The notes below the pieces were generated by a model. It was given only the letters and a program-made list of their open reading frames with translations, had not been told where the DNA came from and ran no database searches. Of a DNA stretch of 64,000 nucleotides, positions 1 through 64,000 are shown piece after piece (positions within the stretch are counted from its first letter, which is position 1; each line of letters begins with the position of its first letter). Where the stretch lies: contig RPRQ01000022.1 of assembly GCA_003818205.1 (NCBI GenBank), positions 71-64,070 on the forward strand, in the 5' to 3' direction. The translations under genes were made by a program, and so were the position numbers. This DNA comes from Bacteroidales bacterium (GTDB lineage Bacteria > Bacteroidota > Bacteroidia > Bacteroidales > Tenuifilaceae).

Positions 1-205
1 TGCTGCTTTTTTAAAGTCGCAGAGCGATGACCTCTTTGTAGTAATTAGAGAAAAATCAAATTCAAGCCCCATTAGGCCTGCCGCCTGCCTGCCGCCTGCC
101 TGCCGGCAGGCAGGGTAGGCAGGGTAGGCAGGGGCGACCTATACATTGGATGTAGTAGTATCAAGTATTTCATGAGTTAATAGTATTTTGGTCGGTCAAG
201 TGGTG
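1..205. mobile_element. MITE-like repeat, copy A (truncated by window start), carrying a nested GC-rich palindrome
   Basis: It aligns by eye with 3940-4130 and 61870-62019 (gctgctttt..agtcgca.agcga.gacct.tttgtagtaat ... gacctatacat.g.atgtagta.tatcaagtatttcatga ... ttt.gtcggt.a). Its right end resembles the inverted-repeat terminus of copies B and C. Confidence 0.6.
76..133. repeat. GC-rich CCTGCC...GGCAGG palindromic element (REP-like), nested in MITE copy A
   Basis: The sequence ggcctgccgcctgcctgccgcctgcctgccggcaggcagggtaggcagggtaggcagggg is a self-complementary hairpin. MITE copy C has no such insert at the same position. Confidence 0.8.
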
Positions 206-351
206 TTTGATTATATATTAATTGTCAAAAACATAAATCGTATAACGCTAAGCGGATATTCATTTTCGTATATTTGTATTTAATGGTATAACTATCTAAA
301 TCAGCGTGGAATTTGATTAATTGGTTCGTTAAGCTCATTAAACTTTCAGCC

Positions 352-882
352 ATGAAGAAGATATTTCTGTTTTTATCGGTTATGGTGATTGTATCCTGTA
401 ACCAGGAAAAAAAGTTTGATTCTTTCTCAAAAGATAAATTGAGAAATTTTGATCCCGATATATACGAATTAAGGGATTATAATGTCAAGCTAGTAAAGGG
501 TCAGATACTTTATATGCCGATTTATTCGAATATACCCCACTTCATGGATTCGATTAAAATCGACATGAGCGCTTTTGTTGCGTTTCACAATACGGATTTT
601 AAGCATACGATTAAACTCAAGAGAGTACAATACTTCGACACCAAGGGTAAGCTGGTACATGATTTTTTACTCAATGGTACACGAGAGTTAAGCCCATTAG
701 AAACCGTTGATTTTTACGTTCCCTATCGTGATCAAAGCGGAACGGGTGCAAATTTCTTGATTGAATGGAAATCTGATAGCCTTGTAACTGAACCATTAGT
801 TGAATCAATAACGATTAATACTAAAATGCAGCATTGTGTTGCAGTGCTAAGCCAAGGTAAGGTTATTAAAGAACTAAAGTAA
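352..882 (+). CDS. DUF3124-like lipoprotein
   Basis: The lipobox reads MKKIFLFLSVMVIVSC. The segments GQILYMPIYSNIPH, FHNTD and SGTGANFLIEW match my recollection of DUF3124. The tracked TTG start at 313 is probably too early; ATG at 352 is preferred. Confidence 0.6.
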   Translation: MKKIFLFLSVMVIVSCNQEKKFDSFSKDKLRNFDPDIYELRDYNVKLVKGQILYMPIYSNIPHFMDSIKIDMSAFVAFHNTDFKHTIKLKRVQYFDTKGKLVHDFLLNGTRELSPLETVDFYVPYRDQSGTGANFLIEWKSDSLVTEPLVESITINTKMQHCVAVLSQGKVIKELK

Positions 883-1032
883 TCCCCCGTCCGCACGGAT
901 TTTGCTTCGCAGAAATCGCAAAGCGAGCTCGACGAAATCAGGTCCGCACCAGCAGGAATAGCACGAGGTTAAAACCCCGACATGGCACATAACCAATTGC
1001 AAGACATTGTAAGCAAATCAGAATAGTACATC

Positions 1033-1602
1033 ATGACAATGGGAAATAAAAACGAGTTGTCAACAGAACAACGAGAAGAGCTAATTAGAGCATTAAAAGG
1101 CCGTTTTGAGAGAAATATGAACCGCCATAAAGATATTGAATGGGCAAAGCTACAAGCAGCGCTGGAAGCCAATTCTGAAAAAATGTGGAGCCTCAATGAA
1201 ATGGAAAGAACTGGCGGTGAACCGGATGTAGTTGGTCATGATAGCAGGACTGGCCAATACGTTTTTTATGATTGCTCGGCGGAAAGCCCTAAAGGCCGCA
1301 GAAGTATTTGTTATGACCGTGAAGGGCTTGAATCAAGGAGAGAGCATAAACCAGAAAATAACGCTATCGACATGGCTGCTGCTATGGGCATCGAGCTTTT
1401 AACTGAAGAACAATATTGCGATTTGCAGAAACTTGGGAGCTTCGATACAAAAACATCAAGCTGGGTGAAGACACCCGTTGAGGTTCGAAAACTCGGTGGC
1501 GCACTCTATTGCGATCGTCGCTACAACCGTGTCTTCGTGTATCACAACGGAGCAGAATCTTACTATGGGGCTAGGGGTTTCCGAGACTCATTAAAGGTCT
1601 GA
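1033..1602 (+). CDS. DUF4256 domain protein
   Basis: The full-length pattern (LSTEQREELI..RFERNMNRHK..MERTGGEPDVVG..FYDCSAESPKGRRS.CYD) is typical of DUF4256. Confidence 0.7.
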   Translation: MTMGNKNELSTEQREELIRALKGRFERNMNRHKDIEWAKLQAALEANSEKMWSLNEMERTGGEPDVVGHDSRTGQYVFYDCSAESPKGRRSICYDREGLESRREHKPENNAIDMAAAMGIELLTEEQYCDLQKLGSFDTKTSSWVKTPVEVRKLGGALYCDRRYNRVFVYHNGAESYYGARGFRDSLKV

Positions 1603-2082
1603 AATTTAAATAGATAACCTTCGTTCGTGCGCATCTCATGATACGTGCTAAACAGGTTTCTTAGCCTAAGTAGATTGAGCGAAGCGGAAAATACGCCGTA
1701 GCTAAGTGGCGGTCTCCTGACCGCATAAATTTTGCTTTCTAAACACCACCAACGCACCACAGAAATATTATGGTACTTTTAAAAAATAGGGTTATTCGAC
1801 AAAAGGTATGGAAAGGAAGAGAGATAATCTTGTTTTGCTCCAATATTGACCCCAGAGGGGTCGGATGTTTATAGAAACAATGCCCATTTAGGGTGCGACC
1901 CCAGATGGGGTCGAATGTTCATGAGAATAAATATTTTCTATAGACATATAATCCCTCTGGAATTAAGAAAGCCAATGAATAAAAAGTGTGTGAGGTTTTC
2001 AAGAGATCACCGATAAAATCCTACAATTGTAGAATTTTAGCTATCCACTAGTTTTGTCGAATAACCAAAAACAGATATCGAA

Positions 2083-2562
2083 ATGAATGAATTTAAAACA
2101 AACAACCAAGAACTACTAAGTTTGATCGGTGAGTGGGAGCCAAAATTATTGGCCCTTTCAGATGATACCATAACAAATAAACAGAATAGCCAGAATAGGA
2201 CAATCAAGCAGATTGTTGGGCATATGATTGATTCAGCATCGAATAATACGCATCGGATAGTTCATTTACAGTATCAGCCAAGCCCTCTGATTTATCCCGA
2301 TTATGCGAACCTTGGCAATAATGATAGGTGGATTTCCATTCAGAGCTACCAGACCGAGAAATGGGATGATCTGGTTCAGCTATGGAAATATTCCAATATT
2401 CATATTGTTCATGTAATTAATAGTGTGAGCCTCGATAAATTGGACAACGAATGGATTACTGCGCTGAACAAGAGAGTGTCGTTAAAGGCCATGATTATTG
2501 ATTATCTGCCACATTTTAGGTTGCATCTAAGCGAGATTGACGAATTGATAAACAAAAAATAA
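2083..2562 (+). CDS. DinB-family (four-helix bundle) protein
   Basis: The size and the IVGHMIDSASNNTHRIVHL and HFRLHLSEI histidine motifs resemble the DinB/YfiT superfamily. Confidence 0.5.
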   Translation: MNEFKTNNQELLSLIGEWEPKLLALSDDTITNKQNSQNRTIKQIVGHMIDSASNNTHRIVHLQYQPSPLIYPDYANLGNNDRWISIQSYQTEKWDDLVQLWKYSNIHIVHVINSVSLDKLDNEWITALNKRVSLKAMIIDYLPHFRLHLSEIDELINKK

Positions 2563-2840
2563 GCATGCCATAGCATCCCTGTTAAACTGAGCCTGTAAGC
2601 GGATAAAACAAAACCTTTAGGTTTGATGATATTTATATGCTTTTGTGAATCTTAGCGCCTCAGTGGCAAAAGTTTATTGTATCATAGATTTGTCGTTTCC
2701 CAAATACTTCAACCTACAGGTTAAACCTCTGTCTCCTGACAACGAAAAACCAAAAACAATGATAAATGAGAATCCTATATCTTCGAAATGAATTTTAGAG
2801 TTTTTGTAACTATTCAGCAATACTATGAAATGCAATATAA

Positions 2841-2899
2841 ACCACGGAGACACGGACCTGCCTACCGCCTGCCGGTAGGCAGGTCTGTGTCTCCGTGTG
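2841..2899. repeat. cacggagacac hairpin with a nested CCTGCC palindrome in its apex
   Basis: The arms are accacggagacacgga and tctgtgtctccgtgtg. They flank cctgcctaccgcctgccggtaggcagg. Confidence 0.75.
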
Positions 2900-2975
2900 A
2901 ATGATTAAGAGTTTTTTGTTAATTTAAAAAAACATACTTAAATTTAGATACTTTTATTAACTAAAAACATACTAT

Positions 2976-3491
2976 ATGAAAAAACTACTATTATTACCAA
3001 TACTGTTAATTTTTATAACGGTATCATGTACAAAAGATGATCAGGTAGAGCCCGATTCGCAAAAGAGTAAAATAGCTCTTGGCGAAAAAGAATCACAAGC
3101 TGACGCTGTAAAGGCTGTTGCTGGCTGTCCTACTGGTTACAGACCCTGTAAACGCACAGGTTTATGCGTACCCTACAACACTAGCTATACTTGCCATACC
3201 AATGTTAGCTTAGAATACACAACCGAAACACAACGTTCAATCTCTTGCGATTGTGTATGGACAACGGTAACTACAAAAAGTCATACATATAAAGTAACAT
3301 GGGATAGTGGTTACATTCCAACTGCTGATAGAACAGGTCACACCAGAAGCATCGATTATAAATGTTTTAACACACTTAGGTGCAATATTACCTGCAATCA
3401 GGTAAAGCATTATTATTCTGGATGGTTAGCGCACAGACCAAATCCAAACAGTCCTAATTACTGTTTAGATTGTAAAATCAAGTACAGATAA
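2976..3491 (+). CDS. Cysteine-rich secreted lipoprotein, unknown function
   Basis: The signal and lipobox read LLIFITVSC. More than 12 Cys residues are spread over the mature part (CPTGYRPCKRTGLC, SCDC, CFNTLRCNITC, CLDC). I recognise no family. Confidence 0.5.
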   Translation: MKKLLLLPILLIFITVSCTKDDQVEPDSQKSKIALGEKESQADAVKAVAGCPTGYRPCKRTGLCVPYNTSYTCHTNVSLEYTTETQRSISCDCVWTTVTTKSHTYKVTWDSGYIPTADRTGHTRSIDYKCFNTLRCNITCNQVKHYYSGWLAHRPNPNSPNYCLDCKIKYR

Positions 3492-3844
3492 ACCCTCTTC
3501 GTTAAATGAAGATTATTAGCCTATTAAACAAGAATCAAAGGGTTCTACGGCGGTTTAGACTGCCGTTGAACTTTTAAAGAGGTTGCACTTGTAGCTTGTA
3601 TGCAATAGGTAAGTAGTGTTAATAGGAAAACTCCAAATTACAAAAATCAAATTACAAATAAAACCCAAATGATAAATTTTCAAACCTCAAAACGATTTGA
3701 TTATTTGGTACTTAAATAATTGGGATTTGATTTTTTTGAGTTTTACCTGCCTACCCTGCCTTCCGGCAGGCAGGCGACAGGTAGGTTATTTGAAATTTCA
3801 GGTTTATTGTGTTTTCTTAGTACCACTAAGTAATAGCATAAAAT

Positions 3845-4130
3845 ATCATTATTAACCGAGAAAAAAATCTAAAATCAATAGGTCGCAGCGATGCTGCTTC
3901 TAGTTGAAATGTAATCGCCTATTCTACAAATAGTTCGCAGCGATGCTGCTTTTCTATAGTCGCATAGCGACGACCTATTTGTAGTAATTAGAGAAAAATC
4001 AAATTCAAGCCCCATTAGGCCTGCCGCCTGCCTGCCGGTAGGCAGGGTAGGCAGGGGTGACCTATACATAGAATGTAGTAATATCAAGTATTTCATGAAT
4101 TGTATAGTATTTTAGTCGGTCAGTAGTGAT
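3845..4130. mobile_element. MITE-like repeat, copy B (complete, about 286 bp) with nested GC-rich palindrome at 4017-4056
   Basis: The termini are atcattattaaccgag (left) and the reverse complement of tagtcggtcagtagtgat (right), giving about 13/16 inverted identity. Inside are three gcagcgatgctgc/gtcgcatagcgac stem-loop units. AAAAT is present on both flanks. Confidence 0.65.
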
Positions 4131-4270
4131 AAAATATCACCTCTTGGTGGTTTATACTATGTAGCAGATTATGGTTTACCAATATTCATCCCTATGGGCT
4201 TTCATAAAATAACAGGTACCACACAAAAGAAAACACACTTTTCGTTCCATGTCAGTAGTGCTAAATATAA

Positions 4271-4318
4271 CCCCAATGGGTGATTTTACGCATTAAACCA
4301 ATTTGTAACTTTGTCAAA
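4271..4318 (+). promoter_or_regulatory. Repeated ~50-bp module ending in a Bacteroidota -7 box (TAACTTTG)
   Basis: The sequence ccccaatgggtgattttacgcattaaaccaatttgtaactttgtc is repeated almost identically at 20041-20090. TAnnTTTG lies at 4306-4313, about 75 nt upstream of the activase ATG. Confidence 0.4.
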
Positions 4319-4387
4319 ACAAGTGTTCTCCCGCACTACACATAGCTGCGACCATTGCGGAATACGCTTATTATGAGATGAAGTGTA

Positions 4388-5299
4388 ATGAGTAAATTAA
4401 AATATTTCGATATTTCATGGTTTTCGTCTGTTGATGGGCCCGGAACAAGGGTTGTATTGTACCTGTTGGGATGCCACCTAAGGTGTCCTTGGTGTCATTC
4501 TCCCCATTCATGGGAAATATCATCTCCCTTACTCTTCTTCGAAAACCGCTGCCAAAAATGCGGAAGCTGCGTGGATATCTGCCCCAATGGGGTGCATAAA
4601 ATCTCGAATGGAGCTCATCTCGTTGATCGAAGCCATTGTATTCGGTGTGGCGCATGTATTGAGATTTGCCCATCCTCCGACATTAACAAATGGAATACTA
4701 GCGCTTTAGGTTTTGTGTGTAAAGAGCTGGAGGTGGGGGAACTTTATCAAATACTAAAACCTCAGCTGGATTTATTAAAAGACATTGGAGGTTTAACAAT
4801 ATCAGGCGGCGATCCGCTATTACAATCCGAAGCCTTGGCCGAATTACTGAAAATTTGCTCGATGAACGGAATTCATACAACCGTTGAAACATCTGCAACC
4901 CTAAACAAAAAGCATATTGAAGACCTGCTGCCATTTGTCGATCATTGGTTAATTGGTTTACGTCCAACCAAAACAGATAAAGTGGAAGATTGGAAGCAAC
5001 TTCTAACGAATATTGAACTATTAGCGGCGCATAACCCGAATCAAATAACCATTCGAACGCCTATTATTCCCGGATATACTAATACACAAATTGCTTACGA
5101 TATGATAATAGAGGTTATGCATACGAATGGAATTAAATCGATAGAAATTCTTCCATACAATCCCTATTCCGAAAACTATTACAAAGCGATGGGTTTAAAA
5201 TTTCCTTTGGAAGGAACACAATTGTTAAGCGAAGAGGAGTTAATTCAAATAAAAAGTGTTTTTACTTCGGCAGGAATCCATACGGAAATTGTTGCTTAA
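4388..5299 (+). CDS. Glycyl-radical enzyme activating enzyme (radical SAM)
   Basis: The radical SAM motif CxxxCxxC is present (GCHLRCPWCHSP). Two ferredoxin-type clusters follow (CQKCGSCVDICP, CIRCGACIEICP), as in non-PFL GRE activases. Confidence 0.85.
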   Translation: MSKLKYFDISWFSSVDGPGTRVVLYLLGCHLRCPWCHSPHSWEISSPLLFFENRCQKCGSCVDICPNGVHKISNGAHLVDRSHCIRCGACIEICPSSDINKWNTSALGFVCKELEVGELYQILKPQLDLLKDIGGLTISGGDPLLQSEALAELLKICSMNGIHTTVETSATLNKKHIEDLLPFVDHWLIGLRPTKTDKVEDWKQLLTNIELLAAHNPNQITIRTPIIPGYTNTQIAYDMIIEVMHTNGIKSIEILPYNPYSENYYKAMGLKFPLEGTQLLSEEELIQIKSVFTSAGIHTEIVA

Positions 5300-5361
5300 A
5301 ATGATAAAATAAAACAATGTTGTTTAACCTCGATGTTGTATATGGATTTTCATAATTTTCT

Positions 5362-5490
5362 AAACCACGCCTTTTAAGGCGTGGTTTAGATGCAAAAAAA
5401 ACTCTAGGGCTTTAGCCCAAACCATAGAGTTGTTATTGGGCTAAAGCCCATGTTTAGTGTAGTTTTCATCCACGCCTTAAAAGGCGTGGT
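5362..5490. repeat. Cluster of four self-complementary hairpins (A-B-B'-A') between the activase and GRE genes
   Basis: The four units are aaaccacgccttttaaggcgtggttt (5362-5387), gggctttagccc (5407-5418), gggctaaagccc (5438-5449) and ccacgccttaaaaggcgtgg (5470-5489). Confidence 0.8.
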
Positions 5491-5552
5491 TATAATTTGG
5501 TTCTTAGCTATATGATATTGAAATATAAACTAACAAACGAGGAGACATTATT

Positions 5553-8393
5553 ATGAATGAATTGATTAAAGAAGAAACGATTATCGGTTCAACTTACCGG
5601 GTTAATGAATTGATCAAGTCGATGGAGAAACGTGCTTGGGCCGATCGTTCATCGGAATGGTTTACCAAGGATATGTTTAAGAAAATTGGTGTTGAGCATC
5701 CCGATAAATCAGTAATTGTTCGTCGAGCACTGGCTATAGAGGAAATCCTTAAAGCCATGACGAATAAAAATCTATTCAAGGGTAAGAATCCACACTATCA
5801 GATAAGAAATGGCGAGCTGATTGTTGGTGTTATCGCCCTAGGATCGCTGGGTTTGGGGAAGTCTTTTCCCGATTATCTTACCCCAAGCGAATTGGATGTT
5901 ACCTCGGTATCCACCAAGTCCGAAATGGGTTTATTTGGGCACGATTCGGTAAACTATGATGTTATGCTTGCAAGAGGCCTCGAAGGGATTATCGCAGATT
6001 GCAAAAAGGAGCTTAAATCAACTGAGCATAAGATTAATCATTACAATATTCTTTCAGATTATTGCGACAGAATTGAAAACGAAGGCGCATTTAATAAAAA
6101 GATAACCAATCTCAAGTCAAATGGTAAAACAACTGACATTATTGAAAGTTTAAAGGGAGTTTTCGAAGATCATGATGAAAGCAAAGGTAATAGAACTAAA
6201 GCGTATGATTCAAATTTGAAAGGATTATTCGAAATTTTAGAAACCCATATTCACACTAATTTTAGTAATATTTCCAAAAAACGCAGTAGTAAACAAGAAC
6301 CGTCTAGTTTTCCTTATCTAAAACAGATTAGAGAAATATTAAAAAGCAAAAAAAATATTCTTCATAATAGACAAGACTTTTATCAATCAGTAAAAATTAG
6401 CTGTCAGGCTGTTATTGATTACGCAGGTCGGTTCTCGGAATTGGCTAAAGCAATGAGTTTAGATGAAAAAGACCCTATCCGTAAGGCTGAATTGAACGAA
6501 ATAAGTAGAATTTGTAGTAAAGTTCCTGCAAAACCTGCAAGCACATTCTACGAAGCACTTCAATCCATCTATTTCTTTCACCTTGCCCTGCACAGTAGCA
6601 TGAGCCAATTATCGTTGGGTCGGCTCGATCAGGTACTGCAACCCTACTATAAGAAAGAGGATCATGAAAAACAGCAGGAACTCTTCGAATGCTTTCTGAT
6701 AAAATGTGCCGAGCGTTTGATTCTCGATTCAACAACTTTTGTCAAGCAAGATCACCTCGATTTTGGTTCAAACCTGCTTACTATTCCCGTACCTCTCGAT
6801 CAGTGGTCTGAATCAAACGAGTTCCTGCAAAATATCATTATCGGAGGGCAAACCCGCGATGGTAAAAATGCGGTGAATGACTGTACCTATCTTATCCTTA
6901 AAGCATTTCAGAAAACAAAACTTTATACTCCTACCTTGAATGCAAGGATTTATAAGGAGCAGCTGGAGGATGGCAAATATTTGAATGCGGTGGCTGAGTG
7001 CTTGTTTGAAACCAAAAATGGAATGCCGGTTATTGGGAATGATGAGGTACTTATTCCTGCCCTGCATAAATTCTCTGGTATCCCCTTGGATGAAGCAAGA
7101 GACTATGTAATTGATGGCTGCTGGGAACCATTACTCAATGGCTCCTGCGACTGGACTTTTAGAATGTTCAATATGCTTACCGCACTGGAATGTGCTTTAA
7201 ACGGAGGTGCTACGCTAAGTTCAAATGAGATATTGCTAAGAGGACAGAAGATGACCTACGAAACGGCTTTACCAGCAGTGGATAAAAGCATAGACTTTGA
7301 GGGATTGAAGGGCATCCTTAAAAAGCATATCAAGTTCTTTACCGATAATTCGGCATTAAGCATTCATATGCTATACCTAATTGATCAGGCAGTCAACCCC
7401 GATCCATTGTATTCCGCTTTACTAAAGGGGTGTATGAAGACCGGAAGGGATAAAACATGGGGAGGAGCCGATTATAAACTAGCCGGAATTATCCCCGCAG
7501 CTGTGCCCGATACAGTAAATACATTATCAGCAATTAAGAAATGGGTGTATGATAAAAAAGAGTTTGAATTGGCGGATGTTTTGGATGCCTTTAGAATGAG
7601 TTATAAGGGTGCAAATAAAGTCCAACAAGAGTTGTTCGATAAGATAAAACTCAAATTCCAAACAGATTCTCCAAAATTTGGTAATAATGATAAAGAATCG
7701 GTAGAGATGATGCAATGGGTGCTAAATACATTCTGGGATTGTGTTAAGGAATCGCACGCATTAGCCGAGGAGGTATTTTTATATCCACCGAAGAAAGGGG
7801 ATGAAGCAAGAATAAAATCTCTTAGAGCGCTGGCTGGTTATGCTGGAAAGTCATTAAAAGAAGAGTTTGGTGAGAATTTTAAGATAAATATTACCGCCGG
7901 AATGGGAACATTTGAGCTGTTCGACATATTCGGTGGTGGAAATGCCGCTTCGGCCGACCGCATTAAGGCTGGTGAACCTATTGCCCGAAATTTTGCGCCT
8001 ATGGTAGGAACAACTAGCTTTAGCATTGGGCATCTCTTAGCATCATTCAAAAAACTAGGGCTTAATCGATTTGCTGGTGGGGCTATCACCGACCTATGTC
8101 TCGAAGAAAGGGATTTAGAAAAGAATGGTCCCAACATAATTAAGTCTGTTATCCAGAACTTTATGTATAATGATGGCAATATGATGACCATCACTATTTC
8201 TGATAAAAAATTATTGGGCTTAATCTATAGCTTATGTGAGAAAAACAGGGGTGGTGATGAGGCAGCTAAAAAGGAGCTAAAGAAATATGAACATGTCAGC
8301 GTTCGAGTAGGTGGTTTCCAGATGCCTTTCGTCACTTTGCCGCCAGCAATGCAGAAGAGCTATATCGATAGGCCAATGTCTCCGATTAATTAA
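5553..8393 (+). CDS. Glycyl-radical enzyme of unknown substrate (PFL-fold, C-x-E type), 946 aa
   Basis: The C-terminal glycyl radical motif is VRVGGFQMPF, with Gly921 at nt 8313-8315. The thiyl loop is IDGCWEP, with Cys523 and Glu525 at nt 7119-7127. A GAGGAG lies 8 nt upstream of the ATG. Confidence 0.85.
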   Translation: MNELIKEETIIGSTYRVNELIKSMEKRAWADRSSEWFTKDMFKKIGVEHPDKSVIVRRALAIEEILKAMTNKNLFKGKNPHYQIRNGELIVGVIALGSLGLGKSFPDYLTPSELDVTSVSTKSEMGLFGHDSVNYDVMLARGLEGIIADCKKELKSTEHKINHYNILSDYCDRIENEGAFNKKITNLKSNGKTTDIIESLKGVFEDHDESKGNRTKAYDSNLKGLFEILETHIHTNFSNISKKRSSKQEPSSFPYLKQIREILKSKKNILHNRQDFYQSVKISCQAVIDYAGRFSELAKAMSLDEKDPIRKAELNEISRICSKVPAKPASTFYEALQSIYFFHLALHSSMSQLSLGRLDQVLQPYYKKEDHEKQQELFECFLIKCAERLILDSTTFVKQDHLDFGSNLLTIPVPLDQWSESNEFLQNIIIGGQTRDGKNAVNDCTYLILKAFQKTKLYTPTLNARIYKEQLEDGKYLNAVAECLFETKNGMPVIGNDEVLIPALHKFSGIPLDEARDYVIDGCWEPLLNGSCDWTFRMFNMLTALECALNGGATLSSNEILLRGQKMTYETALPAVDKSIDFEGLKGILKKHIKFFTDNSALSIHMLYLIDQAVNPDPLYSALLKGCMKTGRDKTWGGADYKLAGIIPAAVPDTVNTLSAIKKWVYDKKEFELADVLDAFRMSYKGANKVQQELFDKIKLKFQTDSPKFGNNDKESVEMMQWVLNTFWDCVKESHALAEEVFLYPPKKGDEARIKSLRALAGYAGKSLKEEFGENFKINITAGMGTFELFDIFGGGNAASADRIKAGEPIARNFAPMVGTTSFSIGHLLASFKKLGLNRFAGGAITDLCLEERDLEKNGPNIIKSVIQNFMYNDGNMMTITISDKKLLGLIYSLCEKNRGGDEAAKKELKKYEHVSVRVGGFQMPFVTLPPAMQKSYIDRPMSPIN

Positions 8394-8597
8394 ACAAGGT
8401 TCTGTTTTAAAATGTTGTGGGAAATAAAAGAAATAACGCCACGAAGACTCAAAGGCGCAAAAAAATAGACTTGTCTGAACCTCGTGTCTTTGTGACTTTG
8501 CTCCTTCGCTGAAGCTTCGGCGTAAGCGTTGTGGCAAAACTTTATTCTACAATTTGCTAAAACACAATCTTAAACAATAACATTTAAATAAGCAATT

Positions 8598-9692
8598 ATG
8601 AAAAAAATTCTTTTCGTATCCGGTTTACTACTATTAATCGGAGCATGTCAATCGCAATCATACAAATTTGCGGTATTGTGCGATACCAGAAGCGATGCGG
8701 ATAAAAATGGGATTACCGGAGTAAATGTATCTGCCGTTAAAGGGGTATGTAGCCATCTAAAGAATTCGGGGGCTGAGTTTGTTTTAGCCCCGGGCGATTT
8801 TATTTGTGGTAATGTAACCTGGTATAATTCAACAAAAACACCTCCCGACAATCAGACCCAGTATCAGGCATTTTTAACCGCTTGTCGATCGGTAGGCGTT
8901 GGTTTGCCTAGTGATAATGACAAAATTGCGCTCTATGCCGTACGAGGCAACCATGAATGTTACCAGCAGATTCTGCCTAAAAAAACCATTGAGGAAGCCT
9001 GGTTAAAGAGTATTGGTTACTCACTACCCAAGAATGGCCCTGATAAAGAGATAGGTTTCACCTATAGCTTTGTTTACAAGGGCTCATTGTTTATTGGTTT
9101 GGATCAATATATACATGCAAATGCAGCCCAAAAAGATAGCATAACCATTGATCAGAAGTGGTTAGATAAGGAGTTACTCAAATACCCCGACTCCAAACAT
9201 GTATTCGCTTTTGGACATACCCCTGCTTTTGCTGCTCAACATCAGGATTGTTTGGGACAAGACTCAATCGCCAGAAATAAATTTTTACAATCGATAAACA
9301 GTCGTTCAGGTGTTTATTTCTGTGGGCACGATCATTTCTATGCACGAGCCGATGTTCCGGTTTACAAACCGAATGGTGGAATCGAAAACTATATGCAGCA
9401 GGTAATCACCCCGAGTGGTGCTCCTTTCCTTGGAGGATTCAGCCCTAAGTGGAATGGTGAGTACAAGAATCAAAGTGTAAAAACAGAATCATACATCGAC
9501 AATGCCGTGGGATATCAGCTGGTAACTGTTGATGGGAATAAGGTCACCGTTGAGTTTATTGCCACTAATGATGCATGTACATTTACTATCGATTCTACCG
9601 GAGCGTATTCCTATACCTATAATGATAACTGGCAAAAATGGAATTTTGTAACAATGTCAAAGTTTTCATATGAATTACCGATAGGAAAGTAA
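8598..9692 (+). CDS. Secreted metallophosphoesterase lipoprotein (calcineurin-like)
   Basis: The lipobox reads LLLIGAC. The motifs GDFICGN, VRGNHE, GHTPAF and GHDHFY are present. Confidence 0.75.
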   Translation: MKKILFVSGLLLLIGACQSQSYKFAVLCDTRSDADKNGITGVNVSAVKGVCSHLKNSGAEFVLAPGDFICGNVTWYNSTKTPPDNQTQYQAFLTACRSVGVGLPSDNDKIALYAVRGNHECYQQILPKKTIEEAWLKSIGYSLPKNGPDKEIGFTYSFVYKGSLFIGLDQYIHANAAQKDSITIDQKWLDKELLKYPDSKHVFAFGHTPAFAAQHQDCLGQDSIARNKFLQSINSRSGVYFCGHDHFYARADVPVYKPNGGIENYMQQVITPSGAPFLGGFSPKWNGEYKNQSVKTESYIDNAVGYQLVTVDGNKVTVEFIATNDACTFTIDSTGAYSYTYNDNWQKWNFVTMSKFSYELPIGK

Positions 9693-9743
9693 AAGCACAA
9701 AAAGATGAGTTGTTTAATCTTGAGCAATAGAAAAATGTAACTA

Positions 9744-9915
9744 CTCACCACGGAGATCACAGAGGTTTGTTTCATTAATCACAGAACAGTAACCTTGATT
9801 AGTTCTTTTAAACGTACAAAACAAATACATTTTATTTGAGCAGTCGTCATGCCAGAAATAGATTAATATTTGTTTTTATTCTCATTTGTTCTCTGTGATC
9901 TCTGTGTCTCCGTGG
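9744..9915. repeat. Inverted-repeat-bounded ~170-bp element (cacggagatcacagag arms)
   Basis: The left arm is ctcaccacggagatcacagagg and the right arm is ctctgtgatctctgtgtctccgtgg. It belongs to the same word family as 2841-2899. Confidence 0.6.
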
Positions 9916-9993
9916 TTTTTGTTCATTTCGACTACTGGTGAATAGTTACGAAAAAATAAGTACAAGTATATTTTAAAAACTAAAAAAATAACA

Positions 9994-11922
9994 ATGGAAA
10001 CAAAATACGGATACATGGGCAGAATCCTTTGGATAGACTTAACTAAAGGTACGTTTAAGGATGAAAAAATCCCTGATAAGGTATATGAAGACTTTCTGAG
10101 TGGTTATGGACTAGCATCTAAAGTTATTTACGAGAACCAGCCCATTGGTATTGACTATCGCGATGAACGTAGCATAATTTCTGTTATGAGCGGTATTTTA
10201 ACCAATACAGATGCTGGCTTCAACGGTCGTTGGATGCTAGCAGGGAAAAGTCCTTTAACAGGATGCTGGGGTGATGCAAACTGTGGTGGCAATTTTGGAC
10301 CTTCGATAAAGAGGAGTGGCTACGATGGGATTTTTATCACAGGAAAAAGCGATAAGCCGGTTTATATTTATATCGATGATAAACACAAACAAATTCTACC
10401 CGCAGAAGAATTATGGTCCCGTAAAGATGCTGTTGAGACAGAGGATATTCTGATAAAAAAGCACGGTAAGGATGCAAAGGTAATCTGTATTGGCAGTGCG
10501 GGTGAAAATTGCTCGCTCATCTCGGGTGTTGTAAACGACGGCGGTCGCCTTGCGGCACGAAGCGGATTAGGTGCCTTGTTTGGTGTTAAGCAGCTGAAAG
10601 CCATTTGTCTCAATGGTTCTCAAAAGGTTTATGAGCATAATAAAGCGGAGGTACGGAAAGCAACCGTTGAGCTAGCTAATGCATTAAACAATTCTACAGA
10701 TTCATTTTGTACTACAATGAAGTGGTCGGGAACAGCAGGTACTACCGACGACTCCGTTAAAACAGGTGATTCGCCAATAAAAAATTGGGCAGGTGTTGCC
10801 AAAGATGATTTTCCGCAAGAAAAAGCGTCAAAGATTAGTGGGTATTCAGTAACAAAGTATCAGGAAAAGGAATACTACTGTGCTGACTGCACATTTGGTT
10901 GCGGTGGAATTTGTTCCGTTAAACATAATCCATTACTGAAAAAAACGCATCGCCCAGAATACGAAATACTAGCCGGATTTGGTGCTTTAGTGCTATGCGA
11001 TGATGTGATGGCCATATTCGAAATCAATGAAAAGTTAAACCGAGCAGGTTTCGATGCCATTAGCGTTGCAACAACCGTAGGATGGGCTTTCGAAGCCTAT
11101 GAAAAAGGATTGTTTAAAGATAAGTTTCCAAAAATAAAGCTTAAATGGGGTGATTCGAAAGCCTTAGTTGAATTGGTGGACGATATTATTGCGAATAAGA
11201 ACCTTGGAGCCTATTTAAAGGATGGCGTAAAAAAAGCGGCTGAGTATTTTGATAAAGAGGGAAAAACAGCCCCAATGCACGTGCATGGTCAGGAACTTCC
11301 AATGCACGATTCGCGCAAAGATGGCTCTTTGAGCCTTGGTGTTGGCTATGAAGTTGAGCCCACTCCGGGTCGTCATACATCCACAAATGCGCAATGGGAG
11401 CAAATGGCCGATACGCATAGTGCCGATGCCGTATTGAATGATAATAAGTTGAATATTAAATTCCAGAAAAGGTATTTACATACAGATATGTCGCACGAGG
11501 AGCAGGGGCAGGATTTAATGGCTGCTAGCTGTTCAGAAGATATTATAAACGGCGCAGGACTATGTAACTTTAGCTTTATGGGACCTTATGTTCCTGTGGT
11601 ATCCTGGCTGAATAATGTTACCGGATGGAATAAATCCTTTGAAGACTATATAGAAATAGGCAGAAGAATAAAAACAGTTCGTCATTCATTTAATATCCGA
11701 GAGGGAATTGATGTAGCCAATATAAAAGCTCCCAGTAGGGCTAAAGGAGATAATACTCTGAAAGATGGACCCAATGCCTATAGCGCTAATGTATTGAAGT
11801 GGGATGACGCAAAAGCCGATTATTATATCTCCATGGGATGGGATGTTGATACCGCTAAACCATCAGCTCAAACCCTAAAAGATTTGGGATTAGGCTTTGT
11901 TGCTAAAGATCTTTATAAATAA
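9994..11922 (+). CDS. Aldehyde:ferredoxin oxidoreductase family (tungsto/molybdopterin AOR)
   Basis: The N-terminus MGRILWIDLTKG is AOR-typical. A CxxCxxxC cluster (YYCADCTFGC) and the GAGLCNF motif are present. The length (642 aa) fits the family. Confidence 0.85.
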   Translation: METKYGYMGRILWIDLTKGTFKDEKIPDKVYEDFLSGYGLASKVIYENQPIGIDYRDERSIISVMSGILTNTDAGFNGRWMLAGKSPLTGCWGDANCGGNFGPSIKRSGYDGIFITGKSDKPVYIYIDDKHKQILPAEELWSRKDAVETEDILIKKHGKDAKVICIGSAGENCSLISGVVNDGGRLAARSGLGALFGVKQLKAICLNGSQKVYEHNKAEVRKATVELANALNNSTDSFCTTMKWSGTAGTTDDSVKTGDSPIKNWAGVAKDDFPQEKASKISGYSVTKYQEKEYYCADCTFGCGGICSVKHNPLLKKTHRPEYEILAGFGALVLCDDVMAIFEINEKLNRAGFDAISVATTVGWAFEAYEKGLFKDKFPKIKLKWGDSKALVELVDDIIANKNLGAYLKDGVKKAAEYFDKEGKTAPMHVHGQELPMHDSRKDGSLSLGVGYEVEPTPGRHTSTNAQWEQMADTHSADAVLNDNKLNIKFQKRYLHTDMSHEEQGQDLMAASCSEDIINGAGLCNFSFMGPYVPVVSWLNNVTGWNKSFEDYIEIGRRIKTVRHSFNIREGIDVANIKAPSRAKGDNTLKDGPNAYSANVLKWDDAKADYYISMGWDVDTAKPSAQTLKDLGLGFVAKDLYK

Positions 11923-12125
11923 GAAACGCTTGCAGTATTTACACTTATACAAATGCGTAGTAATTTGTTGTAAAAGCTAGCTTAACGATAAAAACACAGT
12001 TGCATTGAGATTATAAGCAAGTAAAAACCATTGAGCTCGACGGCGACTTGTCCGACTACTATCGGATAACGCCGTCGTTCTATTAATACAGGCATGGAGT
12101 AGTGAGATAGTTGACAGTAGTTAGG

Positions 12126-12217
12126 AGTCAGAAGACGGGAGTCGGGAGTCGGAAGTCAGGTGTCAGAAGTCGGAAGTCAGAAGTCAGGAGTCGGAAGTCA
12201 GGAGTCAGAAGTCAGAA
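12126..12217. repeat. Heptanucleotide microsatellite GTCRGRA, about 12 units
   Basis: It reads agtcagaa..gtcggaagtcaggtgtcagaagtcggaagtcagaagtcaggagtcggaagtcaggagtcagaagtcagaa. A short reverse-complement copy lies at about 22518-22545. Confidence 0.85.
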
Positions 12218-12228
12218 CCCAACTCCGG

Positions 12229-12346
12229 ATGCTGAGCCTGTCGAAGCATCACCTCTCTGCATGCTAAGACTTTCGAAGCATAATCTCCCCGTATGCTAAG
12301 CCTTTCGAAGCATAATCTTTCTGTATGCTGAGCCTGCCGAAGTATC
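12229..12346. repeat. 32-nt tandem repeat x3.7; each unit is a small hairpin (atgct..agcat)
   Basis: Units start at 12229, 12261, 12293 and 12325, an exact 32-nt period. The unit is atgctaagcctttcgaagcataatct plus about 6 variable nt. Confidence 0.85.
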
Positions 12347-12660
12347 AAATTATTTCATCTTCAAATTTTCAAATTAATTTTTTTCGTTTAACTTTATAAG
12401 GAAATCACTTACAAACAATCCGTTAACGGGTTATTTTCTGATTATTGAGGTGCGGTTGAATTTTATATTCAATAAGTGTGTAGTTGTAGGACGGTAATTT
12501 AAGAGTTCGTTTTATTTAACGATATGGCAAATTTCATAAACATAAACCGCTCCATAATGGAGTTAATATATCGACCTGAAAAGGATGCGTATTAGTATAA
12601 ATGGTAAAAAATAAAAGAGTTGTATACCATTGAATAAACAATAATAATCAAACTAAGTCT

Positions 12661-14130
12661 ATGTCAAAATTCAAACTTCTTTTCACTGAGTATTTTGATA
12701 TTGAGGAATCAATATTAACAAATTATGGTGCTCTTAACATTTGTTTAAGTTCGGACATTCCCCTGTTTATAGACCCATTTTTATTGTTTGCTTCTGAAAA
12801 AACGGAATACAAAAAACTACATAAACACGTTGTAGACCACTTACTTTTTCTAAAAAAATATGCAACAGAAAATGAATTTAAAGATATTGACCTTAGACTC
12901 TTTAGGTTTCCTGAGATAAAACAAAATTGGTTAGGTTTAGCTCAATATGGAAATGGAGGAAAAGGTTTAGGACCTAGATTTGCAAAAAATGCAATAAAGG
13001 CATTTAATGGTTTTTATAAATCCTTTGGTGAAGAAAAGATTACAGATGAAACGCATATAGAAAAACTAACACTTTTAAATTCAGGAGTTGGAAAGGATTT
13101 CATTAGTGATTTTTCTACTAATTTAATCTACGAGTACCTTTTGGAGTATACTGAGAAATTCGCTATTACTAATCTGAAAGAAAGCCAAGTAACAGAGTTC
13201 TCAATTAGATGTAAATTCAATAAAGAAACCAAAACATGGCAACCTAGGACTTTCAAACTCCCATATTTTTTTAGAGAAAAGGGAGGTGATTTTATTCTGC
13301 TTACTCCGCTTGATATTTTAACTATTGATGAAGCTATTATTAATAGCTCTGATTTCTATAATAATTTTAATAATGTAACGCGTTCAATAGGAAATGATTC
13401 TTTAAGAACAGCAATCAATGATTATTTTAGGTCGCATCTGCCAAGAAAACCAAAGAAAAAAGATAGATTTAAAGCTTTCGTTCAGACTGTTGAGCAATAT
13501 CCCGATTTAGTTGACCTATATATTAGAATCAAAGAAGACAGTAAAAAAGTAGCTGGAGCTATTGCATTTTCTAAAATTGAAGAGATTAGAGAGCATTTAA
13601 TTGATGCATTAACTCCGTTGTGTAATTTATTAAATGAAAATAGTGAGTTTTATACAGTAAAACCAAATAGTTATGACGAAGCTCTAAAAAGAGCTAATTA
13701 CCTGAAAGATGTTATTGAGAACAATGATGGATATAGGATTTTCTATGATGGCTCAAGACCAATTGCAAAAGAAGATACAATTCAGAGAATTTTTAGGTTA
13801 ACATGGTATGCTTCACCATACGATGTGAATTCAGAAGTAAATAATGGTAGAGGTCCTGCAGATTATAAGGTATCTTTTGGTAGTGGAGACTCTACAATTG
13901 TTGAATTTAAACTAGCAAAATCATCGTCTCTTCAAACAAACCTAGAAAATCAAACTAACATTTATAAAGCTGCTTCAAAATCCTCAAGTGATATTTCGGT
14001 AGTTTTATGCTATACTTCAGCAGATATCCGAAAAGTAAATCGGATATTAAAATTAATTGGAAAAGAAGGACATGAGAATATTATTATAATAGATGCAACA
14101 CCTAAGATTTCTGCATCTAAAGTGAAATAA
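12661..14130 (+). CDS. Hypothetical 489-aa protein with a C-terminal PD-(D/E)xK-like nuclease motif
   Basis: GRGPADYKVSFGSGDSTIVEFKLAKSS gives D401 ... E415-x-K417 (nt 13861-13911). The gene is very AT-rich compared with its neighbours. The N-terminal ~390 aa are unrecognised. Confidence 0.45.
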   Translation: MSKFKLLFTEYFDIEESILTNYGALNICLSSDIPLFIDPFLLFASEKTEYKKLHKHVVDHLLFLKKYATENEFKDIDLRLFRFPEIKQNWLGLAQYGNGGKGLGPRFAKNAIKAFNGFYKSFGEEKITDETHIEKLTLLNSGVGKDFISDFSTNLIYEYLLEYTEKFAITNLKESQVTEFSIRCKFNKETKTWQPRTFKLPYFFREKGGDFILLTPLDILTIDEAIINSSDFYNNFNNVTRSIGNDSLRTAINDYFRSHLPRKPKKKDRFKAFVQTVEQYPDLVDLYIRIKEDSKKVAGAIAFSKIEEIREHLIDALTPLCNLLNENSEFYTVKPNSYDEALKRANYLKDVIENNDGYRIFYDGSRPIAKEDTIQRIFRLTWYASPYDVNSEVNNGRGPADYKVSFGSGDSTIVEFKLAKSSSLQTNLENQTNIYKAASKSSSDISVVLCYTSADIRKVNRILKLIGKEGHENIIIIDATPKISASKVK

Positions 14131-14178
14131 AAACCACTGCTGGCGCGGACATGTTGTCCGCGCCAGCAGTGGTTTTTT
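14131..14178 (+). terminator. Rho-independent terminator (perfect 21-bp stem plus T-run)
   Basis: aaaccactgctggcgcggaca tgt tgtccgcgccagcagtggttt tttt begins immediately after the stop codon at 14128-14130. Confidence 0.85.
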
Positions 14179-14268
14179 ACATTAATATTTATTGTTAACA
14201 AATTGAAAATATATAATTTACCATTAATTTGGTTACAATAATAAATTTAAAACTAAGGAGGAAAAACT

Positions 14269-14400
14269 ATGGGAATTAAGCCAGGCCCTAAAAGGATTGC
14301 TAAAACAACAGGGCAACCAGACAAACGTCAACGAGACAACAAAGAAACTCCGAAAAATACCCCTTCACAAAAACCTCACAAACACAAGAAAGGAGACTAA
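14269..14400 (+). CDS. Possible 43-aa highly basic small protein
   Basis: It is not in the ORF track because it is under 60 aa. The translation is MGIKPGPKRIAKTTGQPDKRQRDNKETPKNTPSQKPHKHKKGD. It is preceded by a strong AAGGAGG 6-7 nt upstream, which is unusual in this window. Confidence 0.35.
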   Translation: MGIKPGPKRIAKTTGQPDKRQRDNKETPKNTPSQKPHKHKKGD

Positions 14401-14513
14401 CATAACATTAATGACCTTGATTTTCTCTACGCTAGGCGTTGTCCTTCTCGGCTCGGCATAGATTGAGCGCAGCGGAGACAGAAAGCACAACAATATAAAA
14501 TGATATTACAAGT

Positions 14514-14975
14514 ATGAAAAATTTATTTTTTTTCACGGGATTGCTTTTATTGACCTTTTGTTCATTTGGTCAAATGAAAGAAACTTCTGGAGATATTAAT
14601 TTTAGAACATCCCCAGAAATTAGAGAAAACAAAATATGTGTAATACCAAAAGGTACAGTTGTTAATATAATTCAAGATACAGTTGAATTTGAAAACTGGA
14701 TAAAAATAAATTATAATGGAAAGAATGGATATGTTTACAATACTTTTCTTAAAGATATATCCATTGATTCAAAGAAGAAGAACAATATTAATTCTTCTGA
14801 TAATGGAGTTAAATATTATAAAAATTCAAATGGTGAAAAAGTTCAGTCTCCTACAAAATATGATTCACCACCAGTTGGAGCAACTGCAGAATGTAATGAT
14901 GGAACATACAGTTTTAGTAAAAGTCGTAGAGGAACATGTTCTCACCATGGAGGTGTAAAACGATGGTTAAAGTAA
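14514..14975 (+). CDS. Secreted SH3b-like plus DUF3761 protein
   Basis: A signal peptide is present. INFRTSPE..VIPKGTVVNI..WIKINYNGKNGYVY looks like a bacterial SH3 domain. The C-terminal CNDGTYSFSKSRRGTCSHHGGV matches the DUF3761 signature. Confidence 0.6.
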   Translation: MKNLFFFTGLLLLTFCSFGQMKETSGDINFRTSPEIRENKICVIPKGTVVNIIQDTVEFENWIKINYNGKNGYVYNTFLKDISIDSKKKNNINSSDNGVKYYKNSNGEKVQSPTKYDSPPVGATAECNDGTYSFSKSRRGTCSHHGGVKRWLK

Positions 14976-15149
14976 AGTATTTATACTTATCCGCACCTAC
15001 GCTTACGCTCACGCGGATTTGCAATCTCGGCTCGGCTTAGATTGAGCGCAGCAGAATCTAAATCGTGTAAACCAACTATCTCAGTCCGCACCAAATACAA
15101 ACCCACCAAAGCCAACATAATAAATATTGAAATATGAATTAACTAAAAG

Positions 15150-15989
15150 ATGAAATTAGATAACGATTTAATTGAGCCAAAATATTCAAAGAAGGATTTA
15201 AAATGGTCCATTCTATTACTATTTGGATGCTTTTGTATTGGATGGAATGTTGCCAATGTCCTGCATGAGCTGGGTCATGCATTTGCAATGGCATTGGTAG
15301 GAGTTCCTATTAAAGAATTCGTATTAAACCCCTTTTCGTGGTGTTGGACCTTTGCGGAGTACCAGAAGTATTCACTGCTTTTATCACTTGGTGGGGTAAC
15401 ATTTGGTCTCTTATTCGTTATACTTCCTTCCTTTGCAGCCATTTGGATTCGAAGCGCTTATTTCCGAATACCTGCATTTACAATCGCCGCTTGGGCTCTA
15501 TCAATGGATGGAATATACCTGCTAACCGGTGCTCTGTTCAGTGCTGGTGATGGTAAGGAAATAGTCGAATTTGGTGCACCTTATAGCCTCGTTATATTTC
15601 TTGGTTGCCTATATTTGATGTTAGCCCTATTTATGTTTGGGTTGATTCATCCACTGGTTGGAATTGGTAAAAATTCATCTATTACAAAAAGGTTTTTAAT
15701 ATTTGGAGCTGCTGTATTTCCTTACCTCCTAATGATATTCTTGTATAACTTCATACTGAATAGAAGAGAGATATTGCTTTGGACCTCATTTGTTCTGGGA
15801 GGAGTAGTGCTTATTTGGATGTCTGCTGTTGCTGGATATTTTTGGGCTAGAATTGGTAAAGGATTTGATGAAATCAATCGAACAAAAATAGGCTGGAAGC
15901 CTGTGATAATATTTCTGATCATCGGATTTATTATAATTGCCGGAGAGTTTTTGATCTTTGGTATTCATGAAAACCCGTTTGGGAAGTAA
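15150..15989 (+). CDS. Polytopic membrane protein with an HExxH motif (putative intramembrane zinc metalloprotease)
   Basis: LHELGHAF lies in the first TM segment, and there are about 7 hydrophobic helices. This resembles the M50/site-2-protease arrangement. Confidence 0.4.
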   Translation: MKLDNDLIEPKYSKKDLKWSILLLFGCFCIGWNVANVLHELGHAFAMALVGVPIKEFVLNPFSWCWTFAEYQKYSLLLSLGGVTFGLLFVILPSFAAIWIRSAYFRIPAFTIAAWALSMDGIYLLTGALFSAGDGKEIVEFGAPYSLVIFLGCLYLMLALFMFGLIHPLVGIGKNSSITKRFLIFGAAVFPYLLMIFLYNFILNRREILLWTSFVLGGVVLIWMSAVAGYFWARIGKGFDEINRTKIGWKPVIIFLIIGFIIIAGEFLIFGIHENPFGK

Positions 15990-16069
15990 TAGTTGGAAAA
16001 ATATATTAACCGATCGCGTGAACATGCTGTCCGTGCGCCAATAGTACAAGACTTAAGAACATACTACCT

Positions 16070-16480
16070 ATGAAGAGTATATTTACTGATAAGGATAAAC
16101 AACCTAATGATAACGATTTGAAAGAGTCGTTGGGTGAAACATATCAATTATGGCAGCTGATTAAGGATTATGTTATTTCGAAATACCCGAAAGGATTTGA
16201 GGAGTGGAGCTGTTCAAAATACGGTTGGAGTTTAAGGATTAAGGATGAAAAGCGAGCGATAATCTATCTCTTACCAAGAGACAGATTCTTTAAAGTAGCA
16301 TTTGTGTTTGGACAAAAAGCAACCGACATGATAATGAAAAGTCAGATTGCAAATTCGATTAAAACAGAGCTCGATTCTGCGAAAGTTTATGCCGAAGGTC
16401 GAGGGATTAGGGTTGATATTATGGACAGAACGATTATTAGCGATATACAAAAGTTAGTTGATATTAAAATGGCTAACTAA
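16070..16480 (+). CDS. DUF3788-like protein
   Basis: The size and the pattern KYPKGFEEWSCSKYGWSLRIKDEKRAIIYL.PRDRFFKVAFVFG match this family as I remember it. Confidence 0.5.
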   Translation: MKSIFTDKDKQPNDNDLKESLGETYQLWQLIKDYVISKYPKGFEEWSCSKYGWSLRIKDEKRAIIYLLPRDRFFKVAFVFGQKATDMIMKSQIANSIKTELDSAKVYAEGRGIRVDIMDRTIISDIQKLVDIKMAN

Positions 16481-16632
16481 AACACCGCTCGCGCGGACTA
16501 CTTGTCCTGCAAGGCGGGATGCTATCAGTGCGCCATTATGAATGTATTTATAGAAATGTCACGGACTGTAAGTCCGCGCCAGCAGGCCAATATTTCAGCC
16601 CTACAGGCTTATTTTAGTTCATAAATAACAGA

Positions 16633-16702
16633 AACCTCTACTTTTCAACGTATCTACTTTTCCGCAAAGGCAAAAAGATTAGCTTAATAAATTTGTCAAT
16701 AG
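16633..16702 (+). promoter_or_regulatory. Repeated promoter-like module (..tatctactt.tc.gcaaaggcaaaa.gatta..TAAATTTG)
   Basis: It aligns with 19041-19096, and with a decayed copy at 23336-23368. It ends in a TAnnTTTG box about 70 nt upstream of namA. Confidence 0.4.
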
Positions 16703-16767
16703 TTCGAACAACATAATAATTTTTGAGTTATAAGAGAAAACAAATGCTAGCAAGTAATTGCATTTAA

Positions 16768-17841
16768 ATGTTAACCAGTATGTCAAAACTACTATCACCG
16801 CTCAAAATAAGAGATATTGAATTAAGGAATCGGATTGTAATCTCCCCGATGTGCATGTATTCTGCTGTTGATGGGTTCGCCAACGACTGGCACTTAGTGC
16901 ATCTTGGAAGCCGTGCAACAGGTGGAGCAGGATTAGTTATACAGGAGGCAACTGCTGTTTCTCCTGAAGGTAGAATTTCGCCCGGTGATCTAGGGTTGTA
17001 TAACGAGGGGCATATCGAAATGCTACAGAGAATCACCTCATTTATTCACAGTCAGGGAGCAATTGCAGGGATCCAAATTGCTCACGCCGGAAGGAAAGCA
17101 AGCTGCGCTAAACCATGGGATGGAGGAAAACAGGTTAAGAAAACGGATGGTGGTTGGACAACCGTTGCTCCTTCAGCACTTCCTTTTTATCCCGATGATG
17201 AAGCGCCACAAGCGCTTGATATAGATGGAATACAGAAAGTAATCGCTGATTTCCAAAATGCTGCCAAACGTGCACTAAAAGCAGGTTACAAGCTGGTTGA
17301 AATACATGCAGCGCACGGATATCTGGTTCACCAGTTTCTTTCACCCTTGAGCAACCATCGAACCGATAGTTATGGCGGTAGCTTCGAGAATAGGATACGC
17401 CTGTTGCTTGAAATCGTAGAAGGAGTAAGGGGTGTTTGGCCTTTATATCTGCCTTTGTTTGTGCGTATATCGGCCACCGACTGGGCTGAGGGAGGTTGGA
17501 ACCTCGATGAGTCGGTAAAACTTGCAGCAATACTGAAAGATAAGGGTGTTGACCTAATCGATACCTCATCAGGAGGAATGGTGCACAATGCAAAGGTTAC
17601 CGTTGGTCCGGGTTATATGGTTCCTTTTGCGGAGCGTATCAAAAAAGAGTCAGGCATTTTAACGGGCGCTGTTGGTTTGATAACCCAAGCGCAGCAAGCC
17701 GAGGATATTTTACAAAAAGGGGAGGCTGATCTAATCCTTATAGCAAGGGAATCGCTCAGGAATCCATATTTTGCAATAAACGCTGCAAAAGAGCTTGGTG
17801 ATGAGCATAAATGGCCTCTTCAATATCTTAGAGCGAAATAG
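16768..17841 (+). CDS. namA: NADPH dehydrogenase, Old Yellow Enzyme family (YqjM/NamA type)
   Basis: The segments LRNRIVISPMCMYS, DWHLVHLGSRATGGAGLVIQEATAV, HAAHGYL.HQFLSP and NHRTD.YGGS are present. The true start may be the ATG at 16780. Confidence 0.85.
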   Translation: MLTSMSKLLSPLKIRDIELRNRIVISPMCMYSAVDGFANDWHLVHLGSRATGGAGLVIQEATAVSPEGRISPGDLGLYNEGHIEMLQRITSFIHSQGAIAGIQIAHAGRKASCAKPWDGGKQVKKTDGGWTTVAPSALPFYPDDEAPQALDIDGIQKVIADFQNAAKRALKAGYKLVEIHAAHGYLVHQFLSPLSNHRTDSYGGSFENRIRLLLEIVEGVRGVWPLYLPLFVRISATDWAEGGWNLDESVKLAAILKDKGVDLIDTSSGGMVHNAKVTVGPGYMVPFAERIKKESGILTGAVGLITQAQQAEDILQKGEADLILIARESLRNPYFAINAAKELGDEHKWPLQYLRAK

Positions 17842-17913
17842 TTTTTTCCATTCTGAATAGATAAACTAAAGGATTGCCCTTAAAAAATGGACAATCCTTC
17901 GTTCTAAAATTAT

Positions 17914-18687
17914 CTATATCTTCTTCCCAATATAGAATACATAGCCATAGTACTCTTTATACTTGAAGTATAATTGAGTTTCGTGCCTTTCGCTCGCTAT
18001 GAACTCTTCAGCAGTTTTATTCCCTTCATATTTCTTAAGGAAGATTTCCTGCGCCTTAGCCTGCGGAGTATAGAAATGCTCTATCCAGCAATTTTCGGGT
18101 AGAATAAATGCGGCAACAGGGATATACCCAGTTTTTTGCATTTGGTTAACCTTATTAGGAATAGTATCTATGCCCGAATAAGCATTTTGCCAAAACTCAT
18201 CTATTTCAGTAGGCCTTTCATCGGTAAACCAGGATGCCTCGGAAACAGCAATGTAGCCTCCCGTTTTCAGGAATTTACGCCACTCATTCAAGCCCCGTTC
18301 AAAACCGATATTATAGATTGCTCCTTCAGACCAGATAAGGTCTAACTCTTCACTCTGAAAAGGAAGGTTGTCCATCGAACCTACGACACCTTTTACTCTA
18401 TCTTGAAGATTCAGCTTAATGGCATTCAAGTTGAACAGTTCGATAAACTTAGGAAACAGGTCGATACCTGCAATATGGCCCAATGCATGCTGTGCTAGAA
18501 CCATTGTCTGACCGCCTGTTCCGCAGCCAATGTCGGCAATAAGGGATTCGTTGGTAAGATTATCGATAAAATTCAATGCTTTAATGGTTACTTCGGGGCT
18601 ACCTGGCCCTTGTCGTACTACACTTGAAAAATATTCGCAGATTAAATTGACATCGAAATCGTGAATTGATTTATTTTCGTTACTCAT
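17914..18687 (-). CDS. Class I SAM-dependent methyltransferase
   Basis: Motif I is [12 protein letters not shown], followed by the downstream [11 protein letters not shown]. Confidence 0.75.
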
Positions 18688-19040
18688 GATTTTAATTTTT
18701 TTTTATTGTTGAAATCAGGGTATAGGAATATAATATATCCTTTACCAAGCCTCAAAATATATTAATATATTGAAATGAAAATAACTCCGACAAGATAATG
18801 TCAGAGTATATTAAAGGGATAACCAAAGGCAGAATACCAAAGGTTATTTACTTCACCAAATCCTTCTTAGAATTAAACATCCAATGTTTTTAGATTGAGC
18901 AAAGGTAAAGATTTTTTTATTATGTTGATTATTTACTAAATTTTGTTCACTTTTTAAGCTGTGGTAGTAAGCAATTAAAACAAATTATTAGTTGACAGTT
19001 AACACCTGCCAGACCGGTAGGCAGGGTTAATGGTTCACGG

Positions 19041-19096
19041 TAACCTCTAACATATCTACTTGTCAGCAAAGGCAAAATGATTAACTTTGTAAATAG
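19041..19096 (+). promoter_or_regulatory. Second copy of the promoter-like module (ends TAACTTTG)
   Basis: The sequence is aacctctaacatatctacttgtcagcaaaggcaaaatgattaactttgtaaatag, about 120 nt upstream of the ATG at 19215. Confidence 0.4.
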
Positions 19097-19214
19097 AAAA
19101 CTGCTATGTAGAAACGGCGATTTTGCTGAGCGGGAGAACCTTTGGGATTGTTAAGTACAATAAACCAGAACCTCTAATTAAATTGGCAGTATTGGTCAAA
19201 GTAAAAAGGTATAA

Positions 19215-19697
19215 ATGAAAAAGGACAAATTATTATCTAGACTCAAGCAGCTTTATTTGCTTGAATTCTGTAATATCTTTTTATTGCCATTTGTTTTTTG
19301 GCTATTCGGGCAACCACACAATCATGTGTTGGGTCAAAATACAATTGTGGCAATGGCATTGAATGGAGTCTTGCTGCTAGAAGGGAGTTATCTTTGGTTT
19401 CGTATTAGCCGAAAATTGAGATTCAAAGAACAATTTGATTTTGGGAGAACTTTTAAAATGCTAAAGATTTTGAATTTTGGGCTTCTGGCATTGACCATAA
19501 TCATCTTTATTGTTAACCCATTTCAAGGGGCTTATGACAAAATTGGGACAACACTATTTTTGTTACTTGCTGTATTAGAGCATATAAACTATTTTGAGAT
19601 TCAGCTTATGTACGACAATAGTAACGACCTAAAATATATAAGACAATACAGACGATTTAAGGTTGCTAAATTGAAAAGGCTAATGGCTAAGGTTTGA
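19215..19697 (+). CDS. Small membrane protein (about 4 TM), unknown function
   Basis: The call rests on the hydrophobic segments only. Confidence 0.4.
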   Translation: MKKDKLLSRLKQLYLLEFCNIFLLPFVFWLFGQPHNHVLGQNTIVAMALNGVLLLEGSYLWFRISRKLRFKEQFDFGRTFKMLKILNFGLLALTIIIFIVNPFQGAYDKIGTTLFLLLAVLEHINYFEIQLMYDNSNDLKYIRQYRRFKVAKLKRLMAKV

Positions 19698-20040
19698 TAA
19701 AGCCACTACCCATGTAAGACATGGCTATAAGCAAATAAAACAAAATTTAATAGCTGATGGTTGATACCACCCTATGGGGTTATTTCACACAACAGATAAC
19801 ATACTTCGGGCTTCCGACTTCTAACAGCATCACAGCAAAACCTCTCCCCACTATCCAATATACCACCCCAACGGGGGTTTTAGCATTGCGACAGGCTGCG
19901 TTTTACCGATATTTCAGCCCTACGGGCTTACCTCTGACAGCTGATAACCGACAACCGATAACAGGCAATAGACTTCTGTCTTCCACATACATCATAGTAA
20001 AACATTATCACAGCAACAATTCAGAACACTTTTAGCCATA

Positions 20041-20090
20041 ACCCCAATGGGTGATTTTTACGCATTAAACCTATTTGTAACTTTGTCTCA
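20041..20090 (+). promoter_or_regulatory. Second copy of the ccccaatgggtgatttt...TAACTTTG module
   Basis: It is nearly identical to 4271-4318, with TAACTTTG at 20068-20075. Confidence 0.4.
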
Positions 20091-20362
20091 ACAAATTTTT
20101 GCAAGTACTAGCGTGGCGAAAAGTGTAAAATAAACAAAAAGACTTTAGTTTAAATTGGCGTTTAAATCTTATTGTTTTCTTAGTGTTCCCGCCTGCCAAA
20201 GTAAAAGACTTTTTACGGCGGGCAGGTTAGTGCCTTAGTGGCTAAAGAAAGATTTGCCACTAAGGCGCAAAGTCACAAAGCATCGCTAAAACAAGTTGTA
20301 ACGCTAAACTACACCAACAAAAATACTAAGCTATTTGGGGCTAATATAAAGGAGGATACTTT

Positions 20363-21205
20363 ATGCCAGTCGTTTATAAAGGATCAAATAATATTCAATC
20401 AGATGCTGATGGTATTGTAGGAATTATTGCACTTGTAGGAGTTGCTATTGGAATTGGTGCTATTATATTTATTGCAATATCTTTATATACCTCAGTAGTA
20501 TCCTTGACTTTTCCTGCATTTATAAATGCACTTACCGTCTTTTCACCTACAAGCACTTCATCATTAGCGAATTGTTTCATTATGGCACTTGAGGGAATGC
20601 TAGCAGGTTATTTTATAGGATGTATGAAGAAATCGTTAATTCTAGAAAACATATCCTTTTACTTTTTCTTGTCAGAACTATTTTCATTTGATGCTTTTAA
20701 GAGCGATCTCAATTTTATATCAACCATGATTCTATCGCTTTTAGTGGGTGGTACTGTGGGTTGGATTGCTGGAGCAAGTGGTACAATAGGGTTAACTACA
20801 TTTTTATACACCGATTCACATAGTATTATTCATAATATTTTAGAAACATCACAACCTATTGTAGCAATTGTAATGCATGGGGGTGCAGGTGGAGCAGGTT
20901 CAAGCGGAGGTTTTTTTTGGGTTGTACTAATTATTCTAATTTTTGTATTTCAAGGGATTATAGTTGGTGCTGCAAGCGGGCTTACTTTCGGAGTTTTGAT
21001 GGGGAGCTTAAATGGTGCGATAAAAGGAGGAGCTCTTAAGTACGTTTGCAGCCTTATTGTGGTATCCGATAAACCTGAAACTAAAAGGGAAATAACCTGG
21101 AGATCGTCAAAAAAAGGTTTTATAGAAGGTGCTATTGTGGGCGGAATTGTTGGTCTTATTCAAGGATTATTAACTTCAATAGCATTTTATGATAAAAACA
21201 AGTGA
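20363..21205 (+). CDS. Glycine-zipper-rich polytopic membrane protein, unknown function
   Basis: Repeated GxxxG/GG-rich hydrophobic segments are present (GIVGIIALVGVAIGIGAI, HGGAGGAGSSGGFFWVV, GAIVGGIVGLIQG). A strong AAGGAGGA lies at 20349-20356. Confidence 0.45.
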   Translation: MPVVYKGSNNIQSDADGIVGIIALVGVAIGIGAIIFIAISLYTSVVSLTFPAFINALTVFSPTSTSSLANCFIMALEGMLAGYFIGCMKKSLILENISFYFFLSELFSFDAFKSDLNFISTMILSLLVGGTVGWIAGASGTIGLTTFLYTDSHSIIHNILETSQPIVAIVMHGGAGGAGSSGGFFWVVLIILIFVFQGIIVGAASGLTFGVLMGSLNGAIKGGALKYVCSLIVVSDKPETKREITWRSSKKGFIEGAIVGGIVGLIQGLLTSIAFYDKNK

Positions 21206-21422
21206 GTTTTCAGCCCAAAGCTAAGAGTAAACTAATTGCCTAACCTTAATAAGTTGGGGTTTATTTATAATAGATACGAAAGTTTTAGATGTCACGGTCT
21301 TCAACCGATCAAAGCATGCTCGATAGATTCAAGTCCTCAACAGCAGAGGACTTAGCCGAGGGGGAGAAGTGAACTAACGAAAAGTTTACTGATAGCAAGT
21401 GTCCGGACAGCATTGGTTTGCG

Positions 21423-22256
21423 CTATAGCTCCCCTCTCTCAAATTTTTCAATCATCTCGCCTGCAATACTTAAATTTAAAGAGTGTTGTGGAAGATTTCC
21501 TCTGGTGAACCACGCGGCATCTGCAATTTCTTTGTCATCAATAGAAATGGGCTGATTTTCATCCGCTTCAGCCACAAAACCAATCATCATTGAACCTGAA
21601 GGAGGCCAGGGTTGACTTTTATAGTATCGGATATTCTTAATATCCAACCCCACCTCTTCCTTCACCTCTCGTACTAAAGTCTCCTCAAGCGATTCGCCAA
21701 CATCAGCATACCCGGCAATTAATGAATACCAACTCCCGGAAAAATTTGAATTGCGAGCTAACAGTATTTTATTATTACAAACGATGACTACTATAACTGC
21801 CGGCGAAATTTTTGGATAAACAGTTGTTTTACAATTGGGACATACAATGGCTCTTTCATCAGGCTTATGTTGAGTTTTTGTCCCACATTTTCCGCAAAAT
21901 TTGTTTTGCGAGTACCAATTCATCAGATGGAATCCGACAATGCTGACCCATGCTATTTCCTGCTGCCTCGTAGTTCGGAAAAAACTGATTTCCTTATAAG
22001 CAAAATGGGGGTTATCTGCCATCAGGTTATCCCATATCAGAAAACACGGAACATCATTAAGGGTAAATAGGAATGTATTGTCTGATTTATCAGAGATTTC
22101 TAGAAAATCTCTTCTTTGTGGTATGTCAAATTCATCACCACTGGTTTTCAACAGCAACGAATCTCCATTATAATGAAGGATAAAATCGTTTTCTCCAATA
22201 TTTTTATTTGCGAGATAAAGATTATTGAAGCGGTGGGGAAATATTTCGTGAATCAT
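21423..22256 (-). CDS. nudC: NAD(+) diphosphatase (NADH pyrophosphatase), Nudix
   Basis: A zinc ribbon (CGKCGTKT..CPNC) is followed by the Nudix box GYADVGESLEETLVREVKEEVGL, then SQPWPFP-like QPWPPSGS. Confidence 0.8.
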   Translation of the reverse strand: MIHEIFPHRFNNLYLANKNIGENDFILHYNGDSLLLKTSGDEFDIPQRRDFLEISDKSDNTFLFTLNDVPCFLIWDNLMADNPHFAYKEISFFRTTRQQEIAWVSIVGFHLMNWYSQNKFCGKCGTKTQHKPDERAIVCPNCKTTVYPKISPAVIVVIVCNNKILLARNSNFSGSWYSLIAGYADVGESLEETLVREVKEEVGLDIKNIRYYKSQPWPPSGSMMIGFVAEADENQPISIDDKEIADAAWFTRGNLPQHSLNLSIAGEMIEKFERGEL

Positions 22257-22780
22257 TCTGATGGCTAATTTAATTCAAATTACAATTGTAATGATGTTTA
22301 ATCATGCGAAGATAGTAGCTTTGTATTAAAGTATTGATATCCCCCATTAATCTGAGGCTGTAATCAAATAAAACAAAAAATCATAGGGTTCGGCAGCAGT
22401 TAAATGCTTTCGTGTAGTTTAGAGCACTATATGGTATTTATTCTTTTCACTAAAAAATCAATAAGACTCAAAGTAGTTACTTATATTTCAACCCTACGGC
22501 TTAATTATAAACCTTATGCTTCTGACTCCTGAACTCTGATTTCCACCGCTAAGTGAAGTTTCCAAACTACGCTTTCATAATTGGTAGTCTTAGGCTCGCA
22601 TCATCATAACGACCGTCTTTGTCACCACAAAACGGTCAATTCTTATTGATAAACGTATTTGGGCGATGGCTCACGAATATAGAACCAATTTTGCCATGAC
22701 ATTACTCTAGTAATCAATTTTTCCCCTAAACTTTTAAGGAACTTCATTGTTTTTATAAAACACTAAAATAAATTAAATTT

Positions 22781-23329
22781 ATGAGAACAAACAAATCATC
22801 ATTCAAAACCATAGTTTATACAGCCTTATGCCTTACATTAATTGTTAATGATGTAAAAGCACAAGAGATGCATAAAATGGATGTCAACAAGGCCGTTTGT
22901 GTGCTTTATCCGACTCAGGGTAACAACGTTTCAGGAACAATAACATTCGAAACCACTGGAATAGGCGTAAGGGTTGTTGCAAATATCCATGGATTGACTC
23001 AAGGTAAGCATGGTTTTCATATACACGAGTGTGGCGATTGCTCAGCCGCTGATGGTAGTTCGGCTGGAGGTCATTTCAACCCAATGGGGAAAAGTCATGG
23101 AAGCCCAATGGAAATGATGCGGCATACGGGTGACATGGGGAATATTGAAGCTGATGCTAACGGAGATGCACATTTAGATTATACTGATAATATGATTTCT
23201 TTATCTGGAGAGTATTCTATAATAGGTCGTTCTATGATTATTCATAAAGCGGAGGATGACCTCAAAACACAACCCACTGGCAATGCAGGCGCGCGCATTG
23301 CTTGTGGTGTTATAGGTGTTGTCGAATAA
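22781..23329 (+). CDS. sodC: Periplasmic Cu/Zn superoxide dismutase
   Basis: A signal peptide is present, along with GKHGFHIHECGDC, GGHFNP, GDMGN and GNAGARIACGVIG. Confidence 0.9.
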   Translation: MRTNKSSFKTIVYTALCLTLIVNDVKAQEMHKMDVNKAVCVLYPTQGNNVSGTITFETTGIGVRVVANIHGLTQGKHGFHIHECGDCSAADGSSAGGHFNPMGKSHGSPMEMMRHTGDMGNIEADANGDAHLDYTDNMISLSGEYSIIGRSMIIHKAEDDLKTQPTGNAGARIACGVIGVVE

Positions 23330-23603
23330 TCCTCATTTCAACGTAATCTTGTGCGAAGGCAAAGGAGTGCTGGCAGACTATAGCGTAACTAAGGGATGGT
23401 TTACTAACACATCCAATACATTAAAGCCAAGTATTATGTTTTGACCTATGAATCAACTTTAATGGCTGTGTTTTTTATCGTATTGACATAAAAAAATGAT
23501 GAAAAACGGAAATTGTAATATCTGGAAATTCCCATGATTCAGCAACTAAAATTTATTTAACGACGGATATAAATACCACAAATTCAAAAATTTAGCAAAT
23601 AAG

Positions 23604-23650
23604 AGGCTGTCTCTAAAGTCGAACAAGACTGGAATAGACAGCCTTTTTTA
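23604..23650 (+). terminator. Hairpin plus T-run, about 275 nt downstream of sodC
   Basis: aggctgtct..(inner agtc/gact)..agacagcct is followed by tttttt. Confidence 0.55.
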
Positions 23651-24471
23651 AGTTTGAGTAAAACTACCACCGGCTGAGCCAGTGGTTTTAATATCAGAGC
23701 CCCCTAAAGAGGGGAAATCAATTATTCTCATCATAACGTTCTTCATCTTCTTGACATTTTACATACCGCCTAAAACTCGCATTGGGAATACACATGCTAG
23801 CGTTTAATTCCTTAAACGACATTGATATATAATTATTGCTTATCATAAGGGCTAGGTTTTGAGCAAGCGGGTGGGAACGGCATCCGATGCCCGAAGGGCG
23901 AACTCAGCGAAGCTAAAACGGTGAACCAGAGCATGCCCTGATCGTAGGCAGGAAGCGAGAGGCAGCATTGCTTCGATTTGAACTTTTTTTGTTTCAAGAC
24001 AAAAAAAGGAAGGGGGCAGGGTCAAAGTCCCATTGGATTTTAGTCGGACAATAATGATTTTAAATAATCAATAACTCAAAAAAATGAAGTATATTTCAAC
24101 AAACAAAAAAGGAAACTATTCAGCAGTAGTCGAATTGAACAAAAACCACTGAAACACAGCCCGTCCCGATGTATCGGGAGTGGCAATTATAAAAAACGAC
24201 TGAGTATCATACGAAATATATAAAAATACGAACCTGCCCGCCGAGCTTAGGCAGGCGTGTCTCTGCGATGAGTAGTTACAAAATATAAACCGAAATCATT
24301 AATAATTGTTATGGCTATTGCAGCATCACCTCATAAAACAAGCCGAATTAAAGAAAGGTTTATAGAATGCTAAATGTAAACATCCAAATGAACAATTCAT
24401 CGTGGTTTCTTTTGGCATTATTATTCCAACGGGAAATACTTCATATATTTATCTACAGATATTAATTGTCT

Positions 24472-25698
24472 ATGAGTGAACTTGTAAAAATATTGGTTGC
24501 AGATGATTCGCCGTCTATTCAGCTATCGATTCAGAGCATGCTTATGGCAGATCAGTCTAACAAGTATTTAATACATAATGTTAATGATGGAAGGCAGGCC
24601 TGTATTATGGCTTTAAATGAAAGACCAGACCTTATTTTAATAGACATTGAAATGCCTGTTATGGATGGTATTGATGCCATAAAGAAAATAAAAACACACA
24701 ACCTTTTAAAAGATATCCCGATTATTGTTATGTCATCGAGTCGCAAATTTCAGGAGGCATTTATAGCTGGAGTCGATGATTTTTTGATTAAGCCTTTTAA
24801 TCAATACGAATTATTGCTCCGAATACAGCTTAATCTAAAGTTAGCCAATATCTCTGCTGAGTTAAAAAATCAGAATGAATTGCTAGTATTACAAAAGCAG
24901 GAGGTTACTCAGCAAAAAGAATTAATTGAAAAGCAACAAATAGATTTACTCTCGGGCATACGTTATGCAAGCTATATACAGAAAGCCATATTGCCAGAAG
25001 ATGTTCTTATTGATGAATTGTTTTCTTCGAATTTTATTCTTAACAAACCTAGAAGTATTGTTAGCGGAGATTTTTATTGGGTTACCCAAAAGAACGATCT
25101 TAAGTTTTTTGCTGTAGGAGACTGTACTGGACACGGTATTTCGGGAGCACTAATGACAATGGCAGGTATTGCTTTCTTAAACGAGATTGTTAATGATTAC
25201 AACGAGTACGAAGCAGATAAAATATTAAACGAGTTACGTTTAAGGGTTGAAAAACTTCTACATCAAAGAGGTACAGCAGGTGAAGCCTCTAATGGTATGG
25301 ATATTGCCCTTTGTGTTTATAACAGCAAAAAACGAATAATTCAATATGCTGGTGCAAATAATCCAATTTATATTATACATGCTGATAAATCATTAGATGT
25401 CTTTAAAGCCGACCGAATGCCTGTTGGTATTCATTTTAATCATGAACGTCCCTTTACTAGTAAAGAATGTATAATTAGTCAAGGTGATGAGGTATATCTA
25501 TTCTCAGATGGTTTTCCTGATCAATTTGGTGGATCAAACGGACAAAAATTCAGATATGATCAGTTTCGTGAACTTCTTATCAGGTGCTCTAGTTCACCTA
25601 TGAATGAACAGCTAAAGATATTGGAAAACACTCTCGATGATTGGATGATAGGATTTGAGCAAATAGATGACATCTTAGTTATGGGTATAAAATTTTAG
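24472..25698 (+). CDS. Response-regulator receiver fused to a PP2C/SpoIIE phosphatase (RsbU-like)
   Basis: The REC domain shows ILVADDS, LILIDIEMPVMDG and KP. The PP2C domain shows VSGDFYWV, GDCTGHGISGA, LFSDGFPDQ and DDILVMGIKF. ATG at 24472 is preferred over the tracked TTG at 24466. Confidence 0.85.
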   Translation: MSELVKILVADDSPSIQLSIQSMLMADQSNKYLIHNVNDGRQACIMALNERPDLILIDIEMPVMDGIDAIKKIKTHNLLKDIPIIVMSSSRKFQEAFIAGVDDFLIKPFNQYELLLRIQLNLKLANISAELKNQNELLVLQKQEVTQQKELIEKQQIDLLSGIRYASYIQKAILPEDVLIDELFSSNFILNKPRSIVSGDFYWVTQKNDLKFFAVGDCTGHGISGALMTMAGIAFLNEIVNDYNEYEADKILNELRLRVEKLLHQRGTAGEASNGMDIALCVYNSKKRIIQYAGANNPIYIIHADKSLDVFKADRMPVGIHFNHERPFTSKECIISQGDEVYLFSDGFPDQFGGSNGQKFRYDQFRELLIRCSSSPMNEQLKILENTLDDWMIGFEQIDDILVMGIKF

Positions 25699-25780
25699 TT
25701 GTCAATTTTTTCAACTAATTGTTAGCAACAAGTGTAAAAGGCAAGTACGAAACATGAAAATAAACCTATAAGTTGATTTA

Positions 25781-26296
25781 ATGAAAATTGATTGTATCTT
25801 TGCAGAAAATTTATTCACCTTTCATTACGCGAAAGAAAAGAACAATGAGTATGAAAGATTAATGGATATATGGACAGATGTTAGTTATTTACATGCTTAT
25901 GCAAAAAGAAACAAGGTAAAAAATATTTATGGATTTATTGATGACATATTGAAGTGTGCTGAAAAAATTCAAGACTTTTTGGACAACATTAGCCAAAACA
26001 AAGAACCTTTTGGTTCTTACTTTGAACCTTTACAACAATCAGAAAATGACAACAAAGTGCTCGCACTTCAAAAAGGAAAAATACGAAAAAATCAACTTCG
26101 TTTGTATGCAGTTAAAATAGATGCTAATTGTTTTGTAATAACAGGAGGTGCAATAAAAATGAGTCAAAAAATGGAAGACCACCCTGATACCGCAAATGAA
26201 TTGGAAAAATTGAAAAAAGCAAGAATCTATTTAAACCAAAATGGTGTATTTGACGAGGATTCTTTTTTTGAACTATTAAATGAAGAATATGACTAA
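25781..26296 (+). CDS. Putative toxin (RelE/HigB, Gp49-like C-terminal half) of a three-gene cassette
   Basis: LRLYAVKIDANCFVITGGAIKMSQKMEDHPDTANELEKLKKARIYL resembles the R.lY....g..v.L.g..KK....p..ei..A motif of Gp49/HigB-type toxins. The gene overlaps the next one by 17 nt. Confidence 0.4.
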   Translation: MKIDCIFAENLFTFHYAKEKNNEYERLMDIWTDVSYLHAYAKRNKVKNIYGFIDDILKCAEKIQDFLDNISQNKEPFGSYFEPLQQSENDNKVLALQKGKIRKNQLRLYAVKIDANCFVITGGAIKMSQKMEDHPDTANELEKLKKARIYLNQNGVFDEDSFFELLNEEYD

Positions 26297-26750
26297 CAAA
26301 GAAAAGTTTTTAGCCTTAGTTTCTAAAGAAAAAAACAACACTTTAGAAAAAAACAAAGAGCGAATCAAAAACAGAGCAATGTTGAGTGAATCGCAACAAA
26401 TTGCTATGAAGGTATTGAAGAAATTAGACGAGTTAGGGTGGACCCAAAAAAACTTGGCAAAAGCAATGGAAGTAAGTCCGCAACATGTGAATAAAATAGT
26501 TAGCGGAAAGGAAAACCTTACAATTGAAACTCAAATTAAATTGCAAAATATTCTTGATATTCCAGTATTAGCCAGTTATTATGAATCACGTTTGAAATCA
26601 ATTGAAGAATTGATTCTAACAGTTGAAAAGAAAGTTGAGCGCATCTATGCTACAACAAATCTAGTTCCTGTTAATTATCAAGATTCAAGAAAAATTAAAA
26701 TGGAATACGATACTTTATCAGGTGAGTACTCATATCAATTAGCTGTATAA
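26280..26750 (+). CDS. XRE-family HTH protein (putative antitoxin with a ~65-aa C-terminal extension)
   Basis: The HTH reads LGWTQKNLAKAMEVSPQHVNKIVSGKENLTIETQIKLQNIL. It shares one base between its stop codon and the next ATG. Confidence 0.7.
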   Translation: MKNMTNKEKFLALVSKEKNNTLEKNKERIKNRAMLSESQQIAMKVLKKLDELGWTQKNLAKAMEVSPQHVNKIVSGKENLTIETQIKLQNILDIPVLASYYESRLKSIEELILTVEKKVERIYATTNLVPVNYQDSRKIKMEYDTLSGEYSYQLAV

Positions 26751-27196
26751 TGAAAAAAGAAAATGCACAAATAGGTTTTGCGTTGTTAGGTATTAAGACT
26801 GAGCAATTTGCAGTTTTCGAAGAAAATTATAACCCTAAACAAGAAACCGGTTTGGGTTTAGAAATTCAATACAAAATAAACAAATCCAACAACCAAATTG
26901 GCGTTTTTTTAGGATTTGAATTTATTCAATCAAAAAAAGTATTTATTAAAGTAATTGTGAGTTGTCACTTCAAAATTGAAGAAAATTCTTGGAAGAGTTT
27001 TCTTCAAGAAAAAGAAACTAAGTTAGTTGTTCCAAGAGGTTTTCTTGAACACCTAGCAATGATTGCTACAGGTACAACTAGAGGTGTTTTATTTGCAAAA
27101 ACAGAAGGAACCGAGTTTTCAAAATTTATCATCCCAACTTTAAATGTTGCCAAAATGATAAAAGAAGATGCCATATTCGAAATAGGGAATGAATAG
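26750..27196 (+). CDS. Possible SecB-like chaperone
   Basis: At 148 aa, the order of segments parallels E. coli SecB. FALLGIKTEQFAVFE lines up with FQIQRIYTKDISFE. The central strands are VFIKVIVSCHFKIE. FIIPTLNVAKMI lines up with LAPVNFDALF. This is similarity by eye only. Confidence 0.4.
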   Translation: MKKENAQIGFALLGIKTEQFAVFEENYNPKQETGLGLEIQYKINKSNNQIGVFLGFEFIQSKKVFIKVIVSCHFKIEENSWKSFLQEKETKLVVPRGFLEHLAMIATGTTRGVLFAKTEGTEFSKFIIPTLNVAKMIKEDAIFEIGNE

Positions 27197-27459
27197 TTGC
27201 AATTTACGAATTAATTAAAACACTCGTTGCCAACATAGATTCACTGATTATGAAAGAGATGTAATACCAAACTGCTAATATGATATTGAAAATAATTATG
27301 TTAGCGAATCGGTATAAATTAGAAAATCTGTGAACAAAGCGAAGCGATTTCATGAACACCTTATAAAAAATGACAATTTGTGAATAATCAGTGGCAATAT
27401 TTACTGTAAAGACAGACTCTAATTAACTGGTAGATTTTTTTTGTATTTTAAACTATTTT

Positions 27460-29313
27460 ATGAGAACAGTTAAAGGACTTGTTTTGAGATTATGGTTTCC
27501 AAAAATTAATTTTCAGAAGCGAAGATTTGCGAGTTCTCTTTTATATCCTGGGGCATTTTTTCAGCTACCTATAACCCAATTATTATTACTCTTACTCCTT
27601 GTTTTGCCAATATTTGTCAATGGGCAAGAAAGTATAAATGAATTTGAAGTTTTAGCCAATGAGTATCTAAATCAAGGGAAATACAAACAAGCTGCGGAAT
27701 CTTTCAACAAATCAGGCTACGATTATCGGAATAGAGGGAATAAAAGGAAGGCTGCCGATGTATTTGAGAAAGCGTATAAACTTTTCGATAAAGAGGGTAA
27801 CGATAATGTATCAATCGAAATCAGTAACAACCTAGGCATAGTATATCTCGACGAAAATAAATACGCAAACGCATACACTGCTTTCTCCAATACGTTAAAA
27901 CATGCTCGAAGAGTAAAGGATACGACCGAAATATTTAATTCATTAATCAATGTAGGTAGTTTAGCTATTGAATTATCATTATATTCCAATGCTATTGATA
28001 AAGTGAATGAAGCGCTAGGGATAGCAAAAGAACGGAACAATAATAAATATTTAAAAGAATGTTACAGTTTACTTGCAAGGAGCTATGAGAGAATTGGAAA
28101 TACTTCAAGTGCAAACGAGTTTTACAAGCTATACTCGATTATTGATCAGCAAATTAATAATATTGAGCCTGAAGAAATAAGTTCAGCTTCGAATAATAAG
28201 TTTAGCATATTGAAAAAAGAGAGGCAGATAGCAGAAATTCGACCAAAATTTAAAAATGGAGAATTGAGGTTAACTCCAGATTCAATGGCAAGGATATCAC
28301 AATTACTTCAACAAATGTTAACGCAAATAGGGCTTCGTAACTCACAGCTCAGACAGAAAGAGATACAACTACAGTACGAGAAACATATACGCAGAACCCT
28401 TATTATTGGAATTATTGTAGTTTTAATCTTCCTGGTCATACTCGGTTTTTTACTCAGACAGAAACAGCTCTATAATAAAATATTAAAGCAGCAAAAGGAG
28501 GAAATTACGCAACAGCGAAATAAACTCGATGTTCAGAATAAAAAAATAACAGACAGTATTTACTTCGGGTTACGTATTCAACAGGCTATTTTACCAAGAA
28601 TGAAAGAATTAAATAAGGTCTTTGAAACATTACTTATTTATAAGGCAAAGGATATAGTGTCAGGCGATTTCTATTGGTATCACGAATCAATTATTGATGA
28701 AGTAACATATCATTTTATTGCTGTAGTAGATTGTACTGGGCATGGCGTGCCAGGCGCTTTTATGTCCATTATTGGAAACAGGATACTTAACGAGATTATA
28801 ATAGAACGTAGAATTTTTAACCCCTCTGAAATTTTAATTGAAGTCAATAAGCTTCTCAGGAGGGATCTGGAACAGGACAACAATAAAACAATAAGCGGAA
28901 TGGATATCGCTCTGTGTCGGATTTCTTTTAACAATGGATATAACGAACTTGCTTTTTCAGGAGCTAAACGTGAGATTATCATATATAAAGCGAATACTGG
29001 TACACAGGAAATAATACATGGAGATAAATTATCGATTGGTTGCTTAACATCTGGGAAAACAAATATCTTTAATGAAACGAAAAGAGATATTGATGCTGGT
29101 GATATTATTTTTATGTTTACCGATGGTATTATCGACCAGCCAAATATAGAAAGAAAACGATTTGGCACAGAACGATTTATGAACTTTATAGCTGAAAATA
29201 TTGATTCCTCTATGGATAATATTGAATCGTCTCTTGAGTCATTAATTGACAATTATAAGGAGTCGGAAGAACAGAGGGATGATATTACTGTTTTGGGTAT
29301 TAAATTGAAATAG
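27460..29313 (+). CDS. Transmembrane TPR-sensor PP2C/SpoIIE phosphatase (SiaA/RsbU-like)
   Basis: It has a signal/anchor, TPR-like repeats and a TM helix (TLIIGIIVVLIFLVILGFLL). PP2C motifs follow: VSGDFYWY, VDCTGHGVPGA, MFTDGIIDQ and DDITVLGIKL. Confidence 0.85.
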   Translation: MRTVKGLVLRLWFPKINFQKRRFASSLLYPGAFFQLPITQLLLLLLLVLPIFVNGQESINEFEVLANEYLNQGKYKQAAESFNKSGYDYRNRGNKRKAADVFEKAYKLFDKEGNDNVSIEISNNLGIVYLDENKYANAYTAFSNTLKHARRVKDTTEIFNSLINVGSLAIELSLYSNAIDKVNEALGIAKERNNNKYLKECYSLLARSYERIGNTSSANEFYKLYSIIDQQINNIEPEEISSASNNKFSILKKERQIAEIRPKFKNGELRLTPDSMARISQLLQQMLTQIGLRNSQLRQKEIQLQYEKHIRRTLIIGIIVVLIFLVILGFLLRQKQLYNKILKQQKEEITQQRNKLDVQNKKITDSIYFGLRIQQAILPRMKELNKVFETLLIYKAKDIVSGDFYWYHESIIDEVTYHFIAVVDCTGHGVPGAFMSIIGNRILNEIIIERRIFNPSEILIEVNKLLRRDLEQDNNKTISGMDIALCRISFNNGYNELAFSGAKREIIIYKANTGTQEIIHGDKLSIGCLTSGKTNIFNETKRDIDAGDIIFMFTDGIIDQPNIERKRFGTERFMNFIAENIDSSMDNIESSLESLIDNYKESEEQRDDITVLGIKLK

Positions 29314-29321
29314 ATAGAAAA

Positions 29322-29843
29322 GTGGCTTTATCAAGTACATATAACGATTTATTAATCTCGTATTACGGGCCTTTCAGTATGCGAATAATCTCCACAATTG
29401 GTAAACATCTCACTGAAAACATAAATGCATCAGAAATTACGAAGATGAAGCTGTATAGGGTGTTTATTGAACTCTGTCAAAATGTTGCACGCTATTCAGC
29501 TGAAAGACATGTTTTACTTGATAGCTCAATTATTGGTGTAGGAACCATTCATATTCAAAATAACGACTTGTATTTCAAATGCACAACAGTAAATAGGATT
29601 TTAAGCGAACATCAAAATGTATTAATAAAGAATTGTCGTGAAATTAACAGCTCTACAAAAGAAGACCTGAAAAAAAGAAAAGAAAAGTTTCGAAAAGAAT
29701 CTACTATTCTTGATACTGGAGCTCACATTGGTTTAATAGCAGTATGCTTGTATTCAGAAAATCAATTTGAATTCGACGTTACAGATAACCCTGAAAACAG
29801 TGCTACCTATTTTTCAATTACTGCAACTATCAATAAAACATAG
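29322..29843 (+). CDS. SiaB-like small protein kinase (RsbW/GHKL-type)
   Basis: Its position between a PP2C gene and a DUF1987 gene fits. It has an N-box-like FIELCQNVARYS and a G-box-like LDTGAHIGL. The GTG start lies 8 nt after the upstream stop, so the start is uncertain. Confidence 0.55.
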   Translation: MALSSTYNDLLISYYGPFSMRIISTIGKHLTENINASEITKMKLYRVFIELCQNVARYSAERHVLLDSSIIGVGTIHIQNNDLYFKCTTVNRILSEHQNVLIKNCREINSSTKEDLKKRKEKFRKESTILDTGAHIGLIAVCLYSENQFEFDVTDNPENSATYFSITATINKT

Positions 29844-29918
29844 AATGCAACGATCATATCTTTTCAAAATATAAATTATCTTTACAAAACGGAAAGAAAT
29901 CATTAAATAACAAGTAGA

Positions 29919-30308
29919 ATGGAAAGCCTATATATCAATAGTTATCCCGATTTGGTTTTTTTCCCCATTGTTGATTTTAAATACCAAACTGGGGTGTGTG
30001 AAATTTCAGGTGAATCGTACATGGAGGATACTTATAGTTTTTATGAACCTGTAATTATCTGGCTAAGGGAATATATGCAGGAGAAAAAACCAATCATCTT
30101 TAATGTTAAGTTAACCTATTTCAATACCAGCTCATCCAGATTTATACTTGAAATGCTTGATTTATTCAAAAAATACCTGAATGAAGGGAATCAAGTTATT
30201 GTTAACTGGTACTATAAAAAGGACGATCCCGATATGTTAACAGAAATCAACGAATTAATCGATGAGTCTGGAGTCGACATCAATATTTATACAGTAACCC
30301 TTCAATAA
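29919..30308 (+). CDS. SiaC-family / DUF1987 regulatory phosphoprotein
   Basis: At 129 aa, it carries the hallmark KLTYFNTSSSRFILEML and the C-terminal WYYKKDDPDM. Confidence 0.75.
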   Translation: MESLYINSYPDLVFFPIVDFKYQTGVCEISGESYMEDTYSFYEPVIIWLREYMQEKKPIIFNVKLTYFNTSSSRFILEMLDLFKKYLNEGNQVIVNWYYKKDDPDMLTEINELIDESGVDINIYTVTLQ

Positions 30309-30466
30309 TAACTTTTTAACGAATTTACTCGTCAACTTATCCGCTATTGGTAACCCAAAACTTACCCTAATTGCCTAATTATCAAATTATCAAATTGTCA
30401 AATTATCATATTAATAAATTTTCAAATTAAACATCCTATCTTTGCGCCCCGAAAGAGATTCCTAAA

Positions 30467-32047
30467 ATGAGTTTAGAAAAAGAGATAAAAAGGCGTAGAA
30501 CCTTTGCCATTATTAGCCACCCCGATGCTGGTAAAACCACTTTAACCGAAAAATTGCTTCTTTTTGGGGGGGCAATCCATATTGCGGGTGCGGTAAAAAG
30601 TAATAAGATTAAGAAAACCGCAACCTCCGACTTTATGGAGATTGAGCGTCAGCGCGGTATTTCGGTTTCGACCGCCGTAATGGGTTTTGAGTATAAAGAT
30701 GTCAAGATAAATATCCTCGATACCCCTGGCCACGAGGACTTTGCTGAGGATACCTACCGTACGCTAACAGCTGTAGATAGCGTAATCATTGTAATCGATC
30801 AAGCTAAAGGCGTTGAGACGCAAACCCGCAAGCTGATGAACGTTTGCCGGATGCGAAACACTCCGGTAATTGTATTTATCAATAAGATGGATCGAAATGG
30901 TAAAGATCCATTCGAGCTACTCGATGAGATTGAAAGCGAGCTGAAGATTAAGGTTCGCCCATTAAGCTGGCCCATCAGTTCTGGTCCAACATTTAAGGGG
31001 GTTTACAACCTTTTTGAGCAGAAGCTTTGCCTATTCTTCTCGGAGGACAAGCAATCATTATCCGATGATGTCATTAAATTTGATGATGTTAATAGCCCTG
31101 AGCTCGATCAGTATATCAAACCCTTCACCGATAGATTTAGAGAGGAATTGGAGCTCGTTAAAGGTGTCTATCACGATTTTGAAATTAACAGGTATTTGAG
31201 CGGAGAGCTCGCTCCCGTATTCTTCGGTAGCGCATTGAATAATTTTGGGGTACAGGAGCTGCTCGATTGCTTTATCCAAATTGCACCACATCCACGACCT
31301 ACGGTTACTGATGCTCGTGAAATTTCACCATTTGAGGAGAAATTAACAGGCTTCGTTTTCAAGATATTCGCCAATATGGATCCAAACCACAGGGATCGAT
31401 TGGCTTTCCTAAAGATATGCTCTGGTACTTTTGAAAGGAATAAGTTCTTTCACCATGTAAGGCTCGATAAGAATTTCAAATTCTCAAGTCCAAACGCCTT
31501 TATGGCCGATAAAAAATCGATTGTCGATTTTGCATATCCAGGCGATATCATTGGTCTGCACGATACAGGTAGCTTTAGAATTGGTGATACGCTAACCGAA
31601 GGAGAAATACTTAAATTTAAAGGTATCCCAAATTTTTCACCCGAGCTATTCCGCTATATCGAGAATGCTGACCCAATGAAGTCAAAACAACTTGCGAAGG
31701 GTGTCGATCAGCTAATGGACGAAGGGGTTGCTCAGCTATTTATCCAGAAATCTAATGGCCGTAAGATTATTGGAACCGTTGGTGCGCTCCAGTTTGAGGT
31801 CATTCAGCATCGCTTGGAGCATGAGTATAGCGCAACCTGTAGGTACGAATCAATCAGCTTGCATAAGGCATGCTGGATTGAGAGCGATAATAAGACCCAA
31901 ATTGAAGATTTCCGCAAGCGTAAATTCAACAACCTTGCAGTTGATAAGCATGGTAGAGAGGTTTTTCTAGCCGATTCACCATACTCTTTACAAATGGCAC
32001 AGGAGAAATTTCCGGATATTAAATTCTATTTTACCTCGGAATTCTGA
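30467..32047 (+). CDS. prfC: Peptide chain release factor 3
   Basis: [37 protein letters not shown] and NKMDR are present, and the full length (526 aa) fits. Confidence 0.95.
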
Positions 32048-32124
32048 GAATCTAAACGCAAAGACACGAAGACGCAAAGTATATATTTTCTTAGCGTTGT
32101 TGCGACTTAGCATTTAGTTTTTGA

Positions 32125-33681
32125 TTAATAAAAATGCCTTATCCGTTTCTGAGTTTTTTCCTGTATTACTTCCTGAACATTTCTCCTTTCTATCTTGCTC
32201 TCAAGCCACGAAAGGATATCAAAATACATGAAAGCTCTCTTCTCGTAGGTTGTTTGCTCCAGCGGTAACAGCTGGTCGTGCAAATCTTGGAAAGCCTCGG
32301 GCAGCTGAGCAGGGGTGATGCTTCCCAATCGTTTTAGGAATTTAAGAACAATCTTTTGGAAAAGGTGTAAATCCTCCTTTTTAGCCAAAAATCTGTATGT
32401 TGATTTTATATGGTAATCGATTAAATCCATATTTTTCAGCTCGTAATGGCTTATAAGGCTCAGGATACGTGCAAAACATAGTATATCTGAGCGTAAATCC
32501 AAATCCTTATCATTTATAACCTGGTTAAGCCAATAGATAACCTTGCTGTGTTGGCTATCGCCAAAATACATACAGGCGAACTTGTAGTAGAATATAAGGA
32601 TGTAGTGCTTATCAAGCCTATCCCTAAACTTCTCTAGGTCTTCTGAAATCTCAGGAATAGTCTTTGTTCCCTCGGTAAATTCGCCAAGTAAAAAGTATTT
32701 ATTGATTTTATGGGTTGACCCATATTTAAATAGGAGTAATTCTATATTCGGTGTAACCGTCAAATCAGGAACATTTGCTATTGAATCGAATTTTTCCACC
32801 GTAACAAGGAATTCATCGTATTTCGAAAGCTTCTCCTGTGCCAAAAGCAGATTGTTAATCGACTTGATGTACATCTCTATCTTAGGCAGGATATACTGTG
32901 GATTCGAATCAAATAACGACACCATCTTTTGTGCATACTCGTATCCCCGTTGAAAATCTTGGGTGAAGAAGTAGTAGCCCGTGAATGTATTATAAAGGTG
33001 CATCTTCTCGGTAAACGATAGGAGCTCCTCCTTAAAAACGGGTAATGTACTGTAAAGAAAACTGTTGGCTAGTTCAAACTCCTTTTGATTTCGTATAAAC
33101 CCTATCTTAATGTAGAACGAGTATAGCTTAAGCGTTAGATTCGAAAAATCTGAGATATTCGAAAGTTTATCCTTTAACGAATCTATCTCGCATATCAATC
33201 TGGTTACATGCTCCTCGATGTTTGTCTTTATAAACCTAGTTACTAGCTTCTTTTCCAAATCCAATATCTCATAAAGCAGATAATTCTTATCGTATTTAAT
33301 GGCTAACGCCTTTGCCTTTTCGAGCATCTTAATGCTCTGATCGTACAAACACCTATTATATAGAAGTTGAGTATAGTCAACCATCTCTCGAATAGTTAAG
33401 TAAATGCTATTCTCCGGATTAGTAATTCGCAAGCTCTGTAGAATCTGTTTATACAGGTGAGCCTTAAGGTTCGATAGCTGGGCTGGTTTAAGCTCTTTCT
33501 CTTTCTCTAGGATTTTCTCCTCATCGTACTCCTTATGCTTATCGATATAATCGAAAAGGATGATATACTTTAAATCTTCGGGGTTACCGTTACGGGAGGC
33601 GTAAATCTTGAACGAACGCTTCTCTGCTTTGGTTAACGATTTAATTAGGTAGTATAAAGGGTCGATATTGCCGTTGGACAT
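32125..33681 (-). CDS. Hypothetical alpha-helical (TPR-like) protein
   Basis: It is a long uninterrupted ORF with repetitive helical character. I recognise no motif. Confidence 0.4.
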   Translation of the reverse strand: MSNGNIDPLYYLIKSLTKAEKRSFKIYASRNGNPEDLKYIILFDYIDKHKEYDEEKILEKEKELKPAQLSNLKAHLYKQILQSLRITNPENSIYLTIREMVDYTQLLYNRCLYDQSIKMLEKAKALAIKYDKNYLLYEILDLEKKLVTRFIKTNIEEHVTRLICEIDSLKDKLSNISDFSNLTLKLYSFYIKIGFIRNQKEFELANSFLYSTLPVFKEELLSFTEKMHLYNTFTGYYFFTQDFQRGYEYAQKMVSLFDSNPQYILPKIEMYIKSINNLLLAQEKLSKYDEFLVTVEKFDSIANVPDLTVTPNIELLLFKYGSTHKINKYFLLGEFTEGTKTIPEISEDLEKFRDRLDKHYILIFYYKFACMYFGDSQHSKVIYWLNQVINDKDLDLRSDILCFARILSLISHYELKNMDLIDYHIKSTYRFLAKKEDLHLFQKIVLKFLKRLGSITPAQLPEAFQDLHDQLLPLEQTTYEKRAFMYFDILSWLESKIERRNVQEVIQEKTQKRIRHFY

Positions 33682-33858
33682 TGTAAACTCTCCTTAAATT
33701 AGTTTTAATATAATAATTTAATTATCAGCAGTATATAATGCTCCGTATATACATAAGTGTGATTTTGTGAATCGTAAAAACCAAAATTTATGGTTTTGGA
33801 TGAGCATCAAAGGCGAATACTTTCGCCGCACAAGAGAGTGAACAAATATAAATAAATT

Positions 33859-35022
33859 ATGGGAAAACAAATTTTTATTTTTGATACAACCCTGCGCGAT
33901 GGAGAACAGTCGCCTGGTTGTAAGTTGAATAAAAATGAAAAATTGATTTTAGCTCAGGATTTGGAGCGGCTTGGTGTCGATGTTATCGAGGCTGGGTTTC
34001 CTATTTCAAGCCCTGGCGACTTTGATGCGGTTAAGGATATCGCTTCAATAATTAAATCGGCCACAGTTTGTGGGCTAACCCGAGCGATAAAAAAGGATAT
34101 CGAGGTTGCTGCTGATGCTTTAAAGGGTGCAAAAAGACCTAGAATTCACACCGGTATAGGTACATCCTTTTATCATATCCATCATAAGCTTCAGATTACC
34201 GAAGATCAGGTAATCGAAAGGGCTATTGAGGCTGTAAAGTATGCAAAAACCTTTGTGGAGGATGTTGAATTCTACGCCGAGGATGCAGGTAGAAGCGAGA
34301 ATGATTTCTTGGCAAGGGTTGTTGAAGCAGTAATTAAAGCAGGTGCAACCGTAGTTAATATCCCCGACACTACAGGTTACTGTTTGCCCGAGAACTACGG
34401 ACAAAAGATTAAATACCTTTTCGAGAATGTAAAGGGCATTCATAAGGTTACCATTTCAACGCATTGCCACAACGATTTGGGATTGGCAACTGCAAACTCC
34501 TTAGCAGGGGTTCAGAATGGTGCTCAGCAGGTAGAATGTACTATAAATGGCATAGGTGAGAGGGCTGGAAACACCTCGCTAGAGGAGGTTGTGATGATTC
34601 TAAAGCAGCACAAGGGGCTCGATTTCACTACCAATGTGAATAGCGAACAGCTAACCTCAATTAGCCGTAAAGTATCTGCTTTAATGAGAATGCCTGTTCA
34701 GTCGAATAAAGCAATAGTAGGAGTTAACGCTTTTGCGCACTCATCGGGAATTCATCAGGATGGGGTGATTAAGAATAGGCTAAACTACGAGATTATCGAC
34801 CCAAAATCGGTAGGTGCTGAGGAATCGGCCATAAAACTTACAGCACGCAGCGGTAGAGCAGCGCTAAAGTATAGACTTGAAAAGCTTGGCTATAACCCCA
34901 AGAAGGAGAAACTTGACTCTATCTACGCTGATTTTCTTAGTGTAGCCGACCTTAAAAAGGAGGTTGATGATAATGACCTAATAGGGTTGATGCACAAGGA
35001 GGCAATGCTGCCTGTAACCTAA
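33859..35022 (+). CDS. leuA: 2-isopropylmalate synthase family enzyme, short form lacking the C-terminal regulatory domain (LeuA, or citramalate/homocitrate synthase-like)
   Basis: [30 protein letters not shown] and HSSGIHQDG are present. It has only 387 aa and heads the leuCDB cluster. Confidence 0.75.
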
Positions 35023-35068
35023 CTCTAATTATGGTGCAGGTTTATTACTTATTACAATTTTAATTACA

Positions 35069-35172
35069 ATGGAAGGATGGAAAAATGGAATATTGCCTGC
35101 CGGTAGGCAGGGCAGACAGGGAAGAGAAAAGTTAGTATTAACTCCATCATTCCATTATTCCAACATTCCAAA
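35069..35172. repeat. GGAAT/GGAAG-word hairpin element with a nested CCTGCC palindrome in the loop (leuA-leuC spacer)
   Basis: The left arm is atggaaggatggaaaaatggaatattg. The nested insert is cctgccggtaggcagggcag. The right arm is tccatcattccattattccaacattccaaat. Confidence 0.75.
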
Positions 35173-35207
35173 TCTGTAAAACATTCGTTTTTTATAACTG
35201 TTTTTTC

Positions 35208-36587
35208 ATGAAAGGAAAAACTCTTTTCGACAAGATATGGGATTCGCACGTAGTTCATTCAATACCTGAAGGTCCTGATGTTCTATATATCGACAGACAC
35301 TATATTCACGAAGTTACTAGCCCACAGGCGTTTGATGGGTTAGGTCGCCGTAAGGTTAAAGTTTTTAGACCAAGGCAAACAACTGCCACTGCTGATCATA
35401 ATGTGCCTACAATCAATCAGCACCTTGAGGTTAAAGATTTACTTTCCCGCACGCAGCTTGATAAGCTAAAGGAGAATTGCGATAATCATGACATTGAATT
35501 GTACGATCTAAATCACGAATTCAATGGGATTGTTCATGTCATTGGTCCTGAATTAGGTTATACACAGCCAGGAATGACAATAGTTTGCGGCGATAGCCAT
35601 ACATCAACCCATGGTGCTTTTGGTGCTATTGCATTTGGTATCGGCACGAGCGAGGTCGAGATGGTGCTGGCAACTCAAACCATTCTTCAGTATAAACCTC
35701 TAAGGATGAGGATTAACGTTGAGGGTACAATCCAAAAGGGTGTTACCTCAAAGGATATTATCCTCTATATAATTCAAACATTAGGTGTTGATGGGTCAAC
35801 TGGCTATTTTGTTGAATATGCGGGCAGTGTTATTCGCTCAATGTCCATGGAGGGAAGAATGACGGTTTGTAACATGAGCATCGAGATGGGAGCAAGGGGT
35901 GGTTTGATTGCCCCCGATGGAATTACTGAAAAATATATAAAGAATAGGCAATTCAGTAAAGGTAAGATTGATTACATCGACTACAAAACCGATGATAATG
36001 CCACTTTTGATAAAGAGGTAAGTATCGATATTTCTACTTTAGAGCCAATTGTTACCTATGGTACAAATCCAGCAATGAGCATTCCAATTAGCAAGGGAAT
36101 ACCAAAACTTGAAAACCTAAATGAAAACGATCGAGAGAGCCTAAGCAAATCATTAAGGTATATGGGCTTTCGTTCGGGTCAAAGAATTGAGGGTGAAAAG
36201 GTCAGCTATATCTTTATCGGTAGCTGTACTAATGGACGAATCGAAGATCTGCGCGATGCAGCAAAAATCTTAAAGGGTCGTAAGGTTGCTGATAATGTAA
36301 CGGTTTGGATTGTTCCGGGCTCCAATCAGGTTGCTTTGCAGGCAAAGCAAGAAGGGCTCGATAAAATATTTAGCGATGCTGGTGCAGCAATGCGCCAACC
36401 AGGGTGCTCTGCATGTCTCGCCATGAACGATGATAAGGTTCCTGCTGGTGAAATATGTATCGCCACATCCAATAGAAATTTTGAAGGCCGACAAGGAGTT
36501 GGAGCAAAGACAATACTTTCAAGTCCTCTTACAGCAGCAGCATCGGCAGTTACAGGTATAATAACCGATCCAAGGGTTTTTCTTTGA
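35208..36587 (+). CDS. leuC: 3-isopropylmalate dehydratase large subunit
   Basis: LFDKIWDSHVV, HEVTSPQAF, GDSHTSTHGAFG and the CSACL/SNRNFEGRQG cluster motifs are present. Confidence 0.95.
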   Translation: MKGKTLFDKIWDSHVVHSIPEGPDVLYIDRHYIHEVTSPQAFDGLGRRKVKVFRPRQTTATADHNVPTINQHLEVKDLLSRTQLDKLKENCDNHDIELYDLNHEFNGIVHVIGPELGYTQPGMTIVCGDSHTSTHGAFGAIAFGIGTSEVEMVLATQTILQYKPLRMRINVEGTIQKGVTSKDIILYIIQTLGVDGSTGYFVEYAGSVIRSMSMEGRMTVCNMSIEMGARGGLIAPDGITEKYIKNRQFSKGKIDYIDYKTDDNATFDKEVSIDISTLEPIVTYGTNPAMSIPISKGIPKLENLNENDRESLSKSLRYMGFRSGQRIEGEKVSYIFIGSCTNGRIEDLRDAAKILKGRKVADNVTVWIVPGSNQVALQAKQEGLDKIFSDAGAAMRQPGCSACLAMNDDKVPAGEICIATSNRNFEGRQGVGAKTILSSPLTAAASAVTGIITDPRVFL

Positions 36588-36605
36588 ATTTGGGATAGTT
36601 ATTTA

Positions 36606-36681
36606 ATGGAAGAATGGAGTATTGGAGTTTTCGAAATTAAATGGTAGTACAACCCATCATTCCATCGTTCCAATATTCCAA
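36606..36681. repeat. GGAAT-word hairpin element (leuC-leuD spacer)
   Basis: The arms are atggaagaatggagtattgga and catcattccatcgttccaatattccaac. Confidence 0.75.
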
Positions 36682-36708
36682 CAAAAACTATAATAAATTT
36701 ATAAAACT

Positions 36709-37305
36709 ATGTCTGCCTTAGCATTTAAAAATATAACATCAACAGCAGTTCCGCTCGGCATCGATAACGTTGATACCGATCAAATAATACCTGCCCGCTA
36801 CCTTAAAGCGGTTACTCGTGGCGATTTTGGTAAAAACCTTTTCGCCGATTGGCGCTATAATAGCGATGGCAGTATAAATAAGGATTTTATACTCAATAAC
36901 CCAATATACGAAGGACAAATACTTCTTACCGGAAAGAATTTCGGCTGTGGATCAAGTCGTGAGCATGCCGCATGGGCTCTTTCCGATTATGGTTTTAAGG
37001 TTATCCTATCGAGCCATTTTGCCGATATCTTTAAGAATAATGCGCTGAATAATGGTATCCTGCCTATACAAATATCTGAAGAGATCATTGCTAATCTTTT
37101 GAAACTTGTCAGTTCAAAGCCTGAAACAAAATTCATTGTTGATCTTGATAAACAAATATTTAGTACAGTAGATAAAAGCATTACAGAAAACTTTCAAATC
37201 AACGCATTTAAGAAAGAGTGCATGCTTAAAGGATACGATAGCATCGATTATCTTATCAATCTAAGGGATAAAGTTGAGCGGTACGAGGGGAGGAAAGTTG
37301 GGTGA
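36709..37305 (+). CDS. leuD: 3-isopropylmalate dehydratase small subunit
   Basis: NVDTDQIIPARYLK and GKNFGCGSSREHAAWAL are present. Confidence 0.95.
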   Translation: MSALAFKNITSTAVPLGIDNVDTDQIIPARYLKAVTRGDFGKNLFADWRYNSDGSINKDFILNNPIYEGQILLTGKNFGCGSSREHAAWALSDYGFKVILSSHFADIFKNNALNNGILPIQISEEIIANLLKLVSSKPETKFIVDLDKQIFSTVDKSITENFQINAFKKECMLKGYDSIDYLINLRDKVERYEGRKVG

Positions 37306-37307
37306 TG

Positions 37308-37375
37308 AAAGAATGGAATGATGGAAGATAATTGTTAGAACAAACCATATTTCCAACATTCCAATATTCCATCTC
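37308..37375. repeat. GGAAT-word hairpin element (leuD-leuB spacer)
   Basis: The arms are aaagaatggaatgatggaag and atatttccaacattccaatattccatctc. Confidence 0.75.
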
Positions 37376-37431
37376 ATTAAGTGTAAAAAAAAATAATTAT
37401 AAACCGAATTCATACTAACAAGTTAGTAATC

Positions 37432-38544
37432 ATGAAAAAGACAATTGCAGTTTTACCTGGCGATGGAATAGGACCCGAGATTACGGATCAGGCGATTAAT
37501 GTATTAAAAACAATTTCCAATATGTACTCATTCGATTTTACATTTGAGTACGGACTAATCGGCGCAGCAGCCATCGATAAAACAGGCGATCCTTATCCTG
37601 CTGAAACGCATGATCTATGCAAAAGAGCCGATGCAATTCTATTCGGAGCAATTGGTGATCCAAAGTACGATAACGATCCTAAAGCTAAAGTTCGTCCTGA
37701 GCAAGGGCTACTTAAAATGCGTAAAGAATTGGGCTTGTATGCCAATATTCGTCCGCTTAAGCTGATCCCTGGCTTGGAGAGCAAATCACCTTTGAAAAGG
37801 GAAATTATCAAAGATGTAGATTTCGTTGTAGTTCGTGAATTGACGGGTGGCATATATTTTGGCAAAAGAGGGCTGAATGAGACCGACTTTTCAGCTTTCG
37901 ATACCTGTACCTACAATGCCAAGGAGATTGAAAGGGTAAGCATTGTAGCTTACGAAATAGCCAATAAACGCAATCGAAAGGTTTCTCTGGTTGATAAGGC
38001 GAATGTGCTTGACACATCGAGGTTATGGAGACAAATTGTTAAGAATGTTGCCAAGAATTACCCGAATGTACAAACCGATTACCTGTTTGTTGACAATGCT
38101 GCAATGCAGCTGATACTTAACCCACGTCAATTCGATGTAATCCTTACAGAGAATATGTTTGGCGATATCCTTACCGATGAGGCAAGCGTATTAGCAGGTT
38201 CGTTAGGCCTTTTACCATCGGCATCTGTAGGTGATTCGGTATCACTCTATGAACCTATTCATGGTTCATTCCCCCAAGCAGCTGGGAAAAATATTGCAAA
38301 TCCAATCGCTACAATTCTTTCAGCAGCCATGATGCTTGAAATGAGTTTTAATACTCCTGATGCGGCTAACCTTATCCGGAGGGCAGTAAATTCAGCCATT
38401 GGCAGCGGTAAACGTACACCTGATATTGCAACATCAAACCCTATGGGCACAAAAGAGGTAGGTGCATGGATTTGTGATCATCTTGAGCGTATTTCAGAGT
38501 ATTCCAACTATTACCTTTTCGAGGAGGAAAAGGCTGCTTGGTAA
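37432..38544 (+). CDS. leuB: 3-isopropylmalate dehydrogenase
   Basis: IAVLPGDGIGPEI, NMFGDILTDEAS and GSLGLLPSAS are present. Confidence 0.95.
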   Translation: MKKTIAVLPGDGIGPEITDQAINVLKTISNMYSFDFTFEYGLIGAAAIDKTGDPYPAETHDLCKRADAILFGAIGDPKYDNDPKAKVRPEQGLLKMRKELGLYANIRPLKLIPGLESKSPLKREIIKDVDFVVVRELTGGIYFGKRGLNETDFSAFDTCTYNAKEIERVSIVAYEIANKRNRKVSLVDKANVLDTSRLWRQIVKNVAKNYPNVQTDYLFVDNAAMQLILNPRQFDVILTENMFGDILTDEASVLAGSLGLLPSASVGDSVSLYEPIHGSFPQAAGKNIANPIATILSAAMMLEMSFNTPDAANLIRRAVNSAIGSGKRTPDIATSNPMGTKEVGAWICDHLERISEYSNYYLFEEEKAAW

Positions 38545-38587
38545 ATTTGTCGGTTCTCACTTGTTTAATTTTCATTTAGACCGAAAA

Positions 38588-38621
38588 ATCTTGCAATATG
38601 TTTGCAAGATTTTTTTTTTTT
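38588..38621 (+). terminator. Rho-independent terminator of the leu operon
   Basis: It reads atcttgcaa tatgt ttgcaagat followed by 11 T. Confidence 0.85.
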
Positions 38622-38682
38622 GAAACAATTAAACCCTTATATCGTTTACAACTCTTATAGTGGAATAATTTTAAAGAGAGAG

Positions 38683-41100
38683 ATGGATAGTAGAGTTTTT
38701 GGATTTTCCTTGACAATTGGAATATTGGTTAGCTTAAATGTTTTTACTCAACCAGTTAGAAAGAGAGTTGATGCTTTAAGAATAAATCAGCACATTACAA
38801 TTGATGGTAAATTGGATGAGGCTGAATGGGTGAATGCCTCTGAAGCAAACGGCTTTATTCAGCACGAACCCTATAACGGTGCTGCACCTTCCGAGAAAAC
38901 ATCAGTCAGAGTGCTTTTCGATAACAGCGCCCTATACATTGGCGCAAGGCTCTATGACTCTAATCCAAGTTTAATTTATAGGGAGCTGGGGCAGCGGGAT
39001 AATAATAGCCTGAAATCGGATTTATTCTCGGTATTCATTAGCCCATACAATGATGGGATTAACTACTCAGAATTTATTGTTTCAGCTTCAGGGGTTCAAA
39101 CCGATATAAAAATAACAGGTGAAAATGAATCAAAAAGTTGGGATGCTGTTTGGACAAGTGAAGTGAGCTTTGATGGGCAGGGATGGGTTGTTGAGATGAA
39201 AATTCCCTACTCTGCACTTCGTTTTACAAAGGGAAGTATTCAAAATTGGGGTATTAACTTTGGGCGAATGATAAAGCGCTACAACGAGTGGAGTTCATGG
39301 AATTTTATCGATAAATCGATTTCAGGCGTTGTCAGCCAATCGGGTGAATTAACAGGGGTTAATGGGATAAATCCTCCTATTCGGCTTTCGCTTAGCCCTT
39401 ACATTTCGGGCTATGCCGATAAGCTACCCGATTCAAAAAAGGTTGATTACAAATTAAGCGGAGGACTTGACCTAAAATATGGAATTAATGAGGCATTTAC
39501 ACTCGATATGACTTTAATTCCTGATTTCGGACAGGTAAAAGCGGATGATAAAATCTTAAATCTTTCCCCTTTCGAAGTTCAATACTCTGAACAAAGACCT
39601 TTCTTCACTGAGGGAACGGAGCTGTTTAATAAAGGCGGAATTTTTTACTCCCGCAGGGTTGGTGCTAAACCTTACTCATTCTATGCTATTGAATCGTTAA
39701 TCGATACAACGAAAGAACGAATCGAAGATAATCCCAATGAAACAAAGATGATTAATGCTACAAAAATATCAGGTAGAACATCTGGCGGATTTGGTATAGG
39801 CTTTTTTAATGCTATGACCTCTAACGCATTTGCTACAATTACGGATACATTAGGCAATAGTCGCAAAATTATGACTCAAGGATTTACTAATTATAATATG
39901 ATTGTTCTGGACCAAACATTAAAGAATAACTCCAATGTTAGCTTAGCCAATACACATCTTTACCGACCCGAAGGACATTATACTGCCAACGTAACCGCTA
40001 CCGATTTCACCCTACGCGATAGGTCGAACCGTTACGCCATTTCAGGGGTAGGGAGCCTAAGCCAGATTTTTAACGACTCAACCACAAGGGGATTTAAATC
40101 GAACATAGAGCTGGCAAAAACAAGTGGGAATTTTCAATTCGAGGTTGGAAATAATATTGAGAGTAAAAACTATAATCCGAACGATATGGGTTTTTTACAA
40201 AATCCTAACGAGTTCTCCTCTTGGGTCGAATTGGAGTACAATGTATTTAAACCTTTTTGGAAGTTACTTAACTTAAACTCTTCGGTAATGTACTTTCATC
40301 AAAGTCTTTATGAACCAAGAAGTTTTACCTCATCATTCATTTTTTTAAATTTCAGGACAACAACATTCAAACGAAACTATACTATTGGGATTAATGCTGA
40401 AATTCAACCTGTTGATATTATTGACTTTTATTTACCTCGAAAGAATGGTTATCAGGTAATTCTCCCAAACCGTAGCTCATTTAGGCTTTTCGGCTCCCCC
40501 GATTATCGCAAATCGTTTGTAGTCGATCATGGTATTAATTTATGGTTCGCCGACCAAATGAGCCAAAAGGGAATTGGTTTCAATCTATCACCGAGAATAC
40601 GTTTTAACGATAAGCTGTTTGTTATCTACAAAATTAACCTGCAATTTGACTATAATGAGATAGGCCAAGTGAATGAGATTGGAGGTGCTGTTTATGTGGG
40701 TAAGAGGGACATTGTAACCCTTGAGAATATGATAAATGCTCAATATACATTCAACGAAAAGGCATTTATAAATTTGAATATCAGGCATTATTGGAAAGGG
40801 TATGAGTTCAGCAAATTTTATCTGCTCAGTAAAGATGGAACGATGTCAGCCACATCGCCAATTGATGGCTATAACAACAACACAAATTTCTTTGATGTAT
40901 TCCTAGATTATAAGTGGAATTTTGCACCCGGAAGCGTGTTATCTGTTGTTTGGAAGAATTCAATTGCTCTATCAAAGGATAAGATTGAGTATGATTATTT
41001 AAAAAACTTTAAAGATGTTTGGAATACACCTCAAACCAATAGCATTTCATTTAAACTATTGTATTACTTAGATTATCACATGTTAAAAAAACAGCGATAA
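38683..41100 (+). CDS. CBM9-like plus DUF5916 outer-membrane protein
   Basis: A signal peptide is followed by [19 protein letters not shown] (CBM9-like) and a long beta-rich C-terminal part. The tracked TTG at 38602 lies inside the leuB terminator, so ATG at 38683 is used. Confidence 0.65.
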
Positions 41101-41103
41101 CTT

Positions 41104-41577
41104 TTATATTAATTCTAGAATAGTAATCTTTTGCCCATTAAAAACCACAGTATCCCCTGTGGTTTTTCCTTTTAATGTCTGAAAAATAGGAGCTAAGGGA
41201 GATATTGCGTAAAATTCTCCCTCTGGCAAGGTAATTTTCCCAATGCCAATAGAGACATAAAACTTCTGCTTATTAGTAATTACTAATGTATTTATAGTTA
41301 ACTCCTTATTCTGATTTGAGGGGTCTAGTTTCTCTAAAAAATCCAATTCATTCATTGCCTTTTCGTATTGAGCCGCATGCAGATCTCTTTTTCTCAGAAG
41401 TTGAGCCCTAAATGAATCATACCTATCTCGTGGCGCACCATACTCGTTAGCCGCTATTTGCGCTTCATCCATTGCAGCTTTAGCGTTATCAAGAATATCC
41501 CTTTGCTTTTCAACGCACATTTGATGAAGTTTTATCTTTAGTTCAATTAAATCCATAGAAATAGATAATTTTTTCAA
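41104..41577 (-). CDS. GreA/GreB C-terminal-domain family protein
   Basis: A coiled-coil N-terminal half is followed by ISPLAPIFQTLKGKTTGDTVVFNGQKITILE. Confidence 0.55.
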   Translation of the reverse strand: MKKLSISMDLIELKIKLHQMCVEKQRDILDNAKAAMDEAQIAANEYGAPRDRYDSFRAQLLRKRDLHAAQYEKAMNELDFLEKLDPSNQNKELTINTLVITNKQKFYVSIGIGKITLPEGEFYAISPLAPIFQTLKGKTTGDTVVFNGQKITILELI

Positions 41578-41615
41578 GTAAATTTACGGCATTAATTCAT
41601 TCTAACTACACCCTT

Positions 41616-42656
41616 ATGGAATTTACCAATAAACGTGGCTTTGCGAGTGATAATAACTCAGGGGTTCATCCCGTTATGATGAAGGCAATAATGGATGCCA
41701 ATCATGGTCATACCATTGCATACGGCGATGATCCTTACACAGCCCAAGCAATTTCTAAATTTAAAGAGAATTTTGGGGACGATATTGATGTTTTTTTTGT
41801 TTTTATTGGTTCAGCAGCAAATGTACTTGGTTTAAAAGCTATTACCGAGACCTATAATGCCGTTATTTGTACCGATACCGCTCATATTCATGTAGATGAG
41901 TGTGGTGCACCCGAACGATTTACAGGATGTAAGCTATTAACCGTCACAGCTCCTGATGGTAAATTAACCGTTGATTTGGTCAAGAAACACATGCACGGAT
42001 TTGGTTTCCAGCATCATGCACAACCCAAGGTAATATCCGTATCACAAACAACGGAGCTAGGAACCGTATATACAATTAATGAGATTAGAGCATTAGCCGA
42101 TTATGCGCATCAGAACGGAATGCTACTGCATATGGATGGGGCAAGATTAGCCAATGCAGCTGTATCGCTTAACCTTGGTTTTAAAGAGTTTACAAAAGAC
42201 GCAGGGGTTGATATCCTTTCATTCGGTGGCACTAAGAATGGGATGATGTATGGCGAAGCCATTGTTTTCTTTGATAAGAAGTATTCCCAAAACTTTATGT
42301 ACACCCGTAAGCAGGGTTTACAACTTGCTTCAAAGATGCGTTATATATCCGCTCAGTTTAATGCTTATCTTTCTGATAAACAATGGGTAAATACTGCAAA
42401 ACATTCCAATAGAATGGCTCAAATCCTTGCTGAAAAGGTTCGTAGTATCCCTTGTGTTAAAATAACTCAAAGGGTTGAGGCCAATGGCGTATTTGTCATT
42501 ATCCCTAAAGAAGTAATTTCTGCTCTTCAGAATGAGTACTTCTTTTACGTTTGGGACGAAGATAAATCGGAGGTTCGGTGGATGACTTCATGGGATACAA
42601 CCGAGGAGGATATCATTAATTTTACAAATAGGTTGAAAGAATTGGTTGAAAGTTAG
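41616..42656 (+). CDS. ltaE: Low-specificity L-threonine aldolase (PLP, beta-eliminating lyase fold)
   Basis: FASDNNSGVHP, YGDD, HMDGARLANA and FGGTKNG (PLP lysine) are present. Confidence 0.8.
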   Translation: MEFTNKRGFASDNNSGVHPVMMKAIMDANHGHTIAYGDDPYTAQAISKFKENFGDDIDVFFVFIGSAANVLGLKAITETYNAVICTDTAHIHVDECGAPERFTGCKLLTVTAPDGKLTVDLVKKHMHGFGFQHHAQPKVISVSQTTELGTVYTINEIRALADYAHQNGMLLHMDGARLANAAVSLNLGFKEFTKDAGVDILSFGGTKNGMMYGEAIVFFDKKYSQNFMYTRKQGLQLASKMRYISAQFNAYLSDKQWVNTAKHSNRMAQILAEKVRSIPCVKITQRVEANGVFVIIPKEVISALQNEYFFYVWDEDKSEVRWMTSWDTTEEDIINFTNRLKELVES

Positions 42657-42794
42657 TGATTCAATAGATTATATTATGTATCAATATATCAATTGCATAT
42701 AATCCGATTTTTGTTTCTTTAATCAAATTTATTCCCTTTGATTGGGAATTAAACTCCTAAGTTGATAGTTTTGCCTTCGTCTCAAAAATGGTTT

Positions 42795-44114
42795 ATGCAT
42801 CGTATTATTATCAGATATAAGCACGTTAAAGCAATAGCAGTAATCTCCTTTTTCTGCCTTTTCTTTTTAATCGATTTTTCATCAGGATTTTCATTAAAGG
42901 ATAAAAGCGCAAATTCAGGTTTTAGTAATTCTGTTTATCCAAGAAGTTATACGTTAACTAACGATAAATCTGAATTAGAATCATATAACAGGTTGGACCA
43001 ATCATTCAACTCCTTTATCAAGAAATGGGATTTAGCAGGAGCATCTGTGGCCATTGCAAAAGATGGTAAATTACTATACGCTAAGGGTTTTGGATATGCA
43101 GATAAAGAGGATAGTATAAAAGCCGAACCTTTTAGCATGTACCGAATTGCTAGCGTTTCGAAGCTGATTACTGCCGTTGGCGTAATGAAGCTGATTGAAG
43201 GTAAAAGGCTTAATCTCAACACTAAAATTTTTGGTGAGAATGGTTTACTGAACGATACCTGTTATTCACATTACGTCGATAAACGTGTTGAGGATATTAC
43301 AGTTAAAAATTTACTTAATCATTCAGCAGGCTGGACAAGCTATTGGGGCGATCATATGTTTATCAACGATATGATAGCCAAATCACTAAAGAAACCTCTT
43401 CCTATTAATTTACAGGATATTATTACCTTTGCTCTGTCAAAAAAACTTCATTTTCAGCCCGGTACATACAGCTCATACTGTAATCTAGGCTTTTCAGTTT
43501 TACAGCTCGTTGTAGAAAAAGCATCGGGACAATCCTATGAATCATACATAAAGGAGAATGTTTTTTACCCATTAAATATTGAGGATGCCAATTTATCTTT
43601 CAATTTCGATAGCCTTCGATACCCCAATGAAGCAAGATACTACGAAATACCCGAGGCTCAAAAAGTTATTGCCTTTGATGGTTCAAAGGATTCAATTCTT
43701 AAATGTAGAGGTGGCAATGATATTAGAACCCTGGGAGCGGCTGGTGGCTGGGTTATTTCATCGGTAAGTCTGCTTAAACTTCTTTTAGCCATCGATGGAA
43801 ACGATAATTTCCCTGATTTGCTAACCCGCAAGTCGATTTCAAGACTAATTGAACGTGAGGGAGAATATCAACCATTAGGTTGGAAAACGATATACCCCAA
43901 CGGTAAATGGTGGCGTTCGGGTTCTTTTCCCGGAACTTCAGCGCTGGCTGTAGTTCGAAGTGATGGGTTTACCTATGTTTTTCTTACGAATACTAGCCCT
44001 TGGTCAGGATCTAAATTCCCCTATGAAATTGATAGGCTAATGAGTCGTAACCTAAGAATGATTGAGAATTGGCCAAACGTTAATCTTTTCTACCCATCAC
44101 AACCTGTTAATTAG
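42795..44114 (+). CDS. Serine hydrolase, beta-lactamase/PBP4* family
   Basis: The SxxK motif is present (RIASVSKLITAVG), with the downstream YCNLGF. ATG at 42795 is preferred to the tracked TTG at 42762. Confidence 0.7.
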   Translation: MHRIIIRYKHVKAIAVISFFCLFFLIDFSSGFSLKDKSANSGFSNSVYPRSYTLTNDKSELESYNRLDQSFNSFIKKWDLAGASVAIAKDGKLLYAKGFGYADKEDSIKAEPFSMYRIASVSKLITAVGVMKLIEGKRLNLNTKIFGENGLLNDTCYSHYVDKRVEDITVKNLLNHSAGWTSYWGDHMFINDMIAKSLKKPLPINLQDIITFALSKKLHFQPGTYSSYCNLGFSVLQLVVEKASGQSYESYIKENVFYPLNIEDANLSFNFDSLRYPNEARYYEIPEAQKVIAFDGSKDSILKCRGGNDIRTLGAAGGWVISSVSLLKLLLAIDGNDNFPDLLTRKSISRLIEREGEYQPLGWKTIYPNGKWWRSGSFPGTSALAVVRSDGFTYVFLTNTSPWSGSKFPYEIDRLMSRNLRMIENWPNVNLFYPSQPVN

Positions 44115-44148
44115 TTCTGGATTACTATCCTATCCTAAATTCTATAGC

Positions 44149-44400
44149 CTAACCAACCTTTTTCGAAAACCAATTTCTTGGATCCAAATAGGATTTGTAT
44201 TTAGTAAATAGCTCTTTCCCTAGAAGTAATCCACCTGACCAAAAAGTAACCTCTGCAATAATAAATACAATAGTCGAAACCGTTAGCTTAGTTTTACCAG
44301 CTAAGTTTAGAAAGGGTATTAAAGGTAACGATAAAAATAGCAAGCAGGATAAAATAATTAGGATTAATCCTAACTTGAATTTCCAACTCTTATTCCCCAT
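44149..44400 (-). CDS. Small 2-TM membrane protein
   Basis: The call rests on the hydrophobic profile only. Confidence 0.35.
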   Translation of the reverse strand: MGNKSWKFKLGLILIILSCLLFLSLPLIPFLNLAGKTKLTVSTIVFIIAEVTFWSGGLLLGKELFTKYKSYLDPRNWFSKKVG

Positions 44401-44487
44401 AGTGTCTTAATCTAAAATAATAATGTCGTTTTTTTATTATTGTATTGTATATTAGCAATGTATGAATATATTTAATAATCAAGAGTC

Positions 44488-45090
44488 CTAGTTCAACGAA
44501 AAATTCTTTTGAAGCGCATCCTCGTTATTCTTAACCAATTCGTAAAATTTTAGCTGCTTGATTAAGAACTTTTCCATTCTCAAATGGTTTCTGAGTGAAT
44601 ACAATTTATACTTATCCTCCGATTTTAGGAGTAGCGATTTAGCAATATCAAAAAGTTTAAATGAACTATGCGTTGCAATAGCACCGTTTATTGAGTTTAT
44701 CTCAAGTTTTAACTTCTTTACCAAAACGATTAGTTCAGGATTATTCGTATTAAAATCATCGTCAACATACTCAACTACTCCGCCGCTATAGAGCTTATTG
44801 GGTAGCTCGTCAAAGAAATCTAACAGATGAAAATTTCGAACACACTTAATAAGAACAACCATCTCATTTAGGCTGTTCTTTGCTACAATGCTTTGTAGTT
44901 CAACCTCACAGCCATAGGAGGTTATCTCATCACTTGTGGTATAAGGAATGCCAAACCTCATACCTGTTTTCTTGCAATCCTCGATTAGCTCAATATAACG
45001 AGGCTCAAAGATTCGTAAAGGAATTTCCTCGCCTGGTAAAAGAAAGGTTTGCAATGGGAACATTGCGAGTGTGAAGTCGTAAGAATTCAT
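44488..45090 (-). CDS. LON N-terminal (substrate-binding) domain protein
   Basis: MFPLQTFLLPGEEIPLRIFEPRYIELIEDC is present. Confidence 0.7.
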   Translation of the reverse strand: MNSYDFTLAMFPLQTFLLPGEEIPLRIFEPRYIELIEDCKKTGMRFGIPYTTSDEITSYGCEVELQSIVAKNSLNEMVVLIKCVRNFHLLDFFDELPNKLYSGGVVEYVDDDFNTNNPELIVLVKKLKLEINSINGAIATHSSFKLFDIAKSLLLKSEDKYKLYSLRNHLRMEKFLIKQLKFYELVKNNEDALQKNFSLN

Positions 45091-45095
45091 GCAAT

Positions 45096-45554
45096 CTATT
45101 TAATGGGTGTGAACTTTATTGATACAGAGTTGATGCAGAACCTCTTGCCTGTTGGCTTTGGGCCATCGTCGAAGATATGACCGAGATGAGCACCACATTT
45201 CTTGCATAATACCTCGGTTCTTATCATTCCATGGCTAGTATCATTATGAAATTCAATATTATCTTTATACTTCGAATCAAAAAAACTTGGCCATCCACAA
45301 CTTGAAGCAAATTTTGAATCCGATTCAAAAAGGTTAGCACCACAGCAAACGCATGAATAGATACCTCTCTCGAAAAAATCCCAATATTTCCCTGTAAACG
45401 GTCTTTCTGTTCCTTTTTCACGGGCTACAGCATATTCAATATCGGATAATTTACTCTTCCAGTATTCATCCTTCTTAATGGAATCAGTACTTTGTGCCAT
45501 TATGCTAGTATTTAAAAGTATAATTATCGATATAATTGGAGTTGACCTAATCAT
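45096..45554 (-). CDS. msrB: Peptide-methionine (R)-S-oxide reductase with an N-terminal signal-like segment
   Basis: [39 protein letters not shown] and RFCINS are present. Confidence 0.9.
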
Positions 45555-45688
45555 TTACCAAATTGTAATTTCGTTAACTGAGAAACGTTAAACTCTTTAA
45601 AAAGTTCATTATGGTTGATTTTATTAAGTATTTTTATATCAACTTTGTAATTAAAATCGTTTGAATTCATAAATAAACCAAAATACAC

Positions 45689-46372
45689 ATGAGAAAGATA
45701 GCTATACTTTTAAGTCTGTTTTTCGCCACTTGTTTTGCTGTGAATGCGCAAACAACCGAAGAACGAGCTCTTAACCCATTCGATAAGCTGATAATTGATA
45801 GCGATGTTAAGGTTTTCCTAACTAAAGGGAATGAAGAAAAGGTGAAAATTATTGTTTCCGGAATCGAATTGTCGGAGGTCGAAACCACGGTTAAAGGAAA
45901 AACCTTACAAATTCAGCTTTCTCGTGGTGTGCATATGGATATTAGCGCTGAACTTTACATAACCTACAAGGAGATTAGGGATATTTCAGTAAACGCATCG
46001 GGTCGCTTAAGCGTTCAAGGTCCTTTGGTTGGCGATAAGGTTGTTCTAGTAGCAAATACTAACGCTCAGATTGATACTGAGCTGGACCTCAAAACAGTTG
46101 ATGTTAAGGTAGGTCAAGGAGCATCTATCCGCATAAGCGGGAAGGTAGGTTCGATTGATGCCAAAGTATCAACAAGGGGTATTCTTTCTGCTCTCGATGT
46201 ACAATCCGATAGTACATATATACAGGTTGGTAGCGCTGGAACAGCAAAGATAACAGGTATTTATCTACTCGATGCAAAAGTTGGGATAGGAGGAACTCTG
46301 ACCTATTCAGGTGCTCCCAAAGTAAAGAATATTAAATCTGGTTTAGGGGCTACTGTTAACGCTATAGAATAG
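45689..46372 (+). CDS. Head-GIN / DUF2807 domain protein (secreted)
   Basis: A signal peptide is followed by FDKLIIDSDVKVFLTKGNEEKVKI and repetitive beta-helix-like segments. Confidence 0.6.
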   Translation: MRKIAILLSLFFATCFAVNAQTTEERALNPFDKLIIDSDVKVFLTKGNEEKVKIIVSGIELSEVETTVKGKTLQIQLSRGVHMDISAELYITYKEIRDISVNASGRLSVQGPLVGDKVVLVANTNAQIDTELDLKTVDVKVGQGASIRISGKVGSIDAKVSTRGILSALDVQSDSTYIQVGSAGTAKITGIYLLDAKVGIGGTLTYSGAPKVKNIKSGLGATVNAIE

Positions 46373-46580
46373 TAAATATTTTAGTTTAAAAGCTCACTAA
46401 TGATAAAGTTCGTTGGTGGGCTTTTTTTATTAATAATAGTTAATATATTGATATTAAATATTTTACAAACAAATTAACCATCTGGTTAAAATATTTGGTT
46501 AATTTATTTGCAAATTCAAAAACTCACTCATATATTTGCCACATGGTTTAACCATATGGTTAATTAAATAAAACAATGAA

Positions 46581-47201
46581 ATGACCGAACAACAAAAAGA
46601 TACCGAACAGCTTATTCTAAATGCTGCTCGGAAAGTGTTTATCGAAAAAGGGTTGGATGGTGCTCGAATGCAGGAAATTGCAGATGAGGCGGGTATTAAT
46701 AAATCATTGCTTCATTACTATTTCAGGGGCAAGGAAAAACTCTTCGAGATGATTTTTCAGGAGGAGATAGGGAAGTTCTTCCCTCAAATGGTAACATTAA
46801 TGGCATCGCCAGAGGTTAGCTTCGAGGATAAGATAAGGACATTTGTAGGTAACTATATCTCAGTCTTTATTAAGAATCCATTTCTTGCCCCATTTATTCT
46901 AAAGGAGATACACCGGAATCCTGAGAATATCCGTCAATACTTTATAAGAGCAGGCATTAATGTCGAACACGTTAAGTTTGGGATTGGCATGCTTGGTCAG
47001 CAGCTGAATATGAGCTTTGAAGAGGCAAGGCATTTTATAATTAACATGATAAGCCTTTGTATCTTTCCCTTTGCGGGTCGTCCCCTGATCGAAAAACTAC
47101 TATTTCAGGAAGATAAAGCTATCTATGAGCAATTCTTGGAAGAGAGGAAGAAAATGGTAGCCGAGTTTATAATCAACGCATTAAAAAACAGAAATATATG
47201 A
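46581..47201 (+). CDS. TetR/AcrR transcriptional regulator
   Basis: The HTH reads ARMQEIADEAGINKSLLHYYFRGKEKLF. A palindromic ttaaccatctggttaa / ggtttaaccatatggttaa lies upstream at about 46478-46565. Confidence 0.85.
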   Translation: MTEQQKDTEQLILNAARKVFIEKGLDGARMQEIADEAGINKSLLHYYFRGKEKLFEMIFQEEIGKFFPQMVTLMASPEVSFEDKIRTFVGNYISVFIKNPFLAPFILKEIHRNPENIRQYFIRAGINVEHVKFGIGMLGQQLNMSFEEARHFIINMISLCIFPFAGRPLIEKLLFQEDKAIYEQFLEERKKMVAEFIINALKNRNI

Positions 47202-48454
47202 AAATAGTATTGAAATTCTTCTTTGTTTTATGGATTGGTTTGTCTCCAAGTTTGGTGTTTGGTCAAAGAGTGGTTAACCTATTGGACCTATATAAAGCGG
47301 TAGATTCAAATAATCCATTAGCAAGGATACCTTCGGGAATTGATTCTGTTTATCAGCTTAAGCATAGCAATCTAAAGGCTAACTATTTACCTAAGCTCGA
47401 TGTTAATGGCTCGGCTACATGGCAATCGGATGTTACATCGCTAAATGTTAACCTTCCCATTCCTGGATTTACGATGCCTAGCGCTGATAAGGATCAGTAT
47501 AAGGTAGCACTTGATGTATCGCAGCTGATATGGGATGGTGGTACAACCAAGGCAAAGGAGGATTTAGAGAGTTTGAATCAAACCCTTGAAAAGAATAGGG
47601 TTAATATTGAAATCTATAGCATTAAGGATCGAATTACAAACCTATTCTTTAATCTATTAATACTAAGAGTGACTGAAAATCAGCTTAACCTAATGTCTGC
47701 TGATCTCGATAAACGGATTCAAGAACTTGAATCAAGCGTGAATTCAGGTTACATCCTAGGTTCAACCCTCGATGGTTTAAAAGCAGAAAAATTGAAGCTA
47801 TTACAGAACATCGATGGTGTTCCTGCTCAAAGGCAATCGTTAATTTCATCATTAAAGTCATTAACAGGCATTACCCTTCACGATAACGATATTTTTATCC
47901 TTCCAAACCCTGATTCTCTTAGCGAGATATCGTGCATACGTCCCGAATTTGAGGGGTTCAAGTATCAGCAAAATGTATTAAACGCATCGTCTAGCCTTAT
48001 TGCTAGAAAAAGATATCCCATTCTCGTAGGCTTTGCCTCAGCTGGATATGGTAAGCCGGGCTTAAATATGCTAAGCAATAGCTGGGATACCTACTATATG
48101 CTTGGCGCAAAACTTTCGTGGAATATATGGGATTGGAACTCGGTAAATAAGGATAAGCAGCAGCTAAAGATTCAAAAGAACATCGTTGATTATCGTAAAC
48201 AGGCCTATCTCGATGGCTATCAGGCTCAAATTGATGGAATTTTATCTGAAATTCAAAAATTGAATAATCAGCTAAGCAAAGATCATGAAATTGTCAAACT
48301 ACTGCATCAGGTAACCGAAAGGAGTGGCTCTTCATTAAAGAATGGAACGATTACCTCTGCCGTTTATCTAGCTGATTTTAACTCCGAATCGAGATCGAAA
48401 CTTGAACTTGAACTCAGAAAAATTAAGCTCTCATTGCAGAAAGTGTTACTTTAA
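47198..48454 (+). CDS. TolC-family outer-membrane efflux protein
   Basis: The two-repeat coiled architecture is present. It overlaps the TetR stop by 4 nt. Confidence 0.75.
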   Translation: MKIVLKFFFVLWIGLSPSLVFGQRVVNLLDLYKAVDSNNPLARIPSGIDSVYQLKHSNLKANYLPKLDVNGSATWQSDVTSLNVNLPIPGFTMPSADKDQYKVALDVSQLIWDGGTTKAKEDLESLNQTLEKNRVNIEIYSIKDRITNLFFNLLILRVTENQLNLMSADLDKRIQELESSVNSGYILGSTLDGLKAEKLKLLQNIDGVPAQRQSLISSLKSLTGITLHDNDIFILPNPDSLSEISCIRPEFEGFKYQQNVLNASSSLIARKRYPILVGFASAGYGKPGLNMLSNSWDTYYMLGAKLSWNIWDWNSVNKDKQQLKIQKNIVDYRKQAYLDGYQAQIDGILSEIQKLNNQLSKDHEIVKLLHQVTERSGSSLKNGTITSAVYLADFNSESRSKLELELRKIKLSLQKVLL

Positions 48455-48494
48455 ACATTAGTGGAAACGAATTGATTATTAAATAATTAAATAT

Positions 48495-49400
48495 ATGAAT
48501 AAGATTTATAAACCATCAATATTAGCATTTGCTCTTATTGGATTTGTATTAGCCTCATGTAATCGTGATGGTGATAAAGCTGACGCTTATGGAACCTTCG
48601 AAACCGATGAAATCACCATCTCTGCTGAATCATCGGGGAAAATCCTAAGTTTTACTATCGAAGAGGGCGATCAGGTAAAATCAGGTCAGAAGGTTGGAAG
48701 CATCGATAGCATTCAGCTTTTCTTGAAGGTTAAGCAGTTAACAAGTCAAATTGATGCCATAAAAGCGAGAATTCCCAATATCAATGCTCAGTCCGATGTA
48801 CAAACAGAGCAGCTTAATGTTCTTAGTATAGAGCATGATAGGGTTAAAAAGATGTTCGCCGATGGCGCTGCAACGCAGAAACAGATTGATGATATCGAGG
48901 GAAGGCTTAACCTTGCTAAAAAGCAAAAGGATGCAATAGATGTTCAAAAAACATCTGTATTTGCCGAAATACCTGCATTGAACGCACAGGTAGAACAGAT
49001 TAAGGACCAACTTCATCGCTGTAGAATAGTTAACCCAACCGATGGCAAAGTGCTGATTACCTATGTAAATCAGTTCGAAAGCGTAGTTCAAGGCAAAGCC
49101 TTATATAAGCTTGCTAACATGGACTACATGTACCTTAGAGCTTATATTTCTGGTGCCCAACTTCATAGTTTTCAAACTGGCAGTAAGGTAAAAGTTTATA
49201 CCGATAGCGAGAACGATAAGCTAATCGAAATGGAGGGTACAATTACTTGGGTGTCGCCAGAAGCTGAGTTTACCCCAAAAATCATTCAAACCCGCGAGGA
49301 GAGGGTTAAATTGGTTTACCCTATTAAAGTAAAAGTTAAAAACGATGGCAGTATAAGAATTGGAATGCCAGCAGAGGTAAGGTTAATAAATGGGCATTAA
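48495..49400 (+). CDS. HlyD-family periplasmic adaptor lipoprotein
   Basis: The lipobox is VLASC. A biotinyl-lipoyl-like EGDQVKSGQKVG, a coiled coil, and the C-terminal EFTPKIIQTREER are present. Confidence 0.8.
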   Translation: MNKIYKPSILAFALIGFVLASCNRDGDKADAYGTFETDEITISAESSGKILSFTIEEGDQVKSGQKVGSIDSIQLFLKVKQLTSQIDAIKARIPNINAQSDVQTEQLNVLSIEHDRVKKMFADGAATQKQIDDIEGRLNLAKKQKDAIDVQKTSVFAEIPALNAQVEQIKDQLHRCRIVNPTDGKVLITYVNQFESVVQGKALYKLANMDYMYLRAYISGAQLHSFQTGSKVKVYTDSENDKLIEMEGTITWVSPEAEFTPKIIQTREERVKLVYPIKVKVKNDGSIRIGMPAEVRLINGH

Positions 49401-49490
49401 CTTGTTGAATAAAATGCAAATAAGCAATTGTGTTTCATGCTATGAATACAAATAGGATAGATAAATGTTTAAAAACTAATACGATTCAAT

Positions 49491-49907
49491 ATGATTGAAC
49501 AAAAGCATAAGCTATTCTTGATAAAAATTGCATACTGGCTGGGCGTGATTGCAGATGCAGTTTGGGCAGTTGGTTTGATGTTTCCTCAGGTTTTCGCTAT
49601 TCTAACTAGTACACCTGATTTTAACCCTAATTTGCAATTTAGATTAGTCATGTACATTGGTGGAATATTAATGACAGGTTGGACTATTCTTCTAATATGG
49701 GCTGTTAGAAAGCCAATTGAAAGAAGGTTCATTATTCTTCTAACGGCTATTCTTACAGTTGGATTATTTTTTGTTTCATTAAAAGGTTTTTTGGAAGGGA
49801 ATACAAGCAATATCTGGATTCTAATTAAAATTCCAACGCTATTCTTTTTTATGGTTTCAAGCTATTTTCTTGCAAGAAATATAGACAATGCGAATAAAGT
49901 GCAATAA
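49491..49907 (+). CDS. Small 4-TM membrane protein
   Basis: The call rests on the hydrophobic profile only. Confidence 0.4.
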   Translation: MIEQKHKLFLIKIAYWLGVIADAVWAVGLMFPQVFAILTSTPDFNPNLQFRLVMYIGGILMTGWTILLIWAVRKPIERRFIILLTAILTVGLFFVSLKGFLEGNTSNIWILIKIPTLFFFMVSSYFLARNIDNANKVQ

Positions 49908-50090
49908 TAGATGAGTTTTTTGCAGTCATTAACTCAAAAACAAATGAATAAGAATTACGAAAATATAACATATTACACTAAAATTATTGGTGCCATTGAT
50001 GCAAAGGCAGGTTCTTTATGTTTGATAAAACTTTCACTCCAAACTTTCTAACATTTTTTGGCATCAGAACCTTAACTTAAGAATTAAAGT

Positions 50091-50726
50091 ATGAAAAACA
50101 GACAGAATAAAGAGAGAAAATTTTGGGATAGATTTGCTAATAGCTATGATTCATTCATAAAAAACACGGTTGACAAAACGTATAAATCTATTCTTGAAAA
50201 TATAGATTCTGAGCTTAATGTAAACCAGAATATCCTTGAGATTGGAACAGGAACAGGAATTATACCGTTTTCTGTCTGCTCAAAGGTTTCATCGATTACT
50301 GCGATTGATATATCTCCTGAAATGATTCGGATTGCAAATCAAAAGCGGAAAGACTCAAACATCAAAAACATAGATTTTCAAGTTCAGGATTCGTATTCCT
50401 TGACTTTCCCCGATAAATCGTTTGATATTGCTATTGCATCCAATTTATTACACCTGCTTTATGAGCCCGAGAAACCATTGAATGAGGTTAAAAGGGTTAT
50501 GAAAGATGATGGAGTTTTCATTGCTCCAACATTTTGTGTGGGAGAGAATATGAAGAGCCGAGTAATTACAAGCCTTGCAGGTGTATTTAGCGGATTCAGT
50601 ATTGTAAGTAAATGGAGTATCAATGATTATAAAAGCATGTTGGTCAGTAATGGATTTACTATTGATAAAGCCATAAGAATTGATGGAAGATTCCCATTAG
50701 CTTATATTGTAATGAGTAAAAACTGA
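50091..50726 (+). CDS. Class I SAM-dependent methyltransferase
   Basis: ILEIGTGTGIIP and DIAIASNLLHL are present. Confidence 0.7.
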   Translation: MKNRQNKERKFWDRFANSYDSFIKNTVDKTYKSILENIDSELNVNQNILEIGTGTGIIPFSVCSKVSSITAIDISPEMIRIANQKRKDSNIKNIDFQVQDSYSLTFPDKSFDIAIASNLLHLLYEPEKPLNEVKRVMKDDGVFIAPTFCVGENMKSRVITSLAGVFSGFSIVSKWSINDYKSMLVSNGFTIDKAIRIDGRFPLAYIVMSKN

Positions 50727-50828
50727 ACGTTACTCAAAAAGAGGTCGGTAAACTTTCGAGATATATAAATATCAATACTGTCTCGTTCTATTTTCTTATA
50801 TAATTTATTAACAATCAGTTAACGTGTT

Positions 50829-51755
50829 ATGAAAATCGATAAAAATCAAATAATAGTTTACGGTGGTACCGGTTACTACGGTCGAAAAGTGGTTGAAAAG
50901 CTCGTTAAAAAAGGGCAATCAGTAAAAGTTGTAAGCCGAAACTCGGAATCAGCCAGAAAAACACTCGGGGATAAAGTCGAAATATTTCAAGGTGATGTTA
51001 CAAACCGCGAAACCATTATCGAATCGCTTAAAAATGTTAATGCTATAATCATTTGTCTTTCAGCGATGAGCAATAAGCTGATTAAGCGAATGAAGCAGAT
51101 TGAACGGGATGCCGTGATAGCAATTATGGAAGAAGCTAAAAAAGCGAATATTTCAAGATTGGTCTATATGTCGGGCTATGAAATGAGGGAGCAACTTTTA
51201 GCCGACCTAGGAATACCTGAATTTGGAGCCATAAAAATTGAAATTGAATCTAAAATCTCACAATCAGATTTCAGCTGGACTATACTTGGTGATGCTCCTG
51301 CCTTTGAGATATTCTTCGCCTTTATAAGGAATGGGAAGATGACAGTACCCGGAGGTGGGTTCAATGCAATTCCAACCATTTCGGCTGAAGATGTTGGCGA
51401 AATTACCGCTCAGGTGGTAATGCGTAACGATTTAGCAGGAAAACGAATTAAGCTAACGGGGCCAGAAGCTTTAACATTTCCAGAGGTAGCAAAAAGAATC
51501 TCTTTGATAAGCGGTAAAAAGGTTAAACATATTGCAATACCATTGGCTATAATTAATGTAGTATCATTCATACTGATTCCATTTGCTCCTTTTGTCCGAT
51601 TTCTGTATAAAAGCCTTAAAATGTTGAATAATTTTCCAAAAGATTTGGCCGATAAGGTACCAGAAGACCATAAACGATTAAGGGAACTTTTTGATTATGA
51701 GCCTGTGAGCTTGGAGGAGGAGATTAAACGAAGGATCAGTGAAAATAAACTTTAG
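50829..51755 (+). CDS. NmrA/atypical-SDR NAD(P)-binding protein with a C-terminal hydrophobic segment
   Basis: The Rossmann motif is VYGGTGYYGRKVV. LAIINVVSFILIPFAPFV lies near the C-terminus. Confidence 0.6.
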   Translation: MKIDKNQIIVYGGTGYYGRKVVEKLVKKGQSVKVVSRNSESARKTLGDKVEIFQGDVTNRETIIESLKNVNAIIICLSAMSNKLIKRMKQIERDAVIAIMEEAKKANISRLVYMSGYEMREQLLADLGIPEFGAIKIEIESKISQSDFSWTILGDAPAFEIFFAFIRNGKMTVPGGGFNAIPTISAEDVGEITAQVVMRNDLAGKRIKLTGPEALTFPEVAKRISLISGKKVKHIAIPLAIINVVSFILIPFAPFVRFLYKSLKMLNNFPKDLADKVPEDHKRLRELFDYEPVSLEEEIKRRISENKL

Positions 51756-51766
51756 GATACATTACA

Positions 51767-52681
51767 ATGAACCCTATTATAGTTAATAAACTAGCAAAAT
51801 CATACGAAAAGGTTAATGCCTTAAAGGGGATTTCCTTTGAGGTGGAGGATGGGGAGCTATTCGGGCTAATTGGGCCCGATGGTGCTGGTAAAACAACTCT
51901 AATTAGGATTTTAGCATCATTACTCTTGCCCGATACAGGGAAAGCATCATTAGTAGGAAATGATGTTGTGAAAGATTTTCATGAAATCCGAAAGATTGTA
52001 GGCTACATGCCCAGTCGATTCTCGCTTTACACCGACTTAACAGTGCAAGAAAATTTGGAATTTTTTGCAGGTGTTTTTGGCTCAACCATTGAGGAGAACT
52101 ACTATTTGATTAAAGATATTTACCACATGCTAGAGCCTTTTAAGGGTAGGCTGGCTGGTAAACTCTCAGGAGGTATGAAGCAGAAGTTAGCCCTTTCGTG
52201 TGCGCTGATCCATAAACCTAAAATTCTTCTGCTCGATGAGCCAACAACCGGAGTTGATGCTGTTTCTCGAAAAGAGTTCTGGGCAATGCTAGGCAAGTTA
52301 AAAGCGGAGGGGATAACTATTCTAGTTTCTACACCTTACATGGACGAGGCATCACTTTGCGATAGAATCGCTTTAATTGATAAAGGAGAAATTCTTAGCG
52401 TTAATACTCCCAAAGGAATTATAGCGCTTTTCCCTCAAAAACTATACGGTATAAGTACACCCAACTCATTTTCATTGCTCAATCATCTTAGAACGCTCCC
52501 TATTTGTAAGGATGCATTTCTTTTTGGACAGGAAATACATGTTACAACAAGTAATAGCAATATAACGTGTGAATCTCTCCACGATTTGTTGTCAAACTCA
52601 GGTTTTACGAATTCAACGGTAACGCTCATTGAACCTACGGTTGAAGATTGTTTTATGCAGCTAATGGGGAATAACAGATAA
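51767..52681 (+). CDS. ABC transporter ATP-binding protein
   Basis: Walker A is GPDGAGKTT, the signature is LSGGMKQK, and Walker B is LLLDEP. Confidence 0.9.
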   Translation: MNPIIVNKLAKSYEKVNALKGISFEVEDGELFGLIGPDGAGKTTLIRILASLLLPDTGKASLVGNDVVKDFHEIRKIVGYMPSRFSLYTDLTVQENLEFFAGVFGSTIEENYYLIKDIYHMLEPFKGRLAGKLSGGMKQKLALSCALIHKPKILLLDEPTTGVDAVSRKEFWAMLGKLKAEGITILVSTPYMDEASLCDRIALIDKGEILSVNTPKGIIALFPQKLYGISTPNSFSLLNHLRTLPICKDAFLFGQEIHVTTSNSNITCESLHDLLSNSGFTNSTVTLIEPTVEDCFMQLMGNNR

Positions 52682-52686
52682 TTAGG

Positions 52687-53430
52687 ATGGAAAAAAAAGA
52701 GATAATCATTGAGGTTGAAAACCTTGTAAAAAAGTTTGGGCAGTTCGTTGCCAACGATAACCTGACCTTCAAGGTTTTTAAGGGCGAAATATTCGGATTT
52801 CTTGGTGCTAACGGTGCTGGGAAAACTACTGCCATTCGGATTCTGAGCGGTTTACTTGAACCAACATCGGGGAAAATAAGTGTTGCGGGCTATAATGCGT
52901 ATAGTCAGCGCGATTTAATAAAAGCGAATATCGGTTACATGAGCCAAAAATTCTCGCTTTACGATGATTTAACTGTAAGGGAGAATATCAGATTCTTTGG
53001 TGGGATATACGGATTATACGGAAAGATTTTAAAGGCTCGAATTGATGAGCTGCTGAGCGATTTAAAGATGACAGAATTTAAGGACGACCTAATTTCATCG
53101 CTTCCATTGGGGTGGAAGCAACGCTTGTCCTTTTCAATTGCTATGATTCATAAACCCGTAATTATTTTCCTTGATGAGCCCACTGGTGGCGTTGACCCGA
53201 TTACCCGACGGAGTTTCTGGGAAATGATTCATTCTGTTGCAAATCAGGGAACTACAGTTTTTGTTACTACTCACTATATGGATGAGGCAGAATACTGCGA
53301 TAGGGTAACAATTATGGTCGATGGCAGAATTGAAGCTCTTGATTCTCCTGCCAATTTGAAAAAAACATTCAACGCCAATAGCATGGATGAAGTATTCGTT
53401 ATGCTTGCCCGAAAAGCGAAAAGTGCCTAG
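52687..53430 (+). CDS. ABC transporter ATP-binding protein
   Basis: GANGAGKTT, a degenerate signature (LPLGWKQR) and IFLDEP are present. Confidence 0.9.
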   Translation: MEKKEIIIEVENLVKKFGQFVANDNLTFKVFKGEIFGFLGANGAGKTTAIRILSGLLEPTSGKISVAGYNAYSQRDLIKANIGYMSQKFSLYDDLTVRENIRFFGGIYGLYGKILKARIDELLSDLKMTEFKDDLISSLPLGWKQRLSFSIAMIHKPVIIFLDEPTGGVDPITRRSFWEMIHSVANQGTTVFVTTHYMDEAEYCDRVTIMVDGRIEALDSPANLKKTFNANSMDEVFVMLARKAKSA

Positions 53431-53453
53431 AGAAACTAAAGATGAAAAAAGTT

Positions 53454-53559
53454 AAAAGTGCACTAGAGTACTTCGAGTACTTAAAGTTGAAAGACATAAA
53501 GAATTTAGTTTTTTCAAATACTTTAGGCACTCTAGGCACTCGAAGTAATTTAGGCACTT
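53454..53559. repeat. Imperfect inverted-repeat element (gtgcactag/gtacttcgag words) between the ATPase and permease genes
   Basis: The arms are aagtgcactagagtacttcgagtacttaaag and ctttaggcactctaggcactcgaagtaatttaggcactt. Confidence 0.5.
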
Positions 53560-53581
53560 CTTAATTTAATTTGACTTAACA

Positions 53582-54703
53582 ATGAACAACTCAAAACCAA
53601 ATAAATTCTGGGGCTTTGCCCTTAAGGAGTTTAGGCATATTTTTAGAGATAAGCGAACGCTACTCATTATTTTTGGTATGCCAATAGCAGAACTGCTTAT
53701 ATTCGGTTATGTGGTTACCAATGAGATTAAGGATGCGAACATTGCCATACTCGATAAATCGGGCGATTACCTTTCTCAAAAGTTAACATCTAAACTTGCC
53801 TCATCGGGTTATTTTATACCTACAACCTACCTATATTCAGAGAATGAAATAGAACCTGTACTTCGTTCAGGTAAAGCAAAAATGGTAGTGGTATATGAAC
53901 CCAATTTCGCAGAAAAATTTTTCAGAGAAAAAAATGCTGCGATTCAGATAATTACCGATGCATCGGAACCCAATACAGCGAGTCTTTTAGCTAATTACGC
54001 AGGGTCAATCATCAACAGTTTTGCTTCTGAAAACGGAGCGAACGAATTGAGGTCTTCGCCCATCGATATAAGGGTCAGAATGCTTTATAATTCAGAATTA
54101 AAATCGGTTTTTATGTTTGTCCCAGGAACAATGGCGTTAATCCTCATGCTATTAACTGCAATGATGACAGCCATTTCCATTGCAAGAGAAAAGGAGCTGG
54201 GAACAATGGAAGTACTGCTGGTTTCGCCGTTAAAACCATCGCACATTGTACTTGGTAAAGTCCTTCCATACGTTGGTCTGGCATTCATAAACGCCTTGGT
54301 CATACTCTTTCTAGGTTATACGGTATTCGATCTACCCATGAGGGGTAGCCTTGCTCTATTGCTCCTTGTTAGCTTTGTATTCATCATACTTGCATTATCA
54401 TTGGGTATTTTTATATCAACCGTTAGCAAAACGCAACAGGTTGCCATGTTCTTCTCAATGATCGGTTTAATGCTACCCACGATGCTTCTCTCAGGGTTTA
54501 TCTTTCCCATAGAGAATATGCCGTTGGTACTTCAATGGCTTAGCGCATTAATGCCCCCCCGGTGGTTTATTTCGGCAATTAAAACAATTATGATAAAGGG
54601 AGAGGGTATTGCCTATGTTTGGAAGGAGATGTTGATAATGATAGGCATGATAGTATTCTTTTTGACCCTTAGTATAAAGAAATTTAAAGTAAGATTAAGC
54701 TGA
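53582..54703 (+). CDS. ABC-2 type permease
   Basis: It has an N-terminal TM, a large loop and a C-terminal 5-TM bundle. The REKELGTME motif is present. Confidence 0.8.
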   Translation: MNNSKPNKFWGFALKEFRHIFRDKRTLLIIFGMPIAELLIFGYVVTNEIKDANIAILDKSGDYLSQKLTSKLASSGYFIPTTYLYSENEIEPVLRSGKAKMVVVYEPNFAEKFFREKNAAIQIITDASEPNTASLLANYAGSIINSFASENGANELRSSPIDIRVRMLYNSELKSVFMFVPGTMALILMLLTAMMTAISIAREKELGTMEVLLVSPLKPSHIVLGKVLPYVGLAFINALVILFLGYTVFDLPMRGSLALLLLVSFVFIILALSLGIFISTVSKTQQVAMFFSMIGLMLPTMLLSGFIFPIENMPLVLQWLSALMPPRWFISAIKTIMIKGEGIAYVWKEMLIMIGMIVFFLTLSIKKFKVRLS

Positions 54704-54705
54704 CC

Positions 54706-55821
54706 ATGAGAGCGATTCTTTTTATCATCCAAAAAGAGTTCCTGCAGATATTCAGGAACAAAACCATGCTGCCGATAATTTTTCTTCTTCCTATTATTCA
54801 GCTGCTTATACTAGCCAATGCCGCCACATTTGAAATGAAGAACATCAACATCTCTGTTGTTGATTACGATAATTCACGAATATCACGTGAGGTTATTAGC
54901 CATTTTGATGCCTCTACCTTTTTTACAATCATACCTACGGAGCAGTCGGTTGAAAAGGCTCTTGAGCTAGTTCATTCCAATCGAACCGATTTGGTTATGG
55001 TTATTCCGAATGGTTTTGAAAAGGACATCGACAACTCAATCGCGCCCAAAGTTCAGCTATTGGTCAACTCCATAAATGGTATGGGGGCAAGCTTAGCATA
55101 CGCCTACTCCTCATCAATACTGATGAACTTTACTAAAAATATAGCGATTAAAAAATTAAATGTTAATATTCAAACGCCGCCAACAATATCTACACAAACC
55201 AGCTACTGGTATAACCCTGAGCTGAAGTACTCGCACTTTATGGTTCCGGGTATTCTAGTTATTCTGGTAACAATTATTGGAATGTTTCTTACAGCACTAA
55301 ACCTGGTCAGAGAGAAAGAGCTTGGAACCATTGAGCAAATCAACGTTACACCGATAAAACGATACCAATTTATTATTGGCAAGTTGGTACCATTCTGGAT
55401 AATCGCAATGTTCGAGTTGGCATTCGGATTGCTTGTTGGTAAGTTACTCTTTGATATTCCCATCAACGGAAGTTTAACCCTTTTATTCTCATTTGCTGGA
55501 GTTTTCTTGGTGCTTGCGCTAGGAGGAGGGCTTCTACTTTCATCCATCTCATCATCTCAGCAACAGGTAATGTTTGTTGCGTTCTTCTTCATGATAGTAT
55601 TTGTGCTAATGAGCGGAATTTTCACTTCAACCGAAAGTATGCCGAATTGGGCACAAATATTCAACCGAATAAATCCATTATACTATTTTATGAAAGTAAT
55701 CCGAATGGTTCTGGTTAAGGGTGCAAATCTCTCTGATATTCGAGAGAGCTTTATTTCAGTCTCTATTCTTGCAGTTACAATGCTTTCATTTGCAATTTTT
55801 AGGTATAAAAAAACCTCCTAG
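54706..55821 (+). CDS. ABC-2 type permease
   Basis: It is a paralogue of the previous gene (REKELGTIE). Confidence 0.8.
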   Translation: MRAILFIIQKEFLQIFRNKTMLPIIFLLPIIQLLILANAATFEMKNINISVVDYDNSRISREVISHFDASTFFTIIPTEQSVEKALELVHSNRTDLVMVIPNGFEKDIDNSIAPKVQLLVNSINGMGASLAYAYSSSILMNFTKNIAIKKLNVNIQTPPTISTQTSYWYNPELKYSHFMVPGILVILVTIIGMFLTALNLVREKELGTIEQINVTPIKRYQFIIGKLVPFWIIAMFELAFGLLVGKLLFDIPINGSLTLLFSFAGVFLVLALGGGLLLSSISSSQQQVMFVAFFFMIVFVLMSGIFTSTESMPNWAQIFNRINPLYYFMKVIRMVLVKGANLSDIRESFISVSILAVTMLSFAIFRYKKTS

Positions 55822-56106
55822 CCTCAAATTTCGAATAATTCATCAAAATCTGCAAGGCTAACCAAAATAGTTTCTTTCATCCTGTTTTCTTAGTAAAAAC
55901 AGGGGGTTTGATGCGTTAATGACGAAAATCACTATAATTATCAACACGCTATTCATTGAATTTTTATAAAATCCAATGAAATAATCATCACTTTTGGTAA
56001 GTTTACCGTATAATTGGAAGTTGAGAAATTGTGTAATTTTCGAACCGATTAGATTCGTTATCTTTAAATCATTATAGTGAATTTTTGTTTTATTTCTTAG
56101 TAAAGT

Positions 56107-57933
56107 ATGGGAAATCCTTTTAATATTCTTGCTTTTCCTAAAAGAAAAAGTATTCTTATACTTTTGTCAATTATCCTTATATCATTTTCATTTACCTCAG
56201 AAATCTTTGCCCAAAAAGGGTTAACTTGCTTTGTGAAGCTAATTGTACGTAAAAGTGATTCCAGCGGAGCAAAGATTGTTTTATCAAAAAATGGAACTAC
56301 AGTTCAAGAGGTTTTCGCCAAAAAAAGCGGTCGTTTCGAGGTTGTACTTGAATATGGTAGTGTTTTTATCCTCTCATTCGAGAAAAAAGGGTTTGTTTCA
56401 AAGAAAATTGAAATTAATACTACCGTACCTGACCTATTTCCAAAGGATGTAGAGAATATAAAAGATTTTGATGTTGAAATCTTTCCACAAAAAGATGGTG
56501 TAAACGTAATGGTTTATAACAATCCGGTAGGAAAAATTAGATACGAAGAGGCAACAGGCGATTTTGGCTACGATACCGATTACTCGGCTACCATTAAAAA
56601 GCAGATCGATCAGGTTGATAAGGACATGGCTCAAAAGGAGAAGGAGCAGGAGAAGCAAGAAAAAAAGAAGATTGATGATGCTAATAAAGAGAAACTTTTA
56701 GCTGAGGCAAGCCTAAGAAAGGAAGAAACTGAAAAAAAGAAAAAAGCCGAGGAGGAGCAGAAGCAGAAGGAGATAGTACAGCAAAAAGCCATTGCAGAAG
56801 CAAAATTGCTTGCAGAAGTTAAAAAGAAAGAGGAGCAGAAGAAACAAGAGCTTGAGCTAAAGCAAAAGGCTGAGGAGGATGCAAAGAAAAAGGTCGAGGA
56901 GGAGACCCGTTTAAAGGAAGAGGCTCGTAAAAAGGAAGAGGCACGGATAAAGGAAGAGAATGAGAAGCGTATGCTTGCTGAACAAGAAAAGAAGAGAATA
57001 GATGAGGAGAATAAGCTGAAAGAGCAGGAAAAACTTAAAAAAGAGCTGGAAGTAAGACTAGCCGCTGAAACGAAGCTAAAGGAAGAAGCAAAGCAAAGGG
57101 AGCTAGAGCAAAGGAAAAAAGCAGAAGAGGAGGCACGATTAAAAGCCGAAACCGAAGCGAAGCAGAAAGAAGAAGCTATTAAGAGGGCGGAAGAGCTGAA
57201 GAAGAAAACCGAAGAGGAAGTTCGTCTAAAAGCAGAGCAGGAAGCGTTACTAATGGCTGAGAAGAAGAAGCTCGATGAGGAACGGATTAAGGCTGAAAAT
57301 CAGAAAATTCAGCAGGAAAAAAATGAAAGACTTCGGATTGAGCAGGAGAATAAAATAAAAGAGCAGGAGCGGCTAGATAAAGAAGCGGAGGAACGACGAT
57401 TGGCTGAACTAAAGCTTAAAGAAGAAAATCAGAAAAAGATTGAGGAGTCTAGAAAGCAAGCTGAGGAGCTAGCTCTGGTTAAAGCTGCTGAGGAGTCGAA
57501 AAGGGCTGATGAACAGAAAAGAATCGAAAGGGAACGTTTGGAGAAGGAGGATGAGGAACGAAAGGTTCTTGAAGAGAAACGTTTAAGGGAAAAAGAGGAA
57601 ACCGAAAAGAATGAAAAGGAAAGAATGAAGAAGGAGGATGAAGAACGAAAATTGAAGATTATTTCAGAAAAAATTGTTAACGATAGAAAGTATCAGGAAG
57701 CAAAAGATGAAGTATTTAAGGTGATTCCACCTGAAGAGCTTGCTAAAAAGTATTCGAATGAACGCTCCGATGAGGTCACTAAGCTGAAAAGGCTAACCAT
57801 TACCAGAACAGTATTCAACCGAAATAAAGCTCTTACCTTTTATACGAAGGTTGAGCACATATATGGCGGTGTTTACTACTTCAAGGATGCATTCGATATT
57901 TCAGAATGGCAATACAAGAATGATACAAAATAG
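56107..57933 (+). CDS. Membrane-anchored protein with a ~340-aa E/K/R-rich single-alpha-helix-like region
   Basis: An N-terminal hydrophobic anchor is followed by a beta-sandwich-like domain (KIVLSKNGTTVQEVFAKKSGRFEVVLEYGSVFILSFEKKGF). Residues ~175-515 are almost purely E/K/R/A/Q. A ~90-aa C-terminal domain follows. Confidence 0.6.
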   Translation: MGNPFNILAFPKRKSILILLSIILISFSFTSEIFAQKGLTCFVKLIVRKSDSSGAKIVLSKNGTTVQEVFAKKSGRFEVVLEYGSVFILSFEKKGFVSKKIEINTTVPDLFPKDVENIKDFDVEIFPQKDGVNVMVYNNPVGKIRYEEATGDFGYDTDYSATIKKQIDQVDKDMAQKEKEQEKQEKKKIDDANKEKLLAEASLRKEETEKKKKAEEEQKQKEIVQQKAIAEAKLLAEVKKKEEQKKQELELKQKAEEDAKKKVEEETRLKEEARKKEEARIKEENEKRMLAEQEKKRIDEENKLKEQEKLKKELEVRLAAETKLKEEAKQRELEQRKKAEEEARLKAETEAKQKEEAIKRAEELKKKTEEEVRLKAEQEALLMAEKKKLDEERIKAENQKIQQEKNERLRIEQENKIKEQERLDKEAEERRLAELKLKEENQKKIEESRKQAEELALVKAAEESKRADEQKRIERERLEKEDEERKVLEEKRLREKEETEKNEKERMKKEDEERKLKIISEKIVNDRKYQEAKDEVFKVIPPEELAKKYSNERSDEVTKLKRLTITRTVFNRNKALTFYTKVEHIYGGVYYFKDAFDISEWQYKNDTK

Positions 57934-57959
57934 CATCATTACATTTCCCCTATTCTCCT

Positions 57960-60011
57960 ATGAAGCAATTTATTACCGCTTGTCCGCGAAATTGCTATAG
58001 CACCTGTAGTTTTAAGGTTTTTGTCGATAATGGAGTCGTTGTTAATATCGAACCACTATCGGAGAATAAAGCCACCCCTGAGGGTATCTGCTTAAAGGGT
58101 TTAAGCTATATTGAACGGGCTAACTCTCCCGAACGAATATTGTACCCCCATAAAAAGAATAAGAATGGCTCCTTCTCCCGTATCACATGGGACGAGGCTC
58201 TCGATACCATTGCCCAAAAGTTGAACTACTTTAAAAAAGAGTTTGGCCCTCAAAGTGTTCTTTTTTACGCTGCTAGCGGTATGTCGGGACTTCTCAACGA
58301 TTTCAGCGGAACGTTCTGGAAGGAGATATATGGTGGCGCAACGAGGGTGTATGGGAACTTATGCTGGCCTGCAGGGCTTGAGGCAACCCGATTGACCCTT
58401 GGTGAGAATAAGCACAATGCTCCTTGGGATTTGGAGAATGCCAAGCTTATCATTCTTTGGGGTAAAAACTCAGCCGAAAGCAATATACAGGAGATGATTC
58501 CTCTTGGAAAAGCTCTGGATGATGGTGGCAAGCTAATCGTTATCGATCCCCGTCGAACGGAATCAACCCAACGTGCTGAAATTCTTGCTCAGCCATTACC
58601 CGCAACCGATGGAGCCTTAGCCTTAGCTATAGCGAACGTGCTAATCGAAAACGATTGGATTGATCACGATTTTATCGAAAAATACGTTTTGGGTTACGAT
58701 CAGTTTAAGGAAAGCGTTAAGAGCTGTACACCCAAATGGGCATCCGAAATCTCAAGCGTTCCAGAGGATTTTATCCGAACAATGGCATGGATGATTGGCA
58801 ATATCAAACCCATGACCCTTATCCCTGGCTACGGTATGCAGCGTTACTCCAATGGAGGTCAAACCACAAGATGCTTACTCGCTTTATCGGTACTAACAGG
58901 GAATATCGGAAAGGCCGGTGCCTGCTGGCACTATGCAAATCTTCAGAGCTATGTTTTTGACGATCTGCTCGAACCGCTCTGCTACTACCCACCCGAAATA
59001 CCCGATGGCATCATCCGTCGAGAGGTTTCAACAGCTAGGCTTGGCGAGGATATGCTTGCACAGACCAATCCACCTTTAAAGATGATTTGGGTAGAACGGG
59101 GAAACCCCGTTACTCAAAACCCCGATACCAATAGTGTACTGAGAGCCTTTAACGCACTTGATTTTAGAGTGGTAGTTGAACAATTTTTCACCGATACTGC
59201 ACTTGAAGCAGATATTGTATTGCCTGCTAAAAATATGTTTGAGCAAACCGATATTATCGGGTCGTACTGGAATCCTTACGTTCAGCTACGCCAAAAGGTG
59301 GTTGAACCTGCTGGGGAGGTTAAACCTGAAACAGAGATATACTATTTACTCGCCCAAAGGATGGGGTTCTCGGAGGAACAACTCGATAGTATTCTTTTAC
59401 CTCCGGGCGAAGAGGCTGTAATAAATTACCTGAACGAAAGGTTAAAACCATTCCCTTCGTTAACCATTGAAAGGCTTAAAGAAGGACCTGTTCTAGCACC
59501 GAATTTACAGGAAATAGCCTTTTCCGATTATATTTTTAGAACCCCATCGGGTAAGATTGAGCTAAACTCCAACGAAGCATTCGATAAATGGGGAGCAAAT
59601 CCACTACCAACCTATGAAAAAGGGGCTGAAGCGAATAGTGCATTCGACGATCAGTATCCGCTTTACCTAATGAGCCCAAACTCCAAGAACCGTATTCATT
59701 CTCAGTTTAGTAATTTGAAGATTATCAGAATGATCAGCGGTGAACCTACGCTTCAGATTAACCCAAGTAATGCATTTGAAAGACAAATAGTTAACGGTGA
59801 TTTAGTGAGAGTATTCAATGGGAGGGGGGCGTTGATTATTAAAGCCGATGTTTCCTATCAGGTTAGGGTTGGCTGTGTTGTTATCCCAAATGGGTGGTGG
59901 AAAAGCCAAGGTGGTGCTATTAATGCCTTATCAAAGGGACGAGAAACCGATATGGGGCATGGTACAGCATTTCACGATAACAAGGTTCAGGTTGAAAAGT
60001 ATTCTAAATAA
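57960..60011 (+). CDS. Molybdopterin oxidoreductase catalytic subunit (DMSO-reductase superfamily) without a Tat signal
   Basis: The N-terminal FeS motif is CPRNCYSTC..(27)..C starting at residue 8, and no RR leader is present. The MopB and C-terminal barrel regions are present. Confidence 0.8.
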   Translation: MKQFITACPRNCYSTCSFKVFVDNGVVVNIEPLSENKATPEGICLKGLSYIERANSPERILYPHKKNKNGSFSRITWDEALDTIAQKLNYFKKEFGPQSVLFYAASGMSGLLNDFSGTFWKEIYGGATRVYGNLCWPAGLEATRLTLGENKHNAPWDLENAKLIILWGKNSAESNIQEMIPLGKALDDGGKLIVIDPRRTESTQRAEILAQPLPATDGALALAIANVLIENDWIDHDFIEKYVLGYDQFKESVKSCTPKWASEISSVPEDFIRTMAWMIGNIKPMTLIPGYGMQRYSNGGQTTRCLLALSVLTGNIGKAGACWHYANLQSYVFDDLLEPLCYYPPEIPDGIIRREVSTARLGEDMLAQTNPPLKMIWVERGNPVTQNPDTNSVLRAFNALDFRVVVEQFFTDTALEADIVLPAKNMFEQTDIIGSYWNPYVQLRQKVVEPAGEVKPETEIYYLLAQRMGFSEEQLDSILLPPGEEAVINYLNERLKPFPSLTIERLKEGPVLAPNLQEIAFSDYIFRTPSGKIELNSNEAFDKWGANPLPTYEKGAEANSAFDDQYPLYLMSPNSKNRIHSQFSNLKIIRMISGEPTLQINPSNAFERQIVNGDLVRVFNGRGALIIKADVSYQVRVGCVVIPNGWWKSQGGAINALSKGRETDMGHGTAFHDNKVQVEKYSK

Positions 60012-60016
60012 TTGCC

Positions 60017-61363
60017 ATGAAGGATAAGGGGTTTATTTTCGACTATTCAAAATGCGTTGGCTGCCATGCCTGCATTGTAGGATGTTACAATGAGAATAGA
60101 ACCAACCCTCCTATAGCCTGGCGTCAGGTGAATGCATTGAATGATAAGAAAATACCATTAGCGGGTTTCCTTAACCTGTCAATCGCATGCAACCATTGCA
60201 TCGAAGCACCATGCCTAAAGGCTTGTCCCGCAAAAGCCTACTCCAGAGATGGAATTACAGGGGCTGTCATCCATCAACCTGAAAAGTGCATTGGGTGTAA
60301 GTATTGTACCTGGGCATGCCCTTATGATGCCCCAAAGTATAATCCCCAAAAGGGTATTGTCGAAAAATGCCATTTATGCAATCATCTTATCATCAAAGGG
60401 CATAAACCTGCCTGCGCAAACCAATGCCCAACGGGTGCCTTATCGTTCGGTTTTATCGACAATACAAACCAACCTCAACCCTTTGGAATACCTAAAACAA
60501 AATATCAGCCAAGGATAAAAACTTTACATTCAAACATTATGAATAGCATTCCCGAAATGGATTTAAGCGTTTCGGGGTATAGTCAAAAGCACCTTGCAAC
60601 CAATAAATCGAATGATAAGATTAATGCATTCGAAGAGTGGCCCCTGATTATATTTACATTCTTATTTTCATTCCTCTCAGGGTGGATTGTATCTTTTAAA
60701 CAGGAAAGCCCATTAGTTCAGAAGGTGCTATTCATATCTCTAGGTTTTATAGGTATTCTCCTAAGCGCTTTCCACCTCGGAAAACCATTCCGAGCACCCC
60801 GTTCGATTACTAATTTGAAAACAAGCTGGTTAAGCCGCGAAATACTTTTTAGCGGGCTATTTATTTCATCATCAATATTTTACTTTTTTATCATCAATTC
60901 TATCTTATTTCTTTTAATCACCTCATTATTAGGCTTATTGCTATTGCTGTCAGTAGAAATGGTTTACTCAATACCCGAAAAAAAGTATGTGACTCCGCTA
61001 CATAGCTCCAATACTATTATTACCGCTCTGATGTTTGGGCTTTACTTTAGCGGACTATTCAAGTTGCTTGTAGGGGTAATCGTGCTAAAAGCTATACTCT
61101 ACTTAGTTCGAAAGAAAGATATTGATAACCACCTAAGCCCCATGCAGGCGATTTGTTTAACCATAAGGTTTTTAGTTGGTTTAATGCTACCATTATCAGT
61201 AATATTGCTATCGAATCCGATTAAACTAGAATTTATTATATACTGCTTACTGATTGGCGAATTGATCGATAGATATGAATTTTATGACGATTTGTATATC
61301 AACTCCCCATCAAGAATGTTGGATCAAACCCTAAAAAATAAACTTAATTGTATAACAGAATAG
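60017..61363 (+). CDS. Fusion of a four-cluster ferredoxin (DmsB-like) with an ~8-TM DmsC/NrfD-like anchor
   Basis: The cluster motifs are CVGCHACIVGC, CNHCIEAPCLKACP, CIGCKYCTWACP and CHLCNH..CANQCP. About 8 hydrophobic helices follow from residue ~205. Confidence 0.7.
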   Translation: MKDKGFIFDYSKCVGCHACIVGCYNENRTNPPIAWRQVNALNDKKIPLAGFLNLSIACNHCIEAPCLKACPAKAYSRDGITGAVIHQPEKCIGCKYCTWACPYDAPKYNPQKGIVEKCHLCNHLIIKGHKPACANQCPTGALSFGFIDNTNQPQPFGIPKTKYQPRIKTLHSNIMNSIPEMDLSVSGYSQKHLATNKSNDKINAFEEWPLIIFTFLFSFLSGWIVSFKQESPLVQKVLFISLGFIGILLSAFHLGKPFRAPRSITNLKTSWLSREILFSGLFISSSIFYFFIINSILFLLITSLLGLLLLLSVEMVYSIPEKKYVTPLHSSNTIITALMFGLYFSGLFKLLVGVIVLKAILYLVRKKDIDNHLSPMQAICLTIRFLVGLMLPLSVILLSNPIKLEFIIYCLLIGELIDRYEFYDDLYINSPSRMLDQTLKNKLNCITE

Positions 61364-61389
61364 TCATTTAGATTAATCAGAGGTATTCT

Positions 61390-61755
61390 ATGGTTTTGCA
61401 TATCACAACTTACAAAGAATGGGAGAAAGCTCAGCAGGAAGGCGAATATACTGCACCCTCCCTTAAATCAGAAGGATTTATTCATTGTTCAACAATAAAA
61501 CAGGCTGTAGATACGGCAAATATATTCTTTCGAGGACAAAATGGATTAGCTCTGCTTTGTATTGATGAAAATCAATTAGAATCCATATGCAAATATGAAC
61601 CACCAGCTGCTGGTGGTCAACAGAATCCAAGTGTTGGTAATCTATTTCCGCATATATATGGTCCAATCAACGTATCTGCTGTGGTAAAAGTAGTTGATTT
61701 CCCTACAAATGAAAATGGCTTTTTTGTACTACCCGAGGAGGTGCTTAACCTCTGA
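61390..61755 (+). CDS. DUF952 protein
   Basis: W.KAQ..G.Y....L..EGFIHCST and LFPHIYGPIN are present. Confidence 0.7.
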   Translation: MVLHITTYKEWEKAQQEGEYTAPSLKSEGFIHCSTIKQAVDTANIFFRGQNGLALLCIDENQLESICKYEPPAAGGQQNPSVGNLFPHIYGPINVSAVVKVVDFPTNENGFFVLPEEVLNL

Positions 61756-61760
61756 AAAAG

Positions 61761-62019
61761 GATATTACAGATCATTATTAACCGAGAAAAAATCTAATTT
61801 TAAAAGGTCGCAGCAATGCTACTTCTAGCTAAAATATAATCGTCTATTCTACAAATAGTTCGCAGCAATGCTGCTTTTTAAAGTCGCATAGCGATGACCT
61901 ATTTGTTGTAATTTTCATTAAAACGAAATCCAAGCCCCATTGGGGGCGACCTATACATTGTATGTAGTAATATCAAGTATTTCATGAATTTATAATATTT
62001 TAGTCGGTTAGTAGTGATT
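61761..62019. mobile_element. MITE-like repeat, copy C (complete, about 259 bp, no nested palindrome)
   Basis: The termini are atcattattaaccgag and the reverse complement of tagtcggttagtagtgat. It is collinear with copy B except for the missing cctgcc..ggcagg block. Confidence 0.65.
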
Positions 62020-62334
62020 ACCGATAAATATTTAGTGAATAAGAAATAGTTTATTGAAGGTTGGTTGTTCGGTTTAAACACCCCAACATCGTTTGTTAAG
62101 AAATTGTTAAATACACCAAAGTATAAGCATTTTTATTTTATGTTCTAAACGTATTGAGGACAAGCTTTTAATCGGCTCAAACACATTAATTAAACATAAA
62201 ATTTGTTGATTCGGCATCATTTTTTGAGCAACTCACCAAAAGGATTACTTTTGATGTTTGATAATCATCCCAATATTTATAAATTTGTTTCTCAAAGAAA
62301 TTCAAATTTTCATAGCATCTAATCAGAAAAAACC

Positions 62335-62721
62335 ATGGACGTTATTAGCATTAAAGGAACTCAGGAAACACCAGAAGTATTGCTCGATAGCAGTAGGGGG
62401 ATTTTTGAATTGTCTGGCAAATCTTTACCCGAAGATGTAAAAGAGTTCTATAACCCCATACTCAAATGGTTTGATGAGTATTCGAAAAATCCGAATTCCT
62501 CTACAATCCTTAAAATAAAGATGGACTACTTTAATACTGCTTCATCAAAAATGATTCTCGAACTTTTCGAAGTGGTAAAAAAAGTTCATTCTGGTGGTCA
62601 CGAAACCATTGTTGAATGGTACTATCAGGAGGATGATGAGGATATGCAGGATGCTGGTCAGGATTATTCTGATTTAATTGAGATGCCCTTCAAGCTCATA
62701 AGCTACCAATCGGTCCGATAG
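62335..62721 (+). CDS. SiaC-family / DUF1987 protein, tandem paralogue 1
   Basis: GKSLPEDVKEFYNPILKWFDEYS, KMDYFNTASSKMILELF and WYYQEDDEDM are present. Confidence 0.75.
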   Translation: MDVISIKGTQETPEVLLDSSRGIFELSGKSLPEDVKEFYNPILKWFDEYSKNPNSSTILKIKMDYFNTASSKMILELFEVVKKVHSGGHETIVEWYYQEDDEDMQDAGQDYSDLIEMPFKLISYQSVR

Positions 62722-62784
62722 CACTATATTTTCAATGAACCATATTAATTTGGTATTCAATGATTTCAAATTATATATAAGCTA

Positions 62785-63162
62785 ATGGATAATCTTCTCG
62801 TTGAAGCAACTGATATTACCCCTAGGATTGAATTCAGCAAACATACTAATACGTTTAAAATAATAGGTAAATCACTACCTGAGGATGTTAAAAATTTTTA
62901 TAACCCTATAATTCAGTGGTTTGATACCTATTCGTCGCAACCAAACCCTGAAACACATCTTATCCTTGAGTTTGAGTACTTCAACACATCATCATCAAAG
63001 ATGATCCTTATTCTCTTAAACAAACTACGCGATATTCATCGAAGAGGATTTAAGGTTTTGGTTACCTGGTCCTATCCTTCGCACGATGCTGAAATTGAAG
63101 AGGCCGGTGAAGAACTTGAAGAATTGTTAAATATTCCGTTTCAATTTATAGCAAAAGATTAA
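62785..63162 (+). CDS. SiaC-family / DUF1987 protein, tandem paralogue 2
   Basis: GKSLPEDVKNFYNPIIQWFDTYS and EFEYFNTSSSKMILILL are present. Confidence 0.75.
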   Translation: MDNLLVEATDITPRIEFSKHTNTFKIIGKSLPEDVKNFYNPIIQWFDTYSSQPNPETHLILEFEYFNTSSSKMILILLNKLRDIHRRGFKVLVTWSYPSHDAEIEEAGEELEELLNIPFQFIAKD

Positions 63163-63224
63163 TATTTTTATTGTTATTTTTGTAATAATCACTATATTTA
63201 GAATTCAGTTTTTATTAAATAATT

Positions 63225-63626
63225 ATGGAAAAATTAGTTCTATCAGAAACAAAGGATTCACCTAGCGTTCTTCTAGATCCTAAAACAAATATTTTTAGCA
63301 TTGCTGGTGTATGCCACCCTGAGAATGTAACAAAGTTTTATGAGCCAATAATTGACTGGATTGAAAAGTACAAAGCAGAAGTCAAGGTTACAAAAAACTC
63401 GAAGCCAATCGAACTCTCCCTGTTTTTTAAGTATATTAACTCTGCATCTTATAAGTATTTACTTACTTTTCTCCAGCTTATCGAAGGGTTTACAACAATT
63501 GGAATGCCCGTGAACGTTATTTGGTATTATGAGCCCGACGATGTTGATATGCACGAGGCAGGTGTTGAAATTTTCGACTTTTCAGGTGTGAAGCTACCCT
63601 ATGTTTGTAAGGTAAAAGCTGATTAA
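63225..63626 (+). CDS. SiaC-family / DUF1987 protein, tandem paralogue 3 (divergent)
   Basis: FYEPIIDWIEKY and WYYEPDDVDM are present. FFKYINSASYKYLLTFL replaces the YFNTSSS segment. Confidence 0.65.
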   Translation: MEKLVLSETKDSPSVLLDPKTNIFSIAGVCHPENVTKFYEPIIDWIEKYKAEVKVTKNSKPIELSLFFKYINSASYKYLLTFLQLIEGFTTIGMPVNVIWYYEPDDVDMHEAGVEIFDFSGVKLPYVCKVKAD

Positions 63627-63649
63627 AACAGATACTAAGCAATAATTGA

Positions 63650-63680
63650 AAAAGCAGCCTTTTCCGGCTGCTTTTCTTTT
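63650..63680. terminator. Bidirectional hairpin terminator between the DUF1987 genes and the tRNA genes
   Basis: It reads aaaagcagcc ttttcc ggctgctttt, with A- and T-runs on both sides. Confidence 0.7.
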
Positions 63681-63681
63681 G

Positions 63682-63754
63682 TGATCCAGCTGGGATTCGA
63701 ACCCAGGACCCCATCCTTAAAAGGGATGTGCTCTACCAACTGAGCTACTGAATC
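63682..63754 (-). tRNA. tRNA-Lys (anticodon UUU)
   Basis: The reverse complement reads GATTCAGTAGCTCAGTTGGTAGAGCACATCCCTTTTAAGGATGGGGTCCTGGGTTCGAATCCCAGCTGGATCA. It has a 7-bp acceptor stem, anticodon stem CATCC/GGATG, loop CTTTTAA and T-loop TTCGAAT. Confidence 0.9.
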
Positions 63755-63775
63755 GATAGGATTTCGTTTCTTTCG

Positions 63776-63848
63776 TGATCCAGCTGGGATTCGAACCCAG
63801 GACCCCATCCTTAAAAGGGATGTGCTCTACCAACTGAGCTACTGAATC
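63776..63848 (-). tRNA. tRNA-Lys (anticodon UUU), second tandem copy
   Basis: Its sequence is identical to 63682-63754 as far as I can read. Confidence 0.9.
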
Positions 63849-64000
63849 AATCTGTCAACAAAAAAAAAGGACTTCCTACCGTCCCAACGATCTTTTACGA
63901 TCAATTCCTTTTTTCAAAGGTGCGGCAAAATTACTAATATTATTTATGCCACCAAATATTTTTTAAAAAAACTAACCCTTACTTTCTATATGATTTTCAT

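What the first reader, a model, noticed from the sequence alone, without database searches (positions are those of the whole stretch)
2841..2899. GC-rich CCTGCC...GGCAGG palindrome repeatedly sits at the apex of other hairpin elements
At least eight copies of a palindrome built from GCCTGCC/GGCAGGG words occur: 76-133, 2857-2883, 3746-3790, 4017-4056, 19004-19030, about 20189-20228, 24233-24262 and 35096-35117. In four cases it lies exactly in the centre of another repeat.
- One sits inside the cacggagacac hairpin (2841-2899).
- One sits in the loop of the GGAAT-word hairpin of the leuA-leuC spacer (35069-35172).
- Two sit inside MITE copies A and B, at a point where copy C has uninterrupted sequence (ccccatt|gggggcgacc). 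That gives an empty-site versus filled-site comparison within the same window.

This argues that the palindrome is, or was, mobile and prefers hairpin apexes or single-stranded loops. That behaviour is reminiscent of REP elements mobilised by RAYT/IS200-IS605-type HUH transposases.
Basis: partly seen in the sequence, partly recalled or inferred. Interest (0 to 1): 0.6.

Follow-up and report, generated by a model that had tools for sequence, protein, structure and literature searches.

The report
Tiny self-nesting mobile GC palindrome
The GC-rich palindromes are copies of one sharply bounded 20-base unit (CCTGCCTGCC-GGYAGGCAGG) that has been inserted precisely into the loops of other hairpin repeats and into its own centre, and the identical unit turns up in genomes of many unrelated bacterial phyla and in phage contigs, so it behaves like one of the smallest mobile DNA elements known, although what moves it is not established.

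Summary
CCTGCC...GGCAGG palindromes occur at eight intergenic places in the window (16 pattern hits, 0.05 expected).

The repeat unit is exactly 20 bp, CCTGCCTGCC-GG(T/C)AGGCAGG. Longer copies are nests. Of 21 possible self-insertions only one is seen, between G11 and G12, and it explains the 11-nt left and 9-nt right sub-repeats of MITE copies A and B.

A census of 24 MITE copies in this organism found about half empty (ATTAGGGGCGACC). The simplest filled copies are ATTAGG+[20-mer]+GGCGACC. Filled and empty copies are intermixed on the MITE tree.

The same 20-mer, with no conserved flanks, occurs in more than 116 loci from many phyla and in phage contigs. One copy sits in the variable loop of a tRNA-Met.

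Hairpin-apex placement is real but not exclusive. About half of the independent contexts here are apexes, against a roughly threefold enrichment elsewhere. Other copies sit in tandem word arrays or plain AT-rich spacer.

The RAYT idea is untested rather than supported. A Y1 transposase gene lies next to a copy in 2 of 116 loci, none in about 300 kb of this organism, and related RAYT loci lack the palindrome.

Verdict: a REP/SDR-like very small mobile palindrome with an unusual cross-phylum spread and an unknown mobilising mechanism.

The parts
77..132 (.). Triple-nested palindrome in MITE copy A: CCTGCCG + CCTGCCTGCCG + CCTGCCTGCCGGCAGGCAGG + GTAGGCAGG + GTAGGCAGG. The outermost left half has lost CCTG.
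2857..2883 (.). 27-nt family member CCTGCCTACCG-CCTGCC-GGTAGGCAGG at the tip of the CACGGAGACAC hairpin.
2843..2897 (.). Host hairpin: arms CACGGAGACACGGA / TCTGTGTCTCCGTG plus the palindrome form a 25-bp stem (-32 kcal/mol, z -12).
3746..3785 (.). 40-nt degenerate nested copy in the opposite orientation (CCTGCCTACC CTGCCTTCCGGCAGGCAGG CGACAGGTAGG). It lies at the 3' foot of an AT-rich word hairpin. In the sediment metagenome run, one contig matching this locus has a palindrome 20 nt shorter, and other contigs lack the palindrome altogether; because the flanks are repetitive, any of these may be paralogous copies rather than alleles.
4020..4055 (.). Double-nested palindrome in MITE copy B: CCTGCCG + CCTGCCTGCCGGTAGGCAGG + GTAGGCAGG.
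19005..19025 (.). 21-nt member CCTGCCAGACCGGTAGGCAGG, extended by a 5-bp GTTAA(C) outer stem. It lies between divergent genes.
35096..35111 (.). 16-nt member CCTGCCGGTAGGCAGG (the unit minus one CCTG/TGCC word) in the loop of the GGAAT-word hairpin between leuA and leuC, followed by the related words GCAGACAGGG.
35069..35172 (.). Host GGAAT-word hairpin of the leuA-leuC spacer. The 90%-LeuC relative has the homologous hairpin without the 34-nt GC block. More distant relatives have spacers of 5-8 nt.
20192..20226 (.). Possible degenerate member: CCTGCC and GGCAGG halves separated by a 23-nt AT-rich hairpin.
24233..24255 (.). Possible degenerate member: CCTGCC-CGCCGAGCT-TAGGCAGG. Its fold is no better than shuffles.
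1..203 (+). MITE-like mosaic repeat, copy A (cut by the window start), filled site.
3846..4129 (+). MITE-like mosaic repeat, copy B, filled site.
61772..62019 (+). MITE-like mosaic repeat, copy C, empty site. The intact small hairpin GCCCC-ATTG-GGGGC is at 61934-61947.

Best explanation
The palindromes are copies of a very small, non-coding mobile element. Its unit is the 20-bp near-perfect palindrome (CCTG)2CC-GG(Y)AGG-CAGG.

Shown:
- The unit has sharp limits and no conserved flanks.
- It is added precisely to a site, without a target duplication longer than 1-2 nt.
- It recurs at the same spot of different MITE copies.
- It enters its own loop at one fixed position (G11^G12), giving nested 40- and 60-nt forms. 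These then lose or gain 4-, 9- or 11-nt words by slippage.
- It lies in loops of other hairpins more often than chance. Where the outer stem is solid, it lies toward the 3' side of the loop.
- The identical unit is present in many phyla and in phage contigs.

Inferred:
- The target is transiently single-stranded DNA, such as hairpin loops and slipped tandem repeats.
- The unit is moved in trans as a single-strand hairpin by a structure-recognising enzyme.
- A Y1 HUH transposase of the IS200/RAYT kind is the best available candidate. I put this sub-claim at about 0.3.

The element itself probably has no function for the cell. Each copy does add a stable GC hairpin to AT-rich spacers and operon junctions.
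For: Unit definition: in 116 genome loci found with a 17-mer, the three unqueried 5' bases CCT are 94-96% conserved. Information then drops to about zero, apart from R at -1 and G/T at +1.

Precise insertion: the empty MITE site is ATTAGGGGCGACC and the filled site is ATTAGG+CCTGCCTGCCGGTAGGCAGG+GGCGACC. Inserts of 29, 30, 36, 40, 49 and 56 nt also occur.

Recurrence: filled copies are scattered among empty ones on the MITE neighbour-joining tree.

Self-nesting: only 1 of 21 possible self-insertion products exists. It is seen 5 times, including in two Bacteroidales MAGs and in three contexts in this organism.

Direction of change:
- A tRNA-Met in a viral contig carries the unit as an insertion in its variable region (ARAGORN; Rfam tRNA 50.2 bits end to end).
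- The orthologous leuA-leuC hairpin of the closest relative lacks the block.

Loop preference: flank complementarity is enriched (18% against 5%, p 9e-5). The unit lies nearer the 3' arm in 8 of 8 cases with outer stems of 8 bp or more (p 0.008).

Density and spread:
- 27 copies in 240 kb of this organism.
- In phage contigs, 43 sites of the perfect form, 14 of the G.T form and 1 of the A-T form.

HUH lead:
- There is no target duplication.
- The arms are built of GYAG/CTRC words.
- A PF01797 Y1 transposase gene lies within 150 nt of a copy in 2 of 116 loci.
- REPs inserted inside other palindromes have been reported (PMC3733652).
Against: No transposase of any kind is linked to the element in the window or in about 300 kb of this organism.

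The conserved RAYT locus of two other Chitinophagaceae species has no copy within 10 kb. It carries different 13-nt palindromes.

There is no specific 4-5-nt target 5' of the insertion point, as IS200/IS605 would need.

There is no strand bias relative to genes or GC skew.

Most copies outside this organism are not inside a larger hairpin, and the MFE-based apex test is not significant.

A precise loss by slippage between the flanking AGG and the terminal cAGG could mimic empty sites. The MITE data alone therefore do not give direction.

The polarity result was found post hoc on few cases.
Confidence: 0.6

Rival explanations
1. Enzyme-free spread by copy-choice. A nascent DNA end that stalls at a hairpin or in a tandem repeat pairs by 1-2 nt with a resident copy and copies the palindrome. 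It is released when the new palindrome snaps into a hairpin, and it returns to its template. The element needs no transposase, only a seed copy brought in by any horizontal transfer.
For: There is one-nucleotide homology at the left junction (G in 68% against about 23% in controls). There is no target duplication.

Copies lie in hairpin loops and inside tandem word arrays, both of which are slippage-prone.

The limits coincide exactly with the ends of the palindrome.

No linked gene was found.

The model would work in any phylum.
Against: Template switches to distant loci are rare.

One fixed self-insertion point and the 3'-side polarity look more like enzymatic site choice.

The model does not explain why this one sequence, rather than many different palindromes, is shared across phyla.
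Confidence: 0.15
2. The palindromes are not mobile. They arise and change in place by slippage and intrastrand template switching on CCTG/CAGG words. They are carried around only as passengers of larger repeats (the MITE, GGAAT hairpins). 'Empty' copies are deletions.
For: The arms are tetranucleotide words.

4-nt and 9/11-nt length variants are common.

The GGAAT-plus-palindrome composite recurs as a whole (window 35096, L119 2267).

Precise deletion between AGG and cAGG is mechanistically easy.
Against: The same 20-mer with unrelated flanks occurs in more than 116 loci of many phyla.

The unit sits inside a tRNA variable loop.

Only the k=11 nest is seen, and it recurs in unrelated contexts.

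9- and 11-nt units are out of register with 4-nt slippage.

About half of the MITE copies are empty, and the filled ones are polyphyletic.
Confidence: 0.1
3. The palindrome is a selected functional site: a terminator, an mRNA-stabilising hairpin, or the binding site of a conserved dimeric protein. Its abundance reflects selection rather than mobility.
For: It is a stable GC hairpin in AT-rich spacers, including operon junctions such as leuA-leuC.

Palindromy runs to the very centre, with compensating centre variants (GCCGGC, GTCGAC, ACCGGT). That fits a dimeric DNA-binding protein.
Against: Copies occur in divergent (14), convergent (11) and tandem (52) spacers without orientation bias, and no T-run follows them.

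The copy number is far too high for an operator, at about 1 per 9 kb.

Copy length and nesting vary freely.

Relatives with the same operons have none.

Selection does not explain one-step 20-nt additions.
Confidence: 0.08
4. The palindromes are an assembly or sequencing artefact, or contamination.
For: Palindromes break short-read assemblies. The Logan contig L002 ends exactly at 35096, and L075 begins inside a copy.
Against: Independent assemblies agree base for base: window, JGI Ga0209287, Ga0105099 and Logan.

Copies are present in isolate genomes and in long-read MAGs.

Every copy has different flanks.
Confidence: 0.01

Closest known systems
REP / REPIN elements mobilised by RAYT (TnpA-REP, Y1 HUH) transposases
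   Same: Both are short (20-40 bp) GC-rich extragenic palindromes in high copy, with no target duplication. Both form composite mosaics with other repeats. Some REP families are reported inside the centre of other palindromes and in distant taxa (PMC3733652). The arms here are built of GYAG words.
   Different: There is no GTAG tag outside the hairpin foot. GTAG lies in the loop and 3' arm of one variant and is GCAG in the commonest one. Copies are singletons and self-nests rather than REPIN doublets. No flanking RAYT was found in this organism. The identical sequence occurs across many phyla and in phages, whereas REP families are usually lineage-specific and vertically inherited.
Small dispersed repeats (SDR4-6) of Nostocaceae (Elhai et al. 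2008, Genome Res 18:1484; from my own knowledge, as the paper is not held. PMC5861425 cites SDR5 inserting into HIP1 sites)
   Same: Both are 21-27-nt hairpin-forming repeats that appear as precise insertions, often nested in other repeats. Neither encodes or is linked to a protein.
   Different: The sequences are unrelated. SDRs are confined to one cyanobacterial family. Self-nesting at a fixed loop position and cross-phylum identity were not described there, as far as I recall.
Mobile GC clusters of yeast mitochondria and GC-rich PstI palindromes of Neurospora mitochondria (own knowledge)
   Same: All are GC-rich palindromes scattered in very AT-rich spacers. They are found nested or in arrays, occasionally inside genes, and their mechanism is unknown.
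   Different: Those are organellar and have a characteristic short target duplication (yeast). Their sequences differ, and there is no evidence of relatedness.
IS200/IS605-derived miniature elements and the IS608 single-strand 'peel and paste' pathway
   Same: Both use single-strand hairpin recognition and leave no target duplication. The transposase family is very widely distributed.
   Different: Those elements need two different subterminal hairpins and insert 3' of a fixed 4-5-nt target. Here there is a single 20-nt palindrome and only a purine preference at -1.
IS1397/ISKpn1, which insert into the loops of E. coli palindromic units (own knowledge)
   Same: Both show loop-of-palindrome target choice.
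   Different: Those are full-size IS3-family elements with a transposase and target duplications.

Membership tests
REP/REPIN-RAYT | Short imperfect palindrome, extragenic, high copy number | tested here: met
   The unit is 20 bp. All 8 window copies are intergenic. There are 27 copies in 240 kb. 92 of 118 copies elsewhere lie outside crude ORFs.
REP/REPIN-RAYT | Conserved unpaired GTAG (GTRG/GYAG) tetranucleotide at the 5' foot of the hairpin | tested here: not met
   Positions outside the 20-mer carry no information except R at -1. GTAG occurs only inside the unit (positions 12-15 of the G.T variant) and is GCAG in the commonest variant.
REP/REPIN-RAYT | A RAYT gene flanked by the same repeats (REPtron) | tested here: inconclusive
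   A PF01797 gene lies within 150 nt of a copy in L075 and L017, that is 2 of 116 loci. None is present in the window, L119-L142 or the viral loci. RAYT loci of two related species carry no copy. The whole genome of the window organism could not be searched.
REP/REPIN-RAYT | Inverted doublets (REPINs) as the replicating unit | tested here: not met
   Copies are singletons or self-nests. No tandem 20+20 was seen, and only a few pairs lie 13-24 nt apart.
REP/REPIN-RAYT | Lineage-restricted, vertically inherited family | tested here: not met
   The identical unit is found in Bacteroidota, Patescibacteria, Omnitrophota, Ignavibacteria, Chloroflexota, Planctomycetota, Desulfobacterota, Nitrospirota and phage contigs. 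It is absent from 59 kb of the three closest relatives.
IS200/IS605-type single-strand elements | Insertion 3' of a fixed tetra- or pentanucleotide, and no target duplication | tested here: not met
   No duplication: met. Fixed target: not met, since only -1 = G/A and positions -2 to -5 carry no information.
IS200/IS605-type single-strand elements | Strand bias (lagging-strand template) | tested here: inconclusive
   Orientation against genes is 20 to 32 and 15 to 10 here. Against GC skew it is 13 to 12. The unit is almost symmetric, so orientation is only weakly defined.
Classical MITE | Terminal inverted repeats plus a target-site duplication of fixed length | tested here: not met
   The unit is nothing but an inverted repeat. 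Flanking direct repeats of 7 nt or more occur in 5 of 179 copies (16 of 179 allowing one mismatch). These are explained by copies lying inside tandem word arrays. The MITE and nest sites show none.
Intrinsic transcription terminator | GC hairpin followed by a T-run, downstream of genes and in their orientation | tested here: not met
   There is no T enrichment after the unit. Copies occur in divergent spacers (14 elsewhere; 19005 here). There is no orientation bias.
Known RNA family (Rfam 15) | A match at the gathering score | tested here: not met
   Only two tRNAs were found in the window.
Small dispersed repeats of cyanobacteria | 20-27-nt hairpin repeat seen as a precise insertion, nested in other repeats | tested here: met
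   meet the behavioural criteria. Sequence relatedness to SDR4-6 could not be tested because the paper is not held.

The most novel reading that the evidence does not exclude
The 20-bp palindrome CCTGCCTGCCGG(C/T)AGGCAGG is a pan-bacterial minimal DNA parasite. It is a single hairpin that inserts at the 3' side of single-stranded loops: other hairpin repeats, its own loop, tRNA genes and slipped tandem repeats. It is propagated either by a widely transferred structure-specific enzyme not yet linked to it, or by the replication machinery itself. That would explain why the same sequence is found from candidate-phyla-radiation bacteria to Planctomycetes and their phages.
Probability: 0.35. Interest if true: 0.85.

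Novelty: new variant of a known kind. Interest (0 to 1): 0.7.

Why it matters
Very small mobile repeats are the least understood class of bacterial mobile DNA. For REPs the link to RAYT took decades to find, and for the cyanobacterial SDRs and the mitochondrial GC clusters the mechanism is still open.

This case offers an unusually clean system:
- The unit is defined to the base.
- There are many empty and filled pairs within one genome.
- There is a fixed self-insertion point.
- There is a measurable polarity in host loops.
- The element is present in cultured isolates, for example Olivibacter oleidegradans CCM 7765 among the hits.

The question 'what moves a 20-nt palindrome' therefore becomes directly testable.

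In practice these units break short-read assemblies and spawn spurious ORFs. They also add strong hairpins inside operons and even inside tRNA genes.

Tried and rejected
1. Chance or low-complexity explanation: rejected by shuffles and by conservation of bases I had not queried.
2. Terminator reading: rejected on distribution, orientation and the lack of a T-run.
3. Larger transposon with CCTGCC... ends: I looked for separated half-sites flanking longer DNA and found only degenerate copies.
4. Linked gene: all-against-all clustering of 1,607 ORFs from 116 loci gave only housekeeping families plus the Y1 pair. HUH regex and tblastn scans were negative elsewhere.
5. REPtron test: I fetched 15 loci of the RAYT family from two further species, and no copy was present.
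6. Shared flank motif: 8-mer enrichment near copies shows only AT-rich spacer words.
7. Strand bias against genes or GC skew: none.
8. Population polymorphism: only one public run holds the region. Its contigs show shorter and absent versions, but the flanks are repetitive, so allelic and paralogous copies cannot be told apart.
9. Literature by sequence string: no hit. The Elhai 2008 paper is not held.
10. MFE-based apex test: too noisy, because the control is also high.
11. Rfam at relaxed threshold on the 1.1-kb gene-free stretch 23300-24470: nothing.

Full report
**What is in the window**

The pattern CCTGCC-N(0-30)-GGCAGG hits 16 times at eight loci, against 0.05 expected from dinucleotide-preserving shuffles. 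The word GCCTGCC occurs 17 times against 3.4 expected. All eight loci lie between ORFs in a 31-44% GC window.

- Six loci are clear members of one family: 77-132, 2857-2883, 3746-3785, 4020-4055, 19005-19025 and 35096-35111.
- Two are doubtful. 20192-20226 has its halves split by a 23-nt AT hairpin. 24233-24255 has a non-palindromic centre and folds no better than shuffles.
- Rfam finds only two tRNAs in the window.

**The 'apex' cases**

- 2843-2897 folds as one uninterrupted 25-bp stem (-32 kcal/mol, z -12) with the palindrome at its tip.
- In the leuA-leuC spacer the GGAAT-word arms close a loop. In this loop the palindrome forms a side hairpin next to the 5' arm.
- In MITE copies A and B the block sits where copy C has the small hairpin GCCCC-ATTG-GGGGC.
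- 19005-19025 is extended by a 5-bp outer stem.

**The unit**

By then it had found 116 loci from many groups:

- Bacteroidota, Ignavibacteria, many Patescibacteria and Omnitrophota.
- Chloroflexota, Planctomycetota, Desulfobacterota and Nitrospirota.
- Stahlbacteria and WOR-3.

Locus GC ranged from 26% to 68%. In these hits the three bases 5' of my query are CCT in 94-96% of cases. Outside the resulting 20-mer, CCTGCCTGCCGGTAGGCAGG, the information content is about zero. The only exceptions are a purine at -1 (G 66%, A 25%) and G/T at +1. No 8-mer other than AT-rich spacer words is shared by the flanks.

Secondary copies in the same loci keep the stem CCTGCCT/AGGCAGG. They vary in the centre, mostly in self-complementary ways such as GCCGGC, GTCGAC and ACCGGT.

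In phage and provirus contigs I found the following:

| Form | Sequence | Sites |
|---|---|---|
| Perfect palindrome | CCTGCCTGCCGGCAGGCAGG | 43 |
| G.T form | CCTGCCTGCCGGTAGGCAGG | 14 |
| A-T form | CCTGCCTACCGGTAGGCAGG | 1 |

The master sequence is therefore (CCTG)2CC.GG(CAGG)2, and the form common in this organism is a one-transition derivative.

**Precise insertion**

A metagenome scan for the MITE centre (CAAGCCCCATT...GACCTATACAT) returned 24 stretches from two assemblies of this organism.

- After removing duplicates, about half are empty: ATT-AGGGGC-GACC.
- The simplest filled copies are ATT-AGG + the exact 20-mer + GGC-GACC.
- Other filled copies carry 29, 30, 36, 40, 49 or 56 extra bases.

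The finding's own refutation test asked whether all other MITE copies carry the block. That test comes out in favour of the finding.

On a neighbour-joining tree of the MITE arms, filled copies are scattered among empty ones. This means either repeated insertion at one spot or repeated precise loss. Loss is mechanistically possible by slippage between the flanking AGG and the terminal cAGG. The MITE data alone therefore do not give direction.

**Direction of change**

Three observations point to insertion.

1. The 40-nt form equals one unit inserted into another between G11 and G12. Of the 21 possible self-insertion products only this one exists in all the DNA I hold. It is seen five times: in two Bacteroidales MAGs (L008, L024) and in three different contexts in this organism. 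This explains the 11-nt left and 9-nt right sub-repeats, which are out of register with simple 4-nt slippage. Copy B is this nest minus one CCTG. Copy A is a triple nest minus the same CCTG.
2. A tRNA-Met in a viral contig (L194 2239-2330) carries the unit exactly in its variable region. ARAGORN calls it, and the Rfam tRNA model aligns end to end at 50.2 bits with the block as an insertion. A partial tRNA in L201 has the unit at the 3' end of the D-loop.
3. Three relatives with the same gene order were recovered (LeuC 90, 83 and 80% identical). The closest has the homologous GGAAT hairpin in the leuA-leuC spacer but lacks a 34-nt GC block at its apex. The other two have spacers of 8 and 5 nt. 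This difference is larger than the palindrome alone. A paralogous composite with the same block exists in this genome (L119), so replacement by a composite repeat is also possible here.

**Where it lands**

In about 240 kb of this organism there are 27 copies, about one per 9 kb. Apart from the MITE, the contexts are these:

- Hairpin apexes or loops: 2857, 19005 and the ACTCCGCC...GGCGGAGT hairpin in L129/L139.
- GGAAT-word elements: 35096, L119 and L131. The same association is seen in a Bacteroidales MAG, L024.
- Positions between direct, not inverted, CACGGAGACAC-type words: L135, L128, L133 and L140.
- Plain spacer.

Across other genomes the picture is as follows:

- Flank complementarity exceeds the 95th control percentile in 18% of copies, against 5-7% (Mann-Whitney p 9e-5).
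- A test on MFE structures is not significant.
- About 9% of copies have matching words on both sides (16 of 179 with one mismatch or none, against 0.56 expected). Any insertion point inside a tandem array gives this, so it is not a target duplication.
- Copies lie mostly outside ORFs, in tandem (52), divergent (14) and convergent (11) spacers. There is no orientation bias.

Where the enclosing stem is solid (8 bp or more) and the copy is of the oriented G.T type, the unit lies nearer the 3' arm in 8 of 8 cases. For stems of 7 bp or more the split is 10 to 2, and controls are balanced. The self-insertion point and the D-loop case fit the same rule, but the GGAAT composites do not. This polarity was noticed after the fact and needs a larger sample.

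**What moves it**

Nothing in the window does. A crude HUH-motif scan and tblastn found no Y1 transposase in the window, in 200 kb of further contigs of this organism, or next to the viral copies.

Clustering all ORFs of the 116 loci gave one relevant family. It is a 153-170-aa PF01797 protein: 67 bits on NCBIfam IS200/IS605, 25 bits on the RAYT model (below its cut-off), and named RayT by JGI. It lies within 150 nt of a copy in two Chitinophagaceae MAGs. That is more than random placement would give, but the regions are dense with other repeats.

The same conserved, single-copy gene in two further species has no CCTGCC palindrome within 10 kb. It is flanked by 13-nt palindromes of the form GAGCC-GTA-GGCTC. 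These resemble the inner part of the G.T unit (CTGCC-GGTA-GGCAG), but they do not occur in the window organism.

The element has no fixed 4-5-nt target, no external GTAG tag and no doublet structure. It therefore fails several defining features of both REP/RAYT and IS200/IS605 elements, while sharing their general style. Published work does report REPs lying inside other palindromes and some REP families shared by distant taxa (PMC3733652). It also describes a Bacteroidetes-centred RAYT subclass with atypical structures (PMC6006769).

**Mechanism**

I commit to this reading: a non-coding 20-bp palindrome that is copied into transiently single-stranded loops. The steps listed above as shown are shown. 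The nature of the enzyme is inferred.

- A Y1 HUH transposase acting in trans is the best candidate, at roughly 0.3.
- An enzyme-free copy-choice route is a serious rival.
- In-place generation, selected function and artefact are unlikely, for the reasons given under the rival explanations.

**Novelty**

No paper in the held library contains the sequence. The behaviour matches known kinds: REPs, the cyanobacterial small dispersed repeats and the mitochondrial GC clusters. Three features are not, to my knowledge, described:

- A base-exact 20-mer shared across many phyla and phages.
- A single fixed self-nesting point.
- Insertion into tRNA loops.

I rate it a new variant of a known kind, with interest 0.7.

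**Limits**

- The source organism is an unnamed Bacteroidota lineage from a freshwater sediment metagenome, and its whole genome could not be searched.
- The single public run gives contigs only, so allelic and paralogous variants could not be separated.

Noticed in passing
window 35023-35207, 36588-36708, 37306-37431; L206, L207, L209: All three spacers of the leuA-leuC-leuD-leuB operon hold 100-180-nt hairpins built of GGAAT/ATTCC words. In relatives with the same gene order the same spacers are 5-31 nt, or hold such hairpins in different spacers. These word hairpins are therefore lineage-specific insertions into operon junctions.
   Followed up: partly
window 1-203, 3846-4129, 61772-62019; L119-L142: The 'MITE' is a mosaic of several 13-14-nt palindromes: GCAGC-ATC-GCTGC, GTCGC-ATA-GCGAC and GCCCC-ATTA-GGGGC. 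Its arms reach about 1000-2000x word depth against about 10x for single-copy DNA in the sediment metagenome run. It looks more like a BIME-type mosaic than a TIR-bounded MITE.
   Followed up: partly
L194 2239-2330; L171 about 8560-8660; L201 495-560: A phage-contig tRNA-Met carries the 20-mer as an extra arm in its variable region. A second contig has the same tRNA with part of the T-arm deleted. A partial tRNA has the unit at the end of the D-loop.
   Followed up: yes
L075 95-604, L017 3716-4175, L143-L157: A conserved single-copy Y1 (RAYT-like) transposase gene of Chitinophagaceae sits in a fixed neighbourhood of histidine-kinase genes. Upstream it has arrays of 13-nt palindromes (GAGCC-GTA-GGCTC, GTGCC-TAC-GGCAC, GTGGC-GTA-GCCAC). 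One palindrome of this kind is even inside the 5' end of the coding sequence.
   Followed up: partly
window 12123-12215 and 12228-12345: There is a tandem array of about 8-nt words (GGAGTCAG/GAAGTCAG). It is followed by three copies, about 40 nt each, of GCTGAGCCTGTCGAAGCATCAC-like repeats in a 738-nt spacer.
   Followed up: no
window 14129-14177; also 883-960, 16482-16590: A perfect 23-nt-arm hairpin (AAAAACCACTGCTGGCGCGGACA / TGTCCGCGCCAGCAGTGGTTTTT) lies right after the ORF ending at 14130. The word GTCCGC(G/A)CCAGCAG recurs in other spacers. This is another hairpin word family, and this copy looks like a bidirectional terminator.
   Followed up: no
window 23330-24465: This is a 1.1-kb stretch without a long ORF. 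It contains a GC-rich segment (about 23860-24030) that looks structured and includes TAGGCAGG. There is no Rfam match even at E = 1.
   Followed up: partly
window 63682-63754 and 63776-63848 (- strand): Two identical tRNA genes lie in tandem, 21 nt apart.
   Followed up: no
L002 start = window 35096; L075 position 1: Short-read contigs end exactly at or inside the palindrome. The unit is a systematic assembly breakpoint, so copy counts from fragmented MAGs are underestimates.
   Followed up: no
L170, L172, L178, L188, L193 (viral contigs, 54-67% GC): In high-GC phage contigs the perfect 20-mer sits inside tandem arrays of 7-8-nt words: GGTGAGA, CACAGAGA, TCTCGTC and TTGCGGA. These are the same kinds of word that flank copies in the low-GC window organism.
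   Followed up: partly

Follow-up and report, generated by a model that had tools for sequence, protein, structure and literature searches.

The region analysed lies in a 64,000-nucleotide stretch of DNA from a Bacteroidales bacterium (contig RPRQ01000022.1), referred to here as the window. Four genes were found on the plus strand, as described in the earlier note, encoding the activase of a glycyl radical enzyme (GRE), the GRE itself, an exported metallophosphoesterase (MPE) and an enzyme of the aldehyde:ferredoxin oxidoreductase (AOR) family, as shown in Table 1. The start of the cluster, placed at 4271 in that note, had to be corrected, as the activase ORF begins at 4388. Upstream of this ORF, TAACTTTG is the sole plus-strand match to TAnnTTTG near the cluster, and the three internal gaps contain none on this strand. 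The motif is unenriched in the window (73 observed vs. 83 expected), so the match is weak evidence for a promoter.

Table 1. Genes and sequence elements of the GRE cluster (positions refer to the window).
Feature	Position	Strand	Basis or remarks
Bacteroidetes -7 promoter motif TAnnTTTG (candidate)	4306..4313	+	about 75 bp 5′ of the activase start; weak evidence
GRE-activating radical SAM enzyme, 303 aa	4388..5299	+	TIGR02494, cluster motifs
Nested palindromic element, activase–GRE gap	5359..5491		outer arms 5363-5384 and 5470-5491; inner arms 5407-5420 and 5436-5449
Glycyl radical enzyme, 946 aa; His130, Asp521, Cys523, Glu525, Gly921	5553..8393	+	PF02901, motifs, AF2
Exported metallophosphoesterase, 364 aa, lipoprotein-type signal	8598..9692	+	PF00149, N-terminus
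16-nt inverted repeat, MPE–AOR gap	9749..9906 (arms 9749-9764, 9891-9906)		repeat search
AOR family enzyme, 642 aa; W or Mo pterin and [4Fe-4S] cluster	9994..11922	+	PF02730, PF01314

The intergenic gaps in the window measure 253, 204 and 301 bp and contain palindromes. The element between activase and GRE is strongly structured (RNA fold of −87.7 kcal/mol, z = −7.9), and its final hairpin (5470–5489) is followed by TTATAATTTG, a weak T tail. Such long gaps, this structured element with its T tail, and the existence of a related GRE without MPE and AOR (locus L004) would fit an adjacency without functional meaning, with four independent transcription units split by inserted repeats and terminators. 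We regard this as very improbable, since the orthologous loci L001, L003, L005 and L006 keep the gene order with gaps of just 11–50 bp while their flanks are otherwise unrelated, distant lineages show the arrangement again with another type of esterase, and the GRE–MPE and MPE–AOR gaps of the window gave no site scored as terminator-like. The palindromic element, possibly an attenuator or a repeat that was inserted, is missing from orthologous loci with gaps of about 30 bp and shows no conservation in L004.

The activase scored 213 bits against TIGR02494, above the cut-off of 174, and lies directly 5′ of the GRE in nearly all loci of the family. It carries the CxxxCxxC motif (C29xxxC33xxC36) and both ferredoxin motifs formerly noticed (CxxCxxCxxxC at C55–C65 and C84–C94). 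The GRE matched PF02901 with 362 bits; no Pfam Gly_radical (PF01228) match was reported for it, and its C-terminus aligned in a profile search with the glycyl loops of glycerol dehydratase (GD) and choline trimethylamine-lyase (CutC). The predicted thiyl loop and glycyl motif were both read in the sequence, as D521-G-C523-W-E525 and R918-V-G-G921-F, and their residues are unchanged in sets of 25, 104 and 79 relatives. In the alignment, His130 takes the position of GD His164 at the β1 site, a ‘common site’ at which HypD His160, CutC Asp216 and IslA Gln193 are equivalent (PMC8473560); the roles of His and Glu in the dehydratases have been reviewed (PMC13450708). The AF2 model (pLDDT 91.9) gave Foldseek TM scores of about 0.8 to GD, HypD, CutC and propanediol dehydratase (PD), with an identity to solved GREs of 18–21%, and the Bacteroidales 950-aa branch alone has a helical insertion of ~100 aa (residues ~160–265). 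The best score against a curated model was 260 bits vs. a cut-off of 678 (TIGR01774), and the CutC, HpfG/HpsG, HypD, IAD and HPAD models gave ≤212 bits with cut-offs of ≥1000, so that the GRE falls outside any characterised clade, as had been suspected. The profile E-values were 2.6e-102 for CutC, 3.4e-90 for GD and 4e-89 for PD, and 1e-38 to 1e-59 for the decarboxylases. The top matches in sequence and profile searches, every one an eliminase, together with the PFL-like fold, the RVxG and CxE motifs and the β1 His, assign the GRE to an uncharacterised eliminase-type clade of predicted 1,2-eliminases. PhdB was ruled out as its identity, having CxQ where the GRE has CxE.

The GRE is not an orphan, as it was first called; it is one member of a large family that gave at least 463 metagenome matches and spans Bacteroidales, Geobacteraceae, Clostridia, Fibrobacter and Chlorobiaceae. 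Ten residues (H130, D521, G522, C523, W524, E525, G783, G785, F787 and G921) are invariant in 79/79 members, suggesting that this is one family, probably with one chemistry, while T535 is kept in 72/79. Within the Cys loop, the invariant residues Asp521 and Trp524 occur in this family alone.

The MPE matched PF00149 with 38 bits (cut-off 21.5), and 98 homologues all keep its motifs D29, G66-D67, G117-N118-H119, H207 and G243-H244-D245-H246 unchanged. In line with its description as a lipoprotein, a signal peptide and a lipobox cysteine can be read in the N-terminus MKKILFVSGLLLLIGAC, by inspection of the sequence and not by a predictor. The nearest folds to the AF2 model (pLDDT 94) are the purple acid phosphatases, PhoD, SMPDL3A and GpdQ (identity 13–18%), and a sequence search of the PDB gave no match at E < 0.5. 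The MPE shares the dinuclear metallophosphoesterase core and motifs with these enzymes and the phytases and bears an export signal; however, with TM scores of just 0.5–0.6 it forms a separate subfamily, comprising about 60 clusters of 47–84% identity. As three loci (L135–L137) have close homologues (52–69% identity) but no GRE or AOR, esterases of this type are not dedicated to a GRE pathway.

The assignment of the last gene to the AOR family by its CxxCxxxC and GLC motifs was confirmed by matches to PF02730 and PF01314. The protein aligned over its full length with the Pyrococcus furiosus AOR (PDB 1AOR; E = 5e-73) and keeps the four [4Fe-4S] cysteines of these motifs and the Glu313/His448 equivalents; with all cofactor ligands conserved, it is predicted to be competent. 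Like the P. furiosus enzyme, it is a stand-alone subunit, with no AorA/AorC-type partners in the locus, although it is about 40 residues longer and its metal may be W or Mo. It scored 164 bits against the sole matching NCBIfam AOR model (cut-off 868). The AORs at close-orthologue loci are 78–90% identical to it, and those in Geobacteraceae and HAD-type loci 53–58%. A literature search for a link between AORs and GREs found no paper.

The linkage to phosphoesterases was counted over 76 informative loci, that is, those with enough downstream sequence. An exported phosphoesterase stands beside the GRE in 40 of them, nearly always as the immediate neighbour in the same orientation, and belongs to two unrelated enzyme types (29 HAD-like, 11 MPE). 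Almost all of these proteins have signal peptides or lipobox cysteines, and in one further locus, L080, a UshA/CpdB-type 5′-nucleotidase occupies the position. The MPE is syntenic in L001, L003, L005, L006, L008, L009, L024, L043, L047, L088 and L138. An AOR lies downstream in five of the six close orthologue loci reaching past the GRE (66–87% identity; L001, L002, L003, L005 and L006). The AOR-bearing arrangements are activase–GRE–MPE–AOR (L001, L003, L005, L006), activase–GRE–Cupin–AOR (L002, L052), MPE–activase–GRE–AOR (L008, L009, L024, L047) and activase–GRE–HAD–AOR (L011, L017, L050, L109 and L134, the last from the cultured Williamwhitmania taraxaci), with otherwise unrelated flanks and gaps mostly of 2–100 bp. 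The adjacency of AOR and phosphoesterase thus extends to many loci of relatives, but not throughout: in L004 both are missing beside a GRE 87% identical to that of the window, and the AOR is a lineage-specific addition, which accompanies the GRE at about 20 loci of several lineages (~27% of the family loci with enough flank, ~73% being without it). It is also linked to the 830-aa GRE branch in Bacteroidales, Geobacteraceae and others.

Activase, GRE, exported phosphoesterase and AOR are therefore encoded together in versions that recur in several lineages, and this comparison lends support to the earlier proposal that eliminase, AOR and phosphoesterase would form one route. We read the region as a putative conserved catabolic module around a clade of glycyl radical 1,2-eliminases, running from esterase to GRE to AOR, with a probability of about 0.5.

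Proteins of nucleic-acid metabolism were also observed among the neighbours, namely RNase T2 (L008, L024, L061; assigned by homology), XendoU (L013 and L037 by Pfam, L058 by blastp at 63% identity), S1/P1 nuclease (L138), exported adenosine deaminase-like proteins (L009, L137) and a xanthine/uracil permease (L004). Nucleases and deaminases occur in just about 10 of about 90 loci, and the XendoU and PLD-like proteins have no signal peptides. Several of these partners, together with the HAD phosphatase, the 5′-nucleotidase and an MPE fold near purple acid phosphatases, PhoD and GpdQ, are of the Pho-regulon type, and would suit a phosphorus-scavenging island without a linear pathway, where phosphoesterases and nucleases harvest phosphate and a co-regulated GRE, with or without AOR, acts on something other than the esterase product. 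Such co-regulation might respond, for example, to phosphate limitation or to the availability of nucleic acids. The pstSCAB genes directly 5′ of activase–GRE–HAD–AOR in L011, the MPE homologues found without a GRE, and the lack of any consistently linked transporter among the GRE-family loci that would join the outside to the inside reaction point the same way. Nevertheless, we consider such an island unlikely: the Pst adjacency is confined to a single locus, the two-component systems near some loci score under the PhoR/PhoB cut-offs, and one pathway accounts more readily for an esterase that sits closely between GRE and AOR on the same strand even where its enzyme type has been exchanged.

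The phosphorus theme of the neighbourhood, the CxE eliminase scaffold common to IslA, IseG and HpsG, and an AOR suited to an acetaldehyde-type product would also agree with a GRE that itself cleaves an organophosphorus compound, for example by releasing phosphate from a phosphoester, or phosphite from a 2-hydroxyalkylphosphonate, through 1,2-elimination, the aldehyde passing to the AOR. The analogy here is isethionate sulfite-lyase. This appears improbable, as the anion binders of the C–S lyases (two arginines and a glutamine) have no counterpart in the GRE: the position of IslA Arg189 (residue 126) is taken by Gly, Ser or Ala and that of Gln193 by His130, and no Arg is present in the β8 G783-x-G785-T-F, which was located by motif matching and not by alignment to IslA. 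Moreover, neither a phosphonate transporter nor a phosphite dehydrogenase was seen among the neighbours.

A tyrosine-decarboxylase-like PLP enzyme directly 5′ of the activase in L002 and L138, and an Amidohydro_2 protein upstream in L003, raise the alternative of a reversed direction, with the AOR making arylacetate or another acid from an amino-acid-derived aldehyde and the GRE being a decarboxylase of the HPAD, IAD or PhdB kind. AORs do oxidise arylacetaldehydes, and CxE is present in HPAD and IAD too. However, the decarboxylases are the most distant of the eliminase-like matches (IAD 140 bits vs. 1100, HPAD 119 vs. 1150), PhdB carries CxQ, and no small subunit gene is present. The PLP decarboxylase accompanies the GRE in one sublineage only, its L136 copy adjoining an MPE homologue without a GRE, and the exported phosphoesterase in 40 loci would be left unexplained, which makes this direction highly unlikely.

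In the favoured esterase–GRE–AOR module, the exported MPE would cleave an extracellular phosphate ester, possibly a nucleotide or other nucleic-acid breakdown product, into phosphate and a hydroxylated organic moiety that would enter the cell; in other lineages, a HAD-like phosphatase or 5′-nucleotidase-type enzyme would take this role. The activase would place a radical on Gly921, giving rise to a thiyl radical at Cys523, which would take hydrogen from the carbinol carbon while Glu525 deprotonates its hydroxyl. Loss of the adjacent leaving group would then yield a carbonyl compound; as in the glycerol and propanediol dehydratases, this group would most likely be a hydroxyl that receives a proton from His130. 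In Bacteroidales and Geobacteraceae this product would be an aldehyde, oxidised by the AOR to a carboxylic acid with reduction of ferredoxin, which, speculatively, could also help to keep the activase cluster reduced. Neither microcompartment shell genes nor a CoA-acylating aldehyde dehydrogenase was seen in the operons, and the aldehyde would go directly to the acid. As the AOR is missing from about 73% of loci and from L004, an aldehyde product is supported for some lineages only. The module points to an undescribed anaerobic breakdown route using an oxygen-sensitive radical enzyme of a large family.

Among known GREs, the B12-independent glycerol and 1,2-propanediol dehydratases (C–O eliminases; PDB 1R8W, 5I2A, 9RCO) share the fold (top Foldseek match 1r8w, TM 0.79 on target), a dedicated three-cluster activase, the predicted aldehyde product, the CxE loop and the β1 G-H motif (VGHVSVDY in GD vs. 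FGHDSVNY in the window). However, the GRE is only about 21% identical to them, it has Gln352, Thr535 and Gly785 where GD has Ser282, Asp447 and Tyr640 (the last pair by motif matching, not alignment), and its partners are an AOR and an exported phosphoesterase instead of a 1,3-propanediol dehydrogenase, a CoA-acylating aldehyde dehydrogenase and a microcompartment. CutC, the best match in sequence (phmmer E = 8e-52) as well as profile searches, has the same W-T after the Cys loop (Trp501-Thr502, Trp534-Thr535 in the GRE) and turns a head-group alcohol, which phosphoester cleavage can free, into an aldehyde, resembling the proposed route. Yet its Asp216 is His in the GRE, Phe395 is Leu425 and Tyr506 a variable position, the score against TIGR04394 is 212 bits vs. 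a cut-off of 1050, and no cut-type microcompartment accompanies the GRE. YbiW and PflD, CxE isomerases of anhydro-sugar phosphates that open the sugar ring by C–O elimination beside a carbinol radical, are earlier examples of GREs acting on sugar-type substrates. They are distant from the window GRE (profile E ~1e-63 to 1e-71), and their substrates are phosphorylated inside the cell with products passing to aldolases, whereas in the window the phosphoesterase is exported and an AOR follows the GRE.

ORF calling in the window, which belongs to a Bacteroidales MAG, recovered the four same-strand genes at 4388-11922 described in the earlier note, the only difference being that the activase (AE) starts at 4388 and not at 4271. 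They encode the activase, a glycyl radical enzyme (GRE), a metallophosphoesterase (MPE) and an enzyme of the aldehyde:ferredoxin oxidoreductase family (AOR). The activase gene lies directly 5′ of the GRE gene, and its product, the predicted cognate partner, carries the CxxxCxxC and two ferredoxin-type motifs previously read from the sequence and scores 213 bits against the GRE-activase model TIGR02494 (cut-off 174). The MPE was taken for a lipoprotein, in keeping with the signal peptide and lipobox cysteine read from its sequence; its metal-binding motifs (D29, G66-D67, G117-N118-H119, H207 and G243-H244-D245-H246) do not vary among 98 homologues and match the calcineurin-like pattern D-x-[HR], G-D, G-N-H-[DE], H, G-H-x-H, in agreement with the fold matches. 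Its fold is nearest to purple acid phosphatases, PhoD, SMPDL3A and GpdQ (Foldseek), a generic set of neighbours (purple-acid-phosphatase, PhoD, GpdQ, SMPDL3) from which no substrate specificity could be assigned, and a PDB sequence search with the MPE gave no match. The last gene does belong to the AOR family, as its CxxCxxxC and GLC motifs had indicated. Both AFOR_N and AFOR_C domains are present (PF02730, 206 bits; PF01314, 268 bits), and the protein aligns end to end with P. furiosus AOR (PfAOR), with C-A-D-C-T-F-G-C and A-G-L-C at all four [4Fe-4S] cysteines (PfAOR Cys288, 291, 295 and 494) and equivalents of the pterin-site residues Glu313 and His448. By family membership, it is predicted to be a tungsten (or molybdenum) aldehyde-oxidising enzyme.

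Features of the GRE cluster and its surroundings in the window
Feature	Position	Strand	Remarks
Repeat-rich stretch	3492-4387		About 900 bp, ORF-free, upstream of activase; no Rfam match
Inverted repeats	3746-3781 and 4020-4055		36 nt, 94% complementary, flanking 238 nt
AATAG(G/T)TCGCAGCGATGCTGCTT	3877 and 3929		Two copies
Bacteroidetes-type -7 motif	4306-4313	+	Upstream of activase; the only + strand one near the cluster
Activase	4388-5299	+	303 aa
Nested palindrome	5359-5491		Activase-GRE gap; z = -7.9; last hairpin with weak T tail
GRE	5553-8393	+	946 aa
MPE	8598-9692	+	364 aa; calcineurin-like, PF00149 above cut-off
AOR	9994-11922	+	642 aa
Run of 7-nt units	12096-12221		GGAGTCA / GAAGTCA, just past AOR stop
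32-nt unit	12225-12377		Four copies, each with an ATGCT...AGCAT hairpin
ORF after cluster	12661-14130		489 aa, DUF8370 and DUF8371
Tandem tRNA genes	63682-63754 and 63776-63848	-	Identical Rfam scores

The GRE is PFL-like, with the ten-stranded barrel fold of that superfamily (PF02901, 362 bits), and its AF2 model (pLDDT 91.9, pTM 0.92) resembles glycerol dehydratase (GD), HypD, choline TMA-lyase (CutC) and 1,2-propanediol dehydratase (PD) about equally, with TM of 0.74-0.81 on the target (Foldseek). An identity of 18-21% to these solved GREs, together with scores far under all NCBIfam GRE cut-offs, places it outside every characterised clade, as had been suspected. The residue numbers proposed earlier for Gly921, Cys523 and Glu525 are correct. 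The glycine loop R918-V-G-G921-F aligns to RVAGY of GD and CutC, with R918 and G921 invariant in 79 relatives, and C523, invariant across the family, aligns to GD Cys433 and CutC Cys489 at the site of the thiyl-radical cysteine. No match of the GRE to the Pfam Gly_radical model PF01228 was reported, so its C-terminal domain is divergent. Aminoacyl radical enzymes have Ala, Ser or Thr in place of Gly at the radical site, and membership of the family among them was rejected on the invariant G921.

The GRE was compared with characterised classes in turn. The glycerol/propanediol dehydratase model (TIGR01774, PFL2-3) gave 259.9 bits against a cut-off of 678.2, and the models for CutC, HpfG/HpsG, HypD, IAD, HPAD and the PflD type gave 119-212 bits against cut-offs of at least 1000: CutC (TIGR04394) 211.7 against 1050, the HpsG/HpfG sulfo-lyases 200-210 against 1000, HypD (NF043068) 187.9 against 1100, IAD 139.7 against 1100 and HPAD 118.7 against 1150. 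HPAD requires a small subunit, and no small-subunit ORF is present at the locus. The residues by which CutC binds the trimethylammonium group, Asp216, Phe395 and Tyr506, correspond to His130, Leu425 and a variable position, respectively. Toluene-forming PhdB, for which an AOR might supply phenylacetate, has neither structure nor curated model and was excluded by the Cys loop motif, which is CxQ in PhdB and CxE in the GRE. The best PDB sequence matches were CutC and GD at E ~1e-51, covering residues ~272-713 only, and in the family profile search CutC, GD, the Archaeoglobus PFL2 and two PDs came out at the top, with decarboxylases and X-succinate synthases at the bottom.

The Cys loop of the GRE, D521-G-C523-W-E525, is of the CxE type, which is kept by all C-O, C-N and C-S eliminases and isomerases (2026 review, PMC13450708). 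H130 of the G-H motif is found in all 79 of the members compared. It is aligned with GD His164 and PD His166, at the β1 'common site' where HypD His160, CutC Asp216 and IslA Gln193 are equivalent (PMC8473560), a site at which the GRE shares a His with GD, PD and HypD. Sulfonate binding by IslA involves two Arg and one Gln, namely Arg189, Gln193 and Arg678 (PMC8473560). An isethionate/DHPS sulfo-lyase (IslA, IseG, HpsG) was rejected on residue 126, which is Gly, Ser or Ala, and residue 130, which is His, and the β8 stretch G783-x-G785-T-F has no Arg at the Arg678-type position, as judged by our motif matching and not by an IslA alignment. Three further features are invariant and unique to the family: Asp521 and Trp524 in the Cys loop; G783-x-G785-T-F-E on β8, where GD has Tyr640 (again by motif matching, not alignment); and an N-terminal G-L-G-K-x-F-P-x-Y motif. 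The combination of His and Glu is the dehydratase pattern, and the most likely chemistry, we infer, would therefore be C-O elimination from a vicinal diol-like substrate. None of the catalytic-type residues varies among 79 full-length members, and the family probably has one common chemistry.

A protein search returned close relatives of ~950 aa (51-87% identity), followed by many of ~830 aa (41-49%) from many phyla; the 950-aa branch is marked by a helical insertion of ~100 residues at ~160-265. The genome scan yielded 47 loci and the metagenome scan at least 463 confirmed relatives, 80 of which were fetched, and the family motif is present in 90 loci. Its carriers are anaerobes of sediment, groundwater, rumen and gut. 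At least a dozen distinct contigs of a single metagenome, JGI24698J34947, carry different family members (L091-L100, L110 and L112 among the compared loci), and in the habitat sampled there the family must be both common and varied. The cluster is open to experiment because cultured carriers exist, namely Williamwhitmania taraxaci, Clostridium cellulovorans 743B and Anaeromicropila populeti.

For the neighbourhood survey, ORFs were called in all loci and clustered, and the cluster representatives were annotated. The activase is immediately 5′ of the GRE in nearly all loci. Among 76 non-redundant loci that extend 1.3 kb or more past the GRE, 40 have an adjoining exported phosphoesterase, which is HAD-like in 29 and an MPE in 11, almost always on the same strand and with gaps of mostly 2-100 bp. 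The HAD-like partner is a lipoprotein of ~340 aa with a DxDGT motif and a weak Pfam HAD match, whose only PDB match is 4ovy, a structural-genomics entry; in L080 a UshA/CpdB-type 5′-nucleotidase occupies the phosphoesterase position. The AOR is linked in 18 surveyed loci and additionally in L052, L134 (W. taraxaci) and L138. The expectation that AOR and phosphoesterase adjacency is kept in related genomes was borne out, as the window order AE-GRE-MPE-AOR recurs in the close orthologue loci L001, L003, L005 and L006; other orders are AE-GRE-Cupin_5-AOR (L002, L052), MPE-AE-GRE-AOR (Geobacteraceae L008, L009 and L024, Bacteroidales L047) and AE-GRE-HAD-AOR (L011, L017, L050, L109 and the isolate locus L134). 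Since the type of esterase is swapped and the order GRE-esterase-AOR is kept, the arrangement argues for function rather than chance. Of the 51 loci that extend 3.5 kb or more downstream, only 14 have an AOR; in the orthologue locus L004, whose GRE is 87% identical, both MPE and AOR are missing, and MPE homologues of 52-69% identity were also found without a GRE.

The loci of GRE-associated microcompartments (GRM) combine the GRE with adjoining genes for the BMC shell and for a CoA-acylating aldehyde dehydrogenase. Unlike these, the present cluster lacks both: no BMC or Aldedh families were found in the window within ~5.5 kb 5′ and 10 kb 3′ of the GRE, nor were they among the recurrent neighbour families (the 25 most frequent per scan; 244 neighbour proteins). 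To our knowledge, characterised GRE eliminases pass their aldehydes to CoA-acylating or alcohol dehydrogenases, often in microcompartments. None of the GREs in a 2026 review of all characterised members is linked to an AOR (PMC13450708), and full-text and targeted literature searches found no GRE-AOR pair and nothing on this GRE family. On sequence and gene order, the GRE is best described as belonging to a widespread, putative eliminase clade. Its conserved gene partners are an exported phosphoesterase and, in part of the lineages, an AOR, which apparently stands in there for the usual CoA-dependent aldehyde handling. We put the probability of the scheme as a whole, a pathway of GRE eliminase, exported phosphoesterase and AOR, at about 0.5. 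If true, it would add a widespread GRE clade, recognisable by an active-site signature of its own (D-G-C-W-E, G-H and G-x-G-T-F-E), and a direct, CoA-free route from aldehyde to acid yielding low-potential ferredoxin, and it would tie exported phosphoesterases or nucleases to cytoplasmic radical chemistry. The pathway could matter for how organic phosphorus or the carbon of nucleic acids is turned over in anoxic habitats, since the family spans sediment, groundwater, rumen and gut anaerobes, with at least a dozen loci in one metagenome.

A possible origin of the window layout was seen in L138 (GCA_016342555.1, 6557-20267), which reads PLP decarboxylase-AE-GRE950-Cupin_5-MPE-GRE844-AOR-S1/P1 nuclease, so that two GRE paralogues of 950 and 844 aa lie on the same strand with a single activase; at its ends the cluster has a tyrosine-decarboxylase-like PLP enzyme and, on the other side, an exported S1/P1 nuclease. 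GRE844 shares 80% identity with the GREs of L047 and L043, and the AOR and MPE of L138 share 82% and 72%, respectively, with their counterparts in the window. Because the window layout equals that of L138 minus the Cupin and GRE844 genes, the 950-aa GRE may have diverged as a paralogue and taken over a pre-existing MPE/GRE/AOR cluster. The MAG Cfx3-06 likewise has both paralogues (L004 and L011), and for this reason the 950-aa and 830-aa branches possibly differ somewhat in substrate, though their catalytic residues are identical.

No transporter or further catabolic enzyme was consistently linked across the surveyed loci. Enzymes for extracellular nucleic-acid breakdown occur in a minority of about ten loci, some of the proteins being without export signals. 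They comprise RNase T2 in L008 (Pfam), L024 and L061 (homology), the L061 copy lying directly 3′ of the GRE; XendoU in L013, L037 (Pfam) and L058 (blastp, directly before the activase); an exported adenosine-deaminase-like protein before the MPE in L009 and beside an MPE homologue in L137; the exported S1/P1 nuclease of L138; a non-specific endonuclease near an MPE homologue in L135; and a PLD-like protein in Geobacteraceae loci. A xanthine/uracil permease is present in L004. These nucleic-acid-breakdown neighbours and the fold neighbours of the MPE suggest that the esterase acts on nucleotides or similar phosphoesters. A dedicated ABC transporter was discarded as a substrate clue, the 'ABC' cluster being a mixture of PstSCAB, confined to L011, an amino-acid type, confined to L034, and otherwise unrelated ATPases. 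The Pst operon precedes the GRE cluster in L011 only, and the best matches of PhoR/PhoB-like two-component regulators near the loci are under the model cut-offs. Phosphate scavenging is a rival, if rather improbable, explanation of the cluster.

A more specific proposal, which we consider unlikely but worth stating, is that the family catalyses a GRE reaction of a new class, its substrate being a ribonucleoside or pentose that derives from RNA or nucleotides outside the cell. Exported nucleases and phosphoesterases would free the nucleoside or sugar, the thiyl radical would attack a carbinol carbon of the sugar, and Glu525 and His130 would drive vicinal oxygen loss, either as diol dehydration or as furanose C-O opening as in YbiW and PflD; the resulting (di)aldehyde would be oxidised by the AOR. 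Nucleic-acid turnover in anoxic sediments and guts would then be tied directly to ferredoxin reduction, and the tandem GREs of L138 would catalyse two successive steps or act on different substrates.

Several other neighbours were observed. In L133 (C. cellulovorans 743B, 4282-8562), L010, L029, L038, L054, L078, L083 and L107, a cytoplasmic DUF2278 protein, for which no PDB match and no informative literature were found, adjoins activase and GRE; such loci belong to the basal branch and some Clostridia, sometimes include an FGE-sulfatase-domain protein and have no phosphoesterase. Directly 3′ of the AOR of W. taraxaci (L134, 11653-13414), DUF4276 and AAA_21/SMC_N ATPase genes lie on the opposite strand, a pair usually found in anti-phage islands. 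Downstream of the GRE in the Peptostreptococcaceae loci L012 and L041, 13000-19500 holds an HD-domain protein, a Ham1-SIR2 fusion and a ~1300-aa protein and looks like a defence-type island, not metabolism. A 496-aa Amidohydro_2 protein occurs with the MPE subfamily in L003 (5562-7052), where a GRE is present, and in L136 (1-9586), where there is none, the two copies being 50% identical; its neighbours in L136 are a PLP decarboxylase, a dCache sensor, a WD40 protein and a caspase-like peptidase.

The gaps between the four genes of the window (253, 204 and 301 bp) are longer than in the orthologues. The palindromic element in the first gap, whose last hairpin with its weak T tail is a possible terminator, was considered as a conserved regulator, but L004 has a different insert at its place, with ~60 nt before the GRE start conserved, and the element was treated as an inserted repeat. 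No terminator was scored in the GRE-MPE and MPE-AOR gaps, and co-transcription of the four genes is plausible. A sigma-70 promoter scan, uninformative for a Bacteroidales genome, gave 17 sites versus 29 in shuffled sequence. Rfam at gathering score found nothing but two tRNAs in the whole window, and at E ≤ 1 no riboswitch or known RNA upstream of or between the genes in 3400-12700. The ORF after the cluster lies in a region of ~30% GC, versus ~40% for the cluster, and is not conserved downstream of orthologous clusters. The repeat-rich stretch upstream of the activase could be a MITE-like insertion.

Follow-up and report, generated by a model that had tools for sequence, protein, structure and literature searches.

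Phosphatase, kinase and phosphoprotein genes of the SiaA/SiaB/SiaC type without a linked diguanylate cyclase gene in a Bacteroidales genome

In the only role described for it to our knowledge, SiaABC switches a single diguanylate cyclase on and off in a single Pseudomonas species, and we know of no study of such Ser/Thr signalling in the phylum of the Bacteroidales. What, then, would a switch of this type act on in a Bacteroidales genome in which no cyclase gene lies beside it? The question is raised by three genes at positions 27460-30308 of the 64-kb stretch of DNA analysed here (the window), which constitute a complete phosphatase/kinase/phosphoprotein set of the SiaA/SiaB/SiaC type (Table 1). 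An initial annotation had read them, together with a second, receiver-controlled phosphatase, as the same switch wired to a different target, solely because a neighbouring cyclase is absent. All of the open reading frames that it listed are present at the positions given, and the module is confirmed overall, while the interpretation placed upon it is supported only in part.

Table 1. Features of the module and related genes in the window.
Feature	Coordinates	Strand	Basis or remark
REC-PP2C, 410 aa, TTG start 24466 or ATG 24472	24466..25698	+	Response_reg + SpoIIE
Three inserted genes, 171 aa, 156 aa (HTH_3, HigA-like) and 148 aa	25781..27196	+	no module part
TPR-TM-PP2C, 617 aa, SiaA analogue	27460..29313	+	TPR_12, TPR_2, SpoIIE (Pfam)
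SiaB-family Ser/Thr kinase (predicted), 173 aa, GTG start	29322..29843	+	NF038262, PF19788
SiaC-family phosphoprotein, 129 aa	29919..30308	+	PF09345 (DUF1987); predicted phospho-acceptor Thr70
prfC	30467..32047		next gene after SiaC
Three tandem SiaC paralogues, 128, 125 and 133 aa	62335..63626	+	PF09345 / alignment

The assignment of the three genes rests on the agreement of profile matches, predicted folds and invariant catalytic residues, and the family matches, with E values of 1e-20 to 1e-35, rule out chance. The annotation had named a TPR-sensor transmembrane PP2C, a GHKL-like kinase candidate 8 nt downstream and a DUF1987 protein carrying the segment YFNTSSS, and each of these descriptions holds: the kinase gene begins exactly 8 nt past the stop codon of the TPR-TM-PP2C gene and is separated from the SiaC gene by 75 nt. 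The 173-aa protein scores 107.9 bits with the NF038262 ‘SiaB family protein kinase’ model (cut-off 85) and 79.5 bits with PF19788 (cut-off 26.6), and a sequence search aligns it over its full length with 6kko_A (E 5.9e-7). Its AlphaFold model (pLDDT 87.6) has a SiaB/GHKL-like fold, with SiaB (6kko_A) as the top Foldseek match (TM 0.74-0.76). A set of 63 SiaB sequences shows no variation at residues E50, N54, G72, G74 and G137, and the segment IELCQN, which supplies the ExxxN residues E50 and N54, aligns with IEMTQN of Pseudomonas aeruginosa; E50 thereby occupies the position of E61 of the P. aeruginosa protein, which has been described as a predicted catalytic residue (PMC7647112). Kinase activity of the SiaB-family protein on SiaC is a prediction from sequence and model, and the occurrence elsewhere of SiaB-SiaC fusion proteins indicates that the pair belongs together. 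The public gene call for the kinase is truncated and is corrected by the present survey.

The 129-aa protein reaches 122 bits with PF09345 (Pfam gathering score 24.5) and matches 6kko_C with an E value of 1.7e-12 in a sequence search. Its AlphaFold model (pLDDT 91.3) has the SiaC fold, the top Foldseek matches being 6kkp, 6kko_C/D and 7e6g (TM 0.85-0.93, rmsd 1.3-1.6 Å) and the best of these apo-SiaC, 6kkp (TM 0.87-0.93, rmsd 1.5 Å). The YFNTSSS segment occupies residues 67-73 and contains T70, which aligns with the acceptor T68 of P. aeruginosa SiaC, lies at the N-terminus of helix 70-88 in the model and, together with N69, is invariant across 82 distinct SiaC sequences of the clade.

Both PP2C proteins are of SiaA type in their catalytic halves, in which the GDFY, DCTGHG, DG..D and DD motifs are invariant. 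The TPR-TM-PP2C protein scores 89 bits with the SpoIIE/PP2C domain (PF07228), its best match among solved structures is the P. aeruginosa SiaA-PP2C domain (6k4e_A, E 8e-27, 98 bits), and its metal-binding residues do not vary among 32 orthologues. Hydrophobic segments at residues 30-55 and 308-337 flank the TPR region, from which we infer a layout of signal/anchor segment, presumably periplasmic TPR region, transmembrane helix, coiled-coil linker and cytoplasmic PP2C domain.

None of this makes the window proteins orthologues of the Pseudomonas proteins. The scores fall far short of each of the NCBIfam equivalog cut-offs for SiaA, SiaB and SiaC (147 bits versus 700 for the TPR-TM-PP2C protein with NF038263, 54.5 versus 225 for the kinase with NF038264 and 77 versus 150 for the phosphoprotein with NF038265), which identifies the window proteins as relatives, and identity to the P. 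aeruginosa counterparts is only 22-27%. The two PP2C proteins (147 and 167 bits) match NF038263 at profile positions ~391-658 only, which in the TPR-TM-PP2C protein corresponds to the C-terminal 270 aa; the N-terminal sensor part of SiaA is replaced by TPR in one and by REC in the other. On these scores the 129-aa protein is likewise placed as a SiaC family member and not as an equivalog of P. aeruginosa SiaC.

The second phosphatase consists of a receiver (PF00072, 78 bits), a coiled-coil linker and a SiaA-type PP2C domain (PF07228, 73 bits), for which 6k4e_A is again the best solved structure (E 1.3e-30, 110 bits); PDB 3eq2, which we take to be RssB of P. aeruginosa, matches the protein over residues 9-357. 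D60, K109, the PP2C metal-binding Asp and the DxxGHG residues are all invariant in 17 orthologues. The gene had been placed just upstream of the module; it is present, but its end lies 1.76 kb before the TPR-TM-PP2C gene, with three genes between. In 14 of the 27 informative related loci, corresponding to 12 of 21 clusters at 90% SiaC identity, the two PP2C genes adjoin directly, and for this reason the REC-PP2C is counted as part of the module; this recurrence also lends support to the earlier idea of two phosphatase inputs. However, the remaining 13 informative loci carry no REC-PP2C gene and an insertion divides the genes here, so that co-regulation of REC-PP2C and module in this window is uncertain.

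The insertion itself, which had not been remarked upon before, occupies a stretch with a GC content of 0.296, in a position where the two PP2C genes of related loci are 6-220 nt apart. Its middle product has an HTH_3 domain (38.7 bits) and a match to a HigA-family antitoxin model below the cut-off, the 171-aa and 148-aa products have no family match, and homologues of the three genes are found in none of the related loci. Also unremarked was a missing partner: in relatives the module is accompanied by a gene for a 576-aa secreted Ig-like protein, 5' of REC-PP2C, of which there is no trace in the window, where 1.1 kb of ORF-free DNA lies at the corresponding position. This gene is absent from many intact relatives too.

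Does the surrounding DNA offer an output? The annotation had reported no GGDEF, EAL, sigma or anti-sigma gene nearby and prfC as the next gene, and both statements agree with our scans. Where a co-transcribed siaD cyclase gene would stand in a SiaABCD operon, prfC follows, with a Bacteroidetes-type TAnnTTTG box (30437-30444) 23 nt ahead of its start codon. The motif G[GAS][DE]E[FLY] occurs in no window ORF of at least 100 aa, and when about 50 of the 57 window ORFs of at least 120 aa were scanned with Pfam, no GGDEF, EAL, Sigma70, anti-sigma or histidine-kinase domain was found; one TetR and one HTH_3 protein were the sole regulators. Among relatives, about 85 Bacteroidales-type loci (~0.75 Mb) contain no GGDEF gene within 7-10 kb of the module, the lone match in the whole scan (768 genes, 0.77 Mb) coming from a spurious Bacillus locus, L008; Sigma70 is likewise absent beside those related loci that have Pfam-annotated genes. 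The flanks of the module vary by lineage (prfC, IspD, GT4/lepA, sdh or two-component genes), which indicates that the module has no linked output gene. What recurs instead is the phosphatases: in other relatives SiaB-SiaC lies amid up to three sensor PP2Cs of Reg_prop/Y_Y_Y, PAS-GAF or YfiR-like-PAS type, a pairing that the initial annotation did not mention, and several phosphatases feeding one switch therefore appear to be a recurring design.

A tandem array of three further SiaC paralogues near the end of the window had also escaped notice. The first two array proteins score 139 and 123 bits with PF09345, and the third aligns as a SiaC in which N-S-A-S replaces N-T-S-S. The array is kept as a unit in seven related loci, in none of which a kinase or phosphatase lies beside it, and is about ten times commoner than the module (1551 versus 144 homologues). 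The array products may serve the kinase and phosphatases of the module as additional substrates or outputs.

With moderate confidence, we favour a multi-input Thr-phosphorylation partner switch that has two sensor phosphatases and acts on an unlinked target other than a cyclase. The SiaB-family kinase would phosphorylate Thr70 of the 129-aa SiaC and so keep it off its target. The TPR-TM-PP2C would strip this phosphate once its periplasmic TPR region senses an envelope or periplasmic cue, sensing that in relatives probably involves the co-encoded Ig-like protein missing here, and the soluble REC-PP2C would strip the same phosphate after an unlinked histidine kinase has phosphorylated Asp60. Unphosphorylated SiaC would then use the face formed by Thr70 and its surroundings and by helices α2 and α3 to bind and modulate its target, in the way that P. 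aeruginosa SiaC acts on the SiaD stalk; this target would be encoded elsewhere and is probably no diguanylate cyclase. The P. aeruginosa mechanism is established (PMC7278518, PMC7647112, PMC8457831).

Other arrangements of the same parts have to be weighed against this one. The absence of a cyclase is a statement about linkage, as the visible genome amounts to 64 kb and a distal GGDEF gene could exist; an ordinary SiaABCD circuit that is simply split, with its SiaD-like cyclase encoded elsewhere, would also fit the contacts of P. aeruginosa SiaC with SiaD (Y65, N67, T68, S69, D79 and D29/Y31), which have conserved counterparts in the 129-aa SiaC (Y67, N69, T70, S71, D81 and E32/Y34), and the report that one Bacteroidales species, Porphyromonas gingivalis, makes c-di-GMP (PMC10101095). 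However, these residues are conserved family-wide and are also required for recognition by kinase and phosphatase, the ~85 cyclase-free loci span many lineages, and no diguanylate cyclases turned up when the first four Bacteroidetes genomes were surveyed (PMC1183210), so that we judge a split system improbable. We assign a similarly low probability to an anti-sigma logic, in which the effector, whether a sigma factor or some other protein, would be held by the SiaB-like kinase itself, with unphosphorylated SiaC as a mere antagonist in the manner of RsbV or SpoIIAA. In the Foldseek comparison of the kinase model, the anti-sigma kinases UsfX, SpoIIAB and RsbW do indeed come next after SiaB, and two relatives carry an ECF sigma cluster with DUF4252 genes just past the tandem SiaC array; these are only two of the seven array loci, however, no sigma or anti-sigma gene stands beside the Pfam-annotated SiaB-SiaC loci or among the scanned window ORFs, and P. 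aeruginosa SiaB binds SiaC and not SiaD, the partner of the effector being SiaC (PMC7278518).

The role of the receiver-linked phosphatase is a separate matter. Its absence from nearly half of the informative loci, the three inserted genes that set it apart from the module and the existence of an array lacking its own kinase and phosphatase would all agree with a frequent neighbour that serves other substrates, such as the array SiaCs; yet the two PP2C genes adjoin on the same strand in 12 independent sequence clusters, with the REC-PP2C gene 3' of SiaC in one locus (L049, seen once), its PP2C domain is nearer to SiaA-PP2C than is that of the TPR protein (110 versus 98 bits), and an array so much more abundant cannot in general depend on the module, all of which leaves this reading unlikely, if still worth bearing in mind. 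A module decaying towards loss of function, as the operon split by foreign genes and the disappearance of the Ig-like gene might suggest, is very improbable given that the four ORFs are full length and retain every invariant catalytic or acceptor residue, and that intact relatives often lack the Ig-like gene as well.

If the partner switch with an unlinked target is the correct reading, its implications extend beyond this locus. The authors of the structural study of SiaC-SiaD speculated that ‘adjacent proteins’ are under the control of DUF1987 proteins (PMC8457831), and here is a large Bacteroidales clade with no adjacent effector, in which no neighbour is conserved apart from further sensor phosphatases and the secreted Ig-like protein. 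It is tentatively suggested that Bacteroidales SiaB/SiaC form a c-di-GMP-independent hub in which several sensor PP2Cs (periplasmic TPR and receiver-driven here, Reg_prop, PAS or GAF types in relatives) converge on one kinase and up to four SiaCs, which would control a target class new to partner switching. Were this true, the SiaABC-type switch would predate c-di-GMP control, have a wider scope and be able to integrate several inputs, and the target of Bacteroidales SiaC would become an experimentally tractable question.

Compared with SiaABCD of P. aeruginosa (PA0172-PA0169), the window module shares the gene order of membrane PP2C, small kinase and DUF1987 phosphoprotein, finds its best solved-structure matches in the P. 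aeruginosa counterparts (6k4e, 6kko_A and 6kkp), the second PP2C included, and likewise has its acceptor Thr in an N-T-S-S loop where helix α2 begins. It differs in having no siaD and no GGDEF gene in the operon or the 64 kb, in a sensor that is presumably a periplasmic TPR region where SiaA has a membrane/HAMP region, consistent with a match to the SiaA model confined to the C-terminal 270 aa, and in its additional receiver-controlled PP2C and three further SiaC paralogues.

A parallel for the number of inputs is the Bacillus subtilis RsbU/RsbP system, in which two sensor PP2Cs converge on RsbV and the GHKL-type RsbW re-phosphorylates it; the window has the same ensemble of two sensor PP2Cs, one phosphoprotein and a small, here predicted, GHKL-type kinase. 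RsbW is both kinase and anti-sigma factor and the output is sigma-B, whereas no sigma factor is linked to the window module and its phosphoprotein belongs with SiaC rather than with a canonical STAS family; by analogy with P. aeruginosa, effector binding is expected of the phosphoprotein itself. Regulators that fuse REC to PP2C also feed the partner switches of Bacillus cereus (RsbY) and P. aeruginosa (HsbR and RssB). The window protein resembles them in this fusion and differs from HsbR in lacking a kinase domain, and from all three in that its PP2C half is of the SiaA subtype and its gene accompanies that of a second, membrane-bound PP2C.

Every open reading frame of the SiaA/SiaB/SiaC-type partner-switching module proposed in the initial annotation was found in the window (see the table), and prfC is indeed the gene that follows SiaC1, the SiaC-family protein of the module. 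A Bacteroidetes-type -7 box, TATCTTTG, is located 23 nt ahead of the prfC start codon and is the one useful site from scans for sigma-70-type promoters, Bacteroidetes -7 boxes and terminators, which gave counts not above those of shuffled sequence. In TPR-PP2C, the TPR region is bracketed by two hydrophobic segments (aa 30-55 and 308-337), which predicts an extracytoplasmic TPR domain and a cytoplasmic PP2C domain. The public record for the kinase gene is a 132-aa ‘hypothetical protein EHM93_08190’, with Met42 as its first residue. Starting instead from the GTG at 29322 adds back 41 conserved N-terminal residues, which include the invariant G16 and P17 and contain a confidently modelled strand and helix, and gives a protein of the typical length of SiaB homologues.

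Coordinates of the module genes and associated features (unlabelled positions refer to the window; L numbers denote related loci fetched for comparison, with locus-internal positions).
Feature	Position	Strand	Product length	Description
REC-PP2C	24466-25698		410 aa	Receiver domain fused to PP2C domain (Pfam)
Inserted genes	25781-27196	+	171, 156, 148 aa	Between the two PP2C genes; no family, HTH_3/HigA-like, no family
TPR-PP2C	27460-29313		617 aa	TPR repeats and C-terminal SpoIIE/PP2C domain (Pfam)
SiaB-family kinase	29322-29843		173 aa	PF19788; GTG start 8 nt past TPR-PP2C stop codon
SiaC-family protein (SiaC1)	29919-30308		129 aa	PF09345; carries YFNTSSS; 75 nt downstream of SiaB ORF
prfC	starts 30467			Next gene 3' of module
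Tandem SiaC-family paralogues (three)	62335-63626	+	128, 125, 133 aa	PF09345
Ig-like gene, examples	L001 4666-6396; L002 4443-6221; L011 4706-6436; L012 4674-6407
ECF sigma cluster	L094 11834-15469; L096 11924-14679			Two DUF4252 genes, ECF sigma factor, 204-208-aa protein, further DUF4252 gene(s)

The SiaA/SiaB/SiaC-type identity of the module is solid. The SiaB and SiaC assignments made initially from sequence hold in profile searches, with SiaC1 falling in PF09345 and the 173-aa ORF passing the cut-off of the NCBIfam subfamily model ‘SiaB family protein kinase’ (107.9 bits against 85). In a PDB sequence search, the only significant relatives of the module proteins are those of P. aeruginosa: SiaC (6kko_C, E 1.7e-12), SiaB (6kko_A, E 5.9e-7, a full-length match) and the PP2C domain of SiaA (6k4e_A, which the TPR protein matches at E 8e-27 and the REC protein at 1.3e-30). 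The AlphaFold models of the kinase (pLDDT 87.6) and of SiaC1 (pLDDT 91.3) are confident, and the top Foldseek match of the kinase model is SiaB (TM 0.74-0.76), ahead of the anti-sigma kinases UsfX, SpoIIAB and RsbW, which bears out the kinase fold expected of the 173-aa protein; for SiaC1 the top match is apo-SiaC (TM 0.87-0.93, rmsd 1.5 Å). In the alignment with P. aeruginosa SiaC, Thr68, which is the residue phosphorylated there, falls opposite Thr70 of SiaC1, situated where helix alpha2 starts; in the alignment of the kinase with SiaB, E50 and N54 match the ‘IEMTQN’ segment, which includes E61. Within the clade, N69 and T70 do not vary among 82 distinct SiaC sequences, nor do E50, N54 and three glycines among 63 kinase sequences; equally invariant are the PP2C metal ligands and DxxGHG in 17 REC-PP2C and 32 TPR-PP2C sequences and, in the receiver domain, D60 and K109. 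Scores on the NCBIfam equivalog models for SiaA, SiaB and SiaC fall far short of the cut-off in all three cases, and the module proteins are therefore family members rather than orthologues of the Pseudomonas proteins.

Relatives of the module were collected by scanning genomes and metagenomes and by looking up individual homologues, giving about 85 clade loci with SiaC identities of 46-74%, across which the core gene order is TPR-PP2C, SiaB, SiaC. REC-PP2C lies directly upstream on the same strand in 14 of 27 informative relatives (12 clusters at 90% SiaC identity), is missing from the remaining 13 (9 clusters), and is found downstream of SiaC in one further locus (L049), which indicates that it often accompanies the module as an accessory component and is no chance neighbour. 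A hybrid histidine kinase adjoins the cluster in L011, L013 and L016/L019, and those of L011, L013 and L016 are candidate kinases for REC-PP2C; Pfam scans of about 50 ORFs revealed no histidine kinase in the window. Combinations with other, in part very large, sensor phosphatases also occur: SiaB-SiaC is accompanied by a 1227-aa Reg_prop/Y_Y_Y-PP2C, a 1444-aa Y_Y_Y-PAS-GAF-PP2C and a third PP2C in L091 (1-11843), and a 798-aa YfiR-like-PAS-PP2C by two SiaB and two SiaC genes in L067 (2467-7390). In L060-L089, SiaC comes straight after a PP2C of about 600 aa, and no kinase gene separates them. In Flammeovirga (L003-L007, about 9255-10351), an orphan SiaC homologue (41-43% identity) has the same ORF coordinates in all five loci, directly 3' of a channel gene (Ion_trans_2 in the annotation of L005, F. 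pacifica), with no SiaB or PP2C gene nearby.

Also associated with the module in many relatives is a gene at its head for an Ig-like protein (576-592 aa) that carries a signal peptide and shows faint matches to bacterial Ig; copies from different lineages are 54-62% identical. It is present in 9 of 14 loci with REC-PP2C and in 1 of 13 without it, lies immediately 5' of the TPR-PP2C gene in L052, and is a candidate periplasmic co-sensor. In the window, tblastn with the 576-aa form found no match, and no remnant was detected in the corresponding position upstream of REC-PP2C (23330-24465), a 1.1-kb stretch without an ORF above 60 aa. This stretch has no Rfam match at E up to 1, and a GC-rich patch within it (23850-23990), considered as an RNA fold, folds no better than shuffled sequence. 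A 46-nt segment (24114-24159) is repeated in inverted orientation at 9902-9947 with 91% identity. The insertion between the two PP2C genes is seen in the window alone: none of the relatives has homologues of the three genes, the GC content of which (0.296) is the lowest of the region, and they are possibly a toxin-antitoxin-like or mobile cassette.

The absence of a linked cyclase is solid. As first noted from the sequence, no GGDEF, EAL, sigma or anti-sigma gene lies in the neighbourhood: Pfam detected none of these domains in the roughly 50 window ORFs scanned, and no GGDEF-like motif occurs in window ORFs of 100 aa or more. The 768 genes (0.77 Mb) of the fetched loci include a single GGDEF protein, in a spurious Bacillus locus. 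The flanks of the module vary between lineages, and the recurrent flank genes (sdhCAB, M24 peptidase, ispD, leuA) represent housekeeping synteny. Multi-domain SiaC proteins, looked for in the best 150 of 3300 family representatives, are SiaB-SiaC fusions and SiaC tandems only, none of which carries an effector domain. With no GGDEF protein or effector linked or fused and with variable flanks, the output is evidently not encoded beside the switch. Several candidate partners were discarded. The 170-aa N-terminal extension of the L067 SiaC, considered as an effector domain, is a low-complexity repeat. A link to the BT2802-like regulator (32125-33681), suggested by a cluster common to the window and L060/L061/L064, reflects plain synteny, since the shared gene is leuA according to Pfam. 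Translational GTPase genes occur near several clusters (prfC in the window, lepA in L001, an EF-G-like gene in L013 and, as a distant match with 24% identity and 1043 aa, a lepA-like gene in L059), at a frequency of 4 in 409 kb of flanks; this is regarded as coincidence because they are different paralogues, are never adjacent and were noticed post hoc. A cyclase could instead be encoded elsewhere in the genome, beyond the 64-kb window, which is unlikely; the first census of signalling proteins detected no diguanylate cyclases in four Bacteroidetes genomes (PMC1183210), and cyclase activity has been reported for Porphyromonas gingivalis (PMC10101095). We infer rather that the switch is rewired to a new target.

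The window also contains a tandem array of three SiaC paralogues. With 1551 homologues of up to 93% identity, the array has stayed together as a unit across Bacteroidales, Tenuifilaceae among them. Without exception, YFNT(A/S)S is found in copies 1 and 2 and N-S-A-(S/T), with Ser replacing the acceptor Thr, in copy 3; no kinase or phosphatase lies beside the array in any of seven array loci. The kinase and phosphatases of the module may act on these three paralogues as well, and this complicates the assignment of REC-PP2C to SiaC1. The original proposal of two phosphatase inputs gains support from the conserved linkage of REC-PP2C (14/27). Two tRNA-Lys genes follow the array (63682-63848 in the window), and in 2 of 7 array loci these are succeeded by an ECF sigma cluster with DUF4252 genes, which hints weakly that the SiaC family may be connected with a sigma factor; both the window and its contig stop just short of the equivalent point. 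Elsewhere in the window, a 608-aa protein without a Pfam match (56107-57933, + strand) is encoded directly 5' of a molybdopterin oxidoreductase and a Fer4/DmsC pair, and proteins of 570-741 aa without Pfam matches occupy this position in L094, L095, L097 and L099.

In P. aeruginosa, SiaC Thr68 is phosphorylated by SiaB and dephosphorylated by SiaA, and only unphosphorylated SiaC binds the SiaD stalk, via Thr68 and helices alpha2 and alpha3 (PMC7278518; PMC7647112; PMC8457831). Several SiaD-contact residues have conserved counterparts here (Y67, N69, T70, S71, D81 and E32/Y34), but as these are conserved across the whole SiaC family they give no pointer to the identity of the partner. The authors of the SiaC-SiaD structure already suggested that DUF1987 proteins regulate other partners (PMC8457831), and a literature search on DUF1987, DUF6272 and Bacteroidetes partner switching found, in the library searched, nothing beyond the P. 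aeruginosa work. The observation in the initial annotation is confirmed and its interpretation is supported in part: what the module is, and that no cyclase is linked to it, are upheld and the two-input arrangement is strengthened by conserved linkage, whereas the rewiring to a new target stays inferential. By analogy with P. aeruginosa, the 173-aa kinase would keep Thr70 of SiaC1 phosphorylated, TPR-PP2C would answer a periplasmic cue and REC-PP2C a phosphorelay, and both phosphatases would release active SiaC1 for binding to an unlinked target. In Bacillus subtilis, the two phosphatases RsbU and RsbP feed one phosphoprotein, and in B. cereus the REC-PP2C protein RsbY acts as a partner-switch input; the proposed module would resemble the former in directing two phosphatases onto one phosphoprotein and the latter in its REC-PP2C input.

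Follow-up and report, generated by a model that had tools for sequence, protein, structure and literature searches.

A three-gene cassette inserted between two PP2C phosphatase genes of a Bacteroidales genome, a probable toxin-antitoxin-chaperone module of the HigBAC type

Gene layout and insertion into the PP2C operon

[quoted passage not shown] The open reading frames and coordinates given in the initial annotation were confirmed in the sequence, as were the 17-nt overlap of genes 1 and 2 and the TAATG shared by genes 2 and 3. The overlap of 17 nt is counted from the first ATG of gene 2. Homologues of gene 2 begin at the second in-frame ATG (MTNKEKF), from which the overlap is 8 nt. At the second junction, the stop codon of gene 2 (26748–26750) and the ATG of gene 3 (26750) overlap by 1 nt. 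The GC content of the trio is 0.302, versus 0.341 and 0.332 for the flanking PP2C genes and a mean of 0.373 for the window, and it lies within the lowest 1.3% of values obtained for 1416-nt segments across the window. The trio is indeed more AT-rich than its flanks, although the difference, previously described as clear, is modest.

Table 1. Features of the cassette and of the surrounding operon (positions in the window).
Feature	Position	Strand	Size	Description
Left flank (context)	24466..25698	+		Response_reg + SpoIIE (Pfam); receiver + SpoIIE/PP2C phosphatase, first gene of a conserved Sia-like operon
Inserted segment	25699..27459	+	1.76 kb	From the stop of the response-regulator PP2C gene to the start of the TPR-PP2C gene; GC 0.296
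Conserved motif AATAAACCTATAAGTTGATTT	25759..25779	+	21 nt	Imperfect palindrome; probable operator of the HTH antitoxin; left edge of the cassette
Gene 1, putative toxin	25781..26296	+	171 aa	Enlarged HigB/Gp49-like, RelE/ParE superfamily (by predicted fold)
Gene 2, putative antitoxin	26280..26750	+	156 aa (probably 153 aa, ATG at 26289)	HigA-like XRE-HTH
HTH DNA-binding domain, gene 2 residues 47–96	26418..26567	+		Pfam HTH_3, E 1e-9
C-terminal tail, gene 2 residues 105–156	26592..26747	+		Candidate ChAD region; variable, aromatic-rich
Gene 3, putative SecB-fold chaperone	26750..27196	+	148 aa	Family outside Pfam SecB
Right flank (context)	27460..29313	+		TPR + SpoIIE/PP2C phosphatase (Pfam), hydrophobic segment in between
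DUF6272 gene	29322–29843			Downstream of the right-flank gene (Pfam)
SiaC gene	29919–30308			Follows the DUF6272 gene (Pfam)

Orthologues of the left-flank gene, 50–61% identical, lie within the same operon in other genomes. In all five syntenic relatives, which were found by protein search and contig look-ups, the two PP2C genes are 0–73 nt apart with nothing between them. This indicates that the trio is an insert in this genome. Together with the presence of homologous trios in unrelated contexts, it bears out the earlier proposal that the trio was inserted into the phosphatase locus and is not part of its core. When metagenomes were scanned for the adjoining PP2C gene, one true orthologue emerged, and the other matches were generic receiver domains. 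Neither target-site duplications nor terminal inverted repeats were found around the insert, and no recognisable defence gene adjoins the cassette in the window.

A conserved palindrome, with ATAAAC[CT]TA and TA[AG]GTTGAT as its two halves, ends 1 nt ahead of the ATG of gene 1. This motif occupies the same -22 position in 29 of 30 three-gene loci (15 of them with zero mismatch), and it occurs only once in the window, where 0.02 matches would be expected by chance. It is probably the operator of the gene 2 antitoxin. Upstream of gene 1, conservation reaches back no further than 22 nt from the ATG, so that there is no clear sign of an autonomous promoter. Scans for sigma-70 promoters and terminators, models that are ill-suited to Bacteroidota, stayed at chance level. 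No conserved element was found downstream of gene 3, and an Rfam search of positions 20000–32000 gave no match. Reading the 5' motif as an RNA structure was discarded, because RNAalifold found no base pairing and the most frequent variant would introduce a C-A mismatch.

Predicted folds of the gene products and the variable antitoxin tail

Gene 1 had been described as resembling Gp49/HigB toxins. In single-sequence and profile searches against Pfam, NCBIfam, PHROGs and PDB sequences, no match to any toxin family was found. The Pfam families Gp49 (PF05973), HigB_toxin and RelE/ParE matched neither gene 1 nor 75 homologues nor seven divergent homologues, and hhalign comparison of the gene 1 profile with M. 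tuberculosis HigB1 gave no signal. The resemblance is visible in the predicted structure instead. The RelE/ParE fold comprises an N-terminal strand and helices and then a three-stranded antiparallel sheet, which bears conserved basic active-site residues. The best AF2 model reached a pLDDT of 86.6 and a pTM of 0.82 (the remaining four models, 52–62), and the top six Foldseek PDB matches of this one confident model out of five were HigB chains of S. pneumoniae HigBA (6af3/6af4), with probabilities of 0.98–1.0, E values of 2e-3 to 1e-2 and target-normalised TM-scores of 0.49–0.59. As these six chains were the only significant PDB structure matches, they were counted in favour of a HigB-like toxin. 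Weaker matches included ParE2, HigB2 and BrnT, M. tuberculosis HigB1 was absent from the top 50, and the only match among viral structures was an unnamed 127-aa protein.

In an alignment of 29 diverse homologues of gene 1, residues K98, R107 and K126 are invariant; K126 corresponds, in a match made by eye that no alignment tool bears out, to K95 of M. tuberculosis HigB1, which is the position altered by mutation in PDB entry 7awk. Helices of the AF2 model at residues 49–71 and 135–170 are additional and not typical of HigB. The Foldseek alignments to the 113–119-residue HigB chains span 142–152 columns and run through the N-terminal part of gene 1, suggesting that its N-terminal strands and helices are an enlarged part of the same fold and not an added domain. 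This N-terminal region is also conserved in the two-gene relatives described below. Hence, the "unrecognised N-terminal extension" of about 90 aa reported for gene 1 was probably a misreading. Gene 1 is, by its predicted fold only, HigB/Gp49-like, and this assignment is the weakest link in the interpretation of the trio.

Gene 2 agrees with its previous description as an XRE HTH protein with a long tail: the HTH_3 domain is followed by about 60 further residues. Its best NCBIfam match was HigA TIGR02607 (37.6 bits, under the cutoff of 47.7) and its best PDB sequence match was E. coli HigA (2icp, E 6e-4), so that it has the DNA-binding domain and the family resemblance of the HigA/MqsA/HicB-type antitoxins of TAC systems. 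Across 30 loci, residues 5–104 show a mean pairwise identity of 64% whereas the tail shows only 19%. The tail is 45–73 aa long in three-gene modules (median 51) and richer in aromatic residues than the core (10.6% vs 4.5%). Chaperone-addiction regions (ChADs) are variable C-terminal extensions bearing aromatic SecB-binding motifs, as described in the available text of PMC5105189 and bioRxiv 10.1101/2024.02.24.581848. All 30 three-gene modules carry the tail; two two-gene relatives without gene 3 encode tail-less HTH proteins of only 101 aa. The loss of the tail where gene 3 is missing is what chaperone addiction would predict, the comparison resting on two comparators that are mutually related (toxins 74% identical).

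Gene 3 was said to parallel SecB segment by segment. This likeness holds for the predicted fold and not for the sequence, where no search detected it. Neither gene 3 nor three distant homologues matched Pfam, including SecB (PF02556), at E<=1; comparing the gene 3 profile with E. coli SecB in hhalign gave a probability of 1%, and searches of NCBIfam, PHROGs and PDB sequences, with single sequences as well as profiles, returned nothing meaningful. The AF2 model, with a pLDDT of 96.1 (all five models at or above 95.4), consists of four long antiparallel strands and, after them, a long helix, and every one of its top 13 Foldseek PDB matches was a SecB-fold protein. TM-scores were 0.58–0.66 for the E. 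coli and H. influenzae SecB structures (1qyn, 1fx3) and 0.40–0.49 for 5mtw, the M. tuberculosis TAC chaperone Rv1957 with a ChAD peptide; 2o2a and 2hng were also among the matches. Identity to these SecB-fold structures is just 11–15%. The gene 3 family comprises 1176 representative clusters (50% identity), all of about 145 aa, and the mean identity across loci is 55%, as opposed to the 19% of the gene 2 tail.

Distribution of related cassettes and competing interpretations

The order of the three genes was identical in 28/28 related loci, distributed over Bacteroidota classes plus one Chlorobi genome, and also in more distant relatives. In one Bacteroidaceae lineage a clean in-frame internal deletion has removed part of gene 1 only. 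This allele keeps genes 2 and 3 intact as well as the 21-nt motif, and a replacement of gene 1 by other genes was ruled out there. Two-gene relatives were found on plasmids of Bacteroides faecis (CP103229.1) and Phocaeicola vulgatus (NZ_CP103198.1), both Bacteroidaceae, one plasmid being conjugative and the other non-mobilizable. They encode a gene 1-like toxin (183 aa, about 32% identical) and an HTH partner that matches gene 2 in the N-terminal region and the HTH. The same palindromic core precedes the gene 1-like gene in both, in this case 45–60 nt before the start codon and not abutting it, and in the B. faecis copy a TAnnTTTG -7 box follows it at a distance of about 16 nt. No gene 1 relatives turned up in two scans of viral contigs.

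Taken together, these data make it probable that the trio is a TAC module of the HigBAC type. The SecB fold of gene 3, the restriction of the significant structural matches of gene 1 to HigB, the insert status and the co-occurrence of tail and gene 3 all support the Bacteroidota TAC-like module suggested initially. By analogy with characterised TAC systems, gene 1 would be a HigB/Gp49-like toxin of the RelE superfamily, presumably a ribosome-dependent mRNase. Gene 2 would neutralise it and would probably repress the operon through the 21-nt palindrome. The gene 2 tail would render the antitoxin unstable unless held by gene 3, acting as a SecB-fold holdase; if gene 3 were drawn off, by a structural protein of a phage for instance, the antitoxin would be lost and the toxin would arrest translation. 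The conserved unit of 1.44 kb (25759–27196) is probably a mobile cassette that, in this genome, was inserted between the two PP2C genes in the orientation of their operon.

A broader proposal, which we put forward only tentatively, is that a Bacteroidota-wide, Pfam-invisible SecB-fold family (more than 1000 clusters at 50% identity) serves as the phage-protein sensor of TAC modules, and that the 1.44-kb cassette, from the palindrome to the last stop codon, inserts co-directionally within operons. If this were true, the cassette may be expressed from the host operon, and toxin release would then be coupled to transcription of the surrounding genes.

One alternative explanation, which we regard as unlikely though worth serious attention, is a selfish addiction cassette providing post-segregational or anti-deletion stabilisation without phage defence, whose positions merely reflect tolerated insertion sites. 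The occurrence of the two-gene relatives on a conjugative and a non-mobilizable plasmid, with one copy adjoining a zeta toxin gene, is in agreement with this explanation, as are the housekeeping genes that neighbour the cassette at this locus and at over half of all loci, and the persistence of toxin-deleted alleles. However, of the 27 related contexts analysed, about 12 have type I or type IIG RM genes as neighbours, a large share if insertion were random, and in at least four of them the trio lies between hsdS and hsdR. Moreover, HigBAC, CmdTAC and MqsRAC have demonstrated antiphage activity, and the addiction and defence roles are compatible with each other.

In PADLOC, this type of cassette already appears as the candidate PDC-M64, and the trio might be a three-gene phage-defence system that works without chaperone addiction, in which gene 3 acts as sensor/adaptor or co-effector and gene 1 may do something other than cleave RNA. 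Each of the three proteins matches PDC-M64 components, A, B and C being matched in cassette order, albeit distantly (gene 1 vs PDC-M64A/B, E 7e-6 to 1.5e-5; gene 2 vs PDC-M64B/C, E 1e-12; gene 3 vs PDC-M64C, E 2.7e-13). The type I RM operons that embed some relatives, the missing sequence link between gene 1 and RNase toxins, its additional helices and the much stronger conservation of gene 3 than of the tail it supposedly binds also speak for such a system. We nevertheless consider it improbable, since characterised TAC chaperones are at once sensors and antitoxin stabilisers, so that this alternative largely merges with the TAC reading; the tail is missing in just those relatives that have no gene 3; and the fold of gene 3 resembles SecB holdases and not enzymes. 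Finally, the idea that the trio provides accessory parts of the PP2C/SiaC partner-switching operon, suggested by its co-directional position between the first two genes of that operon, is already contradicted by the five of five relatives that have the operon without the trio, by homologous trios in about 28 unrelated contexts and by a GC content below that of the operon genes, and can be set aside almost entirely.

Comparison with known systems

PDC-M64 is a phage-defence candidate defined by its embedding in BREX, DISARM or type I RM systems. It is given with the cassettes FAM_00144>>FAM_00055 and FAM_00144>>FAM_01977>>FAM_00131 (Payne et al., bioRxiv 10.1101/2024.01.29.577857, supplementary file 8), and neither a functional description nor a mention of SecB appears in the available text and supplements of that work. 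Like the cassettes described here, it has two-gene and three-gene forms and relatives embedded in type I RM systems. The present copy differs in lying between two PP2C genes of a signalling operon, outside any such defence embedding. A HigBAC-like mechanistic reading is now available for this candidate. The tail-less two-gene relatives and the toxin-deleted allele provide natural controls for chaperone addiction, and the 21-nt motif provides a sharply defined cis-element as candidate operator.

CmdTAC and MqsRAC, two antiphage systems of E. coli, share the three-part logic, in which a SecB-like chaperone protects the antitoxin and also detects structural proteins of phages. Their toxins, an ADP-ribosyltransferase in CmdTAC and MqsR in MqsRAC, are unlike gene 1, and their chaperones are recognisable as SecB homologues whereas gene 3 is not.

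The TAC survey of Sala et al. defined SecB by the Pfam family PF02556, according to the available text of PMC3581621. Because TAC surveys relied on SecB sequence profiles, a large toxin/chaperone family of Bacteroidota that is recognisable by fold escapes them. The phylum Bacteroidota is unnamed in the available text of the earlier TAC papers PMC3581621 and PMC5105189, the former of which does describe toxin-less "AC" systems.

Bacteroidota include major gut commensals and, to our knowledge, few phage-defence or toxin-antitoxin systems have been characterised in them. The closest known systems are the M. tuberculosis TAC/HigBAC (Rv1955 HigB1, Rv1956 HigA1 and the SecB-like Rv1957) and the HigBAC of E. 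coli NT1F31. Both share with the present cassette the toxin-antitoxin-chaperone order in a compact single operon, a toxin with a HigB/Gp49-type fold (tentatively predicted for gene 1), an XRE-HTH antitoxin of some 150 aa whose C-terminal extension is variable and aromatic (Rv1956 has 149 aa, with a 45-aa ChAD), a SecB-fold chaperone of about 150 aa (predicted for gene 3), horizontal mobility and toxin-less "AC" variants. The cassette differs from them in that genes 1 and 3 escape the Pfam Gp49/HigB and SecB profiles, that gene 1 is about 45 residues longer than M. tuberculosis HigB1 (125 aa), with an extended helix at 49–71 and two extra C-terminal helices, and that a conserved 21-nt palindrome abuts the toxin start codon.

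Organization and genomic context of the cassette

Three plus-strand ORFs were found where the initial annotation had placed the cassette, and a TAATG is shared by the end of gene 2 and the start of gene 3. The encoded proteins matched Bacteroidales MAG locus tags EHM93_08170-08180. The 17-nt overlap proposed for genes 1 and 2 holds from the first of the two in-frame ATGs of gene 2 (26280 and 26289), but nearly all gene 2 homologues have the start MTNKEKF, which corresponds to the second. Hence, an overlap of 8 nt is more likely and, judging from these homologues, the gene 2 product is probably a protein of 153 aa, not the annotated 156 aa. The GC content of the trio (0.302) is below that of the window as a whole (mean 0.373) and of its PP2C flanks (0.341 and 0.332), and only 1.3% of the same-size windows are as AT-rich; the claimed bias is therefore present, but modest.

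Coordinates of the cassette, its cis-elements, its host locus and related loci
Feature	Location	Strand	Description
Gene 1	25781-26296	+	ORF, 171 aa; stop TAA at 26294-26296
Gene 2	26280-26750	+	ORF, 156 aa from first ATG
Gene 3	26750-27196	+	ORF, 148 aa
21-nt motif AATAAACCTATAAGTTGATTT	25759-25779		Abuts gene 1 start; exact left edge of inter-locus homology
Gene 1-internal -7 box	25793-25812		Codons 5-8, GTATCTTTGCA
Inserted segment	25699-27459		1.76 kb; trio between PP2C genes, no trio there in five relatives
Host locus	24466-30308		Four-gene operon: response-regulator PP2C, TPR-PP2C, DUF6272, SiaC
Region 5' of host locus	23330-24465		1.1 kb, several GC-rich hairpins
Gene 1-deleted allele	L001 5435-5543; also L002, L003, L005, L006		28-codon remnant
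Intact gene 1 allele	L004 4997-5543		Comparison to deleted form
Two-gene relative	Bacteroides faecis CP103229.1, L122 26353-27466		Conjugative plasmid; zeta toxin family gene adjoins
Two-gene relative	Phocaeicola vulgatus NZ_CP103198.1, L123 17512-21098		Plasmid; 3'-5' exonuclease and RhuM adjoin

Gene neighbourhoods were inspected on the contigs that encode left-flank response-regulator PP2C orthologues (50-61% identity). In 4/4 of these contigs, and in one orthologous metagenome contig, the response-regulator PP2C, TPR-PP2C, DUF6272 and SiaC genes form an uninterrupted operon, in which the first two genes are separated by 0-73 nt without the trio. Since homologous trios also occupy unrelated neighbourhoods, the trio is an insertion at this site, as had been proposed, and not part of the core PP2C locus. 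Neither target duplication nor terminal repeats were found around the insert. The host operon is unbroken in every relative examined and similar to the SiaABCD partner-switching system; here the cassette splits it after its first gene, with a possible effect on how the downstream genes are expressed. The region 5' of this operon has no plus-strand ORF of at least 50 aa and no Rfam match. A ~577-aa gene without Pfam domains lies directly upstream of the response-regulator PP2C in most relatives examined, and no remnant of it was detectable in this region.

Scanning a single genome for each species yielded 32 related loci. The three genes occur in the same order, overlapping or abutting, in all 28 loci with enough upstream sequence, and distant gene 3 relatives (~35% identity) show the same layout. 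The hosts belong to Bacteroidia, Flavobacteriia, Sphingobacteriia, Saprospiria, Cytophagia and Chitinophagia, together with one Prosthecochloris (Chlorobi). Of the 103 proteins encoded next to the trio in 27 contexts, those of restriction-modification (RM) systems were the most frequent, with type I RM subunits at five to six loci and type IIG RM enzymes at up to seven; the other flanking genes were housekeeping. In at least four of the type I RM loci, hsdS closely precedes the trio and 0-34 nt separate gene 3 from hsdR. This identifies the trio as a mobile cassette with a marked RM association. No gene 1 relatives were found on viral contigs. Loci L008, L028, L029, L038 and L126 exemplify the placement of the cassette inside a type I RM system, hsdS on one side and hsdR on the other, with hsdR beginning almost at the gene 3 stop (~0-45 nt downstream).

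Predicted folds of the gene 3 and gene 1 products

Searches of Pfam, NCBIfam, PHROGs and PDB sequences gave no match for gene 1 or gene 3; this also applied to divergent family members and to profiles of 34-150 homologues, and hhalign comparisons of gene 3 with E. coli SecB and of gene 1 with M. tuberculosis HigB1 (sequence checked against PDB 7awk) were negative. The gene 3 family comprises 1176 representative clusters, all of stand-alone ~145-aa proteins (full HMMER scan), 150 of which formed the AlphaFold2 alignment. The five models obtained were consistent (pLDDT 96.1, pTM 0.88), with a long helix that follows four long antiparallel strands. The best 13 Foldseek matches in the PDB were all SecB-fold proteins, including the SecB proteins of E. 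coli (1qyn) and H. influenzae (1fx3) with TM of 0.58-0.66, Rv1957, the TAC chaperone of M. tuberculosis, in complex with its chaperone-addiction (ChAD) peptide (5mtw; TM 0.40-0.49) and two functionally uncharacterised streptococcal proteins (2o2a, 2hng). The next-ranked matches, hot-dog thioesterases, dropped to a TM of ~0.25, and identity to the SecB-fold matches was only 11-15%. Therefore, according to these models, gene 3 encodes a SecB-fold protein of a family outside Pfam SecB; the parallel with SecB noted earlier stands at the level of the fold, but not of sequence or profile.

Gene 1 is the weakest link of the TAC argument. Its best model reached a pLDDT of 86.6 and a pTM of 0.82, whereas the other four were poor (52-62). 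The sole significant PDB matches of the best model were to the HigB toxin of S. pneumoniae (six chains in 6af3 and 6af4; E 2e-3 to 1e-2, probability 0.98-1.0, target-normalised TM 0.49-0.59), followed by weak matches to ParE2, HigB2 and BrnT. The likeness to Gp49/HigB toxins is thus seen in the fold of one confident model of five, but not by sequence or profile. Because the alignments span 142-152 columns and the HigB chains have 113-119 residues, the N-terminal strands and helices of the model appear to be an enlarged N-terminal part of the RelE/ParE fold, which argues against the ~90-aa N-terminal extension initially described. Residues K98, R107 and K126 are invariant in 29 diverse homologues. 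When gene 1 LRLYAV...FVITGGAIKMSQKM is paired by eye with M. tuberculosis HigB1 FRVLFF...ALTAFYKNQQKTP, K126 pairs with K95, which 7awk carries in mutated form; this by-eye correspondence is a lead.

The putative antitoxin tail and the upstream palindrome

Gene 2 was the sole trio member found by general sequence methods: its residues 47-96 match Pfam HTH_3 (E 1e-9), its best NCBIfam match is the HigA model (under cutoff) and E. coli HigA (2icp) is its only PDB sequence match. Among 30 homologues, residues 5-104 show a mean pairwise identity of 64%, while the tail past residue 104, present in all 30, has 45-73 residues (median 51) and a mean identity of 19%. Aromatic residues make up 10.6% of the tail vs 4.5% of the core. 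This confirms the description of gene 2 as an HTH protein with a C-terminal tail. Two plasmids carry a gene 1 relative (~32% identity) followed by a 101-aa HTH protein that stops directly after the HTH, without gene 3; on both plasmids the pair has other TA or defence-type genes as neighbours. On a Persicobacter replicon that carries the full trio, the HTH protein measures 144 aa and has an aromatic tail. The presence of the tail thus goes with that of the SecB-fold gene, in keeping with chaperone addiction, the two-gene comparators being only two and mutually related.

Homology between loci starts abruptly 22 nt 5' of the gene 1 ATG and stops at the gene 3 stop codon. The 21-nt motif at its left edge, which the initial annotation had not listed, occupies the same position in 29/30 loci, 15 of them without mismatch at a protein identity of only 45-70%, and occurs once in the window (chance expectation 0.02). 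The motif forms an imperfect palindrome, ATAAAC[CT]TA|TA[AG]GTTGAT. All four combinations of its two variable positions were seen, the commonest of which would give a C-A mismatch in RNA; RNAalifold predicted no structure for it. In the two-gene plasmids, 45-60 nt separate the palindrome core from the downstream gene 1-like gene, and the B. faecis copy has a perfect Bacteroides-type -7 box (TATATTTG) ~16 nt past the core. We infer that the palindrome is a putative operator of the HTH antitoxin.

A perfect match to the Bacteroides -7 box consensus (TAnnTTTG) is also present within the gene 1 coding sequence, ~18 nt past the palindrome, a spacing similar to that of the B. faecis locus; it may be a by-product of conserved I-F-A codons. 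The upstream neighbour is co-directional with the cassette in 25/28 loci, which suggests orientation bias or read-through expression. With conservation starting so near the gene 1 ATG, the three-gene cassette could be transcribed by read-through from the host operon or as a leaderless transcript.

Relationship to toxin-antitoxin-chaperone systems

PADLOC was the one library that matched all three proteins, through its PDC-M64 models (E 7e-6 to 2.7e-13). This phage-defence candidate, defined to include both a two-gene and a three-gene cassette (bioRxiv 10.1101/2024.01.29.577857), already lists the cassette type. The best-supported assignment of the trio is a HigBAC-type TAC, in agreement with the TAC-like module first suggested: the architecture, the chaperone fold, the antitoxin family and the C-terminal extension are those of TACs, whereas the Pfam SecB family, by which TAC chaperones were originally surveyed, does not include gene 3. 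Gene 1 would be a RelE-superfamily toxin, gene 2 a HigA-like antitoxin made unstable by its tail, and gene 3 a SecB-fold holdase shielding the antitoxin.

One Bacteroidaceae species has the same locus in two forms, with gene 1 either intact or internally deleted. The deletion is clean and in-frame, leaving MKI plus the last 25 codons, and the motif, gene 2 and gene 3 are intact. Loss of gene 1 only is expected if this gene is the harmful component. The deleted allele and the two-gene relatives are natural controls of practical use, and the upstream palindrome is a cis-element with sharp limits.

The deleted allele mirrors the toxin-less 'AC' systems known for TACs according to PMC3581621. In characterised TACs, a phage structural protein, such as lambda gpV for E. 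coli HigBAC, competes for the client groove of the chaperone, causing antitoxin loss and toxin release. By analogy, competition of a phage protein for gene 3 might lead to loss of the gene 2 antitoxin and release of the gene 1 toxin. The trio is probably a very divergent member of the TAC systems.
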